Positions 1 through 64,000 of a DNA stretch of 64,000 bases are shown here, in pieces. The stretch is from Gemmatimonadales bacterium (GTDB taxonomy: Bacteria > Gemmatimonadota > Gemmatimonadetes > Gemmatimonadales > GWC2-71-9). A program made the translations under genes and the position numbers. The stretch spans positions 11,680 through 75,679 of the forward strand of contig JAICUF010000002.1 of NCBI GenBank assembly GCA_025935995.1, read 5' to 3'. Below the pieces are notes generated by a model. It was not told the origin of the DNA. It was given only the letters and a program-made list of their open reading frames with translations, and ran no database searches. Positions within the stretch are counted from its first letter, which is position 1; each line of letters begins with the position of its first letter.

Positions 1-1477
1 CGAATCCATCAGCGATGTGTTCCCATCGGCAAGGATCCACCGCACCGGCGACTGGTCCGCCGGCTTCAGCGGCACCTGGTTCCTCGATCCGCTCGACCCG
101 CTCTTCCAGCGGATCGGCACGCTGTTCATCAAGCGGCAGACCGAGCTGTTCGGCACCGATCATCTGTATGCGGCCGACAGCTTCAACGAGATCAACCCGC
201 CCACCGACGACTCGACCTTCCTCGCGGGGATGGGCCGCACCGTGTACGAGTCCATGCACGCCGCCGATCCCGATGCCATCTGGGTCCTGCAGGGCTGGTT
301 CCTCTACTACCAGGCGAAATTCTGGCGCGATCCGCAGGCAAAGGCGCTGCTCGGCGCCGTGCCCAACGATCGGATGCTGGTCCTCGATCTCTACGGCGAC
401 CGGCATCCGGTGTGGAAGGATCGCCAGGCGTTCTTCGGCAAGCCGTGGATCTGGAACGTGCTCTACAACTTCGGCGGGCAGGTGACGCTCAACGGCGATC
501 TCCCGCACATCGCTTCCAACGTGCACGACGCCGTGACCAGTCCCGCGCGCGGACGCCTTGCCGGGCTCGGCATGATGATGGAAGGGCTGGGATACAATCC
601 CATCGTGCCGGACTACGTGATGGACCTTGCATGGCGGGACGACGCGCCGCCGATCGAGGAGTGGGCACACGCCTGGGTGCGCCGGCGCTATGGGGGAGAG
701 AACGCGCGCGCGTGGGCCGCGTGGAAGATCCTGCTCGCGACGGCGTACCGCTCGCCGGCGCAGACCGGGACGTTCGTGGCCGAGCGGCCGCAGTTCTACG
801 ATCCGAAGATGGCGTATCGGACGGAGCCCAGGCTGCCGTACGATCCGAAGCTGCTGGTGGCGGCGCTGGACACGCTGCTCTCGGCGTCCAGGGAACTCGG
901 CGGGAGCGACGCCTACCGGTACGATGTGGTGAACCTCGCGCGGCAGGTGGTGGGCGGACTCGGGCTCCCGACGGTGCAGGCAGTCGAATCCGCCTATATA
1001 AGGAAAGACAAGGCGGCGCTGGAGGCGGCCGAGGCGCGGGTGACGGGGCTGATCGCGGACCTGGACACGCTGGTGGGGACCCGGCGCGAGTTTCTTCTGG
1101 GCCCCTGGCTCGAGAGCGCAAAGGCGTGGGGGAAGACGCCGGTCGAGCGCGATCTGTACGAGTGGAACGCGCGGAACATCATCACGCTCTGGGGAACGAA
1201 GTGCACCGAGGGCCAGAATGACGACTTGAATCTGTATGCGTACAAGCAGTGGCAGGGAATGTTCGGGGGGTACTATCTGCCGCGGTGGAGGGAGTTCTTC
1301 ACGCGGTTGAATCGGTCGCTGGATGAGGAGAAGGGGTTCGATCGGAAGCCATTTGCGGCGGAGAGTTGTGAATGGGAGAAGGGGTGGTCGGCCGGCCACG
1401 GGAGGTACCGTGTTGCGCCGGAGGGGGACGCGATTGAGGTGGCGAGGAGGATGGTAGAGAGGTGGCGCATGGAGTAG
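1..1477 (+). CDS. alpha-N-acetylglucosaminidase (GH89, NAGLU family), C-terminal ~490 aa; 5' end outside window
   Basis: Frame is open from the window edge to the stop at 1475-1477. The translation (...LFGTDHLYAADSFNEINPP...IWVLQGWFLYYQ...KPWIWNVLYNFGG...YYLPRWREFF...) is collinear with NAGLU/GH89 catalytic and C-terminal domains as I recall them. Confidence 0.9.
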   Translation, partial: ESISDVFPSARIHRTGDWSAGFSGTWFLDPLDPLFQRIGTLFIKRQTELFGTDHLYAADSFNEINPPTDDSTFLAGMGRTVYESMHAADPDAIWVLQGWFLYYQAKFWRDPQAKALLGAVPNDRMLVLDLYGDRHPVWKDRQAFFGKPWIWNVLYNFGGQVTLNGDLPHIASNVHDAVTSPARGRLAGLGMMMEGLGYNPIVPDYVMDLAWRDDAPPIEEWAHAWVRRRYGGENARAWAAWKILLATAYRSPAQTGTFVAERPQFYDPKMAYRTEPRLPYDPKLLVAALDTLLSASRELGGSDAYRYDVVNLARQVVGGLGLPTVQAVESAYIRKDKAALEAAEARVTGLIADLDTLVGTRREFLLGPWLESAKAWGKTPVERDLYEWNARNIITLWGTKCTEGQNDDLNLYAYKQWQGMFGGYYLPRWREFFTRLNRSLDEEKGFDRKPFAAESCEWEKGWSAGHGRYRVAPEGDAIEVARRMVERWRME

Positions 1478-1613
1478 TCCGCCCGCAGCTCCCGCCACCA
1501 TGGAGACGCCGAGCAGGATGCCGCGTCGCAGCCAGTGACAGCAAGACACCGATCCACAGTCCGGCCAGGACTACCACGCCACCTCGCCGATCACCATCCC
1601 GGACCACTTCCTG

Positions 1614-2054
1614 TTATCGCTTCCTCCCTCCGACGCCGGGCACGGCCGCGACCTGCTTCATCCAGGCCGCGACCTGGCGTTCGTCGAGATCGTCCACCGA
1701 CTCGAGCTCCACGCCGCGTGTTGACTTGCCCATCCCCACCGGCGTCACCGGCGGCACCGGCGTGAGCGCGGCGCCGTTGATGAACATGAGCTTGACGTGC
1801 CGGGCAAAGCCGCCGCAGGAGAAGCACCAGCCGTCGCCGACGCCGTAGTACGCCATACCCCACTTCACGGAGCGCTCGAGTCCGGGCAGCGTCCTGGCCG
1901 CCAGGGCATCGACACGTTCCGCAATGCCGCGCTGCGGCTCGGGCAGGCTTGCGATGTAGGCGAAGACCGGCTTGTCGCCGACCGCTGCCTTCGCCGGGCT
2001 GGCCTTGCCGGTCATCGCTTCCGGCAGCGTGAAGGGGTCCGTCTTGCGGGGCAT
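1614..2054 (-). CDS. DUF1801 (YdhG-like) domain protein
   Basis: 146-aa ORF with motifs ...KPVFAYIASLPEPQR...SVKWGMAYYG...FARHVKLMF... typical of the YdhG/DUF1801 family. Convergent with the NAGLU gene. Confidence 0.75.
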   Translation of the reverse strand: MPRKTDPFTLPEAMTGKASPAKAAVGDKPVFAYIASLPEPQRGIAERVDALAARTLPGLERSVKWGMAYYGVGDGWCFSCGGFARHVKLMFINGAALTPVPPVTPVGMGKSTRGVELESVDDLDERQVAAWMKQVAAVPGVGGRKR

Positions 2055-2103
2055 GCTGGTAACCTCTGTGTGCGAGTGACGGTTTCGCCGCGCGGAGTCG
2101 CTC

Positions 2104-2592
2104 CTACTTCATCGACTGCACGTGCGCCACCAGCTGATCCAGCGCGATCTCCGTTCCCTGCTGCCAACCCGACTCCCTGTTCTTCTCCACGTCCGCTTCA
2201 TCCCGGTGCAGCGCCGTGAATACGTAGCGCGTGCCGGCCCCCTCGGCCTTCATCGTCATGATGGCCGTGATCGGAATGTCGTCGAAGACCGCCGGGCGAT
2301 AGCCGGGGAACAGCATGGAGGTCCAGACGAGCCGCTCCATCGGAACCGCTTCCAGGACGCAGCCGAGGTTGGGCACCTCCCGACCGTCGCCCACGGCGAT
2401 GTCGATGCGGAAGATGCCGCCCGGCCGGGCGTCCAGCTCGGTGTGCGACACCCGTCCCCACTCCCTGGGCATGTACCACTCCTTGATGTGCTCCGGCTTC
2501 GTCAACGCCTCCCAGACGAGACGCACGGGAGCGTCGATGAACCGTTCGAAGACGATGTCGAGCTTCGGATCGATCGTGGCGGCGGTGCTCAT
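2104..2592 (-). CDS. SRPBCC superfamily protein (AHSA1/START-like)
   Basis: 162-aa ORF. N-terminus ...IVFERFIDAPVRLVWEALTKPEHIKEWY... is the classic AHSA1-type SRPBCC signature. ATGA overlap (2589-2592) with the upstream ArsR gene. Confidence 0.8.
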   Translation of the reverse strand: MSTAATIDPKLDIVFERFIDAPVRLVWEALTKPEHIKEWYMPREWGRVSHTELDARPGGIFRIDIAVGDGREVPNLGCVLEAVPMERLVWTSMLFPGYRPAVFDDIPITAIMTMKAEGAGTRYVFTALHRDEADVEKNRESGWQQGTEIALDQLVAHVQSMK

Positions 2593-2930
2593 GATTCCTG
2601 TTCCTTCTGCTTGAGTTGTTTGACGTACTCATCGAAGCGGTCCAGCCGGGCTTCCCAGGACCGACGTCGCTCGGTCAGCCAGTCCTCGGCCACCTTGAAG
2701 CGCTCAGGAGCGATCTCGTAGGTTCGTACCCGCCCGCGCTTCTTCGACTTGACCAGCCGGCTCTGTTCGAGCACCGACAGGTGCTGCACGAACGATGGGA
2801 GCTGCATGTCGAACGGCGCCGCCAGTTCGCTGACCGTCGCGGGCCCGACGGACAGTCGCTCCAGGACTCGTCGCCGCGTCGGGTTGGCCAGGGCGTGAAA
2901 GACGTCGTCGGCAACTGCGATTTGAGCCAT
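2589..2930 (-). CDS. ArsR/SmtB family transcriptional regulator
   Basis: wHTH signature ...FHALANPTRRRVLERLSVGPATVSELAAPFDMQLPSFVQHLSVLEQSRLV.... I prefer the ATG at 2930 (MAQIAV..., 113 aa); the ORF stays open to a TTG at 2978. Confidence 0.85.
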   Translation of the reverse strand: MAQIAVADDVFHALANPTRRRVLERLSVGPATVSELAAPFDMQLPSFVQHLSVLEQSRLVKSKKRGRVRTYEIAPERFKVAEDWLTERRRSWEARLDRFDEYVKQLKQKEQES

Positions 2931-2985
2931 GTCCACGCGCTGTTCGGGTTGTCCGCTCGCTTCGAAGGAAGTGTACAACCGGGAA

Positions 2986-3023
2986 ACACTTTTGTAAATA
3001 CCTAAGTATTAATTATATTCGAA
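2986..3023. promoter_or_regulatory. AT-rich divergent promoter/operator island between the ArsR and PadR genes, with palindrome AATAC-n4-GTATT (2997-3010)
   Basis: cttttgtaaatacctaagtattaattatattcgaa is an isolated AT-rich stretch in otherwise GC-rich DNA. It lies directly upstream of the ArsR start and about 110 nt upstream of the PadR GTG. Confidence 0.35.
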
Positions 3024-3130
3024 GCGCCCGCGCGATCCACGGCCGCGGGCGGCGAGTCCGCCGAAGGACCATTGCGCGATGACGCGCCGAACGGTATGCT
3101 CATATTGCCATCCAATAGGAAGCCACGCCC

Positions 3131-3475
3131 GTGCCGCCGAAGCTCGACATCCAGCAGGGCACCCTCGCCCTGATGATCCTCCGTACCCTCGACGTGCTGG
3201 GGCCCCTGCACGGCTACGGCGTGGCGCGCCGCATCGAGGAGACGAGCGGAAACCGCCTCGCGCTCAACTACGGCACGCTCTATCCCGCCCTGGTCAAGCT
3301 CGAGCAGCAGGGATTCGTCACCGCCGAGTGGCGGCCGTCGGACAACAATCGTCGGGCCAAGTACTACGCGCTGACGCCGGCCGGACGCAAACAACTCGCG
3401 CGGGAAACGCGGGAGTGGAACCAGACGGCCGATCTCATCGCCGCCTTTCTCGCACCGAGGCCGGAGGCATCATGA
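3131..3475 (+). CDS. PadR family transcriptional regulator (ADOP-associated type)
   Basis: 114 aa with ...QGTLALMILRTLDVLGPLHGYGVARRIEETSGNRLALNYGTLYPALVKLEQQGFVTAEW...RRAKYYALTPAGRKQL.... Its stop overlaps the permease start (ATGA at 3472-3475). Confidence 0.9.
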   Translation: MPPKLDIQQGTLALMILRTLDVLGPLHGYGVARRIEETSGNRLALNYGTLYPALVKLEQQGFVTAEWRPSDNNRRAKYYALTPAGRKQLARETREWNQTADLIAAFLAPRPEAS

Positions 3476-6177
3476 GCATGCTGCGTGAGGTCGTTGCCCG
3501 TCTGGCCGGGACCCTCCGTGGTCACCCGGCCGACCCCGAGCTCGACGAGGAGTTCCGGTCGCACCTCGAGATGGAAACCGCCGAGTACGTCCGGCGCGGC
3601 ATGGCTCCCGAGGAAGCGCGGCGGCAGGCGCTGATCGCATCCGGCGGCGTCACGCCCGCGGCCGAAGCCGTGCGCGACCAGCGCGGCCTCCCCTGGGTGG
3701 AGAGCATTGCCGCCGACCTCCGCTACGCGCTCCGCGCCCTCCGCCGGAGCCCGGGCTTCACCACCGTCGTGATTCTCACCCTCGCACTCGGCATCGGCGC
3801 CAACACCGCCATCTTCAGCGTCGTCCGCGGCGTGCTGCTCAAGCCGCTGCCGCATCGCGACGGCGACCGGCTCGTCTACCTCCGCCAGTCCACCGACGGA
3901 CCGGCCGGTGAGGACATCGCCTTCTCCGTGCCCGAGATCCGCGATATCCGGACCGGCGTCAGGTCGTTCGAGGGCGTGGCCGAGTACTCGCCATGGACGG
4001 TGACGCTGCAGGAGCGGGAGGGCGCGACCCATCTGGATGCGGGGCTCGTCTCCGGCAACTTCTTCAAGGTGATGGGCCTCTCCCCCGTTCTCGGCCGCGT
4101 CACCCAGCCGGACGACGACGGAAGCGGCGTGCCGCCGGTGATGGTGCTGACGCACGAGTTCTGGATGAAGCACTTCAGCGGCGACCCGGGCATCGTCGGC
4201 CGGAAGGTCATGCTCGACGGCGAGCCGGTGACGGTGATCGGCGTGATGCAGCAGGCGCCGTTCTTCCCCGCCCGTGTGGACGTGCTGCTCAACATGGTGA
4301 TCAGCCCGCATCATGTGAGCGCCACGATGGTGGAGGGGCGGACGCACCGCATGACGCAGATGCTGGCGCGGCTCGCCCCCGGCGCCACAGTGGAGCAGGC
4401 ACGCGCCGAGGTGACGGCGACCTACGCACGAATGCAGCAGGACCACACCGACGCGTACGACCCCGGCTCGCACTACCGCATGACCGTCCTTCCGTTCAAG
4501 CAGGCACTGGGCGAGCACGCACGGCTCACGCTGATGCTCCTGATGGGCGCGGCGGTGTTCGTTCTCATCATCTCCGCCGCCAACGTCGTGAACCTGACCT
4601 TGATGCGGGGACTCCGCCGCGGCCACGAGCTGGTCCTCCGCGCCGCGCTCGGCGCCGGCGTGCTCCGGCTCCGGCGCCTCCTCCTGGTCGAGAACCTCCT
4701 GCTGACCCTGGCCGGCTCGGTGCTCGGCATCCTCCTGGCATTCGGCGGAACGGGGCTGCTCAGGTCGCTGGCCGCGCGGTATTCGACACGCGCGAGCGAC
4801 GTGCGGCTCGACCTCGTGGTGCTCGCCTTCACGCTGGGGCTCGCGGTCGCGATCGCCCTCCTGCTTTCCTTCGCCGCGTCGCTGCCCAAGGAGGGGCGGT
4901 TCGCGGCGCTGATCGCGGCGGGCGCGCAGCGGGTCGCCGGCGGCCTCCGGAGCCAGCGGCTCCAGCGCGCGCTCGTGGTGGCGCAGGTGGCGGTGAGCGT
5001 GATGCTCCTCGCCGGCGCGGGGCTCCTCACCCGCACCATGATCCGCCTCTCGACGGTAGACACCGGGCTCAGGACGGAGCAGGTGCTGACGATCCCGCTC
5101 GCGCTCATCAATCCGGCGCAGCTCTCGGCCGGCGGGCCCAACATCATGGCGCTCGACGCCGAGGCGAAGCAACGCTACGAGGAGATACGGCGCGAGCTGC
5201 GGGCGCTGCCCGGCGTCATCGAAGTGGGCGTCGGCTCGACGATGCCGCTCCGGGCCTCGGACATCCGGCTGGACGTGAAGGCGGAGGGCCGCCCCCTCCA
5301 GCCCGGGCAGGCGATGCCGCAGGGCGACTACCGGACCGCGAGCCCCGAATATTTCCGCGCGGCCGGGATTCCGATCCTCAAGGGACGGGAGTTTCAGTCG
5401 ACCGACCGCGCGGGTGCCGGCCGCGTCGTCGTCATCAATCAGACGATGGCCAATCAGCTCTTCCACGGTGAGGACCCGATCGGAAAGCGCATCGCCTGGA
5501 CCGGCGACGTGCTCCGCTTCACGCCGTTCAGCGGCGACTGGCGCACGGTCATCGGCGTGGTGGCGAACACGCAGGACGGCGGACCCGAGGCCGAGCCGCG
5601 CGCCGTGGCGTTCATGCCGTTCGACCAGGAGCTCACGGTGTTCGGCGGGCTCGTGGTGCGCGCGGAGAGCAACGTCGAGGGCCTCACGGCCGCGGCGACG
5701 CGCATCGTCCGGCGGCTCGCACCGGGGGTGCCGCTCGAGAACGTGCTCACCGTCTCGCAGATCCGCTCGGAGGGCGTCGCGCCGAAGCGGCTCAACGCCG
5801 TGCTCGTCTCCCTCTTCGGGCTTCTCGCGGTCCTGATCGCCGCGGTGGGCATCGGCGGCGTGCTTGCCTTCTCCGTCGGCGCCCGCACCGGTGAGATCGG
5901 GATCCGCATGAGCCTTGGCGCGGATGCCGGGCGGGTGCACCGGATGATCCTCAGGGAAGGCGGCGTGCTCGTGGTGCTCGGTCTCGTCCTCGGCATCGGC
6001 GGCGCCTGGTTCGCGGCGCAATTCATCCGCGGACTCCTCTTCGGCGTGGCGCCGCATGATCCGGTCACCTTCGGCGGCGTGGCACTGCTGATGGCGGCGA
6101 TCGGCGTCGGCGCCTGCTGGATTCCGGCACTCCGCGCGGCGCGCATCGATCCCGCGATCACGATGCGATCGGCGTGA
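3472..6177 (+). CDS. ADOP-type duplicated MacB/FtsX permease (orphan, no ATPase)
   Basis: 901 aa from the ATG at 3472. N-terminal cytoplasmic helix region (EFRSHLEMETAEYVRRGMAPEEARRQA) is followed by two MacB_PCD+FtsX modules, ending ...ACWIPALRAARIDPAITMRSA. The upstream extension of ORF 3079.. overlaps PadR and was rejected. Confidence 0.9.
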   Translation: MSMLREVVARLAGTLRGHPADPELDEEFRSHLEMETAEYVRRGMAPEEARRQALIASGGVTPAAEAVRDQRGLPWVESIAADLRYALRALRRSPGFTTVVILTLALGIGANTAIFSVVRGVLLKPLPHRDGDRLVYLRQSTDGPAGEDIAFSVPEIRDIRTGVRSFEGVAEYSPWTVTLQEREGATHLDAGLVSGNFFKVMGLSPVLGRVTQPDDDGSGVPPVMVLTHEFWMKHFSGDPGIVGRKVMLDGEPVTVIGVMQQAPFFPARVDVLLNMVISPHHVSATMVEGRTHRMTQMLARLAPGATVEQARAEVTATYARMQQDHTDAYDPGSHYRMTVLPFKQALGEHARLTLMLLMGAAVFVLIISAANVVNLTLMRGLRRGHELVLRAALGAGVLRLRRLLLVENLLLTLAGSVLGILLAFGGTGLLRSLAARYSTRASDVRLDLVVLAFTLGLAVAIALLLSFAASLPKEGRFAALIAAGAQRVAGGLRSQRLQRALVVAQVAVSVMLLAGAGLLTRTMIRLSTVDTGLRTEQVLTIPLALINPAQLSAGGPNIMALDAEAKQRYEEIRRELRALPGVIEVGVGSTMPLRASDIRLDVKAEGRPLQPGQAMPQGDYRTASPEYFRAAGIPILKGREFQSTDRAGAGRVVVINQTMANQLFHGEDPIGKRIAWTGDVLRFTPFSGDWRTVIGVVANTQDGGPEAEPRAVAFMPFDQELTVFGGLVVRAESNVEGLTAAATRIVRRLAPGVPLENVLTVSQIRSEGVAPKRLNAVLVSLFGLLAVLIAAVGIGGVLAFSVGARTGEIGIRMSLGADAGRVHRMILREGGVLVVLGLVLGIGGAWFAAQFIRGLLFGVAPHDPVTFGGVALLMAAIGVGACWIPALRAARIDPAITMRSA

Positions 6178-6279
6178 CGCGGAGCGGGGTGCGCGGGAAG
6201 GCGACCTGCCCGGATTGCGGAGGTCACGCCGCGGGGACGGCCTCGCCCCATCCTGTCGCATCTCCTTCCGGAGCGACCG

Positions 6280-6927
6280 ATGGCGGCGCGCCACCAGACG
6301 AGCCCCCCTGAACGGCCATACCAGCCATTTCCCGACGTCGCCCGCCGGAACTTCATGCAGCGCCACGTCGAGATCCCTCTGATGACGCGGGCCCTGGGGC
6401 TCCCGCGCGGGGGCCGCGTGCTCGAGATCGGCTGCGGCCGGGGCGTGGGGCTCGGCGCCCTCTCGGCCGCTCTCCGTCCATCGCTGCTCGTGGGACTCGA
6501 CGTCGACGCCGCGTTGCTGGCCGAAGCCCGGAGGCGCCTGGCCCTCGAGCGAGTGCCGGCCCGGATCGAGCTTGGTGACGCCCGCGCCTTGCCATTCGGT
6601 GATGCGAGCTTCGACCTCGTCATAGACTTCGGCACCTGCTACCACATCGCGGGCGCCTCCGCCGCGCTCAGGCAGATCGTCCGCGTCCTGGCACCCGGCG
6701 GGCTCTTCGTTTCCGAGACGGTGAGCAGCCAGCTCCTGTCGCATCCGTGGCGCACGCGCGGGCGGCGGTTGCCGTGGGGCTCGGCGCCCGAGCTCAGCGT
6801 GGTGAGGCGGGGAATTCTCTGGAAGGCGCGGCGGCGCGGCGCGGGGTATCCGTGGGACGGCCAACTACCAGTCCCTGACGGCGAGATGCCTCATGCAGCG
6901 CGAAACGATCTACGAGTACGATCTTGA
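6280..6927 (+). CDS. class I SAM-dependent methyltransferase
   Basis: Motif I VLEIGCGRGVG, then ...LPFGDASFDLVIDFG... and ...LAPGGLF..., a typical Methyltransf_11/25 layout. Confidence 0.75.
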   Translation: MAARHQTSPPERPYQPFPDVARRNFMQRHVEIPLMTRALGLPRGGRVLEIGCGRGVGLGALSAALRPSLLVGLDVDAALLAEARRRLALERVPARIELGDARALPFGDASFDLVIDFGTCYHIAGASAALRQIVRVLAPGGLFVSETVSSQLLSHPWRTRGRRLPWGSAPELSVVRRGILWKARRRGAGYPWDGQLPVPDGEMPHAARNDLRVRS

Positions 6928-7129
6928 TGTGACCGGAATGGCGGATTACGGCGTGAGCCTCGACGCGGTGGTTTCGGGCAGGGAGCAGGTTCCTGCCCAG
7001 GGGCTGCGCTTCGATGTGGCGTTCGAGGGCAGCGCCAGTGGCCGCCTGGCGGGCAGTGTCCGCGGCGTCGACCGGCTCCGGACTACGCATCAGTCAACAG
7101 CCGGCAGATCTGGGGGTATGGGACGGTGA
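6893..7129 (+). pseudogene. short ORF, possible truncated or frameshifted remnant of a small beta-barrel (DUF3237-like) gene
   Basis: The 78-aa ORF overlaps the methyltransferase 3' end. ...GLRFDVAFEGSASGRLAGSVRGVD... weakly recalls the G.R....GG.F.G..L.G.V..G.D core of DUF3237-type proteins, but the ORF ends about halfway. Weak, motif-level only. Confidence 0.2.
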
Positions 7130-7160
7130 ACTTCGCCACCGGATAGATCCACATCGAAGG

Positions 7161-7727
7161 CTACATGCAGTGACGGTGTAGCTCGCGGAAGGCGCGCGCG
7201 AGATCCTTCGGCTGATGGTGCGCGTTGAGGCCGCTCGGATTGGGCAGCACCCAGATGCGCGTGGCGCCGATCGTCCGATCCTGCGGGCCAATCCCCGCGC
7301 GCGGGCTGTCGAATGCGACGCGGTACGCGCCGATCCCCGCCACGGCCAGCCACCTGGGCGAGTAGCGCCTCACCTTCCGCTCGAGCCGCCGCCGGCCCGC
7401 GACCAGCTCCTCCCGCGTCACCTCCGCCGCCGTCGCCGTCGTACGGGCGACGATGTTGGTGATTCCCACCCCGCGCTCCAGCAGCAGATCCTTCTCCCAC
7501 GGCGCGAGCAGTCGCTCGGTGAAGCCACCGGCGTGCAGCGCCGGCCAGAACCGGTTCCCCGGCCGCGCGAAGTGGTGTCCCGTCGCACCCGAGTAGAGTC
7601 CCGGGTTGATGCCGCAGAAGAGCACGTCGAGTCCCGGCGCGATCACGTCCTTCAGCGTCGCGGTGACGGCCGCGGCAAGCTCGGCGCGGGTGGGGCGCGA
7701 GAAGGAAGGAGGGGGTGCGTTGCGCAT
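7161..7727 (-). CDS. mug: G/U mismatch-specific DNA glycosylase (UDG family 2)
   Basis: ...APGLDVLFCGINPGLYSGATGHHFARPGNRFW...GVGITNIV...TRIWVLPNPSGLN... is collinear with E. coli Mug, including the GINPG and NPSGL motifs. Confidence 0.9.
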   Translation of the reverse strand: MRNAPPPSFSRPTRAELAAAVTATLKDVIAPGLDVLFCGINPGLYSGATGHHFARPGNRFWPALHAGGFTERLLAPWEKDLLLERGVGITNIVARTTATAAEVTREELVAGRRRLERKVRRYSPRWLAVAGIGAYRVAFDSPRAGIGPQDRTIGATRIWVLPNPSGLNAHHQPKDLARAFRELHRHCM

Positions 7728-7842
7728 GTCGTCGACAAGAATACTTCGGAAAGCGCCCGCAGAGACCCCAGCGGATCGAGCGGTAGCGTGCCGCTGACCG
7801 TCGCTCTAGCTTGTCAGATCGTCCCATCTCACGGAGGGACCA

Positions 7843-8250
7843 GTGCCGATTCACTCACGGTCGGGTATCGGACCAGCGCTTCCTGGCTTCGCGATCGCTC
7901 TCGCGCTTGCCAGTTCCCCCGCCAGCCGGTTTCCGGTCGGCAGCTACGATTCCGATGCCTACACGCTCACCTTCGAGAAGGGCGGCACGTTCCGCTACAT
8001 GAAGGGTGAGCAGCTGATGGTCCGGGGCAGGTACGTGGTCCACGACAGCACCATGTCGATGACCGACCGGACGGGGATCGATGCGTGCGTCGGACCTCAC
8101 CGGAACCCGGGCACGTATCGGTGGAAGCTGGACGGCAGCGCCCTGTGGTTCACCACGCTTCACGATGCGTGCCCGGACCGGATTCGCGGACTGGCCGATC
8201 AGTCGTGGAAACCGCATCGGCCTCGCGGCTATTCCTCCGGTTCGAAATAG
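7843..8250 (+). CDS. hypothetical secreted protein
   Basis: 135-aa ORF with a hydrophobic N-terminal segment (PALPGFAIALALASSPA). Natural-looking composition; no family recognised. Confidence 0.5.
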   Translation: MPIHSRSGIGPALPGFAIALALASSPASRFPVGSYDSDAYTLTFEKGGTFRYMKGEQLMVRGRYVVHDSTMSMTDRTGIDACVGPHRNPGTYRWKLDGSALWFTTLHDACPDRIRGLADQSWKPHRPRGYSSGSK

Positions 8251-9650
8251 ACGATCCGCTGTCGGCGGTCGAAGGTGAACGACCACCACGTGCCCGCAGA
8301 GCTGGCGGCGTGCACGAAGCACACCTCGGTGCCGCGGCCGGCGGGCGGCCATCCGGGTGGCCGGTGAATCGTGCGGCAGCCGAGCAGCTCGGGGACGGCA
8401 TATCCCGCGAGCCCCTGCCGCAGCTCGGCCGGCGGAACGCCGGTGAGGAGGAGGGCGGCGCTGTCGAGATCCGGCGCCCGGCGTCCGTGTGCGAGGGCAG
8501 CGAACGTCCGTCGAACGGCCGCCCGCTCGCGCGGCCAGTCGCCGCGTAGCGCGGAGTTCCGGCTGATCGGCGCGAAGTCGGCGTCGAAGAGGCCCGCCAG
8601 CCCGCGCGCGATCGAATACGCGTGCGCCGACTGCCGGTTGGTGAGCACGATGACCGTGAGACTGTCCTCGGGGTAGCGCGCGATGGTGCTGCTGAATCCG
8701 GTCCGGAATCCGCCGTCGTGCTCGATCTCGCGCCGCCCACGCCAGGGCCGGATGAACCAGCCCAGTCCGTAGGGCACGGCCGCGCCGGAGCGAAGGTGCC
8801 CGGGCGAAAACATCACGGCCCGGCTGGCGGGGGTCAGCAGGCGATCGCCGTCGAGCGCCGCGTCCCAGCGGGCGAGATCGAGGGCGGTGGTGTGGATGCC
8901 GACATCGCCCCGCGCGTGGGCCGCGGCTGATATCCGGACGCCGGGGACGAGGCTGTCGCGGAGCCATCGGTACCCCAGGGCCGAGTCGGTCGCCGCATCC
9001 ACTTCGTTGATGCCGGTGGAGGTGAGGGCCAGCGGCCGGAAGATGCGCTCCCGCATGAAGCCGGAGTACGGCATGCCCGTGACACGGGAGATGAGCAGGC
9101 CGAGGACGAAGGGCCCACAGCCGTAGCTGAAGCCGGTCCCGGGGGGAAAGCGGAGCGGCGCCGCCTCGAGCGCCGCGAGGAAGGACGAATCCGTCCTCCG
9201 GGTCTGGAAGAACGTGTCCTCCTCGTCCCAGTCATCGCGCAGGCCGGCGGTGTGCGTCATCAGCTGACGGATGGTGATCGGCTGCCATGCCGCCGGAAGG
9301 CCGGGCAGATAGCGGGCGATCCGGTCGTCGAGTCTCAGCTTCCCTTCCTGCGCCAGCAGCAGCACGCCGGCGTCGGTGAACTGCTTCGTGATGGACGCGA
9401 TCTCGAACGAAGTCGCGGCGTCGACCCGCTTCCCGGTGGCCACATCGGCCAGCCCGTACGAGGCGGAGAAGATGACGCGGTGCGCCCGGCTGATGACGAC
9501 CTGCAGGCCGGGTATGTGCCGGGCCGTCATCTCGGCGCGGAGGTAGCGATCGATGGTCGAGGGATCGGGATCCACATGCCATGCGAGTGGCGCCGGGGAG
9601 GCGAGCAGCGCCGAGGCGGCGCAGAGCAGGGCGACGAAGCGCGGGAGCAT
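8229..9650 (-). CDS. serine hydrolase, beta-lactamase/transpeptidase-like (class C related)
   Basis: Signal peptide MLPRFVALLCAASALLASPA. S-x-x-K nucleophile motif in ...SFEIASITKQFTDAGVLLL.... Family-typical ...YSGFGYxL...-like regions. Confidence 0.85.
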   Translation of the reverse strand: MLPRFVALLCAASALLASPAPLAWHVDPDPSTIDRYLRAEMTARHIPGLQVVISRAHRVIFSASYGLADVATGKRVDAATSFEIASITKQFTDAGVLLLAQEGKLRLDDRIARYLPGLPAAWQPITIRQLMTHTAGLRDDWDEEDTFFQTRRTDSSFLAALEAAPLRFPPGTGFSYGCGPFVLGLLISRVTGMPYSGFMRERIFRPLALTSTGINEVDAATDSALGYRWLRDSLVPGVRISAAAHARGDVGIHTTALDLARWDAALDGDRLLTPASRAVMFSPGHLRSGAAVPYGLGWFIRPWRGRREIEHDGGFRTGFSSTIARYPEDSLTVIVLTNRQSAHAYSIARGLAGLFDADFAPISRNSALRGDWPRERAAVRRTFAALAHGRRAPDLDSAALLLTGVPPAELRQGLAGYAVPELLGCRTIHRPPGWPPAGRGTEVCFVHAASSAGTWWSFTFDRRQRIVYFEPEE

Positions 9651-9760
9651 CGTTCAGAGATACGTGCCGGGACAGCCGGGGACAACCGAGGCGATCGTTC
9701 GAGGCGTCGCGGTCCTCGATCCGTGAGCTGAATCCAAACTGAGAAAGGATCGCGGAGCTC

Positions 9761-10465
9761 ATGTCCAGGCTGATCCTCAGGGGACTGATCGGCGGACTGT
9801 TCCAGTTCACGCTGTTTGCCGCCGCGATCATCGTTCCGGCGGGCCTCATTCCCGGGGGCACATGGCACTGGCCACGCGCGCTCATATTCGTGGCGCTGTA
9901 CGGCGTCGTGCTTGAAGTCTCCATCGTCGTCCTCGCGCTCACGGCGCCGGCCAGTCTCGCCGCCCGGCTCACGCCGCCGGCGTCCAGAAAGCAGCCGGCC
10001 GCGGATCGCCTCGCCACCGCGTTCCTGGTGGTGGCCACGCTGGGATGGCTCGTGTTCATACCCGTCGACGTCTTCCACCTGAAGCTGCTTCCGCCTCCAT
10101 CTCTCCCGGTATCCCTGGCTGCCGCCGTCGTGTCACTCGCCGGCTTCGGCATCACCCTCGCCGCGATCTACCAGAATTCGTTCGCCATCCCCATCGTCGA
10201 AGACCAGTCGGGCCGCGGCCAGGTGCTGGTGGATTCGGGACTGTACGCCTTCGTGCGTCACCCGATGTACCTGGGCATCCTGCTCTTTCATGCGGGGCTT
10301 GCCCTGTGGCTCGAGAGCTACGCGAGCCTGCTGACGCTGCTCGTGATCCTGCTGGCGCTGCTCGCCCGCACCCGCGTGGAGGAGGCGACGCTGCGGAGGA
10401 CGCTGCCGGCCTACGGCGCGTACGCCGCGCGGGTACCGTACCGTCTGGTTCCTCTTCTCTGGTAG
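9761..10465 (+). CDS. isoprenylcysteine carboxyl methyltransferase (ICMT)/phospholipid methyltransferase family membrane protein
   Basis: Polytopic membrane ORF with the C-terminal signature ...LVDSGLYAFVRHPMYLGILLF...EEATLRRTLPAYGAYAARVPYRLVP.... Confidence 0.8.
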   Translation: MSRLILRGLIGGLFQFTLFAAAIIVPAGLIPGGTWHWPRALIFVALYGVVLEVSIVVLALTAPASLAARLTPPASRKQPAADRLATAFLVVATLGWLVFIPVDVFHLKLLPPPSLPVSLAAAVVSLAGFGITLAAIYQNSFAIPIVEDQSGRGQVLVDSGLYAFVRHPMYLGILLFHAGLALWLESYASLLTLLVILLALLARTRVEEATLRRTLPAYGAYAARVPYRLVPLLW

Positions 10466-10524
10466 GGATGGTTGCACAGCCGGGAGGTAGCTTGGGGAAT
10501 CTCCGATATCGATCCGAGGGACTG

Positions 10525-11484
10525 ATGCTGAGTGAGAGGCGGCGTTGGCGATCGAAGGCTCGGCTGCTGCTCGTGGCGCTCACTGTCGGAGTGCCCGGGA
10601 TCGCCGCGGGGCAGACCGGCTGGCAGCCGTCGGGGGGCCACCGGCAAATTCCGATCTGGCCGGGGACGCCCCCAGGCGCACGGCCGATGCGGGGCCCGGA
10701 AGTCGCCGCGACGGTGGTGGACCCGGCCGGTCACGCGAAACTCGTCGCCGGGAAGCCGTGGGTCTACGTGGATCGGGTCTCCCAACCGACCATGACGGTC
10801 TACTCGCCCGCCGGCCGCAACACGGGCGCGGCGGTCGTGGTGTTTCCGGGCGGCGGCTACAGCATCCTGGCGATCGATCTCGAAGGCACGGAGGTCTGCG
10901 ACTGGCTGACATCCCGGGGGATCACCTGCGTGCTGCTCAAGTACCGCGTGCCCTGCGCGAAAACCGGACCGTACCGCGATTGCCTGACCGCGCTGCAGGA
11001 TGCGCAGCGCACCGTCGGGCTGCTCCGCTCCCGGGCCGCGGAGTGGCATGTCGATCCGCACCGCATCGGCGTGATCGGCTTCTCGGCCGGCGGGCACATG
11101 GTCGCCGCGCTGAGCACGCATTTCGACAGGCGGCTCTACCGGCCGGTGGACGCGGCGGATACGGTGAGCTGTCGCCCCGACTTCGCGATCGCGCTCTATC
11201 CCGGTCATCTGGCGGTGCCCGAGCGGCGGTTCGCGCTGAATCCCGATATCCGGGTGAGCAGCCGGACACCGCCGACGTTCCTGGTTCAGGCGGAAGATGA
11301 TCCGGTCGATCCGGTCGAGAACTCGCTCGTCTATCACGCGGCGCTCAGGAAGGCCGGCGTTCCCGCGGAGCTGCACCTGTACGTGAAGGGCGGCCACGCG
11401 TTCGGTCTCAGGCGGACGAGCCTGCCGATTACCGCGTGGCCCGAGCTGGTGGAGAACTGGCTCGGAACGATCGGGATGATCTGA
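10525..11484 (+). CDS. secreted alpha/beta hydrolase (esterase/lipase fold)
   Basis: Start chosen at MLSERRRW... followed by a signal peptide. ...VVVFPGGGY... oxyanion region and nucleophile elbow GFSAGGH. The upstream part of ORF 10045.. overlaps the ICMT gene. Confidence 0.8.
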   Translation: MLSERRRWRSKARLLLVALTVGVPGIAAGQTGWQPSGGHRQIPIWPGTPPGARPMRGPEVAATVVDPAGHAKLVAGKPWVYVDRVSQPTMTVYSPAGRNTGAAVVVFPGGGYSILAIDLEGTEVCDWLTSRGITCVLLKYRVPCAKTGPYRDCLTALQDAQRTVGLLRSRAAEWHVDPHRIGVIGFSAGGHMVAALSTHFDRRLYRPVDAADTVSCRPDFAIALYPGHLAVPERRFALNPDIRVSSRTPPTFLVQAEDDPVDPVENSLVYHAALRKAGVPAELHLYVKGGHAFGLRRTSLPITAWPELVENWLGTIGMI

Positions 11485-11514
11485 AGGACACACGGATCTC
11501 TGAGCGAGGCGCCC

Positions 11515-11763
11515 ATGCCTGTCTGCTTCCGCTCCACGCGCGTCCGAATCGGGCTGGTGCTCCTGATCGTGGGTACCGGCCCGCTGCTCGCGATCCTCGC
11601 CGCCGCGGAGCTCGGCCTGACCGACGACCCGAATCCGAACCCCGTGATCTTCGGCATCCTGGCCTTCCTGACGTTCTGGCCGAGCGTCGCGCTGATCCTG
11701 AGCGGCCTGGCGCATGGTCGGAAGGCAAGGGAGGGGCGCACGCGGGGCCCGGCCGGTCGCTGA
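11515..11763 (+). CDS. small two-TM membrane protein (hypothetical)
   Basis: 82-aa ORF with two hydrophobic helices (IGLVLLIVGTGPLLAILAAA; VIFGILAFLTFWPSVALILSGL). No family recognised. Confidence 0.4.
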   Translation: MPVCFRSTRVRIGLVLLIVGTGPLLAILAAAELGLTDDPNPNPVIFGILAFLTFWPSVALILSGLAHGRKAREGRTRGPAGR

Positions 11764-11857
11764 GCCAGGCTGGAACATCCAACCCTTTCCCGCCGTCCGA
11801 TGTCAAAGGAATCCACGGAAGCCTGGAACCCACCTCGAACTCGAAGCTGAGGCCCTG

Positions 11858-14395
11858 ATGGCCAACGAGTCACAGCCATCGCGGGACGCGAGCCGCGACA
11901 TCCGCGGCACCCGCTGGCTCGAACGCCGGGCGCAGGACATCCGCTACGCCGTCCGCGGGCTGCGCAACCACCCGGTCTTCGCCATCACGGTGGTGCTCAC
12001 CCTGGCGCTCGGCATCGGCGCCAACGCGGCGATGTTCTCGATCGTGGACCGGCTCCTCTTCCGGGCGCCGCCTCTGATGCACGACCCCGCCCGGGTCCAC
12101 CGGGTCTACCTCGCCACCACCTGGCGCGGGGATGTGAACGAAAACAGTTACATCCCCTACGCCCGCTTCACCGACCTCACCAGCGATACGAAGTCCTTCG
12201 ATCGCACCGCGCTGTTCACCGAACGCGAGGTCGCCATCGGAGCGGGCACCGACGCGCGCGAGATGCAGGTCGGGGTCGTGACCGCGGGGTTCTTCGGGTT
12301 CTTCGATGCCACCCCGGTGGTGGGTCGGTACTTCAGCGCGTCGGAAGACTCGCCGCCGAAGGGTGCCGCGGTCGTCGTCCTGAGCTACGGCTTCTGGCGC
12401 ACCCGCTACGGCGGCGACCCCGGGGTCATCGGCCAGACGCTGCAGGTTGGCCCGACGCTCTGCACCATCATCGGTGTCGCCCCCAAGGGGATGGTCGGAC
12501 TGTGGCCCGACACGCCTCCCGTGGCGTTCGTGCCCGCGGCCACGGTCGCGGGCGAGCGGGGCGACCTGGGAATCCGGGGGGAAACCTGGTGGGGCACCTA
12601 TCACTGGACGTGGGCACAGACGATGGTCGAACGGAAGCCGGACGTGACCCTCGCCCAGGCGAACGCCGACCTCTCGCAGGCTTTCGTGCGGAGCTATCAG
12701 AAGGAGCTGGCGGCGAGCCCTGGCCAGCAGCCGCTCGCGCTGGCCCGGCCCCACGCCTTTGCGGGATCGGTCTCCAGCAATCGCGGGCCGCAGGCATCGA
12801 GTCTCGCGAAAGTCGCCACCTGGATCGGCGGCGTGGCGCTGATCGTCTGGCTGATCGCCTGCGCCAACGTCGCCAACCTCCTGCTGGCGCGCGCGCTGCA
12901 GCGGCGCCGCGAGATCGCGGTGCGCCTGGCGCTTGGCGTGAGCCGGGCGCGGCTCGCGTCGCAGCTCCTCACCGAGAGCGTCATCCTGGCGCTGCTGGGC
13001 GGCGTGACCGGCGTGCTGATCGCCCAGTGGGGCGGCGCCGTGCTGCGCTCGTCGTTCCTCTCCGCGACGACGACGGCCACCGTCGTCTCCGACCCGCGCA
13101 CGCTGATGTACGCCGGAGCGGCCGCGCTGTTCGCCGGCCTGCTCACCGGGCTGGCGCCGCTGGTGCAGACCCGCCACGTGGACCTCAATCGCGACCTGCG
13201 CGAGGGCGCGCGCGAAGGCACCTACCAGCGCTCCCGCCTGCGCTCGGCCCTGCTCGTGTTCCAGGGCACGCTGTCGGTCGTGCTACTGGTGGGGGCCGGC
13301 CTCTTCGTCCGGAGCCTCACCCACGTCAAGGCGATTCCGCTCGGGTATCATCCCGAACAGGTGCTTCTGGTCGACATGAACCGGCGCGGCGTCACGCTCG
13401 ACAGCGCGCAGAGCGTGGCGCTCATCACCCGGCTGCACGAGGCGGCGGCGGCCGTGCCCGGCGTCGTCAGCGCGACGCGGCAGCTCACCATGCCCTTCTG
13501 GAGCAGCTGGAGCATGGGCCTCCACGTGGCCGGCATCGACTCGGTCAGCAAGCTCGGCCAGTTCAACCTCGACGCGGTGACGCCGGAATACTTCGCCACC
13601 ATGGGGACCCGGATCATCGCCGGGCGCGGGATCGAAGCGCAGGACGTCGCGGGCGCGCCCGGCGCGATGGTCGTGAGCCAGGCGATGGCACGGAAGCTCT
13701 GGCCGAAACAGAATCCGCTGGGCCAGTGCGTACGCATCAACGCCGACACGCTGCCATGCTCCTACGTCGTGGGCGTGGCCGAGAACATCAAGGCGCAGCA
13801 ACTGGGGGACGACCCGGGACTCTTCTACTACCTTTCGTCGGCCCAGTTCCACCCGGACGAGGGCGGGCTGTTCGTGAAGGTGCGCGGGGACCCGGCGCAG
13901 ATGCAGGAGACCGTCCGGAAGTCGCTGCAGCCGCTCATGCCGGGGTCGTCCTACCTCACGGTGACACCGGTGCGCGACATCATCGGCGAGCAGACGGCGC
14001 CCTGGCGGCTCGGCACGTCCATGTTCGTGATCTTCGGCGGGCTGGCGCTGGTGCTCGCGGCCATCGGCCTCTACAGCGTGATCGCGTTCAACGTGAGCCA
14101 GCGGCGCCACGAGCTCGGCGTGCGCGTGGCGCTCGGCGCCAGCATGGGCGACATCGTGCGTCACGTCGTGACCGGCGGCCTCAAGCTGGCGGTCGCCGGC
14201 ATCGTGCTCGGCGCGGTTCTGGCCCTCGTGCTCGGCCGGTGGATCGAGCCGATGCTGTTCGAGGAATCGCCGCGCGACCCGATGGTGTTCATGCTGGTGG
14301 CGGGGGTGCTGCTCTTCGTCGCCGTACTGGCGAGCTTCATTCCGGCCAGCCGCGCGGCACGGGTGGATCCGATGCTCGCGCTGCGGGCGGACTAG
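11858..14395 (+). CDS. ADOP-type duplicated MacB/FtsX permease (orphan; no adjacent PadR or ATPase)
   Basis: 845 aa from the ATG at 11858. ...DIRYAVRGLRNHPVFAITVVLTLALGIGANAAMFSIVDRLL... followed by two MacB_PCD/FtsX modules, ending ...IPASRAARVDPMLALRAD. Confidence 0.9.
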   Translation: MANESQPSRDASRDIRGTRWLERRAQDIRYAVRGLRNHPVFAITVVLTLALGIGANAAMFSIVDRLLFRAPPLMHDPARVHRVYLATTWRGDVNENSYIPYARFTDLTSDTKSFDRTALFTEREVAIGAGTDAREMQVGVVTAGFFGFFDATPVVGRYFSASEDSPPKGAAVVVLSYGFWRTRYGGDPGVIGQTLQVGPTLCTIIGVAPKGMVGLWPDTPPVAFVPAATVAGERGDLGIRGETWWGTYHWTWAQTMVERKPDVTLAQANADLSQAFVRSYQKELAASPGQQPLALARPHAFAGSVSSNRGPQASSLAKVATWIGGVALIVWLIACANVANLLLARALQRRREIAVRLALGVSRARLASQLLTESVILALLGGVTGVLIAQWGGAVLRSSFLSATTTATVVSDPRTLMYAGAAALFAGLLTGLAPLVQTRHVDLNRDLREGAREGTYQRSRLRSALLVFQGTLSVVLLVGAGLFVRSLTHVKAIPLGYHPEQVLLVDMNRRGVTLDSAQSVALITRLHEAAAAVPGVVSATRQLTMPFWSSWSMGLHVAGIDSVSKLGQFNLDAVTPEYFATMGTRIIAGRGIEAQDVAGAPGAMVVSQAMARKLWPKQNPLGQCVRINADTLPCSYVVGVAENIKAQQLGDDPGLFYYLSSAQFHPDEGGLFVKVRGDPAQMQETVRKSLQPLMPGSSYLTVTPVRDIIGEQTAPWRLGTSMFVIFGGLALVLAAIGLYSVIAFNVSQRRHELGVRVALGASMGDIVRHVVTGGLKLAVAGIVLGAVLALVLGRWIEPMLFEESPRDPMVFMLVAGVLLFVAVLASFIPASRAARVDPMLALRAD

Positions 14396-14415
14396 CAGGG
14401 CGGGCCACGCTGCAG

Positions 14416-15369
14416 ATGCGCTCTCTGTCCGGAGTCCGCAGGATGATGCTTGCGGCGATTCCGCTCGCGCTCGGCGCGGCACCGGGCCGACACCACGTCG
14501 TGCTTCCGCGCGTCACGATCATCTCGGGGTCTCGATCGGACGGCTCGGCTACCGACCTGTGGCTGGCGATACTGCGGCGCCGGCTCGAGCCACGGGAGCT
14601 CGACAGCGTGGCGAGGATCCGGCGTGAGCGCACGACAGACGAGGAGGCGTGGGCTCGCCTCATCGAAGCGGAGTCGCACCGCTGGCCGGCCGCGGCGGAT
14701 TCCCTCGGCCGCCTCTTCGAGCTCGCTCCCCTGCCGGCAGTCCGGATCGTCCTCGGCAACCGTGGCGCGGAGGACGCGTTCACCCACGACTCCTCGACGA
14801 TCGGCATGGACCTCGCCGCGCTCCAGCGCGTCTATGGCGCAGCAGCGGAACCCATCAATCGGGATCGGGTGAACCGGTTTTTCCGTCACGAGTACGTCCA
14901 TACATTGCAGAAGCGTTGGCTCGTGCATCATCCCTTCAGGGCGCGTTCGTTTCTCGACGATGCCGTATTCGACGCATGGGCAGAGGGCCTGGGCAACTAT
15001 TTCTCGCTGTCGGGTGACTGGCGGCCGGCCGGCGGCGCGCCGTCTCCTCTGACCGCCGCGGCCCTCGCGCAGCTCGAGCCGATTCTCGTCGCACGGTTCG
15101 CAGCCCTCGCGTGTGCCGATTCCGCCGCCGCCGGCAGCCTGGTCAAGGGGCTGTCGAGCGGCCCGTTCACGAAGAAGTGGGGGGCGCTGCCGGTCGCGTT
15201 GTGGCTTCTCGCGGATCAGGAGTCGGACCGGGGGACGCTGCGCCGTTTCGCAATCGGCGGTCCGCCCGCCTTCTGGGCTCTCGCCGAGCGGCACGTCCCA
15301 GGCCCACGCGCGGACTCGCTGCGAATGGCGCGCCGGCGAGACGCCGCATGCAGGCCCAGCGCTCCGTGA
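14416..15369 (+). CDS. hypothetical protein with HExxH motif (possible MA-clan zinc peptidase)
   Basis: The tail of ORF 12502..15369 beyond the permease stop. It carries an N-terminal hydrophobic segment and ...NRFFRHEYVHTLQ... followed 24 aa later by ...DAWAEGLGNYF.... The start could be 14416 or 14443. Confidence 0.55.
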   Translation: MRSLSGVRRMMLAAIPLALGAAPGRHHVVLPRVTIISGSRSDGSATDLWLAILRRRLEPRELDSVARIRRERTTDEEAWARLIEAESHRWPAAADSLGRLFELAPLPAVRIVLGNRGAEDAFTHDSSTIGMDLAALQRVYGAAAEPINRDRVNRFFRHEYVHTLQKRWLVHHPFRARSFLDDAVFDAWAEGLGNYFSLSGDWRPAGGAPSPLTAAALAQLEPILVARFAALACADSAAAGSLVKGLSSGPFTKKWGALPVALWLLADQESDRGTLRRFAIGGPPAFWALAERHVPGPRADSLRMARRRDAACRPSAP

Positions 15370-15394
15370 AGCGCCACAACTCGCCCTGCGGCAC

Positions 15395-15754
15395 ATGACT
15401 CCAGCCATGACAGTGGCGGCGTACGTAGCCCAGACACCGCCGCCGGCGCGCCGGGCGCTCAAACAGCTCCGGGCCGCGATCAAGGCGGCGGCACCCGGCA
15501 TCACGGAGCGAATCAGCTATCGCATCCCGACCTTCGAGCTGGACGGCCGATACCTGCTGTACATCGCGGCGTTCAAGGAGCATGTGGGCATGTATCCGGT
15601 TACGGCCGGCATGCTGGCAAAGCATGAGAAGGCGATCGCCCCGTATCGGACCGGGAAGGGCACGCTCCGTTTTCCGCTCGACGCGCCGATTCCCGTCGAC
15701 CTGGTGACCCGGCTGGCGAAGGTCCGGGTGCGCGAGCGACGCGCGGCCAGGTGA
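15395..15754 (+). CDS. DUF1801 (YdhG-like) domain protein
   Basis: 119 aa: ...VAAYVAQTPPPARRALKQLRAAIKAAAPGITERISYRIPTFELDGRYLLYIAAFKEHVGMYP.... GTGA overlap with the downstream PhzF gene. Confidence 0.75.
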   Translation: MTPAMTVAAYVAQTPPPARRALKQLRAAIKAAAPGITERISYRIPTFELDGRYLLYIAAFKEHVGMYPVTAGMLAKHEKAIAPYRTGKGTLRFPLDAPIPVDLVTRLAKVRVRERRAAR

Positions 15755-16647
15755 GCTACCGCTACGTCATCTGCGACGTCTTCACCAGGACCCGCTTCGG
15801 CGGCAACCAGCTCGCCGTGGTGCCCGACGCCCGCGGGCTGTCGGACCGGCAGATGCAGCAGATTGCCCGGGAGTTCAACTTCTCGGAGACCACCTTCGTG
15901 CTTCCCCCCGAGCGGGGTCACGACCGGCGCGTCCGCATCTTCACTCCCGCTGCCGAGGTTCCGTTCGCGGGTCATCCGAACATCGGCACCGCGTTCGTCC
16001 TGGCTGCGACGGGAGCGTTCGGCGCGGTGGACGCACCGAGGACCGTGACGTTCGAGGAAAGGGCAGGCCTCGTTCCAATCACGGTCCGCCGCCGCGACGG
16101 CACGATCTGGTGCGAGCTTTCCGCACCCGAGCGCCTGTCCCTCGGCGCGACCGTCTCGGCGGCGTCCCTCGCCTCGGCGCTCTCGCTCGACGCGGACGAC
16201 GTGGTCACGGCGAATCACCCGCCGCTGGTCGTGTCGGTCGGGCTCCCGTTCCTCGTCGCCGAGCTCAGGGACCGTCGGGCGTTGGCGCGAGCGCGTCCCG
16301 ACCTCCGCGGCTTCGATGCGCTGACCGCTCAGGGCGCCGTGCCCGACGTCCACCTGTACGTCAGAAGCGCCGACGACTTCGATCTCCGGGCTCGCATGTT
16401 CGCCCCGCTCGACGGCGTGGCGGAGGATCCCGCGACCGGCAGCGCGAACTGCGCGCTCGCCGGCCTGCTGCTGCATTGCGGTAGCCCCGCTGACGGCGCG
16501 GGATCCTGGCGGATTGCCCAGGGCGTGGAGATGGGACGGCCCAGCGTGCTCGAGGCGCGAGCGGAAAAACGGGGCGGCGTCGTCACGGCCACGTGGGTCG
16601 GCGGCGCGAGCGTGATGGTGAGCGAGGGCATGATCGACGCGGGCTAG
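15751..16647 (+). CDS. PhzF family phenazine-biosynthesis-like isomerase
   Basis: ...[49 protein letters not shown]...[23 protein letters not shown]... is the canonical PhzF/YddE signature. GTG start. Confidence 0.9.
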
Positions 16648-16686
16648 CCGTCCCGACAAACCAGACGCGAACGAGGATGCTCGACC

Positions 16687-17217
16687 ATGCGCCCGGTACT
16701 GTACCGCGTTGCCGCGAGTCTCGATGGCTGCATCGCCGGACCCCGGGGCGAGGTGGACTGGATCGTGAGCGATCCCGCCGTCGATTTCGCCGGCGTGTAC
16801 GAGGCGGTGGACACCGTGCTCCTCGGACGGCGCACCTGGGAGCTCACGCGCCGGCCGGGCGCGCCGCCGTGGCCGCGCGGCTGGCAGGTGTTCGTCTTCT
16901 CACGGACGCTGAAGGCGGAGGAGCACCCCGGCGTCACCATCGTGTCGGCCGACGCCGGCGCGCGCGTGGCGGGGCTCCGCGCCGCGTCGGGCCGTGCGAT
17001 CTGGCTCTTCGGCGGCGGCGGCCTGTTCCGGAGCCTGCTGGAGGCGCGGCAGGTCGACCTGGTGGAGCTGGCGGTGATGCCCGTGCTCCTCGGAGGCGGC
17101 ATCCCGCTCCTCGAGGCGGGATTGCCGCCGACCGGACTCGCGCTCGAGGACGTGCAGCGATATCCCAGCGGTTTGCTGCGTCTCAGGTATCGGGTCCCGG
17201 GTGCCGCCGCGGTCTGA
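16687..17217 (+). CDS. dihydrofolate reductase family protein (RibD C-terminal domain type)
   Basis: ...YRVAASLDGCIAGPRGEVDWI...DTVLLGRRTWE...IWLFGGGGLFRSLLEARQVDLVELAVMPVLLGGGIPL.... Confidence 0.85.
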   Translation: MRPVLYRVAASLDGCIAGPRGEVDWIVSDPAVDFAGVYEAVDTVLLGRRTWELTRRPGAPPWPRGWQVFVFSRTLKAEEHPGVTIVSADAGARVAGLRAASGRAIWLFGGGGLFRSLLEARQVDLVELAVMPVLLGGGIPLLEAGLPPTGLALEDVQRYPSGLLRLRYRVPGAAAV

Positions 17218-17240
17218 CCCGCCGACTCCCTGACAGCGCG

Positions 17241-17888
17241 ATGCACGTCCTCCTGATCCATGGGCTCGCACGGACGCCGCTGTCGCTGCTCGGCCTCGCG
17301 GGGGACCTGCGTCGGGCCGGTCACCGGACCGAATCGGTCGGCTACCTGGGCGCGCTCGAATCCTGGCAGAGGATCGTGGCGCGGGTGCGGGGCCGGCTGG
17401 GCGTGGCGGCCTGCGCGGGCGCGCCGTACGCGATCGTCGCGCACTCGCTGGGCGGGCTCATCGCCCGGGCCGCGCTCGGTGAATGGCCCGCCGGTCGGCC
17501 CCTGCCGGGCCGGCTCGTGCTGCTCGGCACGCCGAATCGGGTGCCCCGGCTCGCGCGCCGCTTCCATCGGTGGTGGCCCTATCGCCTGCTGAACGGGGAA
17601 TGCGGACAACTGCTGGCGGAGGCGGCATTCTTCGCGGCGCTTCCACGCCCGCCGGTGCCGACGGTGGTGATCGCGGGGACGAAGAGCTGGCCTCGCGCGC
17701 TCGGCCTCTTCGGCGATGCGGCCAACGACGGGATCGTCGCCCTGGACGAGGCGCGCCTGGACGGAGCGGCTGAATTCATCGAGCTGCCGGTTTCCCATAC
17801 GTTCATGATGAACGATCGCCGCGTGCGGGCGACGGTGCGCGATCTCCTCGCGCAGGCTGGTGGCACCTCCGAAGCCGGCGACCCGTAG
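17241..17888 (+). CDS. alpha/beta hydrolase (small lipase/esterase-like)
   Basis: Start at MHVLLIHGLART.... Nucleophile elbow AHSLGG. The upstream extension of ORF 16593.. overlaps the two preceding genes. Confidence 0.7.
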   Translation: MHVLLIHGLARTPLSLLGLAGDLRRAGHRTESVGYLGALESWQRIVARVRGRLGVAACAGAPYAIVAHSLGGLIARAALGEWPAGRPLPGRLVLLGTPNRVPRLARRFHRWWPYRLLNGECGQLLAEAAFFAALPRPPVPTVVIAGTKSWPRALGLFGDAANDGIVALDEARLDGAAEFIELPVSHTFMMNDRRVRATVRDLLAQAGGTSEAGDP

Positions 17889-18105
17889 TGCTGACGAGCA
17901 ACGAGGCCGGCCATGACGAAGAAGCGCTGGTCGCGCGATCCCTCAGCGCTCGGCAGATGGCAGTCGGAGGCACAAGGCCGAGTCCTGTCGCTCGGCGATG
18001 TCGATGCTCGCGTTCTGCATCAACCGGCCGGGGAAATCGTTGTCCGCCACGCAGCGCCGAGGATCGAAGCCAGGCGTCCACGTCCACGATCGGGGAGGAG
18101 ATCAG

Positions 18106-18717
18106 ATGAGGCGAACCGTACGACTGCCGCTACTCGCGTCGCTCGCCATCACCGCCCCCGTGGCGGCCCAGAACCCGCCCTCGGTGCCGCGCGCCATCAC
18201 GCTGCCGGATACGATGGGCGCCGACTTCGCGGCGGCGGACACCCTCACCGGAACCAGCGGGCCCACGGACTACGATTTCCTCGTCGGCGTCTGGAGCTTC
18301 ACCTTCCAGTCCCGAAACCAGAGCGGGACCTTCACGCCGGCGTTCACCGGACACTGGGTCTTCACGAAGAAGCAGACCGGCGACCAGGGCGTGCTGCTGG
18401 AGGACCACTGGCGCCCGGACAACCCGACCTCCACCTGGGACGCGGGCACCTGGACCTATCGCGCGTTCAACCCTCAGCGCAGGATCTGGGAGATGGAAGG
18501 GATCAACACCGCGCGCGGCGCGTGGCAGCCCGGGCTCATGTGGACCGCGGGCGACAGCCGGCTCCTCACGGAGTGGTACGGACCGATGCTGGTCCGCTTC
18601 CGCTACTTCGCGATCCAGCCCGACCGGTTCCTCTGGCGGGCCGATGCTACATTCGATCGGGGCAAGACCTGGATCAGGGACTACTGGACGATGGAAGCAC
18701 ACCGGATATCGAGGTGA
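18106..18717 (+). CDS. secreted hypothetical protein
   Basis: A GGAGGAG SD lies 7 nt upstream of the ATG at 18106. Signal peptide MRRTVRLPLLASLAITAPVAAQ. Trp/Thr-rich beta-type sequence; family not recognised. Confidence 0.6.
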   Translation: MRRTVRLPLLASLAITAPVAAQNPPSVPRAITLPDTMGADFAAADTLTGTSGPTDYDFLVGVWSFTFQSRNQSGTFTPAFTGHWVFTKKQTGDQGVLLEDHWRPDNPTSTWDAGTWTYRAFNPQRRIWEMEGINTARGAWQPGLMWTAGDSRLLTEWYGPMLVRFRYFAIQPDRFLWRADATFDRGKTWIRDYWTMEAHRISR

Positions 18718-18724
18718 ATGTCAC

Positions 18725-19183
18725 ATGAGCCCGAAGAAGCAGGCGCGGAAGGCGGCGAAGGGCGCCGGCAGCGAGTCGAAGTCGTCGAAGGGATTCAGTG
18801 CCGAGGAGCGGGAGGCGATGAAGGAGCGTGCCCGGGAGCTCAAGTCGGACGGCGGCGAAGCCGACGTGCTCGCGAAGATCGCCGCGATGAGTGAGCCCGA
18901 TCGCGGCATGGCAGCGCGCGTGCACGAGATCGTCAAGGCCGGCGCCCCCAGTCTCTCGCCGAAGACCTGGTACGGCATGCCCGCGTACGCCAGGGACGGC
19001 AACGTCGTCTGCTACTTCCAGGCGGCGTCGAAGTTCAAGGCCCGGTATGCCACCTTCGGCTTCAGCGACAAGGCGAACCTCGACGAGGGGGAGATGTGGC
19101 CGGTCGCCTTTGCACTGAAGCGGCTCACCGCGGCCGAAGAGGCAACCATCGTGGCACTCGTGAAGAAGGCGGCAGGATCATGA
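18725..19183 (+). CDS. DUF1801 (YdhG-like) domain protein with Lys-rich N-terminal tail
   Basis: ...VHEIVKAGAPSLSPKTWYGMPAYARDGNVVCYFQAASKFKARYATFGF.... Third DUF1801 paralogue in the window. Confidence 0.75.
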   Translation: MSPKKQARKAAKGAGSESKSSKGFSAEEREAMKERARELKSDGGEADVLAKIAAMSEPDRGMAARVHEIVKAGAPSLSPKTWYGMPAYARDGNVVCYFQAASKFKARYATFGFSDKANLDEGEMWPVAFALKRLTAAEEATIVALVKKAAGS

Positions 19184-19193
19184 GGAGGGCACC

Positions 19194-19685
19194 ATGACGC
19201 GGTCTGCTCGTCGCTGGAGGCTCGCCGCCGCGGCCATGTGCGCCGCCTTGCCGATGCGCGGCGCCGCTCAATCACCGCCGCAGGACACGTCCGGCGCCGC
19301 GCTCCGCCAGATGCTGTCCGAACGGTATGAGCGCTACGCCACGGCCTTCGCGGCCGCGAATCCCGAGGCCGTCGCCGCGCTCTACGACACCGCCGGCAGC
19401 CGCCTCTACACCGGCGGCGTGACTGTGCGCGGACGCGCGGCGATCGCGGCCGACTTGCGGAGCTTCCTCAGGGCCGTCGGGCCAGTGAAGGTGAAGATCG
19501 GCGTTCGCGACGCGTGGCAGCTGGGCGATCTGCTCTACGAGGCCGGGGACTGGTCCTACGCATTCACGCCTCCCGGCAAGGCGCTGACGACGCTGACCGG
19601 CCAGTATCTGACGGTCTGGAAGCGGCAGGAGGACCGGTCGTGGCTCATCCTCGCCGACGTCGCCATCCCGCCGCCCGCGGCCTAG
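19194..19685 (+). CDS. SnoaL-like/DUF4440 (NTF2-fold) protein, secreted
   Basis: Signal peptide, then ...YATAFAAANPEAVAALYDTAGS...GRAAIAADLRSF...YLTVWKRQEDRSWLILADV..., the typical DUF4440 pattern. Confidence 0.7.
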   Translation: MTRSARRWRLAAAAMCAALPMRGAAQSPPQDTSGAALRQMLSERYERYATAFAAANPEAVAALYDTAGSRLYTGGVTVRGRAAIAADLRSFLRAVGPVKVKIGVRDAWQLGDLLYEAGDWSYAFTPPGKALTTLTGQYLTVWKRQEDRSWLILADVAIPPPAA

Positions 19686-19703
19686 CCGCACACAACGGAC
19701 GAC

Positions 19704-19745
19704 TTGCCACCGGCCCGCCACCAGCGTACTTTATCATGCAAAGTA
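19704..19745 (+). promoter_or_regulatory. putative promoter (TTGCCA-17 nt-TACTTT) overlapping an AT-rich palindrome TACTTT-n7-AAAGTA (19727-19745)
   Basis: This is the only AT-rich patch in the 19685-19780 intergenic region, upstream of the membrane-protein gene at 19780. Hexamers and spacing were read directly. Confidence 0.25.
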
Positions 19746-19779
19746 GCTGGCCGTTGACTGCCTGTGGCCCGGGAGGGGC

Positions 19780-20367
19780 GTGATGACCGACGAGAGAAGC
19801 CGAACGCTGCGCGCCATCCTCCGGACCGCCCTGCTCTGGAGCGCGGCCTGGGGTGTCGCGGGGGGCGGACTGATGGCCGTCCTCACCATCGTCGACCCGG
19901 CGCCGGGCGCCGCGTCGCTGGCCGGGCGCCTCGGAATGGCGGTCCTCGCCGGCATCGGCTGGGGCCTCCGCTTCGCCCTCGCGGGCGCCGTGGTCGGCAG
20001 CATCTTCTCCAGCGTCATCCGGCTCGGCTACCGCGGCCGACGGCTGGCGGACATCAACCCGGTCCGGTTCGCGCTGCTCGGCGCGATCGTCGGCGGGGTC
20101 GGCGTGCCGCTCTACCTCCAGACGATGAACGTGATCACGGGCGGGCACACCATCGCGTGGGGCCTCGTCACCGACGACGCCGTCTGGGCGTCGGTCTTCG
20201 GCGCCGCCGTGGCCGCCGGATCCATCCTCCTCGCGCGGCGGGCCGATGCGCTGTCGGCCGGCACGCATCGTGATGTCCTCGCGCACGGCAGCGACCTCGG
20301 CGACACGGTATCCGTGGGCCGTCAGGAAGTCTCGACCCCGCAGCGCTCGGGCCCGGCCCGCTCGTGA
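19780..20367 (+). CDS. hypothetical polytopic membrane protein
   Basis: 195-aa ORF with four Gly/Ala-rich hydrophobic helices. No family recognised. Confidence 0.5.
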   Translation: MMTDERSRTLRAILRTALLWSAAWGVAGGGLMAVLTIVDPAPGAASLAGRLGMAVLAGIGWGLRFALAGAVVGSIFSSVIRLGYRGRRLADINPVRFALLGAIVGGVGVPLYLQTMNVITGGHTIAWGLVTDDAVWASVFGAAVAAGSILLARRADALSAGTHRDVLAHGSDLGDTVSVGRQEVSTPQRSGPARS

Positions 20368-20542
20368 GTCCGGCGGGGTATTCTCCCCGCCTTCACCCCA
20401 CTCCGCCGCCCGTCCGCCCTGTCCGTCCCACCGCTTGTCGATTTCCGTCCCGGCCATTCGACCTATACTCAGAGCGGCCACCCGGCCGCTCGACGGCCGG
20501 CGGCCGGACGACTCGACGGTTCAACGATCCAGGAGCCATCCC

Positions 20543-20926
20543 ATGCGGTACATGATGTTCATCAAGCACCCGGGCGACTATTCCATGAGCGAAGTCCCGG
20601 AGTCTCTCTTCGGCGCGATGGGCGACTTCGTCGAGGAGCAGATCCGGAAGGGAATGTTCATTGACGGCGCGGGGCTGCAGCCGCTCGCGAAGGCCACGCG
20701 CGTGCGGCTGAGCGGCGGGAAGATCACCGTGACCGACGGCCCCTTCAGCGAGGCCAAGGAAGTGGTCGGCGGCTACTCCCTGATCGAGGCTCCGAGCCAC
20801 GCCGAGGCCATCGCGCTGGCACGGCAGTTCATGGAGCTGCACCGCGTGCACTGGCCGGCATTCGAGGGGGAGTGCGAGGTCCGCCCGCTCGAGCAGATGG
20901 ACGACCCGCCGGCCGGCGCGCGGTAG
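20543..20926 (+). CDS. YciI-like (DGPF domain) protein
   Basis: An AGGAG SD precedes the ATG at 20543. MRYMMFIKHP...ITVTDGPFSEAKEVVGGYSLIEAPSHAEAIALARQF... is the YCII-related signature. Confidence 0.8.
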   Translation: MRYMMFIKHPGDYSMSEVPESLFGAMGDFVEEQIRKGMFIDGAGLQPLAKATRVRLSGGKITVTDGPFSEAKEVVGGYSLIEAPSHAEAIALARQFMELHRVHWPAFEGECEVRPLEQMDDPPAGAR

Positions 20927-20932
20927 CGATCC

Positions 20933-22612
20933 TCAGCTCCCGGGTGCCGCCGGCGCGGCCGTGACGTAGAAGACGGGATCGATCCGGAGCTCGGCCCCGG
21001 CGGGCAGCGAGGACGGGACGGTCTGCCACGTCTCCGTCGGCCTGATGCGCTCGTACCCGTCGGCGCGGAGCCCGACGCGCACCGGCATGTCGAATCCGGG
21101 GACGACGTTGGTCCAGCGATACGAGAGCGCCCTGCCGTCGAAGCGGTACTCCAGCACCGGGATCTTCGTCGTTTCCTGATACTGGACGAAGATCTTCGAC
21201 AGGTCGGTGCCGGTGGACTGGCTCATGTAGTCGCGGATCTGACTGGCCGTGACCGTCTGGTGGCCGAAGGTGCTGTTGAGTCCGCGGAGCATCGCCAGCC
21301 ACTTCGCGTCGTCGTTCACCACGGCGCGCATCGTCATCAGCATGTTCGCGCCCTTGGGATAGCGATCCTGCGAGCGCGGCGTGTCGTTCACGCCGTACGT
21401 CCCGATGATCGGCGTGTCGTTCCGGATCATCCGCCGCACGCCCACCAGGTACTTCTCCGCCGATGCCCGGTCCCTGGTGCACTCCAGGTAGAGCGCCTCG
21501 GCGTACATGCCGAAGCTCTCGTGGATCCACATGTCGGCGTGATCCTTCGCGCTGATGCTGTTGCCCCACCATTCGTGCGCGCTCTCGTGCACGATGATGT
21601 AATCCCACGACATCCCCTCGCCCGTGGCCGAGAGATCGCGGCCCAGGTAGCCGCGCAGGTAGCGGTTGCCGTAGGCGATGCCGCTCTGGTGCTCCATGCC
21701 GAGGTAGGGCACCTCGATCAGCTTGTAGCCGTCGCGGTACCAGGGATAGGGCCCGAACCAGTGCTCGTGGCAGCGGAGCATCTCCTTCACCTCGGGCATG
21801 AGGGCCCGCGCATCCTTCTCGTGCGGCCGGAGCGCCCAGAACTCGAGCGTGAGCTTGCCCTCCTCGCCGTTGAACTCGTCGCGCACCGGCACGTAGGCCG
21901 GCGAGGCGTTGACGGCGACGTCGTAGGTGTTGATCGGGTCGGCGACGAACCACTCGAAGGTGGAAGTGCCGTCTGCGTTCTTCACGGTCGAGCGAAGGCG
22001 GCCGTTGGAGACGTCGATCATCGGGTCGGGCACGGTGATGGCGATGCGCTGGCTGTCGGGCTCGTCGGCGGGAAGATCCTTGAGCGGCCACCAGGTGCTG
22101 GCGCCGGGCCCCTCGTTCGACGTCGCGATCCAGGGCGCGCCGGCGCTGTCCACCGCCCAGTGCACCGGTCCCGCGTTCCGGCGGCGGGAGGCGGTGTCGC
22201 CGGGAGCGCCTCGCCAGTTGCCGTGGTACCAGACGGTGATGGTGTCATGGTCGCCGGCCTTGCCAGCGGCCGGCACGCTCACGAAGAAGGCGTTGCCATC
22301 CCGGCGGTACTGCAGTCGCGCGTGCTGCTGGACGATGCTGTCCACCTCGAGCGGCACCTGCAGATCGATCTGCATCTCGGTGGCCGGCTGGAGGACGCGG
22401 TAGGTGATCGCGTTGTGGCCGCTGATGCTCGAGTCGGCCGGATCGAGGCGGACGTGCAGGTCGTAGAACTCGGCGTCCCACCAGGCGCGGCCGGGGCCGT
22501 TGGATCCGCGGAGTGTGTCGGCGTGGGTGAAGACGCGCGGGGTCTGCGCGGCGAGCGCCGCCGACCACACGAGGCAGGCGGCAGGCACGAGGACGAACGC
22601 GAATCGGCGCAT
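20933..22612 (-). CDS. M1 family metallopeptidase (aminopeptidase N-like), secreted
   Basis: Signal peptide MRRFAFVLVPAACLVWSAALAAQ. Zinc motif ...IIVHESAHEWWGNSIS...WIHESFGMYAE (HExxH-x18-E). Confidence 0.9.
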   Translation of the reverse strand: MRRFAFVLVPAACLVWSAALAAQTPRVFTHADTLRGSNGPGRAWWDAEFYDLHVRLDPADSSISGHNAITYRVLQPATEMQIDLQVPLEVDSIVQQHARLQYRRDGNAFFVSVPAAGKAGDHDTITVWYHGNWRGAPGDTASRRRNAGPVHWAVDSAGAPWIATSNEGPGASTWWPLKDLPADEPDSQRIAITVPDPMIDVSNGRLRSTVKNADGTSTFEWFVADPINTYDVAVNASPAYVPVRDEFNGEEGKLTLEFWALRPHEKDARALMPEVKEMLRCHEHWFGPYPWYRDGYKLIEVPYLGMEHQSGIAYGNRYLRGYLGRDLSATGEGMSWDYIIVHESAHEWWGNSISAKDHADMWIHESFGMYAEALYLECTRDRASAEKYLVGVRRMIRNDTPIIGTYGVNDTPRSQDRYPKGANMLMTMRAVVNDDAKWLAMLRGLNSTFGHQTVTASQIRDYMSQSTGTDLSKIFVQYQETTKIPVLEYRFDGRALSYRWTNVVPGFDMPVRVGLRADGYERIRPTETWQTVPSSLPAGAELRIDPVFYVTAAPAAPGS

Positions 22613-22669
22613 CGGTGTCCGGGAAGGCGGGGAGGACTGAAGAGGGTGCGCCGAACGATATCCGATGCG

Positions 22670-25378
22670 CTACTCCATCCGCAACGCCTCCGTCGGCTCC
22701 ACGCCGAGCGCCCGCCGCGTCGGCACGACGCAGGCGAGCAGACACACGCCGAGCATCAGGACCGCGTAGGCCACGAGGAGCGCCACCTGCGCCGGCGATA
22801 TCCGGGCATCGGACAGATTGATGCCCTGGTCGGGGGCCCACCCGCTCGCCGCGACGGTGCCGGCCGCGATGAGGATCGTCCCCGCGAGCACGCCGAGCCC
22901 GACCTGCGTCAGCGGACGCCGGAAGATGGCGGTGACGACGCGCCGCCGGCTCGCGCCGAGCGCGACTCGTACTCCGATCTCGCGCGTCCGCCGCGCGACC
23001 GTGAACGACAGGACCGCGTAGATGCCCGCGAGCGAGAGCAGGAGCGCGATCGCGGTGAGGAGGACGGTGAGCCGGATCCAGAGGCCGACGGCCCAGAGGA
23101 TCGGATCCGTCACCTTGTCCAGCCGCTGCACTTCCGAGACCCTCAGCGTCGGATCCACCGCGCTTGCGATCGAGCGGATGCGCGGCCCCAGCGCGGTCGG
23201 GTCGCCGCGGCCGTGCACGATCAGCTGCGTCTCGTCGGCGCTGCCGGGGGCGGCGGGGAAATAGAGGCCTGCCGCGCGGCCGCGCTCCGTCGCGCTGCCC
23301 ATGCCGAGATCCCGGACGACACCGACGATCTCGTACCAGGGGCGCGGCTCCTCGGCGCCGCCGTCGCTGGCCCCCGGCCGGGCCGCGTAGCGCAGCCGGC
23401 GGCCGATCGCGTTGTGCCCCGCGAGCACCTGGTCCACGAACCCCTGGTCCACGATCACGGCCCGCGAATCGGGTGTCAGGTCGCCGGTGTCGAAGGGGCG
23501 GCCGGTGAGGACCGGCGCCTGCAGCACCGCGAAATAGGCGGGATCGATCGCCGCGATGGCGACCTCATGCTGCGTGGAGTCGCCGTCCAGCTCGACATTG
23601 CGCTCGGCGTGGCCCATTCGCGGCAGCCGATCGGCGAAGGTCGTGCCGTCGACGCCCGGCTCCGCCGCCACCCGCCGGCGCAGCTCCTGGAGCGACGCGC
23701 CGAACCGGGCGCTGGCGGTGCGCGCGGCGGCCGAGTCGGCTGGGACGTCCATCTCGAGGCGCGCGCCGAGGTACTCGTCGGCCGCGAACCCGCTGTCCAT
23801 CGAGCGGATGCGGACCAGCTCCTGCTGCTCGACGAGGACGATCGCGGGAAAGGCGACCGTGAGCGCGACCTGCGTGATGATGATCGCCGTCCACACGCCG
23901 CCGAAGCGTAGTCCGCCCCCCGCCGTATCCTGCCGGAGCCGCGCTCCGAGGCCCCGTGTGACCTTGAGCGCCGGCATGACGCCGGCGATGAGCGCCCCCA
24001 GCACGGCCAGGGCGACGCCATACACCGCCGTCGCGAAGGACAGGTGCGGGTCGAACCAGAACGGCAGCCGTCCCGCATTCACCCGGAGGAACTCCGCACC
24101 CCATCGGTCGAGCGCGAACCGCGCGGCCGCGAGCCCCAGCGCCGTCGCCACGCCGCCGAGTACCAGCGCCTCGGTGAAGAGCTGCAGGATGATCCGGCCG
24201 CGGCTCGCGCCCAGGGCACTCCGCACCGCCAGCTCGCTCTCGCGCGTGGCCGCCCGGGCGAAGAGGAGCAGGGCCACGTTGCTGCAGACGAGCACGATGA
24301 GCAGGATGACGAAGCCCTGGATCGAGAGCAGGGCCGCGCGCTCGGAGAGCCGGGGCTCGTAGAACTGCTCGGCGTAGCGACCGACCTGCGGCTGCAGGTG
24401 CTCGTGCGTGCTCACATGCTCGCGGGCCGCGCGCCGGCCCAGCGTCGCCAGCTCAGCGCGCGCCTGCTCCAGCGTGATGCCGGGCGCGAGCCGGCCGAAG
24501 ATGGTGATCGCGGGGCCCGCGCGCGGTGCCTGATCGTAGAGGTCGGGCCGAAGGGGTGTCCACAGCTCGTGGGCGACCGGGAATCCGAATCCCTTGGGCA
24601 TCACGCCGACCACGCTGGCGAAGGTGCCCCCGAGCGCGACGCTCCGGCCCACCACCTGCGAGTCGCTTCCGAAGCGGGTCCGCCACAGATCGTATCCGAG
24701 AACCACGACGGGCGGCGCGCCAGCGGCTTCGTCGGCGGCGATGAGCGCGCGACCCAGGAGCGGCTGTGCGGGCGCGATCCGGAACGCCGACGCCGTGATC
24801 TCGGCGACGGCGGCCGGGCGGACGTCGCCATCGGGGGAGACGAGGTTCTGCACGACGTCCCGATACGCGCCGAGGTCGGTCACGGAGGTGAGCGACCTGC
24901 GCCAGGCAAGGAAATCGCTCAGCGCCCGCGGCTCCGGGCTGCTGGTCGCCATGTCCCAGTTCCGGAGCAGCACGACGCGGTCGCCGCCCGGAAGCGGCAG
25001 GGTGGGGTGGGCCACCAGCGACGACAGCTCGAAGCTGACGGCGCCGACCCAGATGCCGAAGGCCATCGCCAGCCCGCCGACGATCGTGAGGCCGGGATAC
25101 TTGATCAGCATCCGGAAGCCGAGCCGGAAGTCGAGCGAGAGGCCGCCGAGCCACGCCAGCCCGCGGCCGGCGCGGAGCGCCTCCTTGTGCTGCTCCGCGC
25201 CGCCGAAGGCCACGTGCGCGCGCCGCCGCGCTTCGGCCGGGTCGAGGCCCGATTCGCGGACCAGCCGCTCGGTTTCCATGTCGAGGTGGAAGCGGAATTC
25301 CCGGTCCATGCGTGATTCGGCGGCGCGGCGGCCAAGCATGAGCCCCGCCCGCGTGCGCGCCGCGTGCAGCCAGCTCAT
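22670..25378 (-). CDS. ADOP-type duplicated MacB/FtsX permease (orphan, no ATPase)
   Basis: 902 aa: ...DREFRFHLDMETERLVRESGLDPAEARRRA... N-terminal region plus two MacB_PCD/FtsX modules. ATGA overlap with the PadR gene at 25375-25378. Confidence 0.9.
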   Translation of the reverse strand: MSWLHAARTRAGLMLGRRAAESRMDREFRFHLDMETERLVRESGLDPAEARRRAHVAFGGAEQHKEALRAGRGLAWLGGLSLDFRLGFRMLIKYPGLTIVGGLAMAFGIWVGAVSFELSSLVAHPTLPLPGGDRVVLLRNWDMATSSPEPRALSDFLAWRRSLTSVTDLGAYRDVVQNLVSPDGDVRPAAVAEITASAFRIAPAQPLLGRALIAADEAAGAPPVVVLGYDLWRTRFGSDSQVVGRSVALGGTFASVVGVMPKGFGFPVAHELWTPLRPDLYDQAPRAGPAITIFGRLAPGITLEQARAELATLGRRAAREHVSTHEHLQPQVGRYAEQFYEPRLSERAALLSIQGFVILLIVLVCSNVALLLFARAATRESELAVRSALGASRGRIILQLFTEALVLGGVATALGLAAARFALDRWGAEFLRVNAGRLPFWFDPHLSFATAVYGVALAVLGALIAGVMPALKVTRGLGARLRQDTAGGGLRFGGVWTAIIITQVALTVAFPAIVLVEQQELVRIRSMDSGFAADEYLGARLEMDVPADSAAARTASARFGASLQELRRRVAAEPGVDGTTFADRLPRMGHAERNVELDGDSTQHEVAIAAIDPAYFAVLQAPVLTGRPFDTGDLTPDSRAVIVDQGFVDQVLAGHNAIGRRLRYAARPGASDGGAEEPRPWYEIVGVVRDLGMGSATERGRAAGLYFPAAPGSADETQLIVHGRGDPTALGPRIRSIASAVDPTLRVSEVQRLDKVTDPILWAVGLWIRLTVLLTAIALLLSLAGIYAVLSFTVARRTREIGVRVALGASRRRVVTAIFRRPLTQVGLGVLAGTILIAAGTVAASGWAPDQGINLSDARISPAQVALLVAYAVLMLGVCLLACVVPTRRALGVEPTEALRME

Positions 25379-25710
25379 GAGGTGCGCAGCACGGTCTCGA
25401 GGCCCGCCGCGAAGCGGCGCCAGCTCTCGACTTCGTGCGCCAGCCCACGCCGGCCCGCGGCCGTGAGCCGGTAGTAGCGTGCCTCACGATTGTTGTCGGT
25501 GGTGCCCCACTCGCTGGTGATGAGCCCCTGCTTCTCGAGCCGCTGCAGCGCGGGGTAGAGCGAGCCCTGGTTTACCGCCAGCGCGCCGTCCGAGATCTGC
25601 TGGACGCGCTGGCTGATGCCCCAGCCGTGCATGGGAGCGAGCGAGAGGGTCTTGAGGACGAGGAGATCGAGCGAGCCCCGGAGGGCGTCGGTCTGCGGGC
25701 GTGCGGCCAC
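25375..25710 (-). CDS. PadR family transcriptional regulator (ADOP-associated type)
   Basis: 111 aa: ...LDLLVLKTLSLAPMHGWGISQRVQQISDGALAVNQGSLYPALQRLEKQGLITSEW...REARYYRLTAAGRRGL.... Paralogous to the 3131-3475 gene. Confidence 0.9.
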   Translation of the reverse strand: MAARPQTDALRGSLDLLVLKTLSLAPMHGWGISQRVQQISDGALAVNQGSLYPALQRLEKQGLITSEWGTTDNNREARYYRLTAAGRRGLAHEVESWRRFAAGLETVLRTS

Positions 25711-25771
25711 GTTCCCTCCGAGGCGGTTACTGTCGCTGTCGAGGGAAGAATGCCCGGGACTTCTCTAGCTG

Positions 25772-26647
25772 TCAAGAGGTCGCGACCGCCCTCGTCCGAC
25801 TCAGAAGTGCCCCGGCCAGCCGCTCGGCGCCCTCGGGCCCCTCGGTGAAGAAGAGATCGGGCTCCAGCATCTCGAGCTCCATCAGGAGCGGCCCGCTCGC
25901 CGTCTCCACCACGTCCACCCGCGCGTACACCCACGGCCGGCCCGCCGCCGCGATCGCCCGCTCGGCAAAGGCGAGGAGCTGCCGTCCGGGGGCGAGCGGC
26001 TCGACGGTGCCGCCGTGATCGTTCTGCACCCGGAATTCGCCGTCGGCCGGCCGCTTGAGCACCGCGTGACTGAACGCGCCCGCGATGAAGACGAGCGAAA
26101 CCTCGCCGCCCGCGATCTCCGGTACGAAGGCCTGGAGGAGCGAGCCCCATCGTTCGAGCGGTCGCCACTGCGGCTCGGCCGGCCGCGTAGCGGCATCGAC
26201 CACGAAGGTGGCGTAGGCCGTCCCCGAGATCCGTGGCTTGAGCACGCCCTTGCCGTCGCCGCACACCTCGGCAAAGGCCGCGGCGCCGGGGCGCTCGCCC
26301 GCCTCGAACCAGCGCGTCCGGGGGAGCGCCACGCCGCGGGCCGCGAGCTCGCGGAGGTAGATCTTGTCGCCGTTCCAGAGGAGCGTTTCGGCGGGATTGC
26401 AGAGCGCGGCCCGCGACGCAGTACGTTCGATCCAGTCGCGGAACTCGGGCCAGTGGAGGTAGTAGTCCCAGGTGGAGCGTGGGGCGACGACCGAGCCCAG
26501 CTCCGGAGTGATCGCGTCCCACGGCGCCACGATCACCTCCGCTCCCCGCTCCTCCAGTGCACGCCGCAGGATCGCGTCGCTGGGCGTGAGGCCGGGCAGG
26601 TGAGCGCAGGTGGCGAGGATGACGCGGGGGGAACCGGGATTCGGCAT
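25772..26647 (-). CDS. ATP-grasp domain protein (RimK/glutathione-synthetase-like, function unknown)
   Basis: Start at MPNPGSPRVILATC.... ...GVLKPRISGTAY...GEVSLVFIAGAFSHAVLKRPADGEFRVQNDHGG...YARVDVVETASGPLLMELEMLEPDLFF is an ATP-grasp C-terminal pattern. Confidence 0.7.
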   Translation of the reverse strand: MPNPGSPRVILATCAHLPGLTPSDAILRRALEERGAEVIVAPWDAITPELGSVVAPRSTWDYYLHWPEFRDWIERTASRAALCNPAETLLWNGDKIYLRELAARGVALPRTRWFEAGERPGAAAFAEVCGDGKGVLKPRISGTAYATFVVDAATRPAEPQWRPLERWGSLLQAFVPEIAGGEVSLVFIAGAFSHAVLKRPADGEFRVQNDHGGTVEPLAPGRQLLAFAERAIAAAGRPWVYARVDVVETASGPLLMELEMLEPDLFFTEGPEGAERLAGALLSRTRAVATS

Positions 26648-26750
26648 GGCGCGTAGAATACCGCCGCAAGGGTGGCGGTCCAACGGGGCCGAGCGCATAC
26701 TTGAGCGTTCCGCACCCAGCGTCCTCACCATCGAATCTCAGGCCGTCCGC

Positions 26751-29009
26751 ATGCGTTCGTTACTCGCCGCCCGCCTCGCGCTCCCGCTTGCCGTCGCTGT
26801 CGCTGTCGCCGCGCCGCTTGGCGCACAGGTCGCCGCCGCCGGCGACAGCCTCACCGTCGCCCGCATCTTCTCCAGCGAATTCTCGACCCGCGGCGTCGGT
26901 CAGCTCCGCTGGGTCGAGGGCGGCACCGCCTTCCTCACGGTGGATCCGGCGGCCGCCGGCCGGGGCCGCGAGATCGTCCGCCACGAGACGGCCACCGACG
27001 CGAAGCGGGTGCTGGTCACCGCCGCCGAGCTCACGCCGCCGGGCGACACGGTGCCGCTCGCGTTCCAGGAATTCGCCTGGTCGGACGACAATTCGAAGCT
27101 CCTCATCTTCACCAACACGAAGAAGGTCTGGCGCCTGAACACTCGCGGCGATTTCTGGGTGCTCGACCGCGCCACCCACAAGCTCACGAAGCTCGGTGCC
27201 GGGGCGCCGCCGTCGTCGCTCATGTTCGCGACCTTTTCCCCCGACGGCAGCCGGGTGGCCTACGTGCAGGGGAACGACATGTACGTGGAGACCATCGCCG
27301 ACGGCCGCGTCACCCGCCTCACGAACGACGGGTCGCGCACCAGCATCAACGGCACCTCGGACTGGGTCTACGAGGAAGAGCTCGGCATCCGGAAGGCATT
27401 CGACTGGAGCCCCGACGGCAAGCGCGTCGCCTTCTGGCACTTCGACGCCTCGCCGGTGCGCGACTATCTCCTGATCAACGACACCGACTCGCTCTACCCG
27501 TTCATCACGCGCATTCCCTATCCCAAGGCCGGCACCACCAACTCGCGGGTGACGATCGGCGTCGTGGCCGCCGCCGGCGGCCCCGTCACCTGGATGGACG
27601 TCGCGGGCGACACGGCGACGAGCTACATCGCGGCCATGGAATGGACCGACCCCAACACGATCATCGTCCAGCACCTCAACCGGAAGCAGAACCAGAACGA
27701 CTTCTGGATCGGCGACGCCACGACCGGCAAGGGAAAGGTGGTCTTCACCGACCGGGACGACGCGTGGGTGGACGCGGAGAATCAGGAGCTTCGCTGGATC
27801 GACCACGGACGCTCGGCGCTCATCGAGAGCGAGCGCGACGGCTGGCGGCACGTCTACCGCATCGGCCGGGACGGCAGCGGAGTCAGGCGGATCTCCGACG
27901 GCGACTACGACGTGATGAGCATCGCCGGCGTGGACGAGAAGGCGAAGGCGCTCTACGTGATGGCGTCGCCGGACAACGCGACGCAGCGCTACCTCTACCG
28001 GATGCCGCTGGGCGGTGGGAAGGCGGTCCGCGTCACGCCCGCGAGCGAGGCCGGACAGCACAGCTACAACATCTCGCCCGACGGGCACTGGGCGCTCCAC
28101 ACGTGGTCGAACGCGGCGACGCCGCCGGTGAGCGAGCTGATCCGCCTCCCCTCGCACCAGGTGGTGCGGACGCTGCAGGACAACCGGCAGCTCAAGGCGC
28201 GCATGGCGTCGATCCTCACGCCGCCGACCGAGTTCTTCTCGGTCAAGATCGCCGACGGCACCTCGATCGACGGCTGGATGATCCGCCCGGCGTCGTTCGA
28301 CTCGACGAAGCACTGGCCGGTGCTGGTCCAGATCTACGGCGAGCCGGCGGGGCAGACGGTGCTCGACTCGTGGGGCGGGAGCGGCGCGCTCTTTCACCGC
28401 ATGATCGCGAACGAGGGCTACCTCGTCGTGAGCTTCGACAACCGCGGGACGCCGGCGCCCAAGGGGCGCGCCTGGCGGAAGAGCGTCTACGGCGCCGTCG
28501 GCGTCCTCTCGTCCGCCGACCAGGCCGCGGCGCTCCGCGCGCTCGCGGCGATGCGGCCGTACGTGGATACCACGCGCGTGGCCATCTGGGGCTGGAGCGG
28601 CGGCGGGACCAACACGCTCAACATGATGTTCCGGCACCCGGAGCTCTACAAGGTCGGCATGTCGGTGGCGCCGGTGCCCGACCAGAAGCTCTACGACACG
28701 ATCTATCAGGAGCGCTACATGGGGCTCCCGCAGGAGAACGTCGAGGGGTACAAGCAGGGGTCGGCGATCAACTTCGCGGAGGGACTCCAGGGGCATCTGC
28801 TGGTGGTGCACGGCTCGGGCGACGACAACGTGCATTATCAGGGGACCGAGCGGCTGGTGAACCGGCTGGTGGCGCTCGGGAAGCCGTTCGAGCTGATGGT
28901 GTATCCCAACCGGACGCACGGGATCTTCGAGGGACCGGGCACCACGGTGCACATCTACTCGCTGCTCAACCGCTACCTCACCGAGCACCTGCCGGCGGGC
29001 GGGCGGTGA
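26751..29009 (+). CDS. S9B family peptidase (dipeptidyl-peptidase IV-like), secreted
   Basis: Signal peptide MRSLLAARLALPLAVAVAVAAPLGAQ. DPP-IV beta-propeller region (...SPDGSRVAYVQGNDMYV...TSDWVYEEELG...) and catalytic GWSGGG nucleophile motif with ...VHGSGDDNVH.... Confidence 0.9.
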   Translation: MRSLLAARLALPLAVAVAVAAPLGAQVAAAGDSLTVARIFSSEFSTRGVGQLRWVEGGTAFLTVDPAAAGRGREIVRHETATDAKRVLVTAAELTPPGDTVPLAFQEFAWSDDNSKLLIFTNTKKVWRLNTRGDFWVLDRATHKLTKLGAGAPPSSLMFATFSPDGSRVAYVQGNDMYVETIADGRVTRLTNDGSRTSINGTSDWVYEEELGIRKAFDWSPDGKRVAFWHFDASPVRDYLLINDTDSLYPFITRIPYPKAGTTNSRVTIGVVAAAGGPVTWMDVAGDTATSYIAAMEWTDPNTIIVQHLNRKQNQNDFWIGDATTGKGKVVFTDRDDAWVDAENQELRWIDHGRSALIESERDGWRHVYRIGRDGSGVRRISDGDYDVMSIAGVDEKAKALYVMASPDNATQRYLYRMPLGGGKAVRVTPASEAGQHSYNISPDGHWALHTWSNAATPPVSELIRLPSHQVVRTLQDNRQLKARMASILTPPTEFFSVKIADGTSIDGWMIRPASFDSTKHWPVLVQIYGEPAGQTVLDSWGGSGALFHRMIANEGYLVVSFDNRGTPAPKGRAWRKSVYGAVGVLSSADQAAALRALAAMRPYVDTTRVAIWGWSGGGTNTLNMMFRHPELYKVGMSVAPVPDQKLYDTIYQERYMGLPQENVEGYKQGSAINFAEGLQGHLLVVHGSGDDNVHYQGTERLVNRLVALGKPFELMVYPNRTHGIFEGPGTTVHIYSLLNRYLTEHLPAGGR

Positions 29010-29452
29010 GACGAACCGTGGTCGGGCTCGGCTGTCTCGCGGTCGCCGGCTTGGCGGGCGCCGGCTGCGGCGGCCGCGAACGCGGGGCCGCGCCCGCGGC
29101 GAACGGCAGCGCGCACGACAGCGCGGCCTCCGCTCCACCTTCCGCTCCTCCGTCCGTCGCGACCGCGAGCTTCCGTGCCGCCGGCACCGAGCCGTTCTGG
29201 GCGCTCGAGATCGGGCCCGGCCGGCTCACGTTCCGGACGCCGGACGACACGTCGGGGACTCGCTTTCCCCATCCGGCCGGCACCGCGCTGGCCGACACGC
29301 TTCGCTGGACCGATGTGGCGGGCGCGCGCTCGATCGAGGCGCGCATCTGGCCCGGCCAGTGCAGCGACGGCATGTCCGACCGCGCGTGGACCCATCGCGC
29401 GGTCGTGCGGGTGGACACGCTCGTCTACCGGGGCTGCGCCGACCAGCTCTGA
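29006..29452 (+). CDS. hypothetical lipoprotein
   Basis: The GTG start overlaps the DPP-IV stop (GTGA, 29006-29009). Lipobox-like LAGAGC. ...GTEPFWALEIGPG...RGCADQL. Family not confidently recognised. Confidence 0.55.
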   Translation: MRRTVVGLGCLAVAGLAGAGCGGRERGAAPAANGSAHDSAASAPPSAPPSVATASFRAAGTEPFWALEIGPGRLTFRTPDDTSGTRFPHPAGTALADTLRWTDVAGARSIEARIWPGQCSDGMSDRAWTHRAVVRVDTLVYRGCADQL

Positions 29453-31461
29453 TTGTCGCGGTTCACGTCGGGGAAGGCCTGCTCGGCGTCGATCTCCACG
29501 CGCTCCACCGCGGGCGCCCCTGCCACGCGCGCGACGGCCGTGCGCGCCCCTCCGAGCCAGACCTCCACCGGCACTTCGATCTTCTGCACCGTACCCCCGG
29601 CGCGGGTGATCGTGAGCCGCACCGGCATCGGCGCGAGCCCGCGGTCCTCGACCGTGATCGCCGTCGAGTCACCCTCCGTCCGCACCGATGCGATCGCCTG
29701 GTCGAGCGGCCAGCCGTGATCGAACCAGGTCTCCCAGAACCAGCCGAGGTCGCGGCCCGCGGCGGCGTTGAAGGTATTGAAGAAATCCTCGGGCTCCGGG
29801 TGGCGATCGATCCAGCGGCGGCCGTATTCGCGGAGCGTGCGGTGAAAGAGCGGGTCGCCGATCACGCTCCGGAGCGCGATGAGTGCCTGCGACGTCTTGT
29901 CGTAGTACATGGAGTAGAGCTCGAGGGGGAAGAGGTCGCCCCACTGCGAGAGACTCTGGTCACGGCCTTCGCGCGCGGTGCGCACGTAGCGGCCCCGCTG
30001 GCCCTGCTCCGAGTCGTTCGGACGCCCGCCCTGTCTCGGCTCGCCGTAGAGCACGCGCATCGCCTGCGCCACGTCGAACTGGGTGAGGCCCTCGTCCATC
30101 CACGGGTGGCGGGTCTCGTTCGAGCCCACCTGCATCGGAAACCACATGTGCCCCGTCTCGTGCATGAGGTCGCCGGCGAGCGACAGGGTATCGGCCCACG
30201 GCTGCATCAGCGTCATCATCGGGTACTCCATCCCGCCGCTCAGGAGGATCCCCTCCATCGAGCTCATCACCGGCCACGGATACGGCCAGAGGTAGGCCGA
30301 GAGCTGCTCGATGGCGTCGCGGGTGAAGCGGGCGCCACCGAGGGGCCACGCGGCGGCGGCATCGGTGAGCCGGTAGTAGCTGTTGATGGCGACGGTATCG
30401 GTGCGGCCGCGCGCGGAGTCTCGCACGAAGGCCGACGTCGCGTCCCAGGCATAGCGGTCGCTCGCGCCCCAGGCGAAGTCGCGCACGTCCGTCGCGGTGT
30501 AGTGCCAGGTGGCGGTGGCGCCGCCCGCGGCGAAGCCGCCGCCGCGGCCGCGGTCGTCGGCCGCGATCACGTGCACCACGTCGCGCGTGCGGTGCGCCGC
30601 GGCGAGGCGGTCGAGGGTGCGGCGCGAGAGGATCTCCGACGGATTCCGGAGCGTTCCCGTCGCGCCGACGACCCAGCCGTGCGGCACCGTCACCCGCACG
30701 TCGTAGTCCGCCGGGTCCATGTAGAACTCGGCGCCGTTCAGGTAGGGGTCGGCCACCCATCCGTCCACGTCGTCGTAGACGGCGACCTCGGGGTACCAGT
30801 AGCCCATGAAGTAGAGATGGTCCTCGCGGCCTTCGCGCCCGTCGGACGGCGAGGGCGCCGGGACGTACGACCACGCGAACTCGAGCCGCGCGCTGTCGCC
30901 CGGCAGGACGGGGTGCGGCGGCCGGATCCACATCACGGCGCCGCTCACCTGATATCCCGGGCGCGCGGCCGCGCCGCGCCCGCCGCGGGACCGGCCCCCG
31001 CGCGCGATCGTATCGAGCGCCTGGCCCTCCGCGGCGACGCGCGTGAGGGTGACGCCGCCGGTGATCGGGACCGGCTCGCGGCGCGGGCTCCCGGGTGCGA
31101 AGACGTTCTGCCGGAGATGGACCGCGATCAGCGGGAGGGTGTCGGGGGAGTGGTTGATCCAGGTGACGCGCTCCTCGCCGGTCAGGCGCGAGGAGGCGAC
31201 GTCGAGTGCGGCGGTGATGGCGTAGCGCGCGTGCTGGACCCAGTTGCGCGGGCCGGGAGCGCCGGTGCGGGTGCGCGTGCCCCGGTCCACCGCGCGGGCG
31301 AAGCCGGGCGACTCGAAGACGGGGCCGGGCGTCGGCCGGCCGACCGACGCGGTGGATGCGGTGGGCGCGGGAGACGGGACGGTCTGCGCGGCGATCGGGC
31401 GTGCCGCGAGCGAGACGACCGCGAGCGGCAGGAGCAGAGAATTTCGACGTCGCCTGATCAT
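29425..31461 (-). CDS. M1 family metallopeptidase, secreted
   Basis: Signal peptide ...LLLPLAVVSLAARPIAAQ. Zinc motif ...LMHETGHMWFPMQVGSNETRHPWMDEGLTQF (HExxH-x18-E). Confidence 0.85.
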   Translation of the reverse strand: MIRRRRNSLLLPLAVVSLAARPIAAQTVPSPAPTASTASVGRPTPGPVFESPGFARAVDRGTRTRTGAPGPRNWVQHARYAITAALDVASSRLTGEERVTWINHSPDTLPLIAVHLRQNVFAPGSPRREPVPITGGVTLTRVAAEGQALDTIARGGRSRGGRGAAARPGYQVSGAVMWIRPPHPVLPGDSARLEFAWSYVPAPSPSDGREGREDHLYFMGYWYPEVAVYDDVDGWVADPYLNGAEFYMDPADYDVRVTVPHGWVVGATGTLRNPSEILSRRTLDRLAAAHRTRDVVHVIAADDRGRGGGFAAGGATATWHYTATDVRDFAWGASDRYAWDATSAFVRDSARGRTDTVAINSYYRLTDAAAAWPLGGARFTRDAIEQLSAYLWPYPWPVMSSMEGILLSGGMEYPMMTLMQPWADTLSLAGDLMHETGHMWFPMQVGSNETRHPWMDEGLTQFDVAQAMRVLYGEPRQGGRPNDSEQGQRGRYVRTAREGRDQSLSQWGDLFPLELYSMYYDKTSQALIALRSVIGDPLFHRTLREYGRRWIDRHPEPEDFFNTFNAAAGRDLGWFWETWFDHGWPLDQAIASVRTEGDSTAITVEDRGLAPMPVRLTITRAGGTVQKIEVPVEVWLGGARTAVARVAGAPAVERVEIDAEQAFPDVNRDNQSWSAQPR

Positions 31462-31508
31462 CGTGCGTTCCGGTCCGGGATGTGGCTGCAGCCAGCGCCT
31501 ACATCCAT

Positions 31509-33470
31509 CTACCTGTCGGCCGGCGCTCCGTCAAGCACGATGTACTGCGTGTCGTCCCGGGCCGCGGCCTTCATCCACGCGACGAGCGCGTCGACGCGGT
31601 CCGGCGGGAGGATGCCGCGCCTTCCCTCGGTCCGGCGCTCGATCACCAGCTCCTGCCCCTCCTGCCGGTAGCTCGACGTGTACGACCCGATCGGCCCATC
31701 CACCCGTACCGGCGCCGGAAGCTCGGCGTGCCAGCCGGCGGGGAGCTTGAGCCGCAGCTCCGAGCGCGTCACCATCGGGCCGATCACCGAGGCCACGTCG
31801 ATCGGGAAGCGGCGCGGCCCGCGCGCCTCGAGATCGGCCGCCAGGGCCGTGAAGCCCGCCATGCTGGCGAAGGGGACGGTGAGGATGGTGCTGTTCCCGG
31901 CGCGCCGCGCCGCCTGGCCCTGCCGGAGCACCAGGGTCACGCGGGGCTCCGCCGCCAGGTCCCTGCCGTCGAAGATCTCGAGGCTGTCGCCGACCGCGCC
32001 GGTGAAGATGCCGCCGGCGATGCCGCGGGTGAGCTGCGCCCGCTCGGTCGAGTCGAAGGGCGACGAAAACGCCTCCCGCAGCTGGTACTGCCGGGCGCCG
32101 GCGGCGCGCTCGACGACCCGCGCGCTCACGAGCCCCGCGGGCGAGAGTTCCCCCACGATCCGGGTGTCGAGCAGGTTGGCATCGGGCGCGGCCACCGGGA
32201 GGGTGACTTCGTCGGTCCGCCCGTCGGGATGCACGACGAGGGCGAACTCGTTCTGGTCCACCATCGGCAGCTCGCCGAGCGGCGTGAGCTCCGAGGTGGG
32301 GTCGACGTAGCGTGTGCCGGCCGCGCCGGGAATCGCGACGATCGCGTGGTCGAACTGCGAGATGGAGGGCAGCCGCCGGTCGACGGTGCCGCCCGCGTTG
32401 AGGAGCACCGGATACGCGGTGACGCCGAGCCGCTTCGCGAGCGCGATGAAAATGGTCGCCTTGTCCTTGCAGTCGCCGAAGCCGGTCTCGAGCACGGCCT
32501 GGGGCGCGCGCGGCTGATAGCCCCCCATGCCGAGCGCGACGGACACGTAGCGAACGTCCTGCGCGACCCAGCGGTGCAGGGCCCGGAGCGAATCGTCCAG
32601 CGTGCGTGCGCCCACCACCAGCTGATGCAGCTTGGCCTCGAGCGCCGGCGTGACGGTATAGCGGTCCCGCGCGAGTCCGGCGTACCAGCTGCCGATCGCC
32701 TCCCAGGTGGTGGGCGCGGCGAGGCCGATGGACATGTACACGCCGTTGGAGTCCGCGGCGTACGGCTCGCCCTTCACCATCGGCACGTCCGCCCGGGCCC
32801 ACACATAGGTGCGGCGGCCGCGGGCTTCGCGGGTCTGCCGGGCGAAGTCGAGGTTGGTTTCGACCAGATGGGGCGTGACGTTCGCCGGCAGATCCACCAG
32901 GTAGCGCGACCGGCGGACGGTGCGGCCGGTCGAGACGCTCCAGTCGGCGGTGAAGTCGCCGGGGCGGAAGGGCTTGAGCTCCTCGATGGTGTAGCTGAAA
33001 TCCACCAGCGTGCCCGGCGCGACGCCGCTCAGCGACACGCGACGCAGCTTCTGGTCGGTGTAGACGGGATTGTCCGTCTGGGCGGGCACATCGGCGTCCT
33101 GCGTGACCGTCGGCTGATCGCTGATCAGCGTGCCGTCGGCCCGGAGCACCCTGATCCAGTTGACGGTGAGCCGCTGGTGGCCGGGCTGGAAGCCGAACTG
33201 CTGCTCGGCCCACGTCTCCACCGCGTCCTGCTTCAGAATTTGCACAACCTGCCGGTAGGTCCGCGTCCCCGTGCCGTCGGCCTCGAGGCGGACCACGCCG
33301 TCGTCCAGCAGGTAGACGAACGATTCGTCGGGATAGTCCGCCGGCTTGACCGCGAGCGAGTAAATCGTGTCGGCGCGGACGCTTGGGTCACCCTGGGGAG
33401 TGATGACCGGCGCCTGGGCGGCGACCGCCGAAGCCACGAGCGGCAGCAGCAGGAACGAGGTGCAGCGCAT
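31509..33470 (-). CDS. DUF3857 + transglutaminase-like cysteine-protease-fold protein, secreted
   Basis: Start at MRCTSFLLLPLVASAVAAQ (33470). The transglutaminase core ...VLETGFGDCKDKATIFIALAKRLGV...FDHAIVAI... has catalytic Cys and His in the family spacing. It lies 48 nt upstream of the M1 peptidase gene on the same strand. Confidence 0.85.
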   Translation of the reverse strand: MRCTSFLLLPLVASAVAAQAPVITPQGDPSVRADTIYSLAVKPADYPDESFVYLLDDGVVRLEADGTGTRTYRQVVQILKQDAVETWAEQQFGFQPGHQRLTVNWIRVLRADGTLISDQPTVTQDADVPAQTDNPVYTDQKLRRVSLSGVAPGTLVDFSYTIEELKPFRPGDFTADWSVSTGRTVRRSRYLVDLPANVTPHLVETNLDFARQTREARGRRTYVWARADVPMVKGEPYAADSNGVYMSIGLAAPTTWEAIGSWYAGLARDRYTVTPALEAKLHQLVVGARTLDDSLRALHRWVAQDVRYVSVALGMGGYQPRAPQAVLETGFGDCKDKATIFIALAKRLGVTAYPVLLNAGGTVDRRLPSISQFDHAIVAIPGAAGTRYVDPTSELTPLGELPMVDQNEFALVVHPDGRTDEVTLPVAAPDANLLDTRIVGELSPAGLVSARVVERAAGARQYQLREAFSSPFDSTERAQLTRGIAGGIFTGAVGDSLEIFDGRDLAAEPRVTLVLRQGQAARRAGNSTILTVPFASMAGFTALAADLEARGPRRFPIDVASVIGPMVTRSELRLKLPAGWHAELPAPVRVDGPIGSYTSSYRQEGQELVIERRTEGRRGILPPDRVDALVAWMKAAARDDTQYIVLDGAPADR

Positions 33471-33570
33471 GAGGATGTCCGGAAGGGAAGAAGGGGTCGG
33501 AAACCGCTGCAATTCAGGTGCCCGGTTCGAAGCGGCGGCCCGCGACCGCGTCATGCGCTGTGGCCGGAGC

Positions 33571-34080
33571 TCAGCAGCGATGCCTGCGATGATCCCTGGG
33601 CGCGCACCCGAACCCGTTCCCCGCCCAGAGTCCGAGCCGGCGCTCGCGGGCCTCAGCGGCTGCGCCGCGGATCCGCTCGATGTACCGCACATTCGGCGGA
33701 TACACCAGAGGGACGGCAAAGCCGGCGCGCGCCATCTCCTCGTTGACCATCCGGCCGTCCGCGAGCCAGACATAGGCGAGGAGTCGGCCGTACTGGTCGT
33801 GCACCGCCACATCCAGTTCCAGCGTGACCGCCGAGCCCGGAGGGGTGAGGGCCAGGAGCCGCGCCCGCGCCTGTCCCCCGAAGGGCCGCTGGTCGCGCTC
33901 CGGCGCATCGATGAGGAGGAGGCGGACGCGTGTCGAGCCCGGGCATGCCGCGCGGAAGGTGTCGCCGTCGGTGACGGACGTGACGCGGCACTCGAGTCGC
34001 GTCTGCGCGCTGGCCGGTGCGGCCGCACTGAGCGCCGCAAGCAGCGCGAGGACGACGACCCGCTCAGCTCGCCGGGTCAC
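33571..34080 (-). CDS. thermonuclease (staphylococcal nuclease, SNase) family protein, secreted
   Basis: Signal peptide, then ...VTDGDTFRA...RVRLLLIDAPE...YGRLLAYVW...NEEMARAGFA.... Confidence 0.85.
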   Translation of the reverse strand: MTRRAERVVVLALLAALSAAAPASAQTRLECRVTSVTDGDTFRAACPGSTRVRLLLIDAPERDQRPFGGQARARLLALTPPGSAVTLELDVAVHDQYGRLLAYVWLADGRMVNEEMARAGFAVPLVYPPNVRYIERIRGAAAEARERRLGLWAGNGFGCAPRDHRRHRC

Positions 34081-34261
34081 GATCGCAGATCAGGCAATTC
34101 AGCGTGGTGCCTAGGCGGCTCGAGCGTCCCGCCTCGGTCAGCACCCACGGTCGCACCTGCCACGGCGGGTCGTGGCGGACGTGCTGCCCGTGCCCGCACT
34201 CCAGCTCGGCCACCCAGTGGTGTTCGTCGTCCTGATGAAAACCGGTGATGCGGCGGTCCAT
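34064..34261 (-). CDS. DUF3565 domain protein (small Cys/His protein)
   Basis: 65 aa from the ATG at 34261: ...GFHQDDEHHWVAELECGHGQHVRHDPPWQVRPWVLTEAGRSSRLGTTLNCLIC... matches the DUF3565 pattern. Its 3' end overlaps the nuclease start by 17 nt. Confidence 0.7.
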   Translation of the reverse strand: MDRRITGFHQDDEHHWVAELECGHGQHVRHDPPWQVRPWVLTEAGRSSRLGTTLNCLICDRDPAS

Positions 34262-34280
34262 CGCTACCTTTGAGAGATCG

Positions 34281-34871
34281 ATGATTTCCGTGAGTCCGGC
34301 ACCCCGCTTCTTCGCCACGCCCGCCGCCTGGCGGCGCTGGCTCGCCGCGCGCCATGCGAAGGCGGCGGAGCTCTGGGTGGGTTTCCACAAGCGCGCCACC
34401 GGCCGGCCGAGCATGACGTGGCCGGAGGCGGTGGATCAGGCGCTGTGCTACGGGTGGATCGACGGAGTCCGGCGGCGGATCGACGACGAAAGATACGCGA
34501 TCCGCTTCACACCGCGCCGCGCCGGCAGCGTGTGGAGTGCGGTGAACCTGCGCCGGGTGACGGAGCTGACCGACGCGGGCCTGATGCAGCCGGCGGGACT
34601 CACGGCGCACGGCCGGGCCCGCGACTCGCGCTCGCGGATCTACTCCTACGAACAGCGCGACGCCGCCGAGTTTCCGGCCGCAATGGCCCGCCGGTTCCGG
34701 GCCAACAGGAAGGCGTGGAGCTTCTTCGAGTCCCAGCCCCCCTGGTACCGGCGGACGGCCACATGGCGGGTGGTGAGCGCCAGGAAGCCGGAAACCCGTG
34801 AGCGCCGGCTCGCCGCCCTCATCGCCGACTCCGCGGCCGGCCGGCGGATTCGCGAGCTGTCCCGCCCCTAG
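34281..34871 (+). CDS. YdeI/OmpD-associated family protein
   Basis: ...FATPAAWRRWLAARHAKAAELWVGFHKRATGRPSMTWPEAVDQALCYGWIDGVRRRIDDERYAIRFTPRR...SVWSAVN... is the canonical YdeI signature. Confidence 0.8.
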   Translation: MISVSPAPRFFATPAAWRRWLAARHAKAAELWVGFHKRATGRPSMTWPEAVDQALCYGWIDGVRRRIDDERYAIRFTPRRAGSVWSAVNLRRVTELTDAGLMQPAGLTAHGRARDSRSRIYSYEQRDAAEFPAAMARRFRANRKAWSFFESQPPWYRRTATWRVVSARKPETRERRLAALIADSAAGRRIRELSRP

Positions 34872-35091
34872 CGGCCAACCTCGGCCGTGCCGGGCGCAAC
34901 CTTCCGACGCGGCCCGGCATCCTGACACCATCCGGGCCTCCCGTGCGTCGGTACGAAGGGCCATTATTCCCGTACACCCCGCAAACGTCGCAATCGAGTC
35001 CACCCGGTGCCAACCCCCGGGAGGGATCCGGTGTCCAAGTGAGGACCGGCCGCCTGAAGGCGTCCGGCGGGCCCGCCTGAAAGGGAAGCTG

Positions 35092-36423
35092 ATGACACCC
35101 AGACAAGTTCGGCGGTCGGCCATCGCGGCCGGCGTCGTGTTCGCCGCGGTTCCTGCCGCCTGGCTCCTCGCGCGGAAGGCGCCCGGCGCCGCCGAATCCA
35201 GTCTCGTCGCCATCGTCAAGCGCGGCGACTTCCACGTCACCGTCACCACGTCGGGCGAGCTCCGGGCGCAGAAGTTCGTTCAGATCACCGGCCCCGCCAA
35301 CGCGCAGCAGGCGCAGATCTACCAGATGAAGATCGCGTCCATCGTCCCCGAGGGCACCACCGTCAAGGAAGGCGACGTGGTGGCGGAGCTCGACCGCTCG
35401 AGCGCCGCGACGAAGGTGGCGGAGGTGACGCTCGCGGTGCAGAAGGCGCAGGCCGTCTGGCAGCAGGCGATGCTCGACTCGACGCTCAACCTCTCGAAGG
35501 CGCGGGAGGAGATCCGCGGGATGGAGCTGGCCCTCGAGGAGAAGAAGCTGGCCAAGGACCAGACCAGGTACGAAGCCCCCACCATCCAGCGGCAGGCGGA
35601 GATCGACCTCGAGAAGGCGCAGCGCGCGCTCGCCCAGGGCAAGGTCGACTACAAGACGAAGACCGAGCAGGCGCGCGCCAAGATGCAGGAGGTGGGCGCC
35701 GACCTCGAGCGCCAGCAGAACATGCTGAAGGCCGTGCAGGACGTGATGAACGGCTTCACCATCAAGGCGCCGGCCGCCGGCATGGTGATCTACGTGAAGG
35801 AGTGGAACGGTCGCAAGCGCACTTCGGGCTCGCAGGTCTCGGCGTGGGATCCGTCGGTGGCGACGCTGCCGGACCTCACGGCGATGGAATCGGTGACCTA
35901 CGTGAACGAGATCGACGTCCGCAAGGTGGCGGTGGGCCAGCCGGTGACGATCACCCTCGACGCCGACCCGAGCAAGCACCTGACGGGGAAGGTGACCGCC
36001 GTCGCCAACATGGGCGAGCAGCGGCCCAACAGCGACGCCAAGGTGTTCGAGGTGAAGGTGGCCGTGGAGCATCCCGACACCACTCTCCGGCCGGGGATGA
36101 CGACCGGCAACATGATCGAGACCGGCCACGCCGAGAAGGTGCTCTCGGTGTCGCTCGAGGCACTGGGGGCCGATCACGGCACGCCGTTCGTCTACCGGCA
36201 GTCGGGCGGGTCGGTCACGCGCCAGGAGGTGGCGACGGGGCTGGTGAACGACGACGCCGTCGTGATCCTGCGCGGACTCAAGGAGGGTGATCATGTCCTC
36301 CTCACGCCGCCCAAGAACGGCGAGTCGCTGCCGCTCGTGCGGCTCCCGGGCGCGCCCGCCCCGCCGCCGGCCGCCGGCAGCGACACCGCGCGCAAGGTCA
36401 CGATCCCGACGCAGAAGTCATGA
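35092..36423 (+). CDS. HlyD/MacA-type periplasmic adaptor (membrane fusion protein)
   Basis: N-terminal TM anchor (AIAAGVVFAAVPAAWLLA), lipoyl half-motifs (...VKEGDVVAELD... / ...FTIKAPAAGMVIYV...) flanking a long coiled coil, then beta-barrel and MP domains. ATGA overlap with the permease gene. Confidence 0.85.
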   Translation: MTPRQVRRSAIAAGVVFAAVPAAWLLARKAPGAAESSLVAIVKRGDFHVTVTTSGELRAQKFVQITGPANAQQAQIYQMKIASIVPEGTTVKEGDVVAELDRSSAATKVAEVTLAVQKAQAVWQQAMLDSTLNLSKAREEIRGMELALEEKKLAKDQTRYEAPTIQRQAEIDLEKAQRALAQGKVDYKTKTEQARAKMQEVGADLERQQNMLKAVQDVMNGFTIKAPAAGMVIYVKEWNGRKRTSGSQVSAWDPSVATLPDLTAMESVTYVNEIDVRKVAVGQPVTITLDADPSKHLTGKVTAVANMGEQRPNSDAKVFEVKVAVEHPDTTLRPGMTTGNMIETGHAEKVLSVSLEALGADHGTPFVYRQSGGSVTRQEVATGLVNDDAVVILRGLKEGDHVLLTPPKNGESLPLVRLPGAPAPPPAAGSDTARKVTIPTQKS

Positions 36424-37805
36424 TCTCGCTGCGCCGCGCGCACCTCGCCTTCGGCGCGCGCACCGCGCTGGAGGCGGTGCGCCACAACCGCCTCCGCGCG
36501 GGACTCACATCGCTGGGGATTCTCTTCGGCGTGGCGTCGGTGATCGCGATGCTCGCGATCGGGAAGGGCGCCGAGCGGGAAATCCTGGAGCAGATGGTCC
36601 TGCTCGGCGCCAACAATGTGATCATCACGCCGCTGACGCAGCAGAGCGAGGAGCAGGTAAAGGACCCGACGGCAAACCAGGGTGAGAAGAAGGTCGAGCG
36701 CTTCTCGCCCGGGCTCACCTATCTGGATGCGCAGGCGCTGGCGCGCGACATCCCCGGCGTCCAGACGGCGGCCGCGGAGATCGTCCTCAACACGAACATG
36801 ACGCGTGAGGGACGGCGCCGCACCGGCAAGGTCGTCGGGGTGGACACTTCCTATTTCCGGCTCACCAACCTGGAGCTCGGCCGCGGGGACTGGTTCACCC
36901 GCGACCAGGTGGAGCGGGGCCTCCCGGTCGCGGTGATCGGCTACGGCGTCCGCACCCGCTTCTTCACCAGCGAGGACCCGATCGGCCGCCCCATCAAGGT
37001 GGGCGACAGCTGGCTCACCGTCGCCGGCGTCCTCACCGACCGCAGGGTGAGCGACGAGGCCGTCTCGAAGCTCGGCGTCCGCGACGCGAACATGGACGTG
37101 TACGTGCCGGCGCGCACCATGCTGCTCCGCTTCCGCGACCGGGCCCGCGTCACCCAGCGCGACGTGGAGCAGGCGGCGAGCAACGATGGCGGCGGCGGCG
37201 ACGACGACGCGCAGAAGACCGAGACGACGGAGCAGCACGACGAGCGGGTGAACCACAACCAGCTCGACCGGATCATCGTCCGCGTGGAGAACGCCGCGGA
37301 GGTGCCGGGCGTGACGGAGCTGATCCGGCGGACGCTGCTCCGGCGCCACAACGGCGTCGTGGACTTCGAGGTGAGCGTCCCCGAGCTGCTCCTCCGCCAG
37401 CAGCAGCGCACCAAGAACATCTTCAACGTCGTGCTCGGCGCCATCGCGTCGATCTCGCTCGTGGTGGGCGGGATCGGCATCATGAACATCATGCTCGCCT
37501 CGGTGCTCGAGCGCATCCGGGAGATCGGCGTGCGCCGCGCGGTCGGCGCCACGCAGCAGGAGATCCTGCTCCAGTTCCTGAGCGAGGCGGTGCTCATCAG
37601 TGTGGCGGGGGGCCTGGCCGGGATCATCCTGGGCGCCGCCATCAGCGCCGGGATCGAGCGCTTCGCCGGCATCACCACGATCGTCTCCTTTCTGTCCGTC
37701 GCCATCGCCTTCGGGGTGTCGTTCGCGGTGGGCGTGCTCTTCGGGATCGTGCCGGCCCAGCGCGCGGCGCGGCAGGATCCCGTCGTCTGTCTCCGGTACG
37801 AGTGA
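36420..37805 (+). CDS. MacB-type ABC transporter permease (MacB_PCD + FtsX), without ATPase domain
   Basis: ...LRAGLTSLGILFGVASVIAMLAIGKGAE... TM1, a large periplasmic domain, and a C-terminal FtsX 3-TM bundle ...EIGVRRAVGATQQEILLQFLSEAVLIS...PAQRAARQDPVVCLRYE. No Walker motifs anywhere in the ORF. Confidence 0.9.
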   Translation: MISLRRAHLAFGARTALEAVRHNRLRAGLTSLGILFGVASVIAMLAIGKGAEREILEQMVLLGANNVIITPLTQQSEEQVKDPTANQGEKKVERFSPGLTYLDAQALARDIPGVQTAAAEIVLNTNMTREGRRRTGKVVGVDTSYFRLTNLELGRGDWFTRDQVERGLPVAVIGYGVRTRFFTSEDPIGRPIKVGDSWLTVAGVLTDRRVSDEAVSKLGVRDANMDVYVPARTMLLRFRDRARVTQRDVEQAASNDGGGGDDDAQKTETTEQHDERVNHNQLDRIIVRVENAAEVPGVTELIRRTLLRRHNGVVDFEVSVPELLLRQQQRTKNIFNVVLGAIASISLVVGGIGIMNIMLASVLERIREIGVRRAVGATQQEILLQFLSEAVLISVAGGLAGIILGAAISAGIERFAGITTIVSFLSVAIAFGVSFAVGVLFGIVPAQRAARQDPVVCLRYE

Positions 37806-37809
37806 TTTC

Positions 37810-39264
37810 ATGACGCTTCGCCTCACGCTGGGCTCGGCTTTCGCGCTCGCGGCGGGAGTCCCGTTCGCCGGCCTCCGCGCCCAGGAGCCGCTCACCCTGG
37901 AGCGCGCGGTGCAGATGGCGCAGGACCAGGGCTATCAGGGGCGTGCCGCCGTCGCGGCGCGCGACGCCGCCCGGTTCCGCGACCGCTCGTTCTATGCCGC
38001 GTATCTCCCCCAGCTCTCGCTCGGCGGCACCCTGCCGCGGTACAACCGCGCCATCATCCCGGTGCTGCAGCCGGACGGCTCGACGCTCTTCCGCCCGCAG
38101 AACCAGACCGACGCCGGCCTCTCCGCCACGCTGAGCCAGCGGCTCCCGACCGGCGGCGACCTCTTCGTCTCGTCCTCGCTCACCACCTTCTCCATCAGCG
38201 GCGATCAGACGATCCGCACCTGGTCGTCCACGCCGGTGTCGCTCGGCATCCGCCAGAGTCTCTTCCGGCCCAACACCTTCTCCCTCGATCGCCGGGAGCG
38301 GCCGCTGGCGTCCGACCTCGCGGAGCGCCAGTTCCTCGCCTCGCGGGAGGAGCTGGCGGGCCAGACGACGGGACTCTTCTTCGACGTCTACTCGGCGGGC
38401 GTGCTGCTCAGGAACGCCACCGCCAACGCGGCGGTGAACGACACGCTCTACACCCTCAACAAGGGACGCTTCGAGGTCGGGAAGATCGGCGAGAACGACC
38501 TGCTGCAGAGCGAGCTGGCGCTCCTTCGTGCCCGCACGGCGGTGGACGCCGCGCGCCTCGAGTACACGCGTGCTCAGGCGGCGCTGCGGCTCGCGATCAG
38601 CCTGCCCGAGCCGGCGCCGCTCGATCTGGTGATTCCGGTGAACGTCCCCGACTACACCCCCGACAGCGCGCTGGCCGTCCGGCAGGCGGTCGAGAACGGC
38701 GTGAGCGCGTCCAGCGTGGCGCTCAACGCGGTGCAGGCCGACCGGCGCGTGACGGAGGCGAAGCTCAACAACGGCTTCAGCGCCACCGTGCAGGCCAGTG
38801 TGGGGTTCAACGCGACGGCGCCCGAGATGGGTCTCGCCTACCAGAATCTGCTGCAGGCGCGGCAGGCCACGGTCTCGGTCGAGCTGCCGCTCTTCACGTG
38901 GGGGACCGGAAGCAACGCGGTGAAGGCCGCCGAGTCCGATCGCGAGCAGACGGCAAACCTGGGGCGGTCGGCGCTGGAGCAGGCGGCGCAGGCGGCCCGC
39001 TTCGCGGCACTCCAGCTGCCGCTCGCGCGGCGGAACCTGCTGCTCTCCGCCAAGGCCGACACGGTGGCCGCCAAGCGGTTCGAGGTGGCCTACAACCGCT
39101 ACGTCATCGGCCGCATCGCGATCGACAATCTCTATCTGGCGCAGGCGGAGAAGGACGAGGCCAGCAACCAGTACGTCCAGGCCCTGCGCAACTACTGGGT
39201 CGCGCACTACCGGCTGCGCGCGCTGACCCTCTACGACTTCGAGGCCGCCAAGCCGCTCCGCTAG
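37810..39264 (+). CDS. TolC family outer-membrane efflux protein
   Basis: Starts 5 nt after the permease stop. Signal peptide, then LTLERAVQMAQDQGYQ... and two OEP repeats with long helical segments (...LEYTRAQAALRLAI...; ...ALRNYWVAHYRLRALT...). Confidence 0.85.
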   Translation: MTLRLTLGSAFALAAGVPFAGLRAQEPLTLERAVQMAQDQGYQGRAAVAARDAARFRDRSFYAAYLPQLSLGGTLPRYNRAIIPVLQPDGSTLFRPQNQTDAGLSATLSQRLPTGGDLFVSSSLTTFSISGDQTIRTWSSTPVSLGIRQSLFRPNTFSLDRRERPLASDLAERQFLASREELAGQTTGLFFDVYSAGVLLRNATANAAVNDTLYTLNKGRFEVGKIGENDLLQSELALLRARTAVDAARLEYTRAQAALRLAISLPEPAPLDLVIPVNVPDYTPDSALAVRQAVENGVSASSVALNAVQADRRVTEAKLNNGFSATVQASVGFNATAPEMGLAYQNLLQARQATVSVELPLFTWGTGSNAVKAAESDREQTANLGRSALEQAAQAARFAALQLPLARRNLLLSAKADTVAAKRFEVAYNRYVIGRIAIDNLYLAQAEKDEASNQYVQALRNYWVAHYRLRALTLYDFEAAKPLR

Positions 39265-41474
39265 CGGCCCGGATGGTAGGTGCGCTCGGTGTGGCCCGTC
39301 AGCTGCGACGGGTAGAAGTACACCTCGCGCAGATCGCCGCTCGCGTAGCGGGCCGCCTCGTCGTTGAAGTGCGGCGAAGCGGGATCGCCGCTCTCGCCGC
39401 CCGCCGTCACCGCCCGCGCCCGCACGCTGTCGCCGAACTCCACCACCGCCACGAAGCTGTTGCCGCTCGTCCCGTACCACTTCTTCGTGCCGGGATACGG
39501 TCGCGCGCCGAACGACGCAAGTGAGCCCCAGGTGGCCGACGTGAACGGCACGGGGATGCTCGGGCCGGCATCGCTGAACGGCTGCACGATGTCGCCGGTG
39601 AGGCGCTGGAAGCGGTTGATCTCGCCCCAGGCGGTACGCCAGGTGCCGAAGTCGGCGGTGAGCCGGGCGGAGGCGGAATCGAGCGCCGCGAGCAGGAGGT
39701 CCGCCGGCGCCCGCGCTCCCAGGTACTCCTCGACGGAGAGCCGGGCCCGCCGCGCGTCGGCAAAGGCCGCGCGCTGCGCCGCCGTGCCCCAGAAGACGCC
39801 GAGGGCGGTGGGCACCGATGAGGCCGACCAGCGACGGTCCCACGTCCGGAGCGCCGCGACCTGTTCGGCGAGCCGCGCCTTTCTCGCGTCGGTGGCCGGG
39901 AGACCGTCCCACGCGGCGAGGAGTGCCGGGAGCGGCTGCTCGAACCAGGTGAGATAGGTATCGTAGGCCGCCGCGCGGAGCGCCTCGAGCGTGAAGTCCT
40001 TCCGGCCCTCGAGCACGCGCACCGCGTGGCGGCCGCGCGCCGAGCCGGCGCCGGTCTCCACGTAGGCGGGGTAGTCGGCGCGCTTCGGGCTGCTCGGCCC
40101 GGCGGCCGACCACGGCCAGTCGTTGCTGTTGTAGAGCCAGCCGCTCGCGGGATTGTGGAGGCCGGGGGTCTCGTCGATCGAGAGCACGCCGTGCCAGTCG
40201 GTCGCGGGATTGCTGCCGTCCACCGGCCGGGTCCAGTCGAACGACGTGTCGCGGCGCGGGATGAAGTTGGCGTGGAAGTAGGCGATGGTGCCGTCGGCGT
40301 CGGCGTAGATGGTGTTGTTGGACGAGTTGGTGTGCAGCTCCATCGATCGGCGGAACTCGGCGTAGTTCCGGGCGCGCGTTCGGGTGTACGACTGGGTGAG
40401 GGCCTTCACCGGTGCCTGCATGAGCGCGATCGACACCCACTTGTCGCCGGTCGAGCGGATGACGGGCCCGTGCCGCGTGTAGAAGGCGGTGAAGGTGCGC
40501 CGCGCGACGCCGCTGTCGGTGCGCCAGGGCACGGTGATGCGCGTCGTGGTGACCGGGATCTCCCGTCCGCCGTAGCGATAGTAGTACCGCCCGTGCGTCC
40601 GCGTCACCGTCTCGAGGTATTCGTCGATCGCGTCGGCGCCGCTCGACGTGTGCATCCAGCCCACGCGCGGGTTGAACCCCTGATAGACGAAGAACTGTCC
40701 CCACGTCACCGCCCCGTAGGCGTCGAGCCCCGCATCGCTCGTCATCTGCAGCTCGGAGCGGAAGAAGAACGAGGTGTGGGGGTTGATGAGGAGGAGCGCG
40801 TGGTGCGACGTCGTGTTGGAGGGAGCGATGGCGATGCCGTTCGATCCGCGCGGCTCGCCGTCGCCGCCGTCGTAGGTCTCCGTCACTGTCGCCGGCCCCG
40901 TGCCGTAGAACTTCTGCAGCTCGGCCAGGCTCACGCGCTCGATGTCCCCGCCGATGCTGCCCTCGCTGAAGCTGAGCGCCATCCACGGCTCGAAGCGGCG
41001 GAGGACGCGGGGGTGCACGGCGGGATGCGTCGCGAGGTAGTAGTTGAGCCCGTCGGCCCACGCGGTCATGAGACTCTGGAGCCAGGCCGGGCTCCGGCGA
41101 TACAGCATCCGCATCGAATCGGGATCGATGAAGAGCTTCATCCGGAGGTCCTGCCAGACGGCCGACTCTCCCTCCGCCTCCGCCATGCGGCCGAGCGAGG
41201 TGAGATAGTTGGTCTCGACCCGGTTGAAGTCGTCCTCGGCCTGGGCGTAGATCATGCCGAAGACGGCGTCGGCATCGGTCTTTCCATGGACGTGGGCGAT
41301 GCCCCAGTCGTCGCGGACGATGGTGACGGCGCGCGCATGCCGCTCCCAGCGCGCCCGCTCGGCCGACCGGGCGGGAGCGGCGGCGCGGACTGGTGCGGGC
41401 GACTGGGGGACGGCGGCGAGGAGGAGGAGAATGGGGAGGAGTGTCATCCTTCCAGTATACCACGCGTATACCAC
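39261..41474 (-). CDS. penicillin acylase family (S45, Ntn hydrolase) protein, secreted
   Basis: ...IVRDDWGIAHVHGKTDADAVFGMIYAQAEDDFNRVE... (alpha subunit) and a ...GSNGIAIAPSNT... processing site exposing the nucleophilic Ser. An alternative start at 41447 (MTLLPILLLL...) is possible. Confidence 0.9.
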   Translation of the reverse strand: MVYAWYTGRMTLLPILLLLAAVPQSPAPVRAAAPARSAERARWERHARAVTIVRDDWGIAHVHGKTDADAVFGMIYAQAEDDFNRVETNYLTSLGRMAEAEGESAVWQDLRMKLFIDPDSMRMLYRRSPAWLQSLMTAWADGLNYYLATHPAVHPRVLRRFEPWMALSFSEGSIGGDIERVSLAELQKFYGTGPATVTETYDGGDGEPRGSNGIAIAPSNTTSHHALLLINPHTSFFFRSELQMTSDAGLDAYGAVTWGQFFVYQGFNPRVGWMHTSSGADAIDEYLETVTRTHGRYYYRYGGREIPVTTTRITVPWRTDSGVARRTFTAFYTRHGPVIRSTGDKWVSIALMQAPVKALTQSYTRTRARNYAEFRRSMELHTNSSNNTIYADADGTIAYFHANFIPRRDTSFDWTRPVDGSNPATDWHGVLSIDETPGLHNPASGWLYNSNDWPWSAAGPSSPKRADYPAYVETGAGSARGRHAVRVLEGRKDFTLEALRAAAYDTYLTWFEQPLPALLAAWDGLPATDARKARLAEQVAALRTWDRRWSASSVPTALGVFWGTAAQRAAFADARRARLSVEEYLGARAPADLLLAALDSASARLTADFGTWRTAWGEINRFQRLTGDIVQPFSDAGPSIPVPFTSATWGSLASFGARPYPGTKKWYGTSGNSFVAVVEFGDSVRARAVTAGGESGDPASPHFNDEAARYASGDLREVYFYPSQLTGHTERTYHPGR

Positions 41475-41489
41475 GCGCGCGCGTCCGCG

Positions 41490-42242
41490 CTACGACACCG
41501 GCTCGGGGTCGCTTCCGACCGTCGCGTAGTAGCCCGCGACGCGCGCCGCTGCGCCCGCCCGGGTGTAGACGTCGGGCTTCCGCGTCGCGATCACCTGGGC
41601 GATCACCGCCGCCACCTCCTCCGCGCTCTGCGATTCGGGCAGGGCCCGCGAGTCGGGCCCGCCGTGCAGGGCGTTGAGGCCGAAGTCGGTGCGCACCACC
41701 CCGGGCGAGACGAGCGAGAACTGGATGCCCGGGTGCGTCTCCTGGACCTCGAGTCGGAAGGTGGTGGTGAGCGCGTTCAGGAAGTGCTTGGCGCCGCAGT
41801 AGGCCGAGCGGAACACCGCGAAGGGCAGCCGGCCCAGGAGCGACGAAATGTTGATGACGTGGCCGGCGTTCCGGCTCCGGAAGTGGGGCAGGATCTCCTG
41901 CATGCCGTAGAGCGCGGACTTGATGTTGATGCGGATCACGTCGTCGACGTCCTCGTCGGTGAGCTGCGAGGGCGGGCGCGTGATGCCCTGGCCGACGTTG
42001 TTGATCCAGACGTCCACGCCGCCGAAGCGGCCGATGGCTTCGGTCACTACGCGGCGGACCTCGGTCCGGACCGTCATGTCGGCCGCGATCGCGTGGCCGC
42101 GGCCGCCGCACCGCGCGGCGACCTCCCCGAGGGCCGCCTGCCGTCGCGCGGTGAGCACCACCGACATGCCGTCGGCCGCGAGCCGCTCCGCCGCCGCGGC
42201 GCCGATGCCGCCGCTCGCGCCGGTGATGACGACGACCGTCAC
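41490..42242 (-). CDS. SDR family oxidoreductase
   Basis: TGASGGIG cofactor motif at the N-terminus, NNVG, and a catalytic YCGAK (YxxxK) motif. Confidence 0.9.
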   Translation of the reverse strand: MTVVVITGASGGIGAAAAERLAADGMSVVLTARRQAALGEVAARCGGRGHAIAADMTVRTEVRRVVTEAIGRFGGVDVWINNVGQGITRPPSQLTDEDVDDVIRINIKSALYGMQEILPHFRSRNAGHVINISSLLGRLPFAVFRSAYCGAKHFLNALTTTFRLEVQETHPGIQFSLVSPGVVRTDFGLNALHGGPDSRALPESQSAEEVAAVIAQVIATRKPDVYTRAGAAARVAGYYATVGSDPEPVS

Positions 42243-42244
42243 GC

Positions 42245-42559
42245 TCAGCTCGCGGGCGGGTGGCGGAGCACCACGCCGGTCGCGCCGTTCAGGCGGGCGA
42301 CATAGCCGGCCGGGCTCTCGCCCGGCTCGCGGCGGGGCAGGGCAAAGTGCGGGTCGTCCGGCTGGGGGCGGCTTCCTTCCGGCGCTTCGTCCACCATGAG
42401 GTCGCCGCCCCGCGACTCGACCGCCTGCTCGAACCGCTCCACCGCATCCATCATGGCCGTCAGCTCGTCCGGCGTCTCGCGCCCGTCGAGCGCGATCCCG
42501 AGCGCGGTGAGGCGGCCCGCGGTTTCGCGCGAGACGCGGTTCAGGTCATCGTTCGCCAT
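42245..42559 (-). CDS. hypothetical protein
   Basis: 104-aa ORF packed tightly between the small membrane protein and SDR genes. Natural composition; no family recognised. Confidence 0.45.
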   Translation of the reverse strand: MANDDLNRVSRETAGRLTALGIALDGRETPDELTAMMDAVERFEQAVESRGGDLMVDEAPEGSRPQPDDPHFALPRREPGESPAGYVARLNGATGVVLRHPPAS

Positions 42560-42800
42560 GATGTTTCTCCCGACTGAAGATGATTCTGGCCAGCGCCACG
42601 AGACTTACCACTGCCCAGACGCCGTTGAGGAGCACGAAGCCGTACAGCCGCCCGGTGACGGCGACGGCGGTGAGCAGCAGCGATCCCGCGAGATTGACGG
42701 TCTGGTACACCGCGCTCCGCGTGTCCACCCAACCGATCTGGCTCGCGGCAAAACCCGCCAGGACGAGCGCGGCGCCGGCAAGCTGGACGAGCTGGGTCAC
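42546..42800 (-). CDS. small three-helix membrane protein (hypothetical)
   Basis: The tail of ORF 42546..43172. A GTG at 42800 lies 8 nt downstream of a GGAGG box. Sequence ...LVQLAGAALVLAGFAASQIGW...YQTVNLAGSLLLTAVAVTGRLYGFVLLNGVWAVVSLVAL.... Confidence 0.5.
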   Translation of the reverse strand: MTQLVQLAGAALVLAGFAASQIGWVDTRSAVYQTVNLAGSLLLTAVAVTGRLYGFVLLNGVWAVVSLVALARIIFSREKHHGER

Positions 42801-42909
42801 GGTCACGGCCTCCAGGTGAAAAGCGCGGCACAGGTCGCTTGATTGAATGTGGCGGAGACGAGCCGGCGGCAACAGCTGGGCCCGGCAGCAACCCAGGCAA
42901 GGAGCTCGG

Positions 42910-43581
42910 ATGAGATACGCCCGGATGGTGGTTCTGCTGGCATGCGTGGCGGGGTGCGGCTCCGACCAGAGCGGGCCCGGCGGCGCGGGCGCCCGCCTCA
43001 GCGTGGTCAACGCCGCCGCCGCCGCGGGCACGCTCAAGGTGTACGTGGACGGAAGTTTCGCCGGCGACGTCGGCGCCGCGGCGGCGGGGGCGGCGGTGGA
43101 GGTGGACCCCGGCGCGCACGAGGTGATGGTACGGCCGGCCACCGGGGCCGACGGCTTCACGCGGAACGTCACCGTGGCCGCGGGCCGCTCCCTGACGCTG
43201 GTGAGCTACGACTCCCTCGGCCTCCTCCGGCCGACGGTGCTCGAGGACTCGAATGCGACCGTCGCGGCCGGGGCGAGCAAGCTCCGCGTGGCGCACTTCG
43301 CCGCGGCCGCCGGCGCGATCGACATCTGGCGCACGCAGCCGGACTACGCGACGCCGATCCGGATCATGTTCCCCTTCAACTATCGGGACGTCTCGCCCTA
43401 CGTGGCGAGCACGCCGGGCGCATGGCGGGTCCTGGTGTCCACGGCGATCGCCGATCCCGCCGGCCCGATGCCGGATACCCTGGCGATGACGGGAAGCCTG
43501 ACGGTTGGAGACGGCGAGGCGCGGACGGTGGTGGTTGTGGATCGTCCCGGCGGCGGGGTGGACGTCATCGCGGTGGAGTGA
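42910..43581 (+). CDS. DUF4397 domain lipoprotein
   Basis: An AAGGAG SD precedes the ATG at 42910. Lipobox LLACVAGC. Repeated ...RLSVVNAAAAAGTLKVYVDG... / ...KLRVAHFAAAAGAIDIW... units are typical of DUF4397. Confidence 0.7.
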   Translation: MRYARMVVLLACVAGCGSDQSGPGGAGARLSVVNAAAAAGTLKVYVDGSFAGDVGAAAAGAAVEVDPGAHEVMVRPATGADGFTRNVTVAAGRSLTLVSYDSLGLLRPTVLEDSNATVAAGASKLRVAHFAAAAGAIDIWRTQPDYATPIRIMFPFNYRDVSPYVASTPGAWRVLVSTAIADPAGPMPDTLAMTGSLTVGDGEARTVVVVDRPGGGVDVIAVE

Positions 43582-43586
43582 GCCGC

Positions 43587-45638
43587 TCAGAGAAGCAGGT
43601 CGCTTCGCACCCGCTTCCGCACCGCCCACCAGAGCGCGCCGGCCAGATTGGATTTGCGGACCACGACCGACGCCTCGCCGCTCGCGCCCGGCCGCCAGGC
43701 GGCGCCGGCCGGCAGGTGCACGCGCGCCTCGACGTCCCCCGTCGCCGCGGTGCGCGACACGCTCGTGATCGCGCCGCGCACCGGATGCGCGACATCGGCG
43801 AGCGAGAGGAGCGTCACGCGCTGCCCCGGCGCCACCAGCGTCGAGCCGCTGCCGTTGAGCCGGATGCGCACTTCGGATGAATCCGGCTCCCCGATCGTCA
43901 GCACGGTCTGTCCCGCATCGACCCACTGGCCGCTGAGCCATTCGGGTCGCGCCGTGAGCACGACCCCCGCCTCCGGCGCCCGGAGCGCGAGCGCCGCGAT
44001 GCGCGCGCGCGCGGCGTCCAGGCCGGCCGCGGCCACCGCGCGCTCCCGCGCGAGCCGCTCCGCCTCGCCCGCGTCGCCGGCCGCGCGCGCACGGGCTTCG
44101 AGCATCGCGAGCGAATCGGCCGAGCGGCGCCCGGCGATCGCGGCGCGCTCGAGGGCAAAGTCGCGGAGCCGCACCAGCGGCGCGCCGGCGGGCACGCTCG
44201 TCCCTTCGCGCACCATGACGCTCGCCACGTAGGCGGAGTCGGGGGCGACGAGCGCCGTGGCGCGGGCAGGGGCGGCGGTGAAGGGGCCCGTCACGGTGAT
44301 GGACCACGGGATGAACAGGAGGGCGAGCAGCACCGCGAGCACCGCCGCGCCGACGCGGAAGCGGAGCGGCTTCGCGAGCAGCGCTTCCCGATGCTCCCGC
44401 ACCGAGCGCCCGATCGCGGCGGCCCAGGAGCGGATCTGGCCCCTCAGGAGAAGCAGAATCCCGCCCAGCGCCACGACGACGCCCGTGAACCCGAACACCC
44501 GACCGGCCCGGGTCACCACGAACGAGCCGACCAGCGTCAGCACCATGATCAGATAGGCGAACGATGCGATGCCGTAGAGCAGGAAGACCTTCCGTTCCCG
44601 CTCCGAGGCGGGCGGCATGGCAACCTCGAGCCGCAGCAGGTGGCGCTGCACCATCCAGCGCAGGTGATCGAAGGCCCGGTGCCGCATGTTGGGGATCTCG
44701 AGCCAGTCGCTGAGCGCGAAGTAGCCGTCGAGCGGCATCAGCGGGTTCGCGTTGGTGAGCGCCGAAACGACGCCACCCACGAGGAAGGTGAAGAGGGCGA
44801 GCTGCGACACCATCGTTCCCGGCTCCGCCAGCCACCACACGATCCCCGCGAGCGACGCGACGATCGCCTCGATCCACGAGCCCGCGGCGGTCACGGCGAG
44901 CCGCGCGCGCAGCTCGGGAAAGGTCCAGGCGTCGTTCACGTTGGCGAAGAAGGCGGGCTGGAAGTAGAGCAGCATGAAGCCCATCTCGTGCACCTCGCCC
45001 CCGTAGTGCTTGCAGGTGATCCCGTGTCCCAGCTCATGGATCAGGATGATGACCATGAGGGTGAGCCAGAGGAGCACGGCGAGCCCCGGGGTGTACGAGC
45101 CCAGGTGCGTGAGCTGCGCAAAGCCGGTGTGGAGCTTGTCCCAGTTCGTCGCCATGAGGACGAGATTGACGGCGAAGAGGGCGAGCGAGAAGATCACGAA
45201 CCCGCGCGTGTAGAAGAAGCCGAGGCGCGGGATCCAGCGGTTGAAGAGCGCGTCGGGATCGCCCATGGACCACCGCATCCGCAGCAGCTCACCCTTGAAG
45301 AGGCGGGGCCGCGCGCGCCGCTTCCGCTCGGCGCGGAGCCGCTCGAGCTGGAGGACGCTCCGCTCGCCGACCGACCGCTCCATCAGTCCCATGCGGTTGA
45401 GCTTCTGCGCGAATCCCTCGACCGCCGCCTCCGAGACCCCGATCCCCGCCTCGCGCAGCGCCTCCGCCGCCTCGCCGCAGGTCCGGGTGCCGTCGAGCGC
45501 GCGCATGACGGTGATCTCGACCGAGCGGAAGCGGAAGTATTTCTGGCTCGCGAGATCCTTGACGACGTAGCTCAGCTCGCCGCGGTAGGTCTGCTCCACG
45601 ATGGCGACGTCGGGGCGGAGCCGCGGCGTGCGGGTCAT
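43587..45638 (-). CDS. three-part fusion: N-terminal PqqD/RRE-like domain + M50 (site-2 protease) membrane metalloprotease + C-terminal HlyD-type adaptor domain
   Basis: 683 aa. HELGH is at aa 201-205 (nt 45024-45038) inside a TM helix, and the second S2P motif NANPLMPLDG lies downstream. aa ~440-683 carry lipoyl halves (...VMVREGTSVPAGAPLVRL... / ...LRAPEAGVVLT...), a coiled coil and a beta-barrel. aa ~30-88 (...ITVMRALDGTRTCGEAAEALREAGIGVSEAAVEGFAQKLNRMGLME) follow the PqqD-family pattern. Confidence 0.9.
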   Translation of the reverse strand: MTRTPRLRPDVAIVEQTYRGELSYVVKDLASQKYFRFRSVEITVMRALDGTRTCGEAAEALREAGIGVSEAAVEGFAQKLNRMGLMERSVGERSVLQLERLRAERKRRARPRLFKGELLRMRWSMGDPDALFNRWIPRLGFFYTRGFVIFSLALFAVNLVLMATNWDKLHTGFAQLTHLGSYTPGLAVLLWLTLMVIILIHELGHGITCKHYGGEVHEMGFMLLYFQPAFFANVNDAWTFPELRARLAVTAAGSWIEAIVASLAGIVWWLAEPGTMVSQLALFTFLVGGVVSALTNANPLMPLDGYFALSDWLEIPNMRHRAFDHLRWMVQRHLLRLEVAMPPASERERKVFLLYGIASFAYLIMVLTLVGSFVVTRAGRVFGFTGVVVALGGILLLLRGQIRSWAAAIGRSVREHREALLAKPLRFRVGAAVLAVLLALLFIPWSITVTGPFTAAPARATALVAPDSAYVASVMVREGTSVPAGAPLVRLRDFALERAAIAGRRSADSLAMLEARARAAGDAGEAERLARERAVAAAGLDAARARIAALALRAPEAGVVLTARPEWLSGQWVDAGQTVLTIGEPDSSEVRIRLNGSGSTLVAPGQRVTLLSLADVAHPVRGAITSVSRTAATGDVEARVHLPAGAAWRPGASGEASVVVRKSNLAGALWWAVRKRVRSDLLL

Positions 45639-46618
45639 CGCGCGGCGCGCACCACCGTCTCGCCGGGCGTGAGGCCGCTCGCCACCTCGACCCGGCCCCC
45701 GCTCAGATCGCCGCCGAGGGTGACCGCGCGGAGCGTGGTGCGGTCATTGGCCCAGACGAGCACGTATCCATCGGGGGAGAGCGCGGAGCGCGGCATCGCC
45801 ACGACCCAGCGGCGCTGGGCTCCGAGGCGGACCGTGACGCTGGCACCGGGGACGAGATGGGCGCCGCTGTCGAGCTGCACGACCGCCTCCTGGGTGCCGC
45901 TCGCGGCGTCGATGGCCGGCGAGACCCGCACGATGCGGCCGGCCGCGGCCGCGCCCCGGAGACCCAGCACGCGCGCCGGAGCGCCGGGCCGGATGCCGTC
46001 GGCGGAATTCTCGGGCACCCGCACCGAGACGAGGAGCGGCGACGCGGCGGTGACGCGGAAGAGCGAATCACCCACGCGGACCAGGCGGCGCGCGCGGGCC
46101 ATGCGCGCGGTGACCACGCCGGCGAAGGGCGCCACCACCCGGGTGAGGTCGGCGTCGCGCCGCGCCTGACGCAGCTGGATCTCCGCGCGCCGAAGCTCCG
46201 ACTCAACCTGCTCCAGCTCCGCCGCGGTGGACCCGCCGGCGGCCGCCAGCGCGCGCTGCCGGACCGCGACCCGGCGGGCGTTGTCGGCCTCTTCGGTGGC
46301 GCGGGCCAGCGCGATCTGCTGATCGGTGCTCTCGAGACTCGCGAGCAGCTGGCCCGCCGCCACGCGGCTTCCGAGATCGGCGTGGACCGCCTCGACCAGT
46401 CCCGGGGCCCGCGCGATCACGACCGCATCATTCTCGACGTAGAGCTGGCCGGGCAGCGAGAGGGGCGCGTCCACCAGCTCGCTGTCCACCGTCGCGAGAG
46501 TCGCCGGCGGGGTCGCCGCGCGGCGCGCGGGCGGCGTGGCGGTTTCGGCGCGGGGATCGCCTCCGCAGGCCGCGGCGCCCAGCGCCAGGATGAGTCCGAC
46601 CGCATGGCGACTCGTCAT
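45635..46618 (-). CDS. HlyD-type periplasmic adaptor lipoprotein
   Basis: Start at MTSRHAVGLILALGAAACGG (lipobox). ATGA overlaps with both neighbours (46615-46618, 45635-45638). ...VEAVHADLGSRVAAGQLLASL...coiled coil...VVAPFAGVVTA...beta-barrel. Confidence 0.85.
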   Translation of the reverse strand: MTSRHAVGLILALGAAACGGDPRAETATPPARRAATPPATLATVDSELVDAPLSLPGQLYVENDAVVIARAPGLVEAVHADLGSRVAAGQLLASLESTDQQIALARATEEADNARRVAVRQRALAAAGGSTAAELEQVESELRRAEIQLRQARRDADLTRVVAPFAGVVTARMARARRLVRVGDSLFRVTAASPLLVSVRVPENSADGIRPGAPARVLGLRGAAAAGRIVRVSPAIDAASGTQEAVVQLDSGAHLVPGASVTVRLGAQRRWVVAMPRSALSPDGYVLVWANDRTTLRAVTLGGDLSGGRVEVASGLTPGETVVRAAR

Positions 46619-48042
46619 GACCAGATCCTCCACCAGAGAAGCCGCGCCCAGCGGGCCGGCGCCCGCACCATCCGCGTCGCGACGGATGCCGGCGCCGTCA
46701 GCACCCGCGCATACGCGGCCATCCCCGGGCGCAGCAGGCCGTCGGGATTGGCCACCAGCGCGCGGACCGGGAAGCGCACATGGTCGGCCGAGTCGGCGGG
46801 CAGGGGACCGAGCGAGATGACGCGGCCGCTGAAGGTGCGCTGCGGCAGCGCGTCGACCCGGAGCCGCACCTCGTTGCCCACCGACACTCGGCCGATCTCG
46901 CGCTGGTCGATCCCGAACTCGAGCTCCAGGCTGTCGGTGCGGCCCACGGTCAGGATGAGATCACCCGCGTCGAGCCAGCTGCCGGTACGCTCCTCGGGCC
47001 GCGGCGTGAGCACCACGCCCGAGGACGGCGCTCGCACCGTCGCGGCCGCGATCTCCTCGTCGAGCAGCGCCACCTCCTGGCGCAGCGATTCGCCGCGCAC
47101 CCGCTGGCTCCGTTCTTCGGCAGCGTCGCCCCGGCTCGCGGCCAGGGCGGCGGCGCGGTCGCTGGCGGCCACCGCGGCGGCGGCCGCAATGCGGGCACTG
47201 CGGGTCTCGATGTCGCGGAGCTGCACCAGCGGCGTCCCCCGCGCGACCGCCGTCCCCTCCCGCACCAGCACCCGCTCGACCACGCCGGGCACCAGCGCCC
47301 GCACCTGCACCATGCTGGCCGGCCGGAAGACCGGGCTGCTCCCGCTCACGCGGAGCGGCCAGCGGATGAGCGTGAGCGCGGCGAGCGCCACCACCGCGAG
47401 CGCGGCATAGGCCTGCCGCTGGCGGCGAGGGAGCTCCATGAAGGCGCGCTTCTTCGCGGCGAGCGCGCCCAGGGTGTCGATGAGCGGGACCTGCGCGTAG
47501 AGCTGCGCGTTCCGGAGCGCCACCGCCGTCTGGTTGGCGAGGATCGCGGCGACCTCGCGCTGGCGCTGCGTCGCGAATTCCGGCTCCCCTGATTCGAAGA
47601 GCAGGATGCCGAGGGTGCCCTCCTCGTCCCGGAGCGGCAGGTAGAGACCGCTCCTGACCCCGTCGGCCTCCAGGTCCTGACCGAAGATCTGCACCAGCTG
47701 GCGCTCGGCGTCGGAGGCGGGGTCGGCGCGGTCGACGAGGTAGAACGACTCACCGTGGCCCGCGACCCAGGCGGCGCGCGCGGCCAGGTCGAGGACGCGC
47801 GGGTCCTTCGCATTCACCGTATCCTGACCCGCCATAGCGCGGATGTCGCAGACGCCCTTGTCGTAGAGCGCCACGGCGGCGCGGTCGAAGGTGAGGGCCT
47901 GCGCGGAGAGATTGACGACGGAGCGGAGTACCCGGTCGAGGTCGAGGCTCGCCGTGATCTCGCGGCTGATCTCGAGCAGGAGGGTAAGGTCGGCGGCGGC
48001 CGGGGTGCCGGCGCCGGAGGGCGGACTGGTTGTGGCGGTCAC
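46615..48042 (-). CDS. GAF domain - TM helix - HlyD-type adaptor fusion protein
   Basis: 475 aa, GTG start. aa ~18-185 form a GAF domain (...LLLEISREITASLDLDRVLRSVVNLSAQAL...LYLPLRDEEGTLGILLFES...ILANQTAVALRNAQLY). TM helix AYAALAVVALAALTLI. Then lipoyl halves, coiled coil and beta-barrel (...VLVREGTAVARGTPLVQL.../...VRAPSSGVVLT...). Confidence 0.85.
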   Translation of the reverse strand: MTATTSPPSGAGTPAAADLTLLLEISREITASLDLDRVLRSVVNLSAQALTFDRAAVALYDKGVCDIRAMAGQDTVNAKDPRVLDLAARAAWVAGHGESFYLVDRADPASDAERQLVQIFGQDLEADGVRSGLYLPLRDEEGTLGILLFESGEPEFATQRQREVAAILANQTAVALRNAQLYAQVPLIDTLGALAAKKRAFMELPRRQRQAYAALAVVALAALTLIRWPLRVSGSSPVFRPASMVQVRALVPGVVERVLVREGTAVARGTPLVQLRDIETRSARIAAAAAVAASDRAAALAASRGDAAEERSQRVRGESLRQEVALLDEEIAAATVRAPSSGVVLTPRPEERTGSWLDAGDLILTVGRTDSLELEFGIDQREIGRVSVGNEVRLRVDALPQRTFSGRVISLGPLPADSADHVRFPVRALVANPDGLLRPGMAAYARVLTAPASVATRMVRAPARWARLLWWRIWS

Positions 48043-48057
48043 GGACAGGATATACAG

Positions 48058-48091
48058 AAAAAAAGCGGGCGCCGGAAGACCCGGCGCCCGC
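48058..48091 (-). terminator. rho-independent terminator/attenuator between the mini-ORFs and the GAF-HlyD gene
   Basis: Read on the minus strand: GCGGGCGCCGG-GTCTT-CCGGCGCCCGC (perfect 11-bp GC stem at 48065-48075/48081-48091, 5-nt loop) followed by TTTTTTT (48058-48064). It lies 20 nt after the mini-ORF-2 stop and 16 nt before the GTG at 48042. Confidence 0.75.
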
Positions 48092-48110
48092 TTTCGCGTT
48101 CAGCCGATCC

Positions 48111-48263
48111 TCAGGAGGGGACGACCGTCCGCGGGGCGATCCGCTGCTCCAGCTCTTCCACGCTCAGCTCGATGGCTTCGGCGGACTTGCCGGTCGCGGT
48201 CCGGATCTGATTCTTCTGCTCGTCGGTCAGGTTGATCCTGAGGTGCTTCTTCTCGTCGGCCAT
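48111..48263 (-). CDS. mini-ORF 2: 50-aa peptide MADEKKHLRINLTDEQKNQIRTATGKSAEAIELSVEELEQRIAPRTVVPS (candidate precursor peptide)
   Basis: Translated by hand; it is below the cut-off of the supplied ORF track. ATG at 48263 is preceded by GGGAGAG, and the stop is TGA at 48111-48113. Paralogous to mini-ORF 1, and followed by the terminator. Confidence 0.65.
   Translation of the reverse strand: MADEKKHLRINLTDEQKNQIRTATGKSAEAIELSVEELEQRIAPRTVVPS
48126..48172 (-). repeat. 47-bp direct repeat copy B (inside mini-ORF 2)
   Basis: Identical to 48320-48366 at 46 of 47 positions (the single difference is a synonymous CTG/CTC). Encodes (I/V)ELSVEELEQRIAPRT. Confidence 0.9.
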
Positions 48264-48310
48264 GGTGTCTCTCCCTGTGTTGAACTGCGTGAACGATCCT
48301 GTCGTACGGC

Positions 48311-48451
48311 CTAGAGCATCGTCCGCGGGGCGATCCGCTGCTCGAGCTCTTCCACGCTCAGCTCGACCGAATCAACCGCCTTGCCCATCGCCTTCTCGAG
48401 CTCGGCCTTCTGGTCGGGGGTCAGTTCGATCTTGATGTTCTGGTCAGCCAT
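48311..48451 (-). CDS. mini-ORF 1: 46-aa peptide MADQNIKIELTPDQKAELEKAMGKAVDSVELSVEELEQRIAPRTML (candidate precursor peptide)
   Basis: Translated by hand. ATG at 48451 is preceded by AAGGAGA (6-nt spacer), and the stop is TAG at 48311-48313. It shares MAD..., the I.LT..QK...GK pattern and the identical 15-aa block ELSVEELEQRIAPRT with mini-ORF 2. Confidence 0.7.
   Translation of the reverse strand: MADQNIKIELTPDQKAELEKAMGKAVDSVELSVEELEQRIAPRTML
48320..48366 (-). repeat. 47-bp direct repeat copy A (inside mini-ORF 1)
   Basis: See copy B. The flanking N-terminal coding sequence and the last 2-4 codons have diverged, whereas this block is conserved at the nucleotide level. Confidence 0.9.
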
Positions 48452-48505
48452 CTTGGTCTCCTTGTTGGGCCGCAGGGCGGCGGGGGTCGCAACGAACTGG
48501 GAACG

Positions 48506-48511
48506 AGTCTA
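48506..48511 (-). promoter_or_regulatory. candidate -10 hexamer TAGACT for the mini-ORF transcript
   Basis: Minus strand reads TTTCACGAATTTTTCACG-CCGGCGCCG-TAGACT. The hexamer is about 55 nt upstream of the mini-ORF-1 ATG, and there is no canonical -35. Confidence 0.3.
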
Positions 48512-48521
48512 CGGCGCCGGC

Positions 48522-48539
48522 GTGAAAAATTCGTGAAAT
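48522..48539. promoter_or_regulatory. repeat box A: GTGAAAAATTC-GTGAAAT (two GTGAAA heptamer-type repeats, 11-bp spacing)
   Basis: GTGAAA begins at 48522 and 48533. On the minus strand the pair sits where a -35 element would be for the TAGACT hexamer. AT-rich island in GC-rich DNA. Confidence 0.5.
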
Positions 48540-48575
48540 CGCCTGGGCTCGGCTGGCGGCAGCCGGCCGGACAGC

Positions 48576-48582
48576 GTGAAGA
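48576..48582. promoter_or_regulatory. single degenerate repeat GTGAAGA
   Basis: It starts 33 bp (3 x 11) upstream of the first repeat of box B, and 43 and 54 bp from the two box A repeats. Confidence 0.3.
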
Positions 48583-48608
48583 ACGGCGACCCGGCGCCAC
48601 CCCCGAAC

Positions 48609-48626
48609 GTGAAAAACTCGTGAAAA
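48609..48626. promoter_or_regulatory. repeat box B: GTGAAAAACTC-GTGAAAAG (two GTGAAA repeats, 11-bp spacing)
   Basis: GTGAAA begins at 48609 and 48620. 16 of 18 nt are identical to box A. It ends 6 nt before the TTG (48633) that opens the regulator ORF and is followed by GATATT. Confidence 0.5.
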
Positions 48627-48632
48627 GGGATA

Positions 48633-50873
48633 TTGCGGTCCCCAGCCGAGGCGGTATGTTGGCCAATCACCCGAAAATCGGCTGGAGGTCCCACGAGCCC
48701 CTTTGCGCTGCGGCTGCTCGGTTCGCCAAGCGTCTCCACCGGAGACGAGGGGACGACTGCGCACCTGGGCGCCAAGGAGCTGTCGCTCCTGGCCTACCTC
48801 GCGCTCGAGCCCGGCCCGCATCCCCGGGAGGAGCTGGCCGCACTCCTCTGGGGCGAATCGTCGGACGCCGACGCCCGGGCCTCGCTCCGCCAGGCGCTCA
48901 AGCATCTGCGGGACGCGCTGGGTGATGCGCTCGTGGTCGAGCGGGGCAGCGCGATGCTCGGCCCGGGCATCTCCTCCGACGTCGCCGACTTCCGCCGGGC
49001 CGCCGCCGGAAGTCCCGCCGACGCCATTCGCTTCGACATTCCCCACGCGCTGGCCGGGCTCTCGGTCCGGCACGCTCCCGTCTTCGACGAGTGGCTGGAG
49101 CGGACGCGGGCCGAGCTTCGCCGGGAATATGAGGAGGCGCTCGCGACGGTGGGGCGCGAGGCACTGGGACGGCACGCGTGGCGGGAGGCGTTGCAGGTGG
49201 CCGACCGCTGGCTGGCCGCCGACCCGCTGGCCGAGGCGGCGATCCGGCTGGCCGTGGAGGCGAGCTATCTCTCGGGCGATCGCCGGGCCGCGCTCGCCCG
49301 CTTCGCGGACTACCGCCGCCTGCTCGAGCGCGAGGGTGGCGTCGCGCCGGGCCATGCGCTCCTCTCGCTGGTGCGGCGGGTCGAGTCCGACGGCACCCTC
49401 GATGCGCCGAATCCTTCCGCCGACGACTGGTACGCCCGCCCGCCCGCGCTGCAGGCCGCGCTGATCGAGCGCGACACCGAATGGCGCGCGCTGAGCGGCG
49501 CCTGGCGAACCCTCGGCCCGTCGAGTGGCGCCATCGTCCTCATGGAAGGCGAGGCCGGCGCCGGGAAGACGCGGCTCGCCGAGGAGTTCCTGCGGTGGGT
49601 GGTGGCGGAGGGAGGTGCCGTCCTGCGGGGCCGCGGCTACGGCGGCCGCGCCGGCGTGTCCTACGGCACGATGGTCGAGGTGCTGGGCGAGTCGCTCGAT
49701 CAGGCGGGCGTGGGCGGCACCGCGCCCGACTGGCTCTCGGAGGTGGCGCGGCTCGTGCCGGAGATCCGCCAGCGATTCCCGGGGCTGCCCGCGCCGTCGC
49801 CCGGCAGCGATCCGATGCACGGGAGCCGACTCTACGAAGGCGTCGCCCAGATGCTGCTCGCCATCTCGGCCGAGCGGCCGGTGGTGGTGGCGGTGGACGA
49901 TCTGCAGTGGTGCGACGAGGACTCGTGCAGTCTCCTCCTCTTCCTGGCCCGCCGGCTCGAGCGCGCACCCATCCTCTGGCTCGGTCTCCTGACGCTGGGG
50001 GAGCTCGAGCGCGATGCGCCGGCGGCGCGACTCTGCCGCGTGTGGCGCACCCGGCCGCACGCCGGCGCCATCACGCTCGCGCCGCTCAGCGCCGACGGCG
50101 TGCTGGCCCTCGTGTCGGAGATGGGGCGGCTCCGGGAGGGCGGCGAGGCGCGGCGGTTCGCGGCACGCCTGCACGAGGTGACGCGCGGCAATCCCTTCTA
50201 TCTCCAGGAGCTGCTCAAGACGCTCTTCGCGCAGGAGGTGCTGCGCGACTCGCCGGAGGGATGGGTGCTGCCGGAGCCGCAGTCTCCCGGCGTGCTCGAC
50301 GTCTCGATGCCGCGGTCGGTGCAGGACGCGATCGCCGAGCGGGTGGAGCGGCTGCCGGAGCCGGCGCACGCGATGCTGGTGACGGTGGCGGTGGCGGAGA
50401 CGGGCTGCGACACCGAGGTGCTGTCGCACATGCACGGCATCTCGCGCCTGCATGCCGCCGCGCTGGGCGACGCGCTCGTGGGACGGCGCCTGCTGGTGGA
50501 GGAGGAGAACGCGTACCGCTGCGCGCACCCCGTGATCGGCCGCGTGGTGCGCGACGGGCTCTCCCCCTCGAGGCGGCGCGAGGTGCACCGGAGTCTCGCG
50601 CTCACCCTCCAGGGTCTCGCGCGCGACTCGGGCGATCCGACGCTCGCGGGGGTGATCGCGCTGCACGCCGACCGCGGCGGCGAGCGGGGACTCGCGTACC
50701 AGGCCGCGCTCTCGGCGAGTCAGATCGCGGCGGAGCGCTTCACGCAGGAGGAGGCGCTGAGCTGGCTCGATCAGGCGGCCACCTACGCGCGCACGCCCGA
50801 GGAGGCCGCGGAGGTGAATCGCCTTACGGCGCTGCTGGTGGACGGGACGGCGCCGCTGCTCGAGACCCGCTGA
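48633..50873 (+). CDS. SARP-type transcriptional activator (OmpR-like wHTH + BTAD) fused to a P-loop AAA/NB-ARC-like ATPase and C-terminal helical repeats
   Basis: ...FALRLLGSPSV...LGAKELSLLAYLALEPGPHPREELAALLWGES...ASLRQALKHLRDALG... (wHTH). ...FDEWLERTRAELRREYEEAL...ALARFADYRRLLEREGGVAPG... (BTAD). Walker A GEAGAGKT and ...VVVAVDDLQWCD... (Walker B). The start is uncertain: the TTG at 48633 is the first start-type codon in frame. Confidence 0.85.
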   Translation: MRSPAEAVCWPITRKSAGGPTSPFALRLLGSPSVSTGDEGTTAHLGAKELSLLAYLALEPGPHPREELAALLWGESSDADARASLRQALKHLRDALGDALVVERGSAMLGPGISSDVADFRRAAAGSPADAIRFDIPHALAGLSVRHAPVFDEWLERTRAELRREYEEALATVGREALGRHAWREALQVADRWLAADPLAEAAIRLAVEASYLSGDRRAALARFADYRRLLEREGGVAPGHALLSLVRRVESDGTLDAPNPSADDWYARPPALQAALIERDTEWRALSGAWRTLGPSSGAIVLMEGEAGAGKTRLAEEFLRWVVAEGGAVLRGRGYGGRAGVSYGTMVEVLGESLDQAGVGGTAPDWLSEVARLVPEIRQRFPGLPAPSPGSDPMHGSRLYEGVAQMLLAISAERPVVVAVDDLQWCDEDSCSLLLFLARRLERAPILWLGLLTLGELERDAPAARLCRVWRTRPHAGAITLAPLSADGVLALVSEMGRLREGGEARRFAARLHEVTRGNPFYLQELLKTLFAQEVLRDSPEGWVLPEPQSPGVLDVSMPRSVQDAIAERVERLPEPAHAMLVTVAVAETGCDTEVLSHMHGISRLHAAALGDALVGRRLLVEEENAYRCAHPVIGRVVRDGLSPSRRREVHRSLALTLQGLARDSGDPTLAGVIALHADRGGERGLAYQAALSASQIAAERFTQEEALSWLDQAATYARTPEEAAEVNRLTALLVDGTAPLLETR

Positions 50874-51381
50874 GCCATCCCGCGAGCCTGCCCCACAGCT
50901 TCGGATCCAGCACCATCAGCGTGAGGAAGTAGAGCGTCACCTCGTCCGCCGGGAAACGGGCGGCGAGGTCGTCGGCCGCGCGCGCGAGACGGGCGTCGTC
51001 CACCGGCAGCTCCTCGATCGTGTCGGTGATGAGTCCGTTGGTGTGCGGGATGCCCAGGCTGTCGAGGAAGCCGCCGAGCATGGCGGCGCGGTCCTCGACG
51101 TGAAGCGCGATGAGCGCCGCCTGCATCACGTCGGGGGTGAGGAGGCCGGGCGCCTTGAGGGCGTCGGCATACTGTTCGGCCGACCAGGAATTGAAGGCGG
51201 TGGGGCGGAAGGCGCGGTAGCGCGGCGTCTTCCGGAGGAGGGTGGCGAGCGCGCGCCTGGCGTCGCGGTCGCCCTTGAGCGAGAGCGCCACCGCCCGACG
51301 GCGCTCGTCGGCGGTGAGGGCGGACCAGAGATCGGCGACGGTGGCGGACGCCGGATCGGCGGCGAGGTCGGAGAGAGTCAT
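50824..51381 (-). CDS. hypothetical protein
   Basis: 185 aa from the ATG at 51381 (MTLSDLAADP...). Natural helical composition; no family recognised. Its 3' end overlaps the convergent regulator gene by 50 nt. Confidence 0.5.
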   Translation of the reverse strand: MTLSDLAADPASATVADLWSALTADERRRAVALSLKGDRDARRALATLLRKTPRYRAFRPTAFNSWSAEQYADALKAPGLLTPDVMQAALIALHVEDRAAMLGGFLDSLGIPHTNGLITDTIEELPVDDARLARAADDLAARFPADEVTLYFLTLMVLDPKLWGRLAGWLSGSRAAAPSRPPAAP

Positions 51382-51401
51382 GGCGGAAATGTAGCCGGGC
51401 C

Positions 51402-52229
51402 TCAACGCCGGAAGGCGGAGTCGAGCTCGTCGAACGCGGTCGCATGCGCGAACCCTCCGAACGTTCCCCGCTCCGCGAGCTCCCGCGCCGCTTCGAGGAA
51501 CGCGCCCCACGCCGTCCTCGCGAGCGCGCCGCCCACGCTGATCCGCCGGACGCCGAGCGCCGCGAGCTCCGCCACCGTGGTGAAGTCGGCGCCAACCAGC
51601 ACATTCACCGGCCGCGGCGCCACCGCCTGCACCACGGCGGCGATGTCGGCCACGGCGCGAAGTCCCGGCGCGTAGAGGCAGTCGGCGCCGGCCTCCGCAT
51701 ACGCCGTGAGGCGGCGGATCGTCTCCGGCAGGTCGGGCCGGCCCGCGATGAAGCCCTCCGACCGGCCGGTCAGGAGCACGCCGGTGCCGCTCGCATCGAT
51801 GGCGTGGCGCGCGGCGCGGATCCTCTCGACGGCGAGGGCGAGATCGAAGAGCGGTTCCGCGGGCTCGCCGGTCGAGTCCTCGATCGAGAGGCCGGCGATG
51901 CCGGTTGCCACCGCCCGCGAGGCGTTCGCGGCCACGTCCTCCGGCTCGACGGCGAAGCCGCCCTCGAAGTCCGCGTTCACCGGTATGCCGACGGCGCCGG
52001 CGATCGCGCGCAGGTTCGCGAGGGTGTCGTCCAGCGGCGTCTCCGTGTCCCGCCGTCCGAGCGACCACGCGAGGCCCGAGCTCGTGGTCGCGAGCGCCGG
52101 AAAACCCAGCTGCTCGAGCAGCCGGGCACTCCCCGCGTCCCACGGATTGGGAATGACGAAGCAGCCGCGCTCGTGCAGCTCCCGAAAGGCGCGAACGCGC
52201 GCCGTCACGACCCCCGCGTCGCCTGCCAC
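51402..52229 (-). CDS. isocitrate lyase/PEP mutase family protein (2-methylisocitrate lyase-like)
   Basis: ...FVIPNPWDAGSARLLEQLGFPALATTSSGLAWSLG...GIPVNADFEGGF...GIAGLSIEDS.... A GTG at 52208 would give a GTGA overlap with the SPFH gene and may be the true start. Confidence 0.85.
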   Translation of the reverse strand: MAGDAGVVTARVRAFRELHERGCFVIPNPWDAGSARLLEQLGFPALATTSSGLAWSLGRRDTETPLDDTLANLRAIAGAVGIPVNADFEGGFAVEPEDVAANASRAVATGIAGLSIEDSTGEPAEPLFDLALAVERIRAARHAIDASGTGVLLTGRSEGFIAGRPDLPETIRRLTAYAEAGADCLYAPGLRAVADIAAVVQAVAPRPVNVLVGADFTTVAELAALGVRRISVGGALARTAWGAFLEAARELAERGTFGGFAHATAFDELDSAFRR

Positions 52230-53116
52230 AGCTCCCTGATCGCGCCGATCGATCCCAGCGCCGCGCTCGCCTCGTACGGCAGGAACACGACCTTCTCCGC
52301 GCCGCCCGCGATGCTCGTGAGCGAGTCGAGGTAGCTCCGCGCGATCAGGTACTGCGCCGGCTGACCCGCGGCGCCGAGCGCCTCCGCGACGACCTTGAGC
52401 GCCTGCGACTCCGCCTCCGCCACCCGGAGCCGGGCGGCCGCGGCCCCCTCGGCGCCCAGGATCGCCGACTGCTTCTGCCCCTCCGCCGTGATGATCGCCG
52501 ACTGCTTGAGCCCCTCCGCGCGGAGGATGGCCGACGCCTTCTCGCCCTCGGCGGTGGTCACCACGGCGCGGCGGCTCCGCTCGGCCGTCATCTGCTTCTC
52601 CATCGTGATCCGGATTTCCTCGGGCGGGGTGATGTTCTTGAGCTCGACCCGCACGATCTTGACGCCCCAGGCCTGCGTCGCCGCGTCGAGCACGGCGCGG
52701 AGCTGGGTGTTGATCGAGTCCCGCGAGGTGAGCGTATGGTCGAGGTCGAGCGAGCCGATCACGTTCCGGAGCGCCGAGAGGGTGAGCTGCTCCAGACCCC
52801 AGTCCAGCTTCTGGATCTCGTAGGTGGCGCGCACCGGATCGGCGATGAGGTAGTAGATCACCGCGTCCACTTCCATCGTCACGTTGTCCTTCGTGATCAC
52901 CTGCTGCGGCTCGATGTTCGTGATCTGCTCGCGGAGGTCGTGGCGCGCGCGCACCGAGTCGAAGAACGGGATGATGACGTTCACGCCCGCGTTGGCCTGG
53001 CTGTGGTAGCGCCCGAGGCGCTCGATGATGAGCACCTGCTTCTGCGCCACGATGCGGAACGACATGACGAGAAGGATCGCGAGCAGGACGGGGACGGCGA
53101 TCAGTGCGTAACCCAC
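52205..53116 (-). CDS. SPFH/band-7 (stomatin-like) protein
   Basis: N-terminal TM helix, then ...IVAQKQVLIIERLGRYH...ITKDNVTMEVDAVIYYLIADPVRATYEI...ALRNVIGSLDLDHTLTSRD...WGVKIVRVELKNI.... Confidence 0.9.
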   Translation of the reverse strand: MGYALIAVPVLLAILLVMSFRIVAQKQVLIIERLGRYHSQANAGVNVIIPFFDSVRARHDLREQITNIEPQQVITKDNVTMEVDAVIYYLIADPVRATYEIQKLDWGLEQLTLSALRNVIGSLDLDHTLTSRDSINTQLRAVLDAATQAWGVKIVRVELKNITPPEEIRITMEKQMTAERSRRAVVTTAEGEKASAILRAEGLKQSAIITAEGQKQSAILGAEGAAAARLRVAEAESQALKVVAEALGAAGQPAQYLIARSYLDSLTSIAGGAEKVVFLPYEASAALGSIGAIRELWQATRGS

Positions 53117-53126
53117 GGACGGCTCC

Positions 53127-53570
53127 TCAGGAACGGGAAGGATGATGCGGCGGCGCGGGCTCGACGACGAGGACGATGCCGTCGGCGCCGGTGACGCGGG
53201 CCATGGCGCCCGCCTCGATCCGGCTGCGGCTCGTGGCGGCCCAGTCCTGGCCGCGGACGGTCACGCGGCCGGTGGCCAGCCGCGGATCCACCGTCTCCGT
53301 CACGAGCGCGGGCGCGCCGTGCAGGTCCTCGGTGCGGGACGGCACACCAAGCCCCGTGAAGCGCCGCAGCAGCGGGCGGCGGAGCAGGAGCGGCAGGGCG
53401 GCCGTCGTCGCGGCAAAGGCGAGGAGCTGCCAGACCGGCGGCACCCCCACGGCGGCGAGGCACGCCGAGAGGAGCGCCCCGAGCGCCGCGAAGAAGAGCA
53501 CGAAGTGCGTAGCCACGAACTCGATGGCGATGGCGAGCGCGGCCACCGCGATCCAGGCCATCGGCATCAT
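53127..53570 (-). CDS. NfeD family membrane protein
   Basis: 147 aa from MMPMAWIAVAALAIAIEF.... TM helices plus a C-terminal OB-like ...GRVTVRGQDWAATS...GAMARVTGADGIVLVVEP. It sits upstream of the SPFH gene, the classic NfeD-SPFH operon layout. Confidence 0.8.
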   Translation of the reverse strand: MMPMAWIAVAALAIAIEFVATHFVLFFAALGALLSACLAAVGVPPVWQLLAFAATTAALPLLLRRPLLRRFTGLGVPSRTEDLHGAPALVTETVDPRLATGRVTVRGQDWAATSRSRIEAGAMARVTGADGIVLVVEPAPPHHPSRS

Positions 53571-53735
53571 GCGCCGCCGCCTCCGCGCGAGTGGGGAATC
53601 CGGGATCTCGAAGGGACGCCTGAAAGGTGCGTCGCTCCGGTGCCGCGCGCCACTGCCGCCGGGACGCCGTGGCCGCCACGCCGCCGGCGTGTTCCGCGAC
53701 ACCGGCCGATCATGCGGGCGGCCTTATGCTGGCGC

Positions 53736-56264
53736 ATGGCCAGAACGACATCCGCGCCGGACAGCGGCTTCGTGCAGGTTCGCGGCGCGCGCGAGCACAA
53801 CCTGAAGGACGTGGATCTCGACATCCCGCGCGATGCGCTCGTCGTCTTCACCGGCGTCTCCGGGTCGGGCAAGTCCTCCCTCGCCTTCGGCACCCTCTAC
53901 GCCGAAGCGCAGCGGCGGTACCTCGAGTCGGTGGCGCCGTATGCGCGGCGGCTCTTCCACCAGCAGGGGGTGCCGGAGGTCCGCTCGATCGACGGGCTGC
54001 CGCCGGCGGTCGCGCTGCAGCAGCAGCGCGGCTCCCCCACGACCCGTTCGTCGGTCGGCAGCGTCACGACGCTCTCCAACCTCCTCCGGATGCTGTACTC
54101 GCGGGCCGGACGCTATCCGGCCCGCCGGGAGATGCTGCATGCCGAGGCATTCTCGCCCAACACGCCGGAAGGGGCGTGCCCGCGATGCCACGGGCTCGGC
54201 CGCGTCTACGAGGTGACCGAGCGGACCATGGTGCCTGACGACTCGCTCACGATCCGCGAGCGGGCGATCGCCGCCTGGCCACCGGCCTGGCACGGACAGA
54301 ATCTCCGCGACATCCTGGTGACGCTGGGCTATGACGTGGACACGCCCTGGCGCGAGCTGCCGAAGAAGGACCGCGACTGGATCCTCTTCACCGAGGAAAC
54401 GCCCACCGTGCCCGTCTACGCCGGGTACGAGCCGCACGAGGTGCGTCGGGCCCTCACGCGGAAGGAGGAGCCCAGCTACATGGGCACCTTCACCGGCGCC
54501 AGGAAGTACGTCCTGCAGACCTTCGCCACCACGCAGAGCGCCACGATGAAGAAGCGCGTGGCGCGGTACATGGTGAGCAGCGAGTGCCCGGTCTGCGGAG
54601 GGAAGCGGCTCCGCAGGGAGTCGCTCGAGGTGACCTTCGCGGGACTCGACATCGCGGAGATGTCGCGCCTGCCGCTCAAGCGGCTGGCCGGTCTGCTCGA
54701 GCCCTTCGCCGATCCCGACTCGCCGCCGCTCCGGCGGATCGCGGTGGAGCATCCGGAGACCGCGGTCGTCACCTGCCGCATCTCCGCCGATCTGCTCGCC
54801 CGGATCGCCGTCCTCCTCGACCTCGGGCTCGGCTACCTCACGCTCGAGCGAAGCACGCCGACGCTCTCGCCCGGCGAGCTGCAGCGGCTCCGGCTCGCCA
54901 CGCAGGTCCGCTCCAATCTCTTCGGCGTCGTGTACGTCCTCGACGAGCCGTCGGCCGGCCTGCATCCGGCGGATACCCAGGCCCTGCTCGGCGCACTCGA
55001 CGGGCTCAAGGCGGCCGGCAACTCGCTCTTCGTGGTGGAGCACGAGCTCGACGTGATGCGCCACGCCGACTGGCTCGTGGACGTCGGCCCCGAGGCCGGC
55101 CAGCACGGAGGCGAGATCCTCTACAGCGGTCCGCCGGCCGGCCTCGCCGACGTTGCGGCATCGCGCACGCGTCGCTTCCTCTTCGGCTCGCAGGCGGTGG
55201 CGCCTCGCGCGCCGCGGGAGCCGGCGGGCTGGCTCCGGCTCGAGGACGTCACCCGCAACAACCTCGTGCACCTCGACGTCGCCATCCCGCTCGGCGTCTT
55301 CACCACGGTGACGGGCGTGTCGGGCTCGGGGAAGTCGAGTCTGGTCGGCCAGGCGCTGGTGGAGCTGGTGGCGGACGCACTGGGACATGAGGCGCCGGCG
55401 CTCGACGACGAAGGTGAAGAGCTGGAGCGGACGGTGGTCGAGACCCTCGGCGGGCACATCACCGCCGGCCTCGATCTCGTGACGCGGCTCGTGCGGGTGG
55501 ACCAGAAGCCCATCGGCCGGACGCCGCGCTCGAATCTCGCGACCTACACCGGCCTGTTCGATCACGTCCGGAGGCTCTTTGCCGCGACCAAGGCGGCGCG
55601 GGCCCGGCGCTACGACGCCGGCCGGTTCTCGTTCAACGTCGCGAAGGGGCGCTGCGAAACCTGCGAGGGCGAAGGGTTCGTCTTCGTCGAGCTGCTCTTC
55701 CTGCCGAGCGTCTATGCACCCTGTCCCACCTGCCACGGGACGCGCTACAACGCGAAGACGCTGGAGATCACCTGGCGCGGCAGGAACATCGCCGAGGTGC
55801 TTGGCCTCACGGTGGACGACGCGCGGGAATTCTTCGCGGAGGAGCCGGCCGTTTCCCACCCGCTCGAGGTGCTGCAGCAGGTCGGGCTCGGCTACCTCCG
55901 GCTCGGGCAGCCGGCCACCGAGCTCTCGGGCGGCGAGGCGCAGCGCATCAAGCTCGCGGCGGAGCTCCAGCGGGCGCACCGCGGCAACACGCTCTACGTG
56001 CTCGACGAGCCGACCACCGGGCTCCATCCCGCGGATGTCGAGAAGCTGATGGTGCAGCTCGACGGGCTGGTGGACGCGGGGAACAGCGTGGTGGTGGTGG
56101 AGCACGACATGCGGGTGGTGGCGGGGAGCGACTGGGTGATCGACATGGGTCCCGGCGCCGGCGACGAAGGCGGACGCATCGTGGCCGAAGGGACGCCGGC
56201 CGAGGTGGGGCGCGCCCGCGCGAGCCGGACCGCGCCATTCCTGGCGCCGTACCTCCCGCGCTAG
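53736..56264 (+). CDS. UvrA-like excinuclease ATPase, class II paralogue (no UvrB-binding domain)
   Basis: ...VRGAREHNLKDVDLDIPRDALVVFTGVSGSGKSSLAFGTLYAEAQRRYLES... Only about 30 aa separate ...LLRMLYSRAG from the zinc module CPRCHGLG. Second ATPase ...VTGVSGSGKSSL.... Signature LSGGE appears twice. About 842 aa. Alternative start at 53712. Confidence 0.9.
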   Translation: MARTTSAPDSGFVQVRGAREHNLKDVDLDIPRDALVVFTGVSGSGKSSLAFGTLYAEAQRRYLESVAPYARRLFHQQGVPEVRSIDGLPPAVALQQQRGSPTTRSSVGSVTTLSNLLRMLYSRAGRYPARREMLHAEAFSPNTPEGACPRCHGLGRVYEVTERTMVPDDSLTIRERAIAAWPPAWHGQNLRDILVTLGYDVDTPWRELPKKDRDWILFTEETPTVPVYAGYEPHEVRRALTRKEEPSYMGTFTGARKYVLQTFATTQSATMKKRVARYMVSSECPVCGGKRLRRESLEVTFAGLDIAEMSRLPLKRLAGLLEPFADPDSPPLRRIAVEHPETAVVTCRISADLLARIAVLLDLGLGYLTLERSTPTLSPGELQRLRLATQVRSNLFGVVYVLDEPSAGLHPADTQALLGALDGLKAAGNSLFVVEHELDVMRHADWLVDVGPEAGQHGGEILYSGPPAGLADVAASRTRRFLFGSQAVAPRAPREPAGWLRLEDVTRNNLVHLDVAIPLGVFTTVTGVSGSGKSSLVGQALVELVADALGHEAPALDDEGEELERTVVETLGGHITAGLDLVTRLVRVDQKPIGRTPRSNLATYTGLFDHVRRLFAATKAARARRYDAGRFSFNVAKGRCETCEGEGFVFVELLFLPSVYAPCPTCHGTRYNAKTLEITWRGRNIAEVLGLTVDDAREFFAEEPAVSHPLEVLQQVGLGYLRLGQPATELSGGEAQRIKLAAELQRAHRGNTLYVLDEPTTGLHPADVEKLMVQLDGLVDAGNSVVVVEHDMRVVAGSDWVIDMGPGAGDEGGRIVAEGTPAEVGRARASRTAPFLAPYLPR

Positions 56265-56801
56265 TCAGGCATCGCCGCGCGCGGCGCGATCGACGTCGGC
56301 GACGCGGCGGGCGGCCAGCGCCGGGTCGATCGCCGGCGCGATCTCGGCGTCGGCCAGCTCGAGCGCGGCGCGCGCGCGCTCGACCACCGGCCCTCCATCG
56401 GGCACCCGCTCGCCGAACTCGATCTCCGCCTCGCGGCAGAAGCGCTCCTGGGCCGGGCTGTCGTCGAGCGACTGGCCCATCGCGTGCAGCCGCGCGTGCA
56501 TCCCCTCATGCAGAATGGTCGACGCCACCTGGGCCAGCGAGAACGAGCGGTTCACCACGAAGGTGAGCTCCACCATGCAGAGCCGCTCGGCGATGAGGTA
56601 GGCCCCGCGATAGGCGCGCCGCTCGACCAGAATGCCGCGGAAGTCGCGGCGAAGGTTGGCGAAATGCTCCGGTACGAACCGCTCGAGCAGCGCGAGCGCC
56701 CCGTCGAGCCGGCCGAACACGTCCTCCGTATCGATGTCGGGCCGGGTGTTGATGACCACCGCCGGCAGGCCGCGGACAACACGCTCGATCCGTTCAGTCA
56801 T
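56265..56801 (-). CDS. hypothetical protein with HExxH motif
   Basis: 178 aa from the ATG at 56801 (GGAGAG upstream): ...VASTILHEGMHARLHAMG.... No family recognised. Its stop abuts the uvrA-like stop. Confidence 0.5.
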   Translation of the reverse strand: MTERIERVVRGLPAVVINTRPDIDTEDVFGRLDGALALLERFVPEHFANLRRDFRGILVERRAYRGAYLIAERLCMVELTFVVNRSFSLAQVASTILHEGMHARLHAMGQSLDDSPAQERFCREAEIEFGERVPDGGPVVERARAALELADAEIAPAIDPALAARRVADVDRAARGDA

Positions 56802-56867
56802 CTCGCTCTCCCCGGCCGCCGGGTTCGGGTCACGCTCAGGGAACGGCCGGCCGCTACACTTCGCCCC

Positions 56868-57359
56868 ATGACACACCTGCACGCGATCATCGCCGCCGCC
56901 GCGATCGCCGCTACCGGCGCCCTCGCGGCCGCGCCGCTCCACGCTCAGATCCCGCGGGCGCGGCCCTGGAAACTTACGCTCGCCGGCGAGGCACTGCACT
57001 CCGGCGCCTGGGGTTTCGGCCCGCACCTCTCGATCCGCCGCGACCTCGGGGCTCACTGGGGCGTCGAGCTCACCGCCGCGCTGCCGGCCTTCGGATCGAA
57101 CAACGGGGGCGCCGCCGTGGATCTGGCCGCCACGTACGCGACGCTCGACGGCCCGACCGAGCTGGGCGGCACGCTGGGCGTCAGCGGCTTTCTGGTGGGC
57201 GATGCATCGGAGTTCACCGGCGGCGGCGTCGGCGTGATCGCGGGGGGGCACGTGACGCAGTGGGTCGCGCCGGCGCTCGGGTTCACCGCCGGCGCGACCA
57301 TCCGCATCGCGATGGGAGCCTATCCATCCTTGTATGCCGGGCTCACGCTGCGACTCTGA
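56868..57359 (+). CDS. hypothetical secreted/outer-membrane Gly-rich protein
   Basis: Signal peptide MTHLHAIIAAAAIAATGALAAAPLHAQ. Alternating Gly/Ala/Thr beta-strand-like repeats, ending ...LYAGLTLRL. Confidence 0.5.
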   Translation: MTHLHAIIAAAAIAATGALAAAPLHAQIPRARPWKLTLAGEALHSGAWGFGPHLSIRRDLGAHWGVELTAALPAFGSNNGGAAVDLAATYATLDGPTELGGTLGVSGFLVGDASEFTGGGVGVIAGGHVTQWVAPALGFTAGATIRIAMGAYPSLYAGLTLRL

Positions 57360-57367
57360 CGGCGTTG

Positions 57368-57928
57368 CTACCGCGGCCAGAGCCAGCCGAAGGTACCGGC
57401 CGTGAGCAGCGCGTAGATGAGGCCGTCGATGGTCGAGGTGAGGGTGACGCGCGTCGAGCGGTGGTACCAGATCGCCAGCTGCCAGAGCGCCAGCGCATAA
57501 CCCATGAACGCCGCCATCCCGACGACGCGGAACACGCTGAGATAGGGTGCTCCCACCCGCAACGCGTAGCAGGCGATCCACGCCGAGAAGGCGCCCACGA
57601 CGAGGATGTAGACGAGCCAGGCCCCCAGCTCCTTTCCCATGCCCATCACGCCGTTGGGCCGCACGGTCATGATCATGACGGGCCCTTCCGTCATCTTCGC
57701 CTTGAACTCCGGCGACTTCATCTCGGCCATGCTGTCGCAGCGGGGGACCAGGTAGTCGCCCGGCGGGATGGCCAGGGGGCCGACCGCCGAGCGGAAGCGC
57801 GGCTCGTCGGGCAGGCGCGAGAAGTCGCCCTTGTGCCAGGGGAGCAGCATGTGGATGACGGAGCTTGCCACCCACACGATGGCCGACGACAGCAGAATCG
57901 GAACGACGAGCCCCGCGAGCCCGACCAT
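57368..57928 (-). CDS. hypothetical membrane protein
   Basis: 186-aa ORF with four hydrophobic helices and a central soluble loop (...[24 protein letters not shown]...). No family recognised. Confidence 0.55.
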
Positions 57929-58008
57929 GCGTCACTCCTTGTGAGGGGGAGGCGAAGTCGGGAGAAGCTACGGCGCGGTCCGGGGGCCGGTAAGACCCGG
58001 CGGCGCGC

Positions 58009-58494
58009 TCAGAACCGCTGGTGGATGGCGCCGGACAGGAGGTGGAAGAGCCAGTACCCGAGGAACCCGGCGCCGACGAGCATCAGGAGAAGCCCGACGC
58101 CGAGCACCACGGCGAAGCGCCGGTTGGCGGTGCGGGTCTCGACCGGCTGGACGGCGTGGCGCTCGAGCAGCGCGATGTTCCGGTCGTTGGCTTTCCAGGC
58201 GACATCGAAGAGCACGCCCAGACCCGGGATCGCGCCGGCCAGCGCGTCCACGCCGATGTTCCAGAGCATGCGGAGCAAGGTGGCTTTCGAGGCGCCCATC
58301 CGTGCGGCCTCGAGCAGGATGAAGCTGGAGAAGCCGACGCCCGCGACATCTCCCAGGACCGGCACGATGTCCATCACCGCGTCGAGGCCGAAGCGGATCG
58401 GCGTGCCGGGGATCCGGATCCGGGAGTCGAGCCAGCGCGAGAGGGTCCGGAGCCGGTCGAGGCGTGCATCCCGCACCACGACGCGGTCAGCCAC
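58009..58494 (-). CDS. DUF4112 domain membrane protein
   Basis: ...LSRWLDSRIRIPGTPIRFGLDAVMDIVPVLGDVAGVGFSSFILLEAARMGASKATLLRMLWNIGVDALAGAIPGLGVLFDVAWKANDRN... matches the DUF4112 pattern. Confidence 0.75.
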   Translation of the reverse strand: MADRVVVRDARLDRLRTLSRWLDSRIRIPGTPIRFGLDAVMDIVPVLGDVAGVGFSSFILLEAARMGASKATLLRMLWNIGVDALAGAIPGLGVLFDVAWKANDRNIALLERHAVQPVETRTANRRFAVVLGVGLLLMLVGAGFLGYWLFHLLSGAIHQRF

Positions 58495-59047
58495 GGTACT
58501 CTCGCCGGAGGATCGCGTAGGCCTCGATGTCCTCGTACCGTCCCCATTTCTTCACATGCTCGCGGATCCGCCCCTCGTGCGTCATCCCGAGCTTCTGCAT
58601 CACGCGGCCGGAGGCCGGGTTCCGCGTCAGGTGGTGGGCCTGGATGCGATTGAGACCCAGCGTCTCGAACCCGTAACGCACCAGCGTCGTCGCGGCCTCG
58701 GTGATGTACCCGCGGCCCCACCACGGGCGTCCCACCCAGTAGCCCAGCTCGCCGCGGTCGTGCGGCGGCGAGAGCCGGAGCGCGATCGAGCCGACCAGGG
58801 TGCCGGTCTCCCGCTCCACCAGCGCCAGCGTGATCCCTTCGCCGGCGGCCGCGAGCATGGCGTGACTCCGGATCCACGACTCCGCCATCTCCGGCTCGTA
58901 CGGATGCGGGATGTTGAGCGTGGTGGAGGCCACGTCCCACTCCCTCACATGCTCGTACACGGCCGGCGCGTCGGCCTGCGTGAAGGGCCGCAGGATGAGC
59001 CGTTCGGTCTCGAAGGTGGGAAACGCCGGCGGCCGCGTGATCGTCAT
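58487..59047 (-). CDS. GNAT family N-acetyltransferase (RimJ/RimL-like)
   Basis: ...FETERLILRPFTQADAPAVYEHV...GELGYWVGRPWWGRGYITEAATTLVRYGFETLGLNRIQAHHLTRNPASGRVMQKLGM.... ATGA overlap with kynA. Confidence 0.85.
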   Translation of the reverse strand: MTITRPPAFPTFETERLILRPFTQADAPAVYEHVREWDVASTTLNIPHPYEPEMAESWIRSHAMLAAAGEGITLALVERETGTLVGSIALRLSPPHDRGELGYWVGRPWWGRGYITEAATTLVRYGFETLGLNRIQAHHLTRNPASGRVMQKLGMTHEGRIREHVKKWGRYEDIEAYAILRREYRG

Positions 59048-59847
59048 GCGCTTCCCAGCCGGGTCCGCATCTCCCACAGCTCGGGGAAGAGCCGGCGGCC
59101 CACCGTGCCGCGCAGGTAGGCGGCGCCGTCGCTTCCTCCCGTGCCCGGGCGCCCGCCGATCACCCGCTCCACCATCTGCACGTGCCGGAAGCGCCAGAGC
59201 GCGAAGAGCTCGTCGTACTCGGTGAGGGCTTCCGCCAGGAGGAAGAGATCGTAATGCGGCGTCGGCTCGCGATAGAGCGCGACGAGCGCGGCGACCAGGC
59301 GCTCGTCACCGGGCGCGCCGGCGGCCGGCGCGTCGAAGCCGCGGCGCCGGAGCAGGGCGAGAAAGGCGTCACGCAGCGTGGGCTCGGCCAGCCGGCGGGA
59401 GAGCTGGCCGTGCTCCGGCGATCCCGGCTCGTAGTTCGCGAGGAACTTCTCCTCCTTGAGACCCGACAGGAACTCGATCTCGCGGAACTGCGACGACTGA
59501 AAGCCGCTCGCCGGCATGAGGTGATCGCGGAAGCTGAGGAAGTCCATCGGCGTCATCGTCTCGAGCACGGTGAGCTGCGAGACCAGTACCCGCTGAATCT
59601 CGTGGCACCGCTTGAGGAGCCGCGTCCCGGCGAGAATCTCGTCCCGGTCGAGGCAGCGCACGACGGCGTCCACCTCGTGCAGGATCTGCTTGAACCAGAG
59701 CTCGTAGGTCTGGTGGATGATGATGAAGAGGGTCTCGTCGTGCTGCGCGGGATCCGACTTGAGCTCCTGGAGCGCCGTGAGCTCGCGGACCCGGAGGTAC
59801 CCGCCGTAGGTGAGCTTCTGCTGGCTGTCGGGAAGACCGAACGGCAT
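59044..59847 (-). CDS. kynA: tryptophan 2,3-dioxygenase
   Basis: ...LTYGGYLRVRELTALQ...HDETLFIIIHQTYELWFKQILHEVD...MTPMDFLSFRDHLMPASGFQSSQFREIEF... is collinear with bacterial TDO. Confidence 0.9.
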   Translation of the reverse strand: MPFGLPDSQQKLTYGGYLRVRELTALQELKSDPAQHDETLFIIIHQTYELWFKQILHEVDAVVRCLDRDEILAGTRLLKRCHEIQRVLVSQLTVLETMTPMDFLSFRDHLMPASGFQSSQFREIEFLSGLKEEKFLANYEPGSPEHGQLSRRLAEPTLRDAFLALLRRRGFDAPAAGAPGDERLVAALVALYREPTPHYDLFLLAEALTEYDELFALWRFRHVQMVERVIGGRPGTGGSDGAAYLRGTVGRRLFPELWEMRTRLGSA

Positions 59848-59897
59848 GAGCGCCTCGGGAAATCGTTAATGCGCGAGTCGGAAGATAAGGCCGCGCG

Positions 59898-60509
59898 TCA
59901 GCGCTTCGCGATGCCCAGCGCCGCGAGCGCCGCCGGTTCGGCCAGGCGCGCCCATTCGGTGTACATGCGGGCGGACGGGTGCAGGCCGTCGGCCCCGAGG
60001 AAGTCGGGGAGCGCGCCCAGACGTCGGGAGACGGTCGTGACGTCGACCCAGGCCGCGCGGCGCTCGGCCGTTTCCCGCCGGGCGACCTCGTTGAAGCGGT
60101 CGAGCTGCGCGGCGATCGCGTCCAGGTCGCGACCCGCGGCGAAGGGTGTCACGCTCCAGTCGGGGATGGACAGAACCAGGACGCGGCGCGAGCGCCCGCC
60201 CGCAAAGGCGATGGCGCGCTCGAGCAGCTTCCGGAATTCCGCGCGGTACTCGCCCAGGAGCCCGCCGCGGTACTGGTTGTTGACGCCGATCAGGAGCGAG
60301 ACCAGCTCGAACGGGCCGGCCGGCGCCGCGGCGGCGATCCCCGCGAGCAGCTCTCCCGTGGTCCAGCCCGTGGCGGCGACGATCTCGGGCGGGTCGAGCT
60401 CGATGCCGCTCCGGCTGAGCGAGGCCTGCAGCTGAAACGGCCAGCTGTCGGCGGGGGCGACGCCTTCGCCGATGGTGTACGAATCGCCGAGGGCGAGGAA
60501 GCGTCTCAT
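59898..60509 (-). CDS. SGNH/GDSL hydrolase family protein
   Basis: Start MRRFLALGDSYTIGEG (block I, GDS). ...LIGVNNQY... (block III). ...DGLHPS... (block V, DxxH). Confidence 0.8.
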   Translation of the reverse strand: MRRFLALGDSYTIGEGVAPADSWPFQLQASLSRSGIELDPPEIVAATGWTTGELLAGIAAAAPAGPFELVSLLIGVNNQYRGGLLGEYRAEFRKLLERAIAFAGGRSRRVLVLSIPDWSVTPFAAGRDLDAIAAQLDRFNEVARRETAERRAAWVDVTTVSRRLGALPDFLGADGLHPSARMYTEWARLAEPAALAALGIAKR

Positions 60510-61333
60510 GCGGCGGCGATGAAGCGCATGGTGGCGGCCCGGCAGTCGTCGGCGCGGTCCACCCACACGTCGTGCGACGCGCCGGCCATGACGATGCGCC
60601 GCGCGTCCGGCAGAAGCTGCTCCAGCTCGGCATCCACCAGCGCGTGGGTGGGACGGGTGAGCGCGCCGCTCAGCATCAGGACCGGCATCGGCAGCGCCGA
60701 GACCGCGTCGCGGTCGAGGACGGGGAAGCGATCGGTCGACCGCGTCTGTGCCTCCAGCTCGGCGGCGTTCTGCATGATGCGGGCCCGTGAGGCGGCGGGG
60801 AGACGGTCGAAGCGGCCCGGCCCGAGGAAGTAGTCGATGAAGGTCGCGACCCCGCGCTCGGGCTCTCCGCGCTCGAACGACCGTCCCGCCGGCTCCCACA
60901 CGTCGTCCCGGAACTCGCGCCAGACGGCGTCGCCGCCCGCGGTGCCCTCGAGCCAGCGGAGCATCGGCGGCTCGATCACGACGAGCGAGCGGACCAGATC
61001 GGGGCGTTCCGCCGCCGTGAACAGCGCCGCGCACGCGCCGATCGATGCGGCGACGACGTGCGCCGGCTCGCCGGCGACCGTTTCGATCAGCTCCGCCAGG
61101 TCGCGCGCGTCGGTCCGCGGCGAATAATCCGGGATGAGCGGGCGGTTCCGGTTCGGGTGCGAGTAGCGGCGGCTGTAGCCGATGGCGCGCCACCGGTGCT
61201 GAAAGGCGGGGAGCTCGGATTTCCAGTAGCGCATGTCGGCCAGCCCGCCGTGCACGAAGACCACCGGGTCGCTGCTGCCGGCCGCGCTCCAGGCGAGGTC
61301 CACGTCGCCGACCCGGACGCTCGACGGCTCCAT
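60506..61333 (-). CDS. alpha/beta hydrolase
   Basis: Start at MEPSSVRVGD.... ...PVVFVHGGLAD..., and an elbow-position AASIGA in place of a canonical GxSxG. ATGA overlap with the SGNH gene. Confidence 0.8.
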   Translation of the reverse strand: MEPSSVRVGDVDLAWSAAGSSDPVVFVHGGLADMRYWKSELPAFQHRWRAIGYSRRYSHPNRNRPLIPDYSPRTDARDLAELIETVAGEPAHVVAASIGACAALFTAAERPDLVRSLVVIEPPMLRWLEGTAGGDAVWREFRDDVWEPAGRSFERGEPERGVATFIDYFLGPGRFDRLPAASRARIMQNAAELEAQTRSTDRFPVLDRDAVSALPMPVLMLSGALTRPTHALVDAELEQLLPDARRIVMAGASHDVWVDRADDCRAATMRFIAAA

Positions 61334-61334
61334 C

Positions 61335-62117
61335 CTATCGGCCCGGAAAGACGGGCTGCCGCTTCTCCAGGAATGCCGCGATCCCCTCGGCGCGATCCTC
61401 CGCGGCAAAGGCCGCGAGGAACGCGGCGCGCTCGAGGTCGAGGCCGGCGGCGAGCGGAAGCCCGAGCGCCGCGCGCGTTGCCCGCCGTGCGGCGGCCACG
61501 GCCACCGGGCTGTTGCGCGCGATCCGCTCCGCCACCGCGACCGCGCGCTCGAGACAGTCCTCCGGTTCCGTCACTTCCTCCACCAGGCCCATGCGGAGCG
61601 CCTCGGCGGCGTCGACCGGCTCACCGGTGAGGATGAGCCGGAGCGCGGCGCCAAGGCCGACCACGCGCGGGAGGCGCTGGGTGGCACCCCCGCCCGGGAT
61701 GAGACCCAGATTCACTTCGGGTTGCCCGAAGCGGGCGCTCGAGCTCGCGATCCGTATGTCGCACGCGAGCGCGAGCTCCAGGCCGCCGCCCAGGCAGGCG
61801 CCGTTGATCGCCGCGACGAGTGGCCGCTCGCACGCCGCGACGACATCGTAGACGCGGCGCCCCTGCATCGCGGTCGCCTGCGCGGCGACATCGCGCCCGG
61901 CGAACTCCGTCACGTCGGCGCCCGCCACGAAGGCACGATCGCCGGCGCCGGTGAGCACGATGACGCGGACGGCATCGTCGCCGCCCAGGTCGTCGAGCGC
62001 GCCGATCAGCTCCGCGCGGAGCGCGGCGTTCAGTGCGTTCCGCTTGTCCGGCCGGTTGAGCGTGAGGATCGCGACCGCTTCCCGCCGCTCCCGCAGCACG
62101 AGCGCGTCGCGTGTCAC
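61335..62117 (-). CDS. enoyl-CoA hydratase/isomerase (crotonase) family protein
   Basis: GTG start at 62117. ...AILTLNRPDKRNALN...VIVLTGAGDRAFVAGADV...PLVAAINGACLGGGLELALACDIRIASSSARFGQPEVNLGLIPGGGATQRLPR.... Confidence 0.9.
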   Translation of the reverse strand: MTRDALVLRERREAVAILTLNRPDKRNALNAALRAELIGALDDLGGDDAVRVIVLTGAGDRAFVAGADVTEFAGRDVAAQATAMQGRRVYDVVAACERPLVAAINGACLGGGLELALACDIRIASSSARFGQPEVNLGLIPGGGATQRLPRVVGLGAALRLILTGEPVDAAEALRMGLVEEVTEPEDCLERAVAVAERIARNSPVAVAAARRATRAALGLPLAAGLDLERAAFLAAFAAEDRAEGIAAFLEKRQPVFPGR

Positions 62118-62124
62118 CGGTCGC

Positions 62125-62982
62125 CTACCACTGGTAGAACCCCTGGCCGCTCTTCCGCCCGAGCCGGCCCTCGGCCACCATGCGGCGGAGGAGCGCCGGC
62201 GCGGCGTAGGTGTCGCCGCCGAGCGTCGCATGCAGGTGGTCGGCGATGGCGAGCCGGACGTCGAGCCCGACGAGGTCGCCCAGACGAAGCGGGCCCATCG
62301 GGTGGTTGTAGCCGAGCTCCATGGCGCGGTCGATGTCCTCGGCGCTCGCGACGCCCTCCTCCAGCATGCGGATCGCCTCGAGTCCCAGCACCACGCCGAG
62401 CCGGCTCGTGGCGAAGCCCGGCGAGTCACGCACGACGATCGCCGTCTTGCCGAGGCGCTCGGCGAAGGCGCGGGCGCGGGCGACGGTGCCGTCGGCGGTG
62501 GCGCCGCCCCGTACGATCTCGACGAGACGCATCGCCGGCACGGGATTGAAGAAGTGCGTGCCGACCACGCGGGCGGGGTCGCTCACGGCGTCCGCGATGC
62601 GGGAGATCGAGAGCGACGAGGTGTTGCTCGCGAGGATCGCTCCGGCCGGCGCCGCGCGTTCCAGCTCGACGAAGAGCGCCTGCTTGAGGTCGAGCCGTTC
62701 GGGGACCGCCTCGATGACGAGCGTGGCGTCGCGCGCGGCGTCCGCGACGCCACTCGCGGCGCGCACCCGGCCGAGCGCCGCCGCGCGATCGTCGGCGGGG
62801 AGCTTCCCGCGCGCGATGGCCTGGTCGAGAATCGCCGCGATCCGGATGAGCGCCGCCGCAGGGGCGACCGGATCCTCATCGGCGAGCGAGACCGTGAGCC
62901 CCGCCATTGCGGCCACCGCGGCAATCCCGTGGCCCATCGTGCCGGCGCCGATCACGGCGAGCCGCTCGCTGACCTCGCTCAT
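62125..62982 (-). CDS. 3-hydroxyacyl-CoA (3-hydroxybutyryl-CoA) dehydrogenase
   Basis: ...[14 protein letters not shown]... NAD fold. ...ASNTSSLSI...[15 protein letters not shown]...DSPGF...[14 protein letters not shown].... ATGA overlap with the thiolase gene. Confidence 0.9.
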
Positions 62983-64000
62983 GCCGGCCGCTCGAGAATG
63001 ACGGCGATGCCCTGTCCGACGCCGATGCACATCGTCGCCGCGCCATAGCGACCGCCGCGCCGGGCCAGCTCATGCACCAGCGTGGTGACGATGCGGCTCC
63101 CACTCGAGCCGAGGGGGTGGCCGAGCGAGATGGCGCCGCCGTTCACGTTGACGCGCGCGGGATCGAGCTCCAGCTCCCGGATGCAGGCGAGCGCCTGGGC
63201 CGCGAAGGCCTCGTTCAGCTCGACCAGGTCGAGCGCGCCGGCGGCGATCCCCGCGCGCTCGAGCGCCTTCCTCATGGCGGGCACGGGGCCGATCCCCATG
63301 ATCTCCGGCGCGACCCCCGCGACCGCCGTCGCGGCGACGCGCGCCATCGGCGCGAGGCCCGCCGCCCGCGCCGCCTCGCCGGACATCACCAGCACGGCGC
63401 TCGCGCCGTCGTTGATGCCGCTGGAGGAGCCGGCGGTCACGGTCCCCTCCTTCCGGAATGCCGGCGAGAGTCCGCGAAGCGCCTCGGCGCTCGTGTCGGG
63501 GCGGGGCGGCTCGTCGCGCTCCACCACGGTGGCGCGGCCACGGGCGTCGGTCACCGTCACCGGGACGATCTCGTCGGCAAAGCGGTCGGCGGCGATCGCG
63601 CGGGCCGTCCGGGCCTGACTCTCGAGGGCAAAGGCGTCCTGGTCCTCGCGCGAGATGCCGTAGCGCATCGCGACCTCCTCCGCCGTCTCGCCCATCGAGA
63701 TCGTCCACGCCGCGGGGAAGCGGGGATTGGTGAAGCGCCAGCCGATGGTGGAGTCGGCCGTCGCCGGCGCGCCGCGGGGGAAAGCGGTGTCGGGCTTGAG
63801 GGTGACCCACGGCGCGCGCGACATGCTCTCGACGCCGCCCGCGATGACGCAGCGCGCCTCGCCCGCCCGGATGGCATGCGCGGCGGCCACGACCGCCTGG
63901 AGGCCGGAGCCGCAGAGGCGGTTGACCGTCTGGCCCGGCACCTCGACCGGCAGTCCGGCCAGGAGCGCCGCCATGCGGCCGACGTTCCGGGAATCCTCGC
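62979..64000 (-). CDS. acetyl-CoA C-acyltransferase (thiolase), N-terminus outside window
   Basis: Frame is open to the window edge (...[32 protein letters not shown]...). C-terminal ...[17 protein letters not shown]...[10 protein letters not shown]... are thiolase signatures. Confidence 0.9.

Follow-up and report, generated by a model that had tools for sequence, protein, structure and literature searches.

We analysed a 64,000-nt stretch of a Gemmatimonadales genome (the window), in which an operon on the minus strand comprises, in transcriptional order, two small peptide genes, a hairpin, and three machinery genes whose products all carry HlyD-type adaptor domains. The peptide genes were recognised among the open reading frames and by comparison with other loci: peptide A (48311..48451; 46 aa) consists of a leader (...IELTPDQK...ELSVEELEQRIAP) and the tail RTML, and peptide B (48111..48263; 50 aa) combines a leader of the same kind with the tail RTVVPS. 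The first machinery gene (46615..48042; 475 aa) encodes a GAF domain, a transmembrane (TM) helix and an HlyD adaptor (GAF-HlyD), as established from the ORF list, Pfam, homologue searches, AlphaFold2 and Foldseek. It is followed by a lipoprotein-type RND_mfp adaptor (45635..46618; TIGR01730, 151.7 bits, over the cut-off of 94.9), whose likely ATG at 46618 overlaps the stop codon of GAF-HlyD (ATGA), and by a 683-aa protein (43587..45638; Pfam, NF041824 and motifs) with an RRE-like N-terminus, an M50/S2P intramembrane metalloprotease and a C-terminal HlyD domain (RRE-S2P-HlyD, below S2P-HlyD), the ATG of which again overlaps the preceding stop codon (ATGA). Through these overlaps, the three machinery genes are translationally coupled.

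The intrinsic-terminator-like hairpin (48061..48095, minus strand; a 16-bp stem with 11 GC pairs, then a T-run) separates the peptide genes from the machinery genes and ends about 10 nt ahead of the GTG start of GAF-HlyD. The preliminary description of this DNA had called GAF-HlyD the first gene after a terminator, and this holds: the GC-rich hairpin with its T-run precedes the GTG, and no promoter-like site was found. When hairpin energy was scored against coding controls, a strong hairpin followed the last peptide gene in 33 of 42 distinct loci (Mann-Whitney p = 4e-14); a strict terminator rule, asking for a hairpin with four or more T, found 10 of 42 loci. The hairpin is likely an attenuator or a 3'-end stabiliser.

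Divergent from the peptide genes lies a SARP-type regulator (48633..50873, plus strand; Trans_reg_C, BTAD and AAA_16 in Pfam), whose true start codon may be downstream of 48633. Two SARP-box-like direct repeats, TTTCACG-N4-TTTCACG, are present on the minus strand, a distal copy (48608..48625) and a proximal one (48521..48538) situated 70 nt before the ATG of peptide A; they are the only matches in the 64 kb, where none is expected by chance, and exact copies occur upstream of the peptide genes in eight related loci. A SARP homologue is encoded divergently upstream in 58 of the 62 loci with enough upstream sequence. All four exceptions (L086-L089) come from a group of five distant loci, L085-L089, and at least two of these exceptions belong to Acidobacteriota. 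The regulators vary by phylum (SARP, sigma-54, Ser/Thr kinase) while the GAF domain stays.

Architecture and constraint of GAF-HlyD

Periplasmic adaptors are usually seen as passive connectors whose cytoplasmic part is a short stub. GAF-HlyD is built differently from that picture, as it consists of a cytoplasmic GAF sensor-type domain, one TM helix and a periplasmic HlyD-type adaptor. In the full-length AlphaFold2 model (mean pLDDT 85), the GAF domain (aa 14-183; 47494..48003, this and the following features on the minus strand) is succeeded by a basic juxtamembrane helix (aa 186-202), a single TM helix also evident in the sequence (aa 206-225; 47368..47427), a periplasmic module of lipoyl domain, alpha-hairpin (aa 278-334) and beta-barrel (aa 231-450; 46693..47352), and a C-terminal Trp-rich amphipathic helix (aa 454-474, ...RWARLLWWRIWS; 46621..46683) that replaces the membrane-proximal domain. 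Residues 33-178 matched Pfam GAF_2, GAF and GAF_3 at E 2e-9 to 5e-9 (PF13185, PF01590 and PF13492 with 38.3, 37.2 and 37.1 bits, against gathering cut-offs of 28.6, 22.4 and 27). A model of this domain alone reached a pTM of 0.78 and retrieved solved GAF domains in Foldseek (E 1.5e-10 to 3e-8; target-normalised TM-scores up to 0.72), so that the fold is that of a GAF domain. Residues 244-443 matched HlyD_3 and HlyD_D23 (E 1e-19; 71.7 and 70.4 bits), and the best structural matches to aa 231-450 were MacA, EmrA, MexA and AcrA (E down to 4e-16); with lipoyl domain, alpha-hairpin and beta-barrel all present, the protein belongs to the HlyD / membrane fusion protein (MFP) superfamily. It scored below the cut-offs of two subfamily models, TIGR01730 (RND_mfp; 83.9 bits against 94.9, covering profile positions 21-246 of 322) and TIGR01843 (type I HlyD; 59.1 against 208.65). 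Reading of the sequence revealed no N-terminal signal sequence, and six basic residues precede the TM helix while three follow it, which places the GAF domain in the cytoplasm.

The fusion is universal in the family. We found 1294 homologues of GAF-HlyD, and the fusion, invariably encoded by a single ORF, occurs in more than 1000 protein clusters, which come from Gemmatimonadota, Acidobacteriota and Planctomycetota; a scan of a species-genome collection with an alignment of closer relatives yielded 163 stretches encoding a relative. Residues from about 16 to 475 were matched in one frame in 80 of 80 genome loci among the matches listed, and GAF and HlyD were both present in 30 of 30 distant representatives. 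The preliminary description had proposed an N-terminal GAF domain on the cytoplasmic side, then a single TM helix and an adaptor module, and had named two ways in which this could fail. Neither materialised: the domain search returned GAF above the gathering scores, and orthologues split into two genes were never encountered in the 80 loci and 30 representatives; model, HlyD matches and the distribution of basic residues, together with the lack of a signal sequence, agree with the rest.

Most relatives have about 645 aa and two GAF domains, or about 800 aa and three. The window protein is a derived, shortened, single-GAF member of this family, and its GAF domain corresponds to the membrane-proximal one of the longer relatives. 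The distal GAF domains are dispensable, their total number ranging from one to three across systems; they may be accessory and would have been deleted in the window lineage. Identity amounts to 76% in the GAF domain, 67% in HlyD and 55% in the distal GAF. Estimates of dN/dS were 0.085 and 0.02 for GAF and 0.154 and 0.065 for HlyD (0.04-0.15 for GAF-HlyD overall); by these comparisons, the GAF domain is the most constrained part of the protein and under functional constraint. That the window protein falls short of most relatives by 130-330 aa could suggest an assembly or frameshift artefact, or a pseudogene decaying after loss of N-terminal GAF domains, but this is scarcely credible, as the ORF is intact (GC3 0.93), two further independent assemblies encode this 475-aa form as well (97% and 84% identity), the fusion is found in one frame throughout the family and the dN/dS values are low; a frameshift or mis-assembly origin is thereby ruled out.

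In our literature search, the only precedent for a sensor-TM-MFP protein was Alg44 of the Pseudomonas alginate secretion system, with a cytoplasmic PilZ domain, one TM helix and a periplasmic MexA/HlyD-like domain (PMC8892547). Like GAF-HlyD in architecture, it belongs to a secretion machine that spans the envelope, and it activates this machine inside-out (PMC8892547). The earlier remark that MFPs normally have a short cytoplasmic stub thus needs qualification, since the MFP-like Alg44 already has a cytoplasmic sensor domain (PMC8892547). Alg44 differs in its sensor, a PilZ domain for c-di-GMP, in its cargo, a polysaccharide produced by a synthase, and in lacking a protease, peptide precursors and a second or third adaptor; Pfam gave no PilZ match in GAF-HlyD. 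MFPs of the HlyD/CvaA type are N-in proteins with one TM helix, whose cytoplasmic N-terminus takes part in sensing the substrate and in recruiting the outer-membrane channel. GAF-HlyD shares this topology and the lipoyl/hairpin/barrel adaptor, and the Pfam HlyD models match it; however, the cytoplasmic stub of HlyD has about 60 residues without a folded domain, and its partner is an ABC transporter. MacA, EmrA, MexA and AcrA have an alpha-hairpin of comparable type but no cytoplasmic domain, and where they have a membrane-proximal domain GAF-HlyD and S2P-HlyD have the Trp-rich C-terminal helix. LapD provides a more remote comparison, as a cytoplasmic nucleotide-sensing module there governs, through a single membrane protein, a periplasmic output in a type I secretion context; in contrast, its modules are degenerate GGDEF/EAL and HAMP domains and its periplasmic output sequesters a protease instead of being an adaptor.

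A three-adaptor machine with a membrane protease and leader peptides

GAF-HlyD genes are never alone. The lipoprotein adaptor gene accompanies them on the same strand in 82 of 84 loci, and the S2P-HlyD gene in 66 of 67 (and once on the other strand). Viewed from the protease, GAF-HlyD is present in 42 of 80 diverse S2P-HlyD loci. Wherever partner adaptors and enough sequence were available, the first adaptor carried a GAF domain (42/42 diverse loci), and none of the 80 loci had a middle adaptor and room for the gene without a GAF domain; eight loci contain a stand-alone S2P-HlyD without any GAF protein. This gene set is kept across phyla and the flanking genes differ between loci, those of the window (DUF4397, an SDR and a penicillin amidase) being replaced by others elsewhere. 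The conserved module contained no ABC, RND or MFS pump or ATPase in any locus examined, and no outer-membrane factor either, so the inner-membrane pump that partners MacA, EmrA, MexA or AcrA (ABC, MFS or RND) and the channel of a tripartite system are both missing from it; a channel could be encoded elsewhere. The OEP gene at 37600-39264 of the window belongs to a separate MacB-type operon whose neighbourhood is not conserved, and a link to that MacB/HlyD/FtsX/OEP operon as a conserved feature was rejected because the flanks vary between loci. The triad is a fixed, previously undescribed machine of three adaptors and a membrane protease; no published description of a GAF+HlyD, S2P/M50+HlyD or RRE+HlyD system was found in the searchable literature.

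S2P-HlyD of the window keeps the catalytic motifs HELGH and NPLMPLDGY, and HExxH and NPLxxxDGY are invariant among S2P-HlyD proteins, which end in a W-rich helix similar to that of GAF-HlyD. The RRE-like label derives from a PqqD-like match at aa 24-85 that is sub-threshold in Pfam (E 0.061). The protein matches NF058609 and aligns with NF041824 (daptide_HExxH) over aa 5-405 (profile positions 1-372 of 379), where its 209 bits lie under the equivalog cut-off of 300; by this measure it is a homologue of the daptide peptidase, not an equivalog. The daptide peptidase is an RRE fused to an S2P protease, and the leader motif is ELExMEAP with Pro at -1 (bioRxiv 10.1101/2023.03.08.531785).

One to three small peptide genes lie upstream of GAF-HlyD and encode a conserved acidic leader of about 42 aa that ends in ELE(E/Q)RIAP, a leader of the ELExMEAP type, followed by a hypervariable cationic tail of 3-16 aa. 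Both window peptides carry the motif, as do 122 unique relatives with 120 unique tails among them; these precursors contain no Cys, and their tails end in many different residues. Overall, the peptide family comprises at least 3426 sequence clusters, none of them named and most from soil metagenomes. In multi-core precursors an R-A-N-P motif is repeated before each short core, and this speaks for short products and a cut following xxP; in principle it is also conceivable that the tails are spacers free of constraint and not products. Across phyla, the N-terminal half of the leader is retained along with the triad, including loci in which ELEERIAP is replaced (L087, L089, L096 and L097). A regular-expression search detected no ELEERIAP-type peptides in L085, L086 and L088, and looser searches of these three loci found repeat-type candidates.

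The triad thus resembles systems with MpaP and YydH/LiaK-type RiPP metalloproteases in its protease profiles, its leader motif and its several precursor genes, but the invariant C-terminal Thr, the MpaB/C/D/M enzymes and the ABC exporter of daptide systems are all absent from triad loci, the protease bears a C-terminal HlyD domain, and the cores are short and cationic whereas daptide cores are long and hydrophobic. In peptidase-containing ABC transporters (PCATs) with HlyD-type adaptors, which handle double-glycine peptides, leader-guided cleavage is physically coupled to small-peptide export within an adaptor-containing envelope complex. The triad would follow the same logic of cleavage coupled to export, with an intramembrane zinc S2P, no ATPase and three adaptor-domain proteins (one with a GAF domain) instead of a C39 cysteine peptidase and an ATPase.

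Possible roles of the GAF domain

Phytochrome GAF domains topped the fold search, but bilin binding was rejected because the Cys-His site is absent: in the alignments to 2lb5, 2k2n and 8w26, the target ..DPCHVHYL.. faces ..VQIFGQDL.. in the query, and the only Cys, C65, is not conserved across phyla. Among the best 50 structural matches there was no cNMP-binding GAF of a PDE or CyaB; 1ykd matched weakly (E 0.039), and with regard to the NKFDE signature of such domains, the F-x3-DE position reads F-ATQ-RQRE in the window protein. Residues invariant across phyla are located in alpha1, alpha2, alpha5 and the beta4-beta5 hairpin and not in the segment that usually lines the pocket, so that a structural or transmission role fits as well as sensing.

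Our tentative preference is that GAF-HlyD is, quite possibly, the cytoplasm-reaching subunit of a self-contained three-adaptor machine for peptide maturation and export, with the GAF domain as its cytoplasmic control module, comparable to PilZ in Alg44. The preliminary description had already put forward, as hypotheses, a ligand-gated assembly or opening of the adaptors and precursor sensing. In such a machine, the SARP regulator would turn on the peptide promoter through the TTTCACG repeats, and the hairpin would pass only a fraction of the transcripts into the machinery genes. The RRE-like domain of S2P-HlyD would bind the leader and the S2P domain might cut after ...AP, in the manner of the related daptide peptidase, whose cleavage follows ELExMEAP. 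The three HlyD modules may form a mixed periplasmic tube, their alpha-hairpins docking onto an outer-membrane channel encoded elsewhere, through which the short peptide would be exported. The GAF domain, probably dimeric and rigidly joined to the TM helix through its last helix and the 20-residue juxtamembrane helix, could then exert inside-out control, a cytoplasmic ligand or an engaged precursor setting its state and with it the assembly competence of the adaptors. A bolder version, doubtful but conceivable, is that the triad represents a previously unrecognised, ATPase-free route by which diderm soil phyla (Gemmatimonadota, Acidobacteriota and Planctomycetota) make and secrete very short linear cationic peptides, in which the protease is the inner-membrane entry point, the three adaptor modules are the periplasmic conduit, the invariant membrane-proximal GAF is a cytoplasmic gate, and the hypervariable products of 3-16 aa, present in multiple copies in some precursors, are strain-specific signals, namely peptide pheromones of Gram-negative-type bacteria.

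A folded sensor-type domain is here an invariant, strongly constrained part of an adaptor in a machine without a recognisable pump, and with GAF-HlyD the inside-out control of export complexes that span the envelope can be tested on a concrete and widespread example. In soil bacteria, the triad sits beside very small peptide genes with leaders, thousands in number, and links a very large unnamed peptide family to a defined processing machine. If the tails are secreted signals, this would point to communication by peptides in soil phyla that are abundant yet little studied; should they not be, the fixed S2P-adaptor fusion would still, as far as sequence can tell, be a new coupling of leader removal to export.

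Alternatively, the GAF domain might be a substrate receptor, an enlarged counterpart of the substrate-sensing N-terminus of HlyD in type I secretion, one that docks the N-terminal half of the leader (..RIxLTPEQKxQVRxATGK..) and passes the precursor to the RRE-S2P protein. At about 42 aa, the leader far exceeds the ELExxxAP stretch, beside which the daptide paper reports no conserved leader motif, and the N-terminal half of the leader accompanies the triad across phyla as described above; no cytoplasmic domain other than the RRE and the GAF is constant in the triad, and the presumed pocket segments of the GAF (by analogy with solved GAF domains) are, like the leader, conserved within a lineage. 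However, the usual ligand of an RRE domain is a beta-strand of the RIELT kind, and the N-terminal half of the leader could be explained in this way; the eight S2P-HlyD loci without a GAF protein indicate that recognition and cleavage have no general need for it. We consider a receptor function unlikely.

A further reading regards the GAF domain as a ligand-free structural module, which would di- or oligomerise on the cytoplasmic face and so determine in what stoichiometry and register the mixed adaptor ring is built, without sensing. The invariant residues lie mainly in the helices that form tandem-GAF dimer interfaces (alpha1, alpha2 and alpha5) and in the beta4-beta5 hairpin, the system persists with anything from one to three GAF domains, the comparisons revealed no recognisable ligand motif, and PelD is a precedent for a GAF domain without a known ligand role of its own in a secretion complex (PMC8892547). 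Yet the very low dN/dS and the highest conservation span the whole domain, not the helices alone, and a GAF is retained in all 42 triads though simpler coiled coils could dimerise; a purely structural role is in our view rather unlikely.

It is very improbable that GAF-HlyD is an ordinary drug or metal efflux adaptor with its pump elsewhere and the peptide and protease genes as unrelated neighbours, as source labels ('RND family efflux transporter MFP subunit', 'multidrug resistance efflux pump') and the several MacB-type permeases and the ABC/HlyD/FtsX/OEP operon (34245-39264) of the window might suggest, because no conserved pump gene is nearby, the protein scores below the RND_mfp and type_I_hlyD subfamily cut-offs, the machinery genes up to S2P-HlyD are joined by ATGA overlaps, and S2P-HlyD and peptide genes co-occur in essentially all loci amid differing flanks.

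Architecture and spread of a GAF-bearing adaptor

The product of window 46615-48042 (-), a 475-aa protein here called GAF-HlyD, is encoded by an ORF with the usual codon usage of real genes in the window (GC3 0.93; 70% GC). Pfam searches matched GAF_2, GAF and GAF_3 to aa 33-178 (E 2e-9 to 5e-9, all exceeding the gathering cut-offs), and HlyD_3 and HlyD_D23 to aa 244-443 (E 1e-19). An AlphaFold2 model (67 input sequences, mean pLDDT 85) consists of a GAF fold (aa 14-183) whose alpha5 continues into a basic juxtamembrane helix (aa 186-202), a single TM helix (aa 206-225), an adaptor with lipoyl domain, alpha-hairpin (278-304 and 307-334) and beta-barrel, and a C-terminal Trp-rich helix (aa 454-474, window 46621-46683 (-)). 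In Foldseek searches the adaptor part matched MacA, EmrA, MexA and AcrA with E-values down to 4e-16, and a model of the GAF only (pTM 0.78) resembled numerous solved GAF structures, its target-normalised TM-scores reaching 0.72. The protein lacks an N-terminal signal sequence and carries six basic residues before the TM helix but three behind it, which places the GAF in the cytoplasm and the adaptor in the periplasm. Pfam, AlphaFold2, Foldseek and the charge distribution thus confirmed the preliminary description of a GAF domain joined through one TM helix to a HlyD adaptor.

A search of 5.8 billion proteins gave 1294 homologues among the scored candidates; GAF and adaptor Pfam families occurred together in 120/120 of the matches listed, most of which came from Gemmatimonadales metagenomes, and one Gemmatimonadales MAG is 96% identical to the window. 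A relative is also encoded by each of 163 stretches matched in a one-genome-per-species collection, and the 80 loci kept match residues ~16-475 in a single frame. When 1.84 billion cluster representatives were scanned in full with HMMER, 154 matches fell below 1e-30, among them full-length relatives of 25-40% identity; distant members belong to the Acidobacteriota (Pyrinomonadaceae, Blastocatellia, Terriglobales) and Planctomycetota, and all 30 distant representatives scanned possess both GAF and HlyD. A mis-assembled or frameshifted junction, which the preliminary description had named as what would undo the fusion, is ruled out by these one-frame loci and fused representatives. Outside the adaptors, this GAF has its closest relatives in giant proteins, 1300-3950 aa long, in which 6-15 GAFs stand in tandem (26-30% identity; e.g., P0189, P0203 and P0249 in the match list).

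Most relatives are longer, with two GAFs (~645 aa) or three (~800 aa), and the single-GAF form was found only in the window and in two other assemblies (loci L005 and L004/L084). The distance from the last peptide gene to the LLLEISREI motif is ~130 nt in single-GAF loci versus ~700 nt elsewhere, and the distal GAF is already degenerate in the closest two-GAF relatives; the protein of the window is a derived form that retained the membrane-proximal GAF. One module copy, 85% identical (JBLMWC010000110.1), lies in a MAG labelled 'Bacillota bacterium', probably reflecting mis-binning or a wrong label and not a genuine monoderm occurrence.

A three-gene module and its leader peptides

The GAF-HlyD gene heads a set of three genes that are coupled in translation. 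Its TGA stop shares bases with the start ATG (46618) of a lipoprotein-type adaptor gene, whose product is a bona fide member of RND_mfp (TIGR01730, 151.7 bits); the TGA of this second gene overlaps in the same way the ATG (45638) of the third, which encodes a 683-aa site-2 protease with a C-terminal HlyD domain in Pfam (S2P-HlyD, 43587-45638). Residues 5-405 of this protease match NF041824, the model of the daptide intramembrane metalloprotease, with 209 bits, below its 300-bit cut-off; the YydH/LiaK model is also matched, the HELGH and NPLMPLDGY motifs are retained, and aa 24-85 show a sub-threshold PqqD/RRE-like match (E 0.061). In the daptide system an RRE is joined N-terminally to a site-2 protease, and the precursors carry the leader motif ELExMEAP with Pro at position -1 (bioRxiv 10.1101/2023.03.08.531785). 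S2P-HlyD has the same arrangement, with the RRE sub-threshold here. The module itself encodes neither a pump nor an ATPase nor an outer-membrane factor. Additional RRE/M50-type proteases, paralogues that lack the HlyD domain, adjoin some triads (L086 14107-15165 (-); L096 12595-13791 (+); L118 808-1854 (+)). A basic, Trp-rich, amphipathic C-terminal helix is conserved in both fusions, GAF-HlyD and the S2P-HlyD proteins (alignment A7): RWARLLWWRIWS; ..ALWWAVRKRVRSDLLL. Classical adaptors have a membrane-proximal domain at this position; the helix might anchor the proteins at the membrane interface or let the two contact each other.

The lipoprotein adaptor follows downstream on the same strand in 82 of the 84 loci fetched up to that count, and the S2P-HlyD gene is downstream in 66/67, the single exception having it nearby on the opposite strand; the genes flanking the triad vary between loci. 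An S2P-HlyD profile, headed by a planctomycetotal member for wide sampling, was run on metagenome contigs and gave 80 diverse loci (26-41% identity), which were sorted by home-built GAF, HlyD and S2P HMMs. A GAF-HlyD gene adjoins the protease gene in 42 of them; in 12 the middle adaptor is present and the contig stops short of where the GAF would lie; eight hold S2P-HlyD without partner adaptors, and 18 were unclassified. Not one of the 80 combines a middle adaptor and enough space for a GAF-HlyD gene with the lack of a GAF, hence the first adaptor of every three-adaptor form carries a GAF, and the protease-adaptor fusion can occur alone. Such stand-alone proteins (~780 aa, two HlyD-profile stretches; L134, L139, L151 and L159, also L137, L149, L164 and L168) have neither GAF-HlyD nor lipoprotein adaptor genes within at least 3.6 kb.

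Upstream of the triad lie two small precursor genes, A (48311-48451, tail RTML) and B (48111-48263, tail RTVVPS), whose products have the common sequence ...I.LT.(D/E)QK......(M/T)GK.....(V/I)ELSVEELEQRIAP followed by the divergent tails. Peptide genes with an L(E/D/Q)xR(I/V/L)AP motif occur in 72/87 loci, in one to three copies per locus. The 122 unique precursors have acidic leaders and 120 unique tails of 3-16 aa (median 8), which are rich in K, P, G and R, lack Cys and contain less than 2% D plus E. Neither Pfam nor NCBIfam has a model for them. Peptides A and B matched no Pfam family at E <= 0.01, the listed matches of the peptide profile carry no precomputed Pfam domains, and none of the 3426 clusters matched has an informative name. 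The JGI name 'uncharacterized small protein (DUF1192 family)' on many precursors is apparently spurious; our guess is that an LSVEELEERIA stretch caused it.

In some triads outside the Gemmatimonadales, precursors with the same N-terminal leader (e.g., MKEVTIKLTDEQRKQVKDATGK...) continue into 6-8 tandem units (L096 9354-9734 (-); L097 9326-9691 (-) and 9823-10143 (-)), each consisting of an R-A-N-P motif and then a short segment (e.g., LALGAEETA); judged by their sequences, they resemble multi-core precursors. Small ORFs made of low-complexity repeats also occur in acidobacterial triad loci: L089 11554-11838 (-) encodes a leader plus (KKGLG)x10, and L088 13114-13404 (-) and 12528-12911 (-) encode two paralogues with (A[VI]RP)n, which are uncertain as real genes because both strands are open in the GC-rich repeat. 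The xRxxP motif recurring ahead of each unit parallels ERIAP plus tail, which would support the predicted cleavage after Pro and short linear products, and suggests that multi-core precursors may be cut after each xxP, so that each would yield many short-peptide copies.

Putative regulatory signals and constraint on the GAF domain

A SARP-type regulator (Trans_reg_C, BTAD and AAA_16 in Pfam; 48633-50873 (+)) is transcribed divergently from the module, and is so placed in 58/62 loci; the exceptions are the distant L086-L089, at least two of them Acidobacteriota. Distant triads with other regulators have a Ser/Thr kinase, sigma-54 two-component systems or a Crp-type protein. The direct repeat TTTCACG-N4-TTTCACG, in an 11-nt register, occurs twice without mismatch between the SARP gene and peptide gene A (48521-48538 and 48608-48625, both (-)). 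These are the sole copies in 64 kb (0 expected by chance); exact copies are present upstream of peptide genes in eight related loci, and the repeats look like SARP boxes. The peptide genes are followed by a GC-rich hairpin of 16 bp and a T-run (48095-48061), which ends ~10 nt before the GTG start of GAF-HlyD; no sigma-70-like promoter was found. Strong hairpins behind the last peptide gene are a conserved feature (median -32 kcal/mol vs -21 for coding controls; below the control 5th percentile in 33/42 loci, p = 4e-14), with a good T-run in only 13/42.

The membrane-proximal GAF is the most conserved part of GAF-HlyD: identity is 76% within Gemmatimonadales and 39% between phyla, against 67% and 30% for the adaptor and 55% and 22% for the distal GAF, and dN/dS is lowest in the GAF (0.085 and 0.02 vs 0.154 and 0.065 in the adaptor). 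Its best fold matches are the GAFs of phytochromes, cyanobacteriochromes, a sigma-54 regulator, PtsP and an HD-GYP protein, all at 24% identity or less. The bilin Cys-His motif is absent, the position aligning with Ile-Phe; cNMP-binding GAFs of the PDE/CyaB type are missing from the 50 best structural matches, and CyaB2 matches by sequence only at E 0.039, so that fold matches, bilin motif and cNMP-GAF comparison assign no ligand class. The residues invariant across phyla (L22, E28, I29, L33, G72, L137, D139, G142, G145, A175, R177, N178, A179, Y182 and P186) are located in the AlphaFold2 model in alpha1 and alpha2, in the hairpin of beta4 and beta5 and where alpha5 ends; such positions would fit a conserved role in dimerisation and transmission, any ligand being lineage-specific.

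A possible mechanism and neighbouring export genes

GAF-HlyD is probably a component of a triad for leader-peptide processing and export. That the GAF acts as an inside-out control module is a more tentative proposal, and the two together form our best overall reading, with somewhat less than an even chance. The SARP regulator would switch on the peptide promoter, and the hairpin would restrict read-through to the machinery genes, leaving precursor in surplus. RRE-S2P-HlyD would bind the leader and cleave after AP, and the three HlyD modules would build a mixed periplasmic conduit docking onto an outer-membrane channel encoded elsewhere. The GAF, rigidly coupled to the TM helix, would set assembly competence on a cytoplasmic cue.

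Among the alternatives, the GAF might itself be the receptor of the leader; we regard this as unlikely, the RRE-like segment of the protease being a candidate for the same task. Doubtful too, and ranked after it, is a ligand-free scaffold, with which the helical and hairpin positions of the invariant residues would be compatible, as they would with inside-out control. An ordinary efflux adaptor, as the automatic labels on homologues ('GAF domain-containing protein/multidrug resistance efflux pump') would have it, is very improbable beside a conserved protease gene and precursors, and an artefactual fusion is practically dismissed by the intact loci. These labels show that the architecture is already visible in databases; in the searchable full-text literature, which leaves out many subscription papers, no paper was found on the GAF-HlyD protein, the S2P-HlyD fusion or the precursor family. 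Known kinds, a sensor-bearing MFP and an RRE-S2P leader peptidase, are here in an undescribed combination.

A penicillin-amidase (Ntn-hydrolase) family protein is encoded 2 kb from the module (39261-41474 (-)); the family includes acyl-homoserine-lactone acylases, and in other loci no link between this gene and the triad was apparent. A separate MacB-type export operon (34245-39264 (+)), not conserved beside the triad, comprises a small ORF (34245-34871), a HlyD adaptor (34798-36423), a MacB_PCD/FtsX permease (36420-37805) and an OEP (TolC-like) gene (37600-39264), all (+), and is a possible source of the outer-membrane channel. Three further proteins of ~900-1030 aa (3079-6177; 11714-14395 (+); 22670-25378 (-)) contain duplicated MacB_PCD and FtsX domains, i.e., fused double permeases.

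Follow-up and report, generated by a model that had tools for sequence, protein, structure and literature searches.

Genes and repeats at the locus

The window, a 64-kb stretch of Gemmatimonadales DNA, carries two small peptide genes divergent from a large regulator gene. On the minus strand, mini-ORF 1 (48311..48451) encodes a peptide of 46 aa whose conserved N-terminal part ends in EELEQRIAP and is followed by a short variable tail, RTML, and mini-ORF 2 (48111..48263) encodes a paralogous 50-aa peptide with the tail RTVVPS. No Pfam or NCBIfam model matched the peptides. Mini-ORF 2 is followed by a terminator-like hairpin (48061..48095, minus strand; 16 pairs and then a T run, folding at -31 kcal/mol) and by three further minus-strand genes within 43587..48042. 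These encode a GAF-HlyD adaptor (48042..46615), an HlyD/RND-type adaptor (46633..45635), and a daptide-type HExxH intramembrane metalloprotease fused to an HlyD-like domain (45638..43587). The three genes follow the peptide genes in all 50 homologous loci with enough sequence, and the regulator gene is syntenic with this cassette in the same 50 loci. The terminator is asserted for the window only; a crude search for a hairpin and T run after the last peptide gene was positive in 19 of 68 loci.

The regulator gene lies on the plus strand (48633..50873 by the ORF rule, counted from a TTG) and encodes a large-SARP-like protein with an ODB wHTH domain, a BTAD, a STAND NOD, and a short C-terminal helical region. 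An earlier note on this DNA had called the product a SARP-AAA protein, and the domain searches agreed. Pfam assigned Trans_reg_C to residues 41-98 (27.8 bits; cut-off, 26.2), BTAD to residues 144-250, directly after the DNA-binding domain (42 bits; cut-off, 22.1), and AAA_16 (E = 9e-22), and the structural model of the DNA-binding domain had the strand-helix pattern (pLDDT 76-92). AfsR was the closest solved relative: it was the sole PDB sequence match by phmmer (8HVR_I, over residues 18-230, E = 6.4e-5) and the top Foldseek match (8K60_J, E = 1e-8, ~250 columns over the SARP domain), with EmbR (E ~1e-6), the STAND protein 6MFV, MalT (8BOB), and plant NLRs also found by Foldseek. Pfam gave no TPR match for the regulator; its C terminus was modeled as a winged-helix-like unit and about five helices (645-739), and the C-terminal region of NCBIfam TOMM_kin_cyc matched residues 400-726. 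The model NF053617 (SARPRegAfsRStmc) scored 23 bits against a cut-off of 1430, which is below equivalog level. Judged from its sequence, the regulator is AfsR-like in architecture and is no AfsR orthologue.

Short repeats lie on the plus strand between mini-ORF 1 and the regulator gene. GTGAAA begins at 48522, 48533, 48609, and 48620 and GTGAAG at 48576, as the earlier note had reported, and a repeat search bore out its two tandem pairs with an exact 11-bp phase and its lone copy 33 bp ahead of the second pair. The count of 16 of 18 identical nucleotides between the pairs is true in the frame chosen there; in the repeat search, CGTGAAAAATTCGTGAAA (48521-48538) and CGTGAAAAACTCGTGAAA (48608-48625), 87 bp apart, were 94% identical (17/18). 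GTGAAA had been taken as the unit, and it does repeat, but the conserved unit is CGTGAA(W), with C before GTGAA in 76/78 and 75/78 homologues. Pair A (48521..48538) consists of two CGTGAA(W) boxes 11 bp apart, which read WTTCACG-N4-WTTCACG on the minus, peptide-sense strand. The single box, CGTGAAG (48575..48581), lies 43 bp after the second box of pair A and 33 bp before pair B (48608..48625), whose two CGTGAA boxes are likewise 11 bp apart and end 7 nt before the regulator -35.

When up to one mismatch was allowed, GTGAAANNNNNGTGAAA had two matches in the 64-kb window, both in this intergenic region. GTGAAA-N5-GTGAAA occurred twice in the 64 kb, with 0.01 expected by chance, and none of the 100 dinucleotide-preserving shuffles of the window that set this expectation reached two. 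Half of the eight GTGAAA hexamers of the whole window fall within one 104-bp stretch here. Scored with a position weight matrix trained on homologous loci with the window left out, pair A reached 28.3 bits and pair B 26.3 bits, and the next best site in the window 1.7 bits. The description of the repeats as AT-rich islands fits the boxes themselves but not composition on a 60-nt scale, since the intergenic region falls only to 0.55-0.68 GC in 60-nt segments, compared with ~0.75 in the flanking genes. An Rfam scan of the region at E ≤ 1 gave no match on the repeats, with sub-threshold matches on the terminator hairpin only, and an RNA-family explanation of the repeats was dropped because no Rfam family matched.

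Conservation of the boxes across Gemmatimonadales

Conservation was analyzed for 80 species-level loci with a homologous regulator, each with about ±6 kb, which gave 71 readable regulator/peptide intergenic regions. All of the loci are from Gemmatimonadales/Gemmatimonadota MAGs save one, from a record labelled Bacillota bacterium, and the MAG loci are uncultured. The 11-bp-phased pair GTGA[AT]-N6-GTGA[AT] was present in 69 of the 71 homologous intergenic regions. CGTGAA was the most enriched 6-mer there (198 observed, 2.4 expected) and was found at least twice in 62 of the 71 loci; 198 of 202 box units were on the regulator-sense strand. Across 941 kb searched on both strands, 76 strict pairs lay inside the 12.6 kb of regulator/peptide intergenic DNA and 32 elsewhere, nearly all of the latter upstream of second peptide genes or, in contig-end loci, upstream of the regulator. 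Boxes were present at unlinked peptide genes in six loci. Three detached regulators, one of them from a locus among these six, kept TTGCCG-16-TAnnnT and had no boxes. The boxes travel with the peptide genes, since they occur at unlinked peptide genes and are absent at detached regulators.

In the six-member clade to which the window belongs, the alignment has conserved islands at the -10, pair A, the single box, pair B, the regulator -35 and -10, and the SD-ACG. The CGTGAA of the single box is invariant in 6/6 members, with diverging flanks. Pairs A and B are 85-87 bp apart within the clade, and among other two-module loci the figure ranges from 78 to 111 bp; this variation leaves an obligatory same-face or looped A-B complex unsupported. 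The recognition helix of the regulator, ARASLRQ, is near-invariant as well (~73 of 80 loci, the others being one residue off), at overall identities of 44-91%, and matches the invariant CGTGA core of the boxes. One distant locus, that of a detached regulator, has CGCAAA repeats despite an identical ARASLRQ helix.

Boxes that are kept in about 70 species while their flanks diverge, that have a chance expectation of 0.01 and no Rfam match, and that lie upstream of both predicted transcription starts could barely conceivably be non-regulatory products of chance or slippage, a mobile remnant, an RNA element, or ECF-sigma promoter elements, even though two pairs 17/18 identical and 87 bp apart resemble a local duplication. 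GTGAAA does resemble some ECF -35 motifs. The ECF-sigma reading was rejected because 11-bp pairs with nAnnnT at 9 nt misfit a -35/-10 layout and the third box that it needs is absent in the window.

The box sequence alone is not diagnostic beyond Gemmatimonadales. The exact 18-mer CGTGAAAAAYTCGTGAAA was found on at least 120 metagenome contigs, most of those listed being unrelated and many low in GC; among the matches listed, four contigs were of this system, and all four matches adjoined the regulator. The 18-mer also recurs in intergenic contexts of unrelated high-GC bacteria, once just before an ORF starting MRILIVE. This recurrence favors a reading, unlikely in our estimation, in which an OmpR/PhoB-family response regulator encoded elsewhere binds the boxes and places the peptide operon under a two-component signal, while the SARP-like protein either has its sites elsewhere or is a competitor, in the way that PhoP and AfsR compete at afsS. 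Such a regulator would suit the format of the repeats, which is that of PHO boxes (7+4 nt in 11-bp units over the -35, with the TTCAC core of GTTCACC) (PMC4415409), and PhoP and AfsR are known to bind overlapping sites (PMC10936776). In ~1 Mb of Gemmatimonadales DNA, however, the pairs lie only at peptide promoters and beside this regulator. No response-regulator gene is conserved in the cassette, and it is the SARP-like regulator that is syntenic with the cassette in all 50 of the loci noted above and whose helix is near-invariant like the box core. As far as conservation can indicate, the boxes are very probably binding sites for the neighboring AfsR-like activator.

Predicted promoters and proposed mechanism

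On the minus strand, pair A reads TTTCACGAATTTTTCACG and is followed after 9 nt by TAGACT (48511..48506), which ends 55 nt before the ATG of mini-ORF 1 at 48451, both as the earlier note had claimed. We assigned TAGACT as the predicted peptide promoter -10 from cross-species conservation. In an anchored alignment, the second and sixth positions of this hexamer were nearly invariant as A (-11) and T (-7), and for 103 of 124 box pairs an nAnnnT hexamer lay at precisely 9 nt from the peptide-side box; the distance is counted from the hexamer core TTCACG and is 8 nt when the repeat is taken as a heptamer. Transcription is predicted to start at ~48498-48499, which would give a 5' UTR of ~47 nt, and if the start is assumed to fall 7 nt past the -10 hexamer, the boxes cover about -38/-33 and -27/-22. 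Nothing resembling a -35 hexamer occurs 16-18 bp from this -10; the distal TTCACG would be at 20 bp.

Published SARP targets follow a rule in which direct repeats are spaced by 11 or 22 bp and 8 bp separate the 3' repeat from the -10 (PMC10936776). The repeats here are spaced 11 bp, with a third box 21-23 bp beyond the second in 43 of 69 loci, lie ~8 bp from the predicted -10, and overlap the -35/spacer, so that the earlier suggestion of SARP boxes in place of a -35 held in every element open to computation. The same layout of repeats and -10 is repeated across about 70 species-level genomes. Promoter calls in this analysis rest on cross-species conservation because a strict sigma-70 consensus scan of 47900-48900 found no promoter, the hexamers matching too few consensus positions. 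Mini-ORF 2, unlike its counterparts in many relatives, had no box pair of its own in the window by the matrix scan and is therefore probably co-transcribed with mini-ORF 1.

The putative regulator promoter (48633..48660, plus strand) comprises the -35 TTGCGG (48633-48638; 3/6 consensus positions), a 16-nt spacer, and the -10 TATGTT (48655-48660), with transcription predicted to start at ~48667. TTGnnn-N16-TAnnnT occurs at equal offset in 62 of 69 loci (consensus TTGCCC/TTGCCG and TAGGTT), and in these 62 the -35 TTG falls 22-24 nt after the first GTGAA of the regulator-side pair. Both hexamers are among the conserved islands of the clade alignment. Given a start at 48667, pair B would lie at ~-59..-42 and the single box at ~-92/-86. 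Pair B has no adjoining peptide-side -10, the hexamer at that position being GGCGCC. In most relatives the two promoters flank a single pair, and a third box, 22 bp on, falls within the regulator promoter spacer; this third box is 32-34 bp after the first, that is, 21-23 bp after the second, in 43 of 69 loci.

The TTG at 48633 was rejected as the regulator start: it belongs to the -35 hexamer, and the N-terminal extension it would create is unconserved, with residues 1-21 predicted to be disordered (pLDDT ~26). The start given by the ORF rule is thus an annotation error, a point missed in the earlier note. A probable RBS and initiator lie at 48684..48695 on the plus strand, with GGAGG at 48684-48688, 4 nt, and ACG at 48693. 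GGAGG-ACG is invariant in 6/6 clade members, and the ACG aligned to the initiator Met of other clades; one locus (L003) has no canonical in-frame start upstream. The true start is probably at or after 48693.

It had been proposed that pair B may serve autoregulation. This is plausible for the window, where pair B lies upstream of a conserved regulator promoter and is kept throughout the six-member clade. Regulators away from peptide genes have that same promoter and zero boxes, which argues against autoregulation as a trait common to the whole family. The third box within the regulator promoter spacer of relatives suggests negative autoregulation there.

We consider it likely that the divergent AfsR-like large SARP has the CGTGAA(W) boxes as its operator and would activate the peptide promoter by sigma adaptation. 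Two regulator protomers, arranged head-to-tail, would occupy pair A (about -38/-33 and -27/-22) from a single face of the helix, and the bound dimer would substitute for -35 recognition and recruit a sigma-70-type RNA polymerase to the TAGACT promoter, as shown for AfsR at afsS. Both small peptide genes would be switched on by the bound regulator, and read-through of the terminator (48095-48061) would turn on the GAF-HlyD, HlyD, and M50-HlyD genes too. The regulator itself would be transcribed from a conventional promoter of its own, TTGCGG-16-TATGTT. Pair B and the single box are found a short way upstream of this promoter and would most likely let the bound regulator influence its own expression, and in other relatives a single pair may serve both back-to-back promoters.

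The same binding could in principle have the opposite effect, with the regulator acting as a repressor or roadblock on the peptide -35/spacer, and on its own promoter via the third box, until a signal arrives. The boxes cover the region that repressors usually bind, a location unusual for activators (PMC7040171), and the third box is inside the regulator's own promoter spacer in the 43 loci noted above, but the peptide promoter, which has nothing like a -35 at 16-18 bp, should be weak unless an activator is present. The geometry also equals that of AfsR, a proven activator, and the protein has a BTAD activation domain, which together make repression very improbable. Under the preferred reading, with the regulator as activator, the predicted regulator/operator pair is CGTGAA(W)-N4-CGTGAA(W), 9 nt, and the -10. 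The boxes also mark the other peptide genes examined, unlinked ones included, and the pair could be used for regulon finding, for reporters, or for heterologous activation of the conserved peptide/protease/adaptor cassette. Gemmatimonadota are abundant in soil and genetically almost unstudied.

A wider reading, which we regard as rather doubtful, is that the locus forms a self-contained Gemmatimonadota peptide-signaling (autoinduction) circuit with the SARP as a pheromone-responsive switch. In the small genes, a conserved leader of 42 aa precedes a hypervariable tail of 3-15 aa. Cleavage and export of the tail would fall to the M50 protease-HlyD fusion together with the two other HlyD-like proteins, and the mature peptide, or a cell-state signal via the NOD and the C-terminal helices, would be sensed by the STAND-type SARP. 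Acting at the CGTGAA boxes, the SARP would then turn on the peptide promoter, and boxes at the regulator promoter would close the feedback loop. If true, this would be a pheromone-responsive SARP outside actinomycetes.

Comparison with known systems

The closest parallel is AfsR of Streptomyces coelicolor (8HVR, 8K60), which likewise has an OmpR-type DNA-binding domain, a BTAD, and a STAND NOD. At afsS, as here, two 11-bp direct repeats on one helical face cover the -35/spacer of a promoter with a poor -35, and the target is a small ORF. The register is also the same: the afs box of afsS has TTCAGC at -38..-33, with T-38 and T-27 contacted (PMC10936776), and TTCACG here lies at about -38..-33 and -27..-22 from the predicted start. 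The regulator differs from AfsR in phylum (Gemmatimonadota instead of Actinomycetota), with ~30% identity over the SARP domain, and in its C-terminal helical region, which is short (~95 aa) where AfsR has a long TPR domain. In place of T88 and R92, which contact bases in AfsR, the alignment has Q and H, so the recognition chemistry is not transferable from AfsR. The predicted target also differs, being a peptide and an export/protease cassette that is divergent from the regulator, and extra boxes are present here at the regulator's own promoter.

Small pathway-specific SARPs (ActII-ORF4, DnrI, RedD, FdmR1, and Aur1PR4) recognize direct repeats of a heptamer and a 4-bp spacer, at 11 or 22 bp and with 8 bp between the 3' repeat and the -10, a format that the boxes here share (PMC7040171; PMC10936776). 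Their box sequence differs, e.g., TCGAGXX. Unlike the regulator here, they have no NOD and serve actinomycete polyketide/NRPS clusters, whereas here the predicted target is a peptide/HlyD/M50 cassette. They share with it the position of a cluster-situated activator adjoining the controlled genes (PMC7040171). The PHO boxes of PhoB/PhoP are two 11-nt direct units (7 conserved and 4 variable) that replace the -35 and are bound head-to-tail with contact to sigma region 4, and the S. coelicolor PHO box GTTCACC has the core TTCAC in common with the boxes here (PMC4415409). In contrast to PHO boxes, those of this system have no linked receiver-domain regulator and, in the ~1 Mb sampled, lie at peptide promoters only. 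EmbR of Mycobacterium tuberculosis (2FEZ, 2FF4) has the SARP-domain fold but carries a C-terminal FHA domain, is under Ser/Thr kinase control, and has no NOD.

SARPs have been described in the literature as exclusive to actinomycetes. The present regulator falls outside that range, which is a statement about distribution and not a structural criterion. Structures of SARP activation by sigma adaptation reportedly date only from 2023-24. Finding this protein architecture and promoter geometry in a second phylum suggests a mechanism of greater age or mobility than has been supposed.

Phased repeats in the window and across the order

GTGAAA begins at 48522, 48533, 48609 and 48620 and GTGAAG at 48576, all on the plus strand, as the earlier note had stated; four of the eight GTGAAA hexamers in the window lie inside this stretch. 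A repeat search returned pair A (48521-48538, plus strand, CGTGAAAAATTCGTGAAA) and pair B (48608-48625, plus strand, CGTGAAAAACTCGTGAAA), which share 94% identity and lie 87 bp from each other, and bore out the single copy 33 bp before pair B (the single box, 48575-48581). Allowing at most one mismatch, GTGAAANNNNNGTGAAA matched twice in the 64-kb window, both times at this site, against a chance expectation of 0.01 (100 dinucleotide-preserving shuffles, none of which reached two matches). A matrix built without the window's own sites scored the pairs at 28.3 and 26.3 bits and the next best site in the window at 1.7 bits.

At E ≤ 1e-10 the adjacent plus-strand regulator has over 1800 homologues, the named ones all being Gemmatimonadales. 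Scanning a single genome for each GTDB species yielded 80 loci, all in metagenome-assembled genomes, with 44-91% identity to the regulator; about ±6 kb was inspected at each. At 70 of these 80 loci the peptide homologues sit upstream of the regulator in divergent orientation, and most of the others are cut by a contig end or carry the peptide genes elsewhere within the locus. The three downstream genes follow the peptides at 50 of the 50 loci with sufficient sequence. Regulator, peptides and cassette form a conserved module of the order.

Of 71 regulator/peptide intergenic regions (the window's and those of 70 fetched loci), 69 have GTGA[AT]-N6-GTGA[AT], and the other two have GTGAA/GTGAC. The preceding base is C at 76/78 first and 75/78 second sites, and the following base is A or T at 72/78 second and 52/78 first sites; the conserved unit, CGTGAA(W)NNNN, consists of a heptamer and a spacer of 4 bp. 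CGTGAA was also the top 6-mer in an unbiased count (198 observed, 2.4 expected), with at least two copies at 62 of 71 loci, and the next enriched non-overlapping 6-mers were the promoter hexamers TAGGTT, CTTGCC and CAATCT. The regulator-sense strand carries 198 of 202 units. That the repeats lack a regulatory function is practically excluded by this conservation.

Across both strands of 941 kb, 76 strict pairs fell within the 12.6 kb of intergenic sequence and another 32 outside it; almost every one of these 32 precedes either a second peptide gene or, at loci truncated by a contig end, the regulator. Peptide genes of another type (MSDQKHIRLELTEEQKAQVKAATGKDARALEL...), at a distance of several kb from the regulator, have GTGAA boxes at 0, 11 and ~33 bp (L019:10224, L022:10440, L023:11501, L035:13515, L060:13369, L063:8505/8934); these boxes suggest a regulon that would extend to unlinked peptide genes.

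A PhoB-like response regulator might bind the boxes instead, since their format and TTCAC core are common to actinomycete PHO boxes (PMC4415409) and, in a metagenome-wide scan, the exact 18-mer CGTGAAAAAYTCGTGAAA recurred in bacteria that, among the matches listed, were mostly unrelated. We regard this as unlikely, because within the 941 kb searched the boxes are restricted to peptide promoters and linked with the SARP gene. Among the matches listed, CGTGAAAAAYTCGTGAAA occupies several conserved intergenic contexts in unrelated high-GC bacteria (L088:214, L168:222 and others in metagenome contigs L083-L193), once ~25 nt upstream of an ORF that starts MRILIVE and is response-regulator-like in appearance; such matches may represent tandem sites for further OmpR-type regulators.

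The peptide genes and their promoter

Mini-ORFs 1 and 2 (48311..48451 and 48111..48263; together 48111-48451, minus strand) are paralogues of 46 and 50 aa, and both end in ...LSVEELEQRIAPR plus 3-5 residues. Their family, with 134 homologues at the 80 loci in one to six tandem copies per locus (five or six in L068), has no matching Pfam or NCBIfam model. A conserved N-terminal ~42 aa (...LTPEQKxQVRxATGKDAEAVELSVEELEERIAP) precedes a hypervariable tail 3-15 aa long, a layout resembling a leader with a short core, or a pheromone precursor.

The minus-strand cassette beyond them (43587-48042) encodes a GAF-HlyD adaptor, an HlyD/RND-type adaptor and a fusion of a daptide-type HExxH intramembrane metalloprotease with an HlyD-like part. 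It thus holds three HlyD-like adaptors, one with an N-terminal GAF domain and one fused to the metalloprotease, whose match to NF041824 (209 bits) is below the cut-off of 300. No transporter gene of the ABC, RND or MFS type was found in the cassette, nor any evident modification enzyme. Between mini-ORF 2 and the GAF-HlyD gene lies a strong terminator-like hairpin (48095..48061, minus strand; 16 pairs plus a T run, ~-31 kcal/mol), whose position suggests that the peptide transcript is short and abundant and that read-through is partial; among 68 relatives, a crude search detected a similar hairpin and T run in only 19.

On the minus strand, TAGACT (48511..48506) follows pair A after 9 nt and ends 55 nt before the mini-ORF 1 ATG (48451), both spacings re-read as first described. 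In the anchored alignment, the peptide strand has an nAnnnT column pattern 9 nt beyond the peptide-side box (CAGATT, TAGACT, TAGGTT, TAGCTT), with the A and T nearly invariant. In a sigma-70 -10 hexamer these two positions matter most. Under a relaxed box definition, nAnnnT stood at exactly 9 nt in 103 of 124 pairs and at 10 nt in three more. The anchored intergenic regions have no -35-like hexamer 16-18 bp upstream of this -10; the distal TTCACG is 20 bp from it.

Mini-ORF 2 has no box pair of its own in the window and starts only 47 nt after mini-ORF 1. The second peptide gene of many relatives (L005-L011, L013, L014, L017, L020, L021, L027, L036, L039, L043, L049, L074, L078) carries its own CGTGAA-N5-CGTGAA pair and -10, often CGTGAAAAAATCGTGAA, ~170-190 nt below the first peptide ATG.

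The regulator promoter, pair B and the third box

At 62 of 69 loci, TTGnnn-N16-TAnnnT is positioned 22-24 nt beyond the regulator-side pair's first GTGAA, most commonly as TTGCCC/TTGCCG and TAGGTT. The predicted promoter in the window (plus strand) is TTGCGG (48633-48638), a 16-nt spacer and TATGTT (48655-48660), with a predicted start at ~48667 that places pair B at -59..-42. The TTG at 48633, the regulator start by the ORF rule, was rejected as it belongs to this -35 hexamer. GGAGG (48684-48688) followed after 4 nt by ACG (48693) is invariant among the six members of the window's clade, the ACG aligns to the initiator Met of other clades, and in L003 no canonical in-frame start precedes it; together these point to initiation that may occur at the ACG, or a few codons further on at a CTG/TTG.

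Most relatives have an intergenic region of only ~150 bp, with a single pair between back-to-back promoters. A third GTGA[ATC] box, mostly GTGAA, follows 32-34 bp after the first at 43 of 69 loci, two turns after the second and inside the spacer of the regulator promoter. In the window's clade (the window, L001-L004 and L012), the region is ~257 bp and holds two copies of the module, one (pair A) still with the peptide -10 and the other (pair B) still with the regulator promoter but with GGCGCC at the -10 position. Conservation there is limited to islands at TAGACTCG, pair A, the single box, pair B, TATTGCG, GGTAnnTTGGC and GGAGG-N4-ACGAGC, and the intervening DNA has diverged. Conservation amid such divergence, at a pair without a -10, indicates that pair B and the single box are under selection for something other than driving minus-strand transcription, and their position argues for action on the regulator promoter.

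Autoregulation through pair B, as the earlier note proposed, agrees with its conserved place upstream of that promoter but does not carry over to regulators away from peptide genes (L063, L032, L075), which keep the promoter and have no boxes; their unlinked peptide genes are boxed. Pairs A and B are 85-87 bp apart in the clade, and the spacing at other loci with two modules ranges over 78-111 bp, so a fixed helical relationship is not required. Two complete tandem modules (pair plus peptide-side -10), 78-111 bp apart in intergenic regions of 237-268 bp, occur in L025, L026, L031, L052, L053, L058 and L060; this duplication may be independent of that in the window's clade, whose regulator-side copy lost its -10.

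The regulator and comparison with AfsR

The SARP-AAA protein reported beside the repeats is a 746-codon plus-strand ORF with Trans_reg_C, BTAD and AAA_16 domains. Its sole sequence relative in the PDB is the AfsR SARP domain (8HVR_I, E = 6.4e-5). When its AlphaFold2 model (mean pLDDT 77) was run through Foldseek, the best matches were AfsR's SARP domain from the structure of the transcription initiation complex (8K60_J/I; target TM-score 0.65 at 30% identity, E ~1e-8) and 8HVR_I, with EmbR, the STAND protein 6MFV and MalT lower. On these grounds, the regulator is an AfsR-like "large SARP" in architecture. An AfsR orthologue was ruled out by the NCBIfam equivalog (23 bits; cut-off 1430).

The link between regulator and boxes is indirect and rests on strict synteny of regulator and cassette, on the boxes that unlinked peptide genes carry where the genome also encodes the regulator, on the recognition helix, and on the OmpR-type fold, which binds tandem direct repeats head to tail (PMC4415409). 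The helix, ARASLRQ, is near-invariant (~73 of 80 loci, the rest one residue off) at an overall identity of 44-91%, which matches the invariant CGTGA core. In the distant locus L075:8513-8640 (regulator 45% identical), CGCAAA-N5-CGCAAA replaces CGTGAA before the peptide gene, and the helix is still ARASLRQ.

SARPs have been described as exclusive to actinomycetes, matches outside mostly being without HTH or BTAD (PMC7040171), and a full-text literature search returned nothing relevant on SARPs in Gemmatimonadetes. JGI automatic annotation already labels these proteins "DNA-binding SARP family transcriptional activator", so the assignment of the protein is not new. Our literature search found no description of the operator, its AfsR-like register or its order-wide conservation in another phylum, nor of a peptide/M50/HlyD cassette marked by the boxes.

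We consider it likely that a head-to-tail SARP dimer on pair A would stand in for -35 recognition and activate the peptide operon, that pair B and the single box would tie regulator occupancy to the regulator promoter, and that the third box of compact loci probably serves negative autoregulation. A regulator acting as a repressor is highly unlikely given the missing -35, the BTAD domain and the AfsR-like geometry.

SARP targets have direct repeats 11 or 22 bp apart, the 3' repeat lying 8 bp from the -10 (PMC10936776). In the complex of AfsR with afsS, the afs box extends from -40 to -19, with TTCAGC at -38..-33 and contacts to T-38 and T-27 (PMC10936776). The base-contacting T88 and R92 of AfsR are Q and H at the aligned positions here, so readout must differ in detail. 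A predicted start 7 nt after the TAGACT hexamer, at ~48499 (A at 48498), places the boxes at -27..-22 and -38..-33, a numbering that is provisional because the start is inferred. With a predicted -10 conserved at 9 nt and no -35-like hexamer, the idea that the repeats take the place of a -35 is supported by comparison, and their predicted register equals that of the afs box within 1 nt, the cores sharing TTCA.
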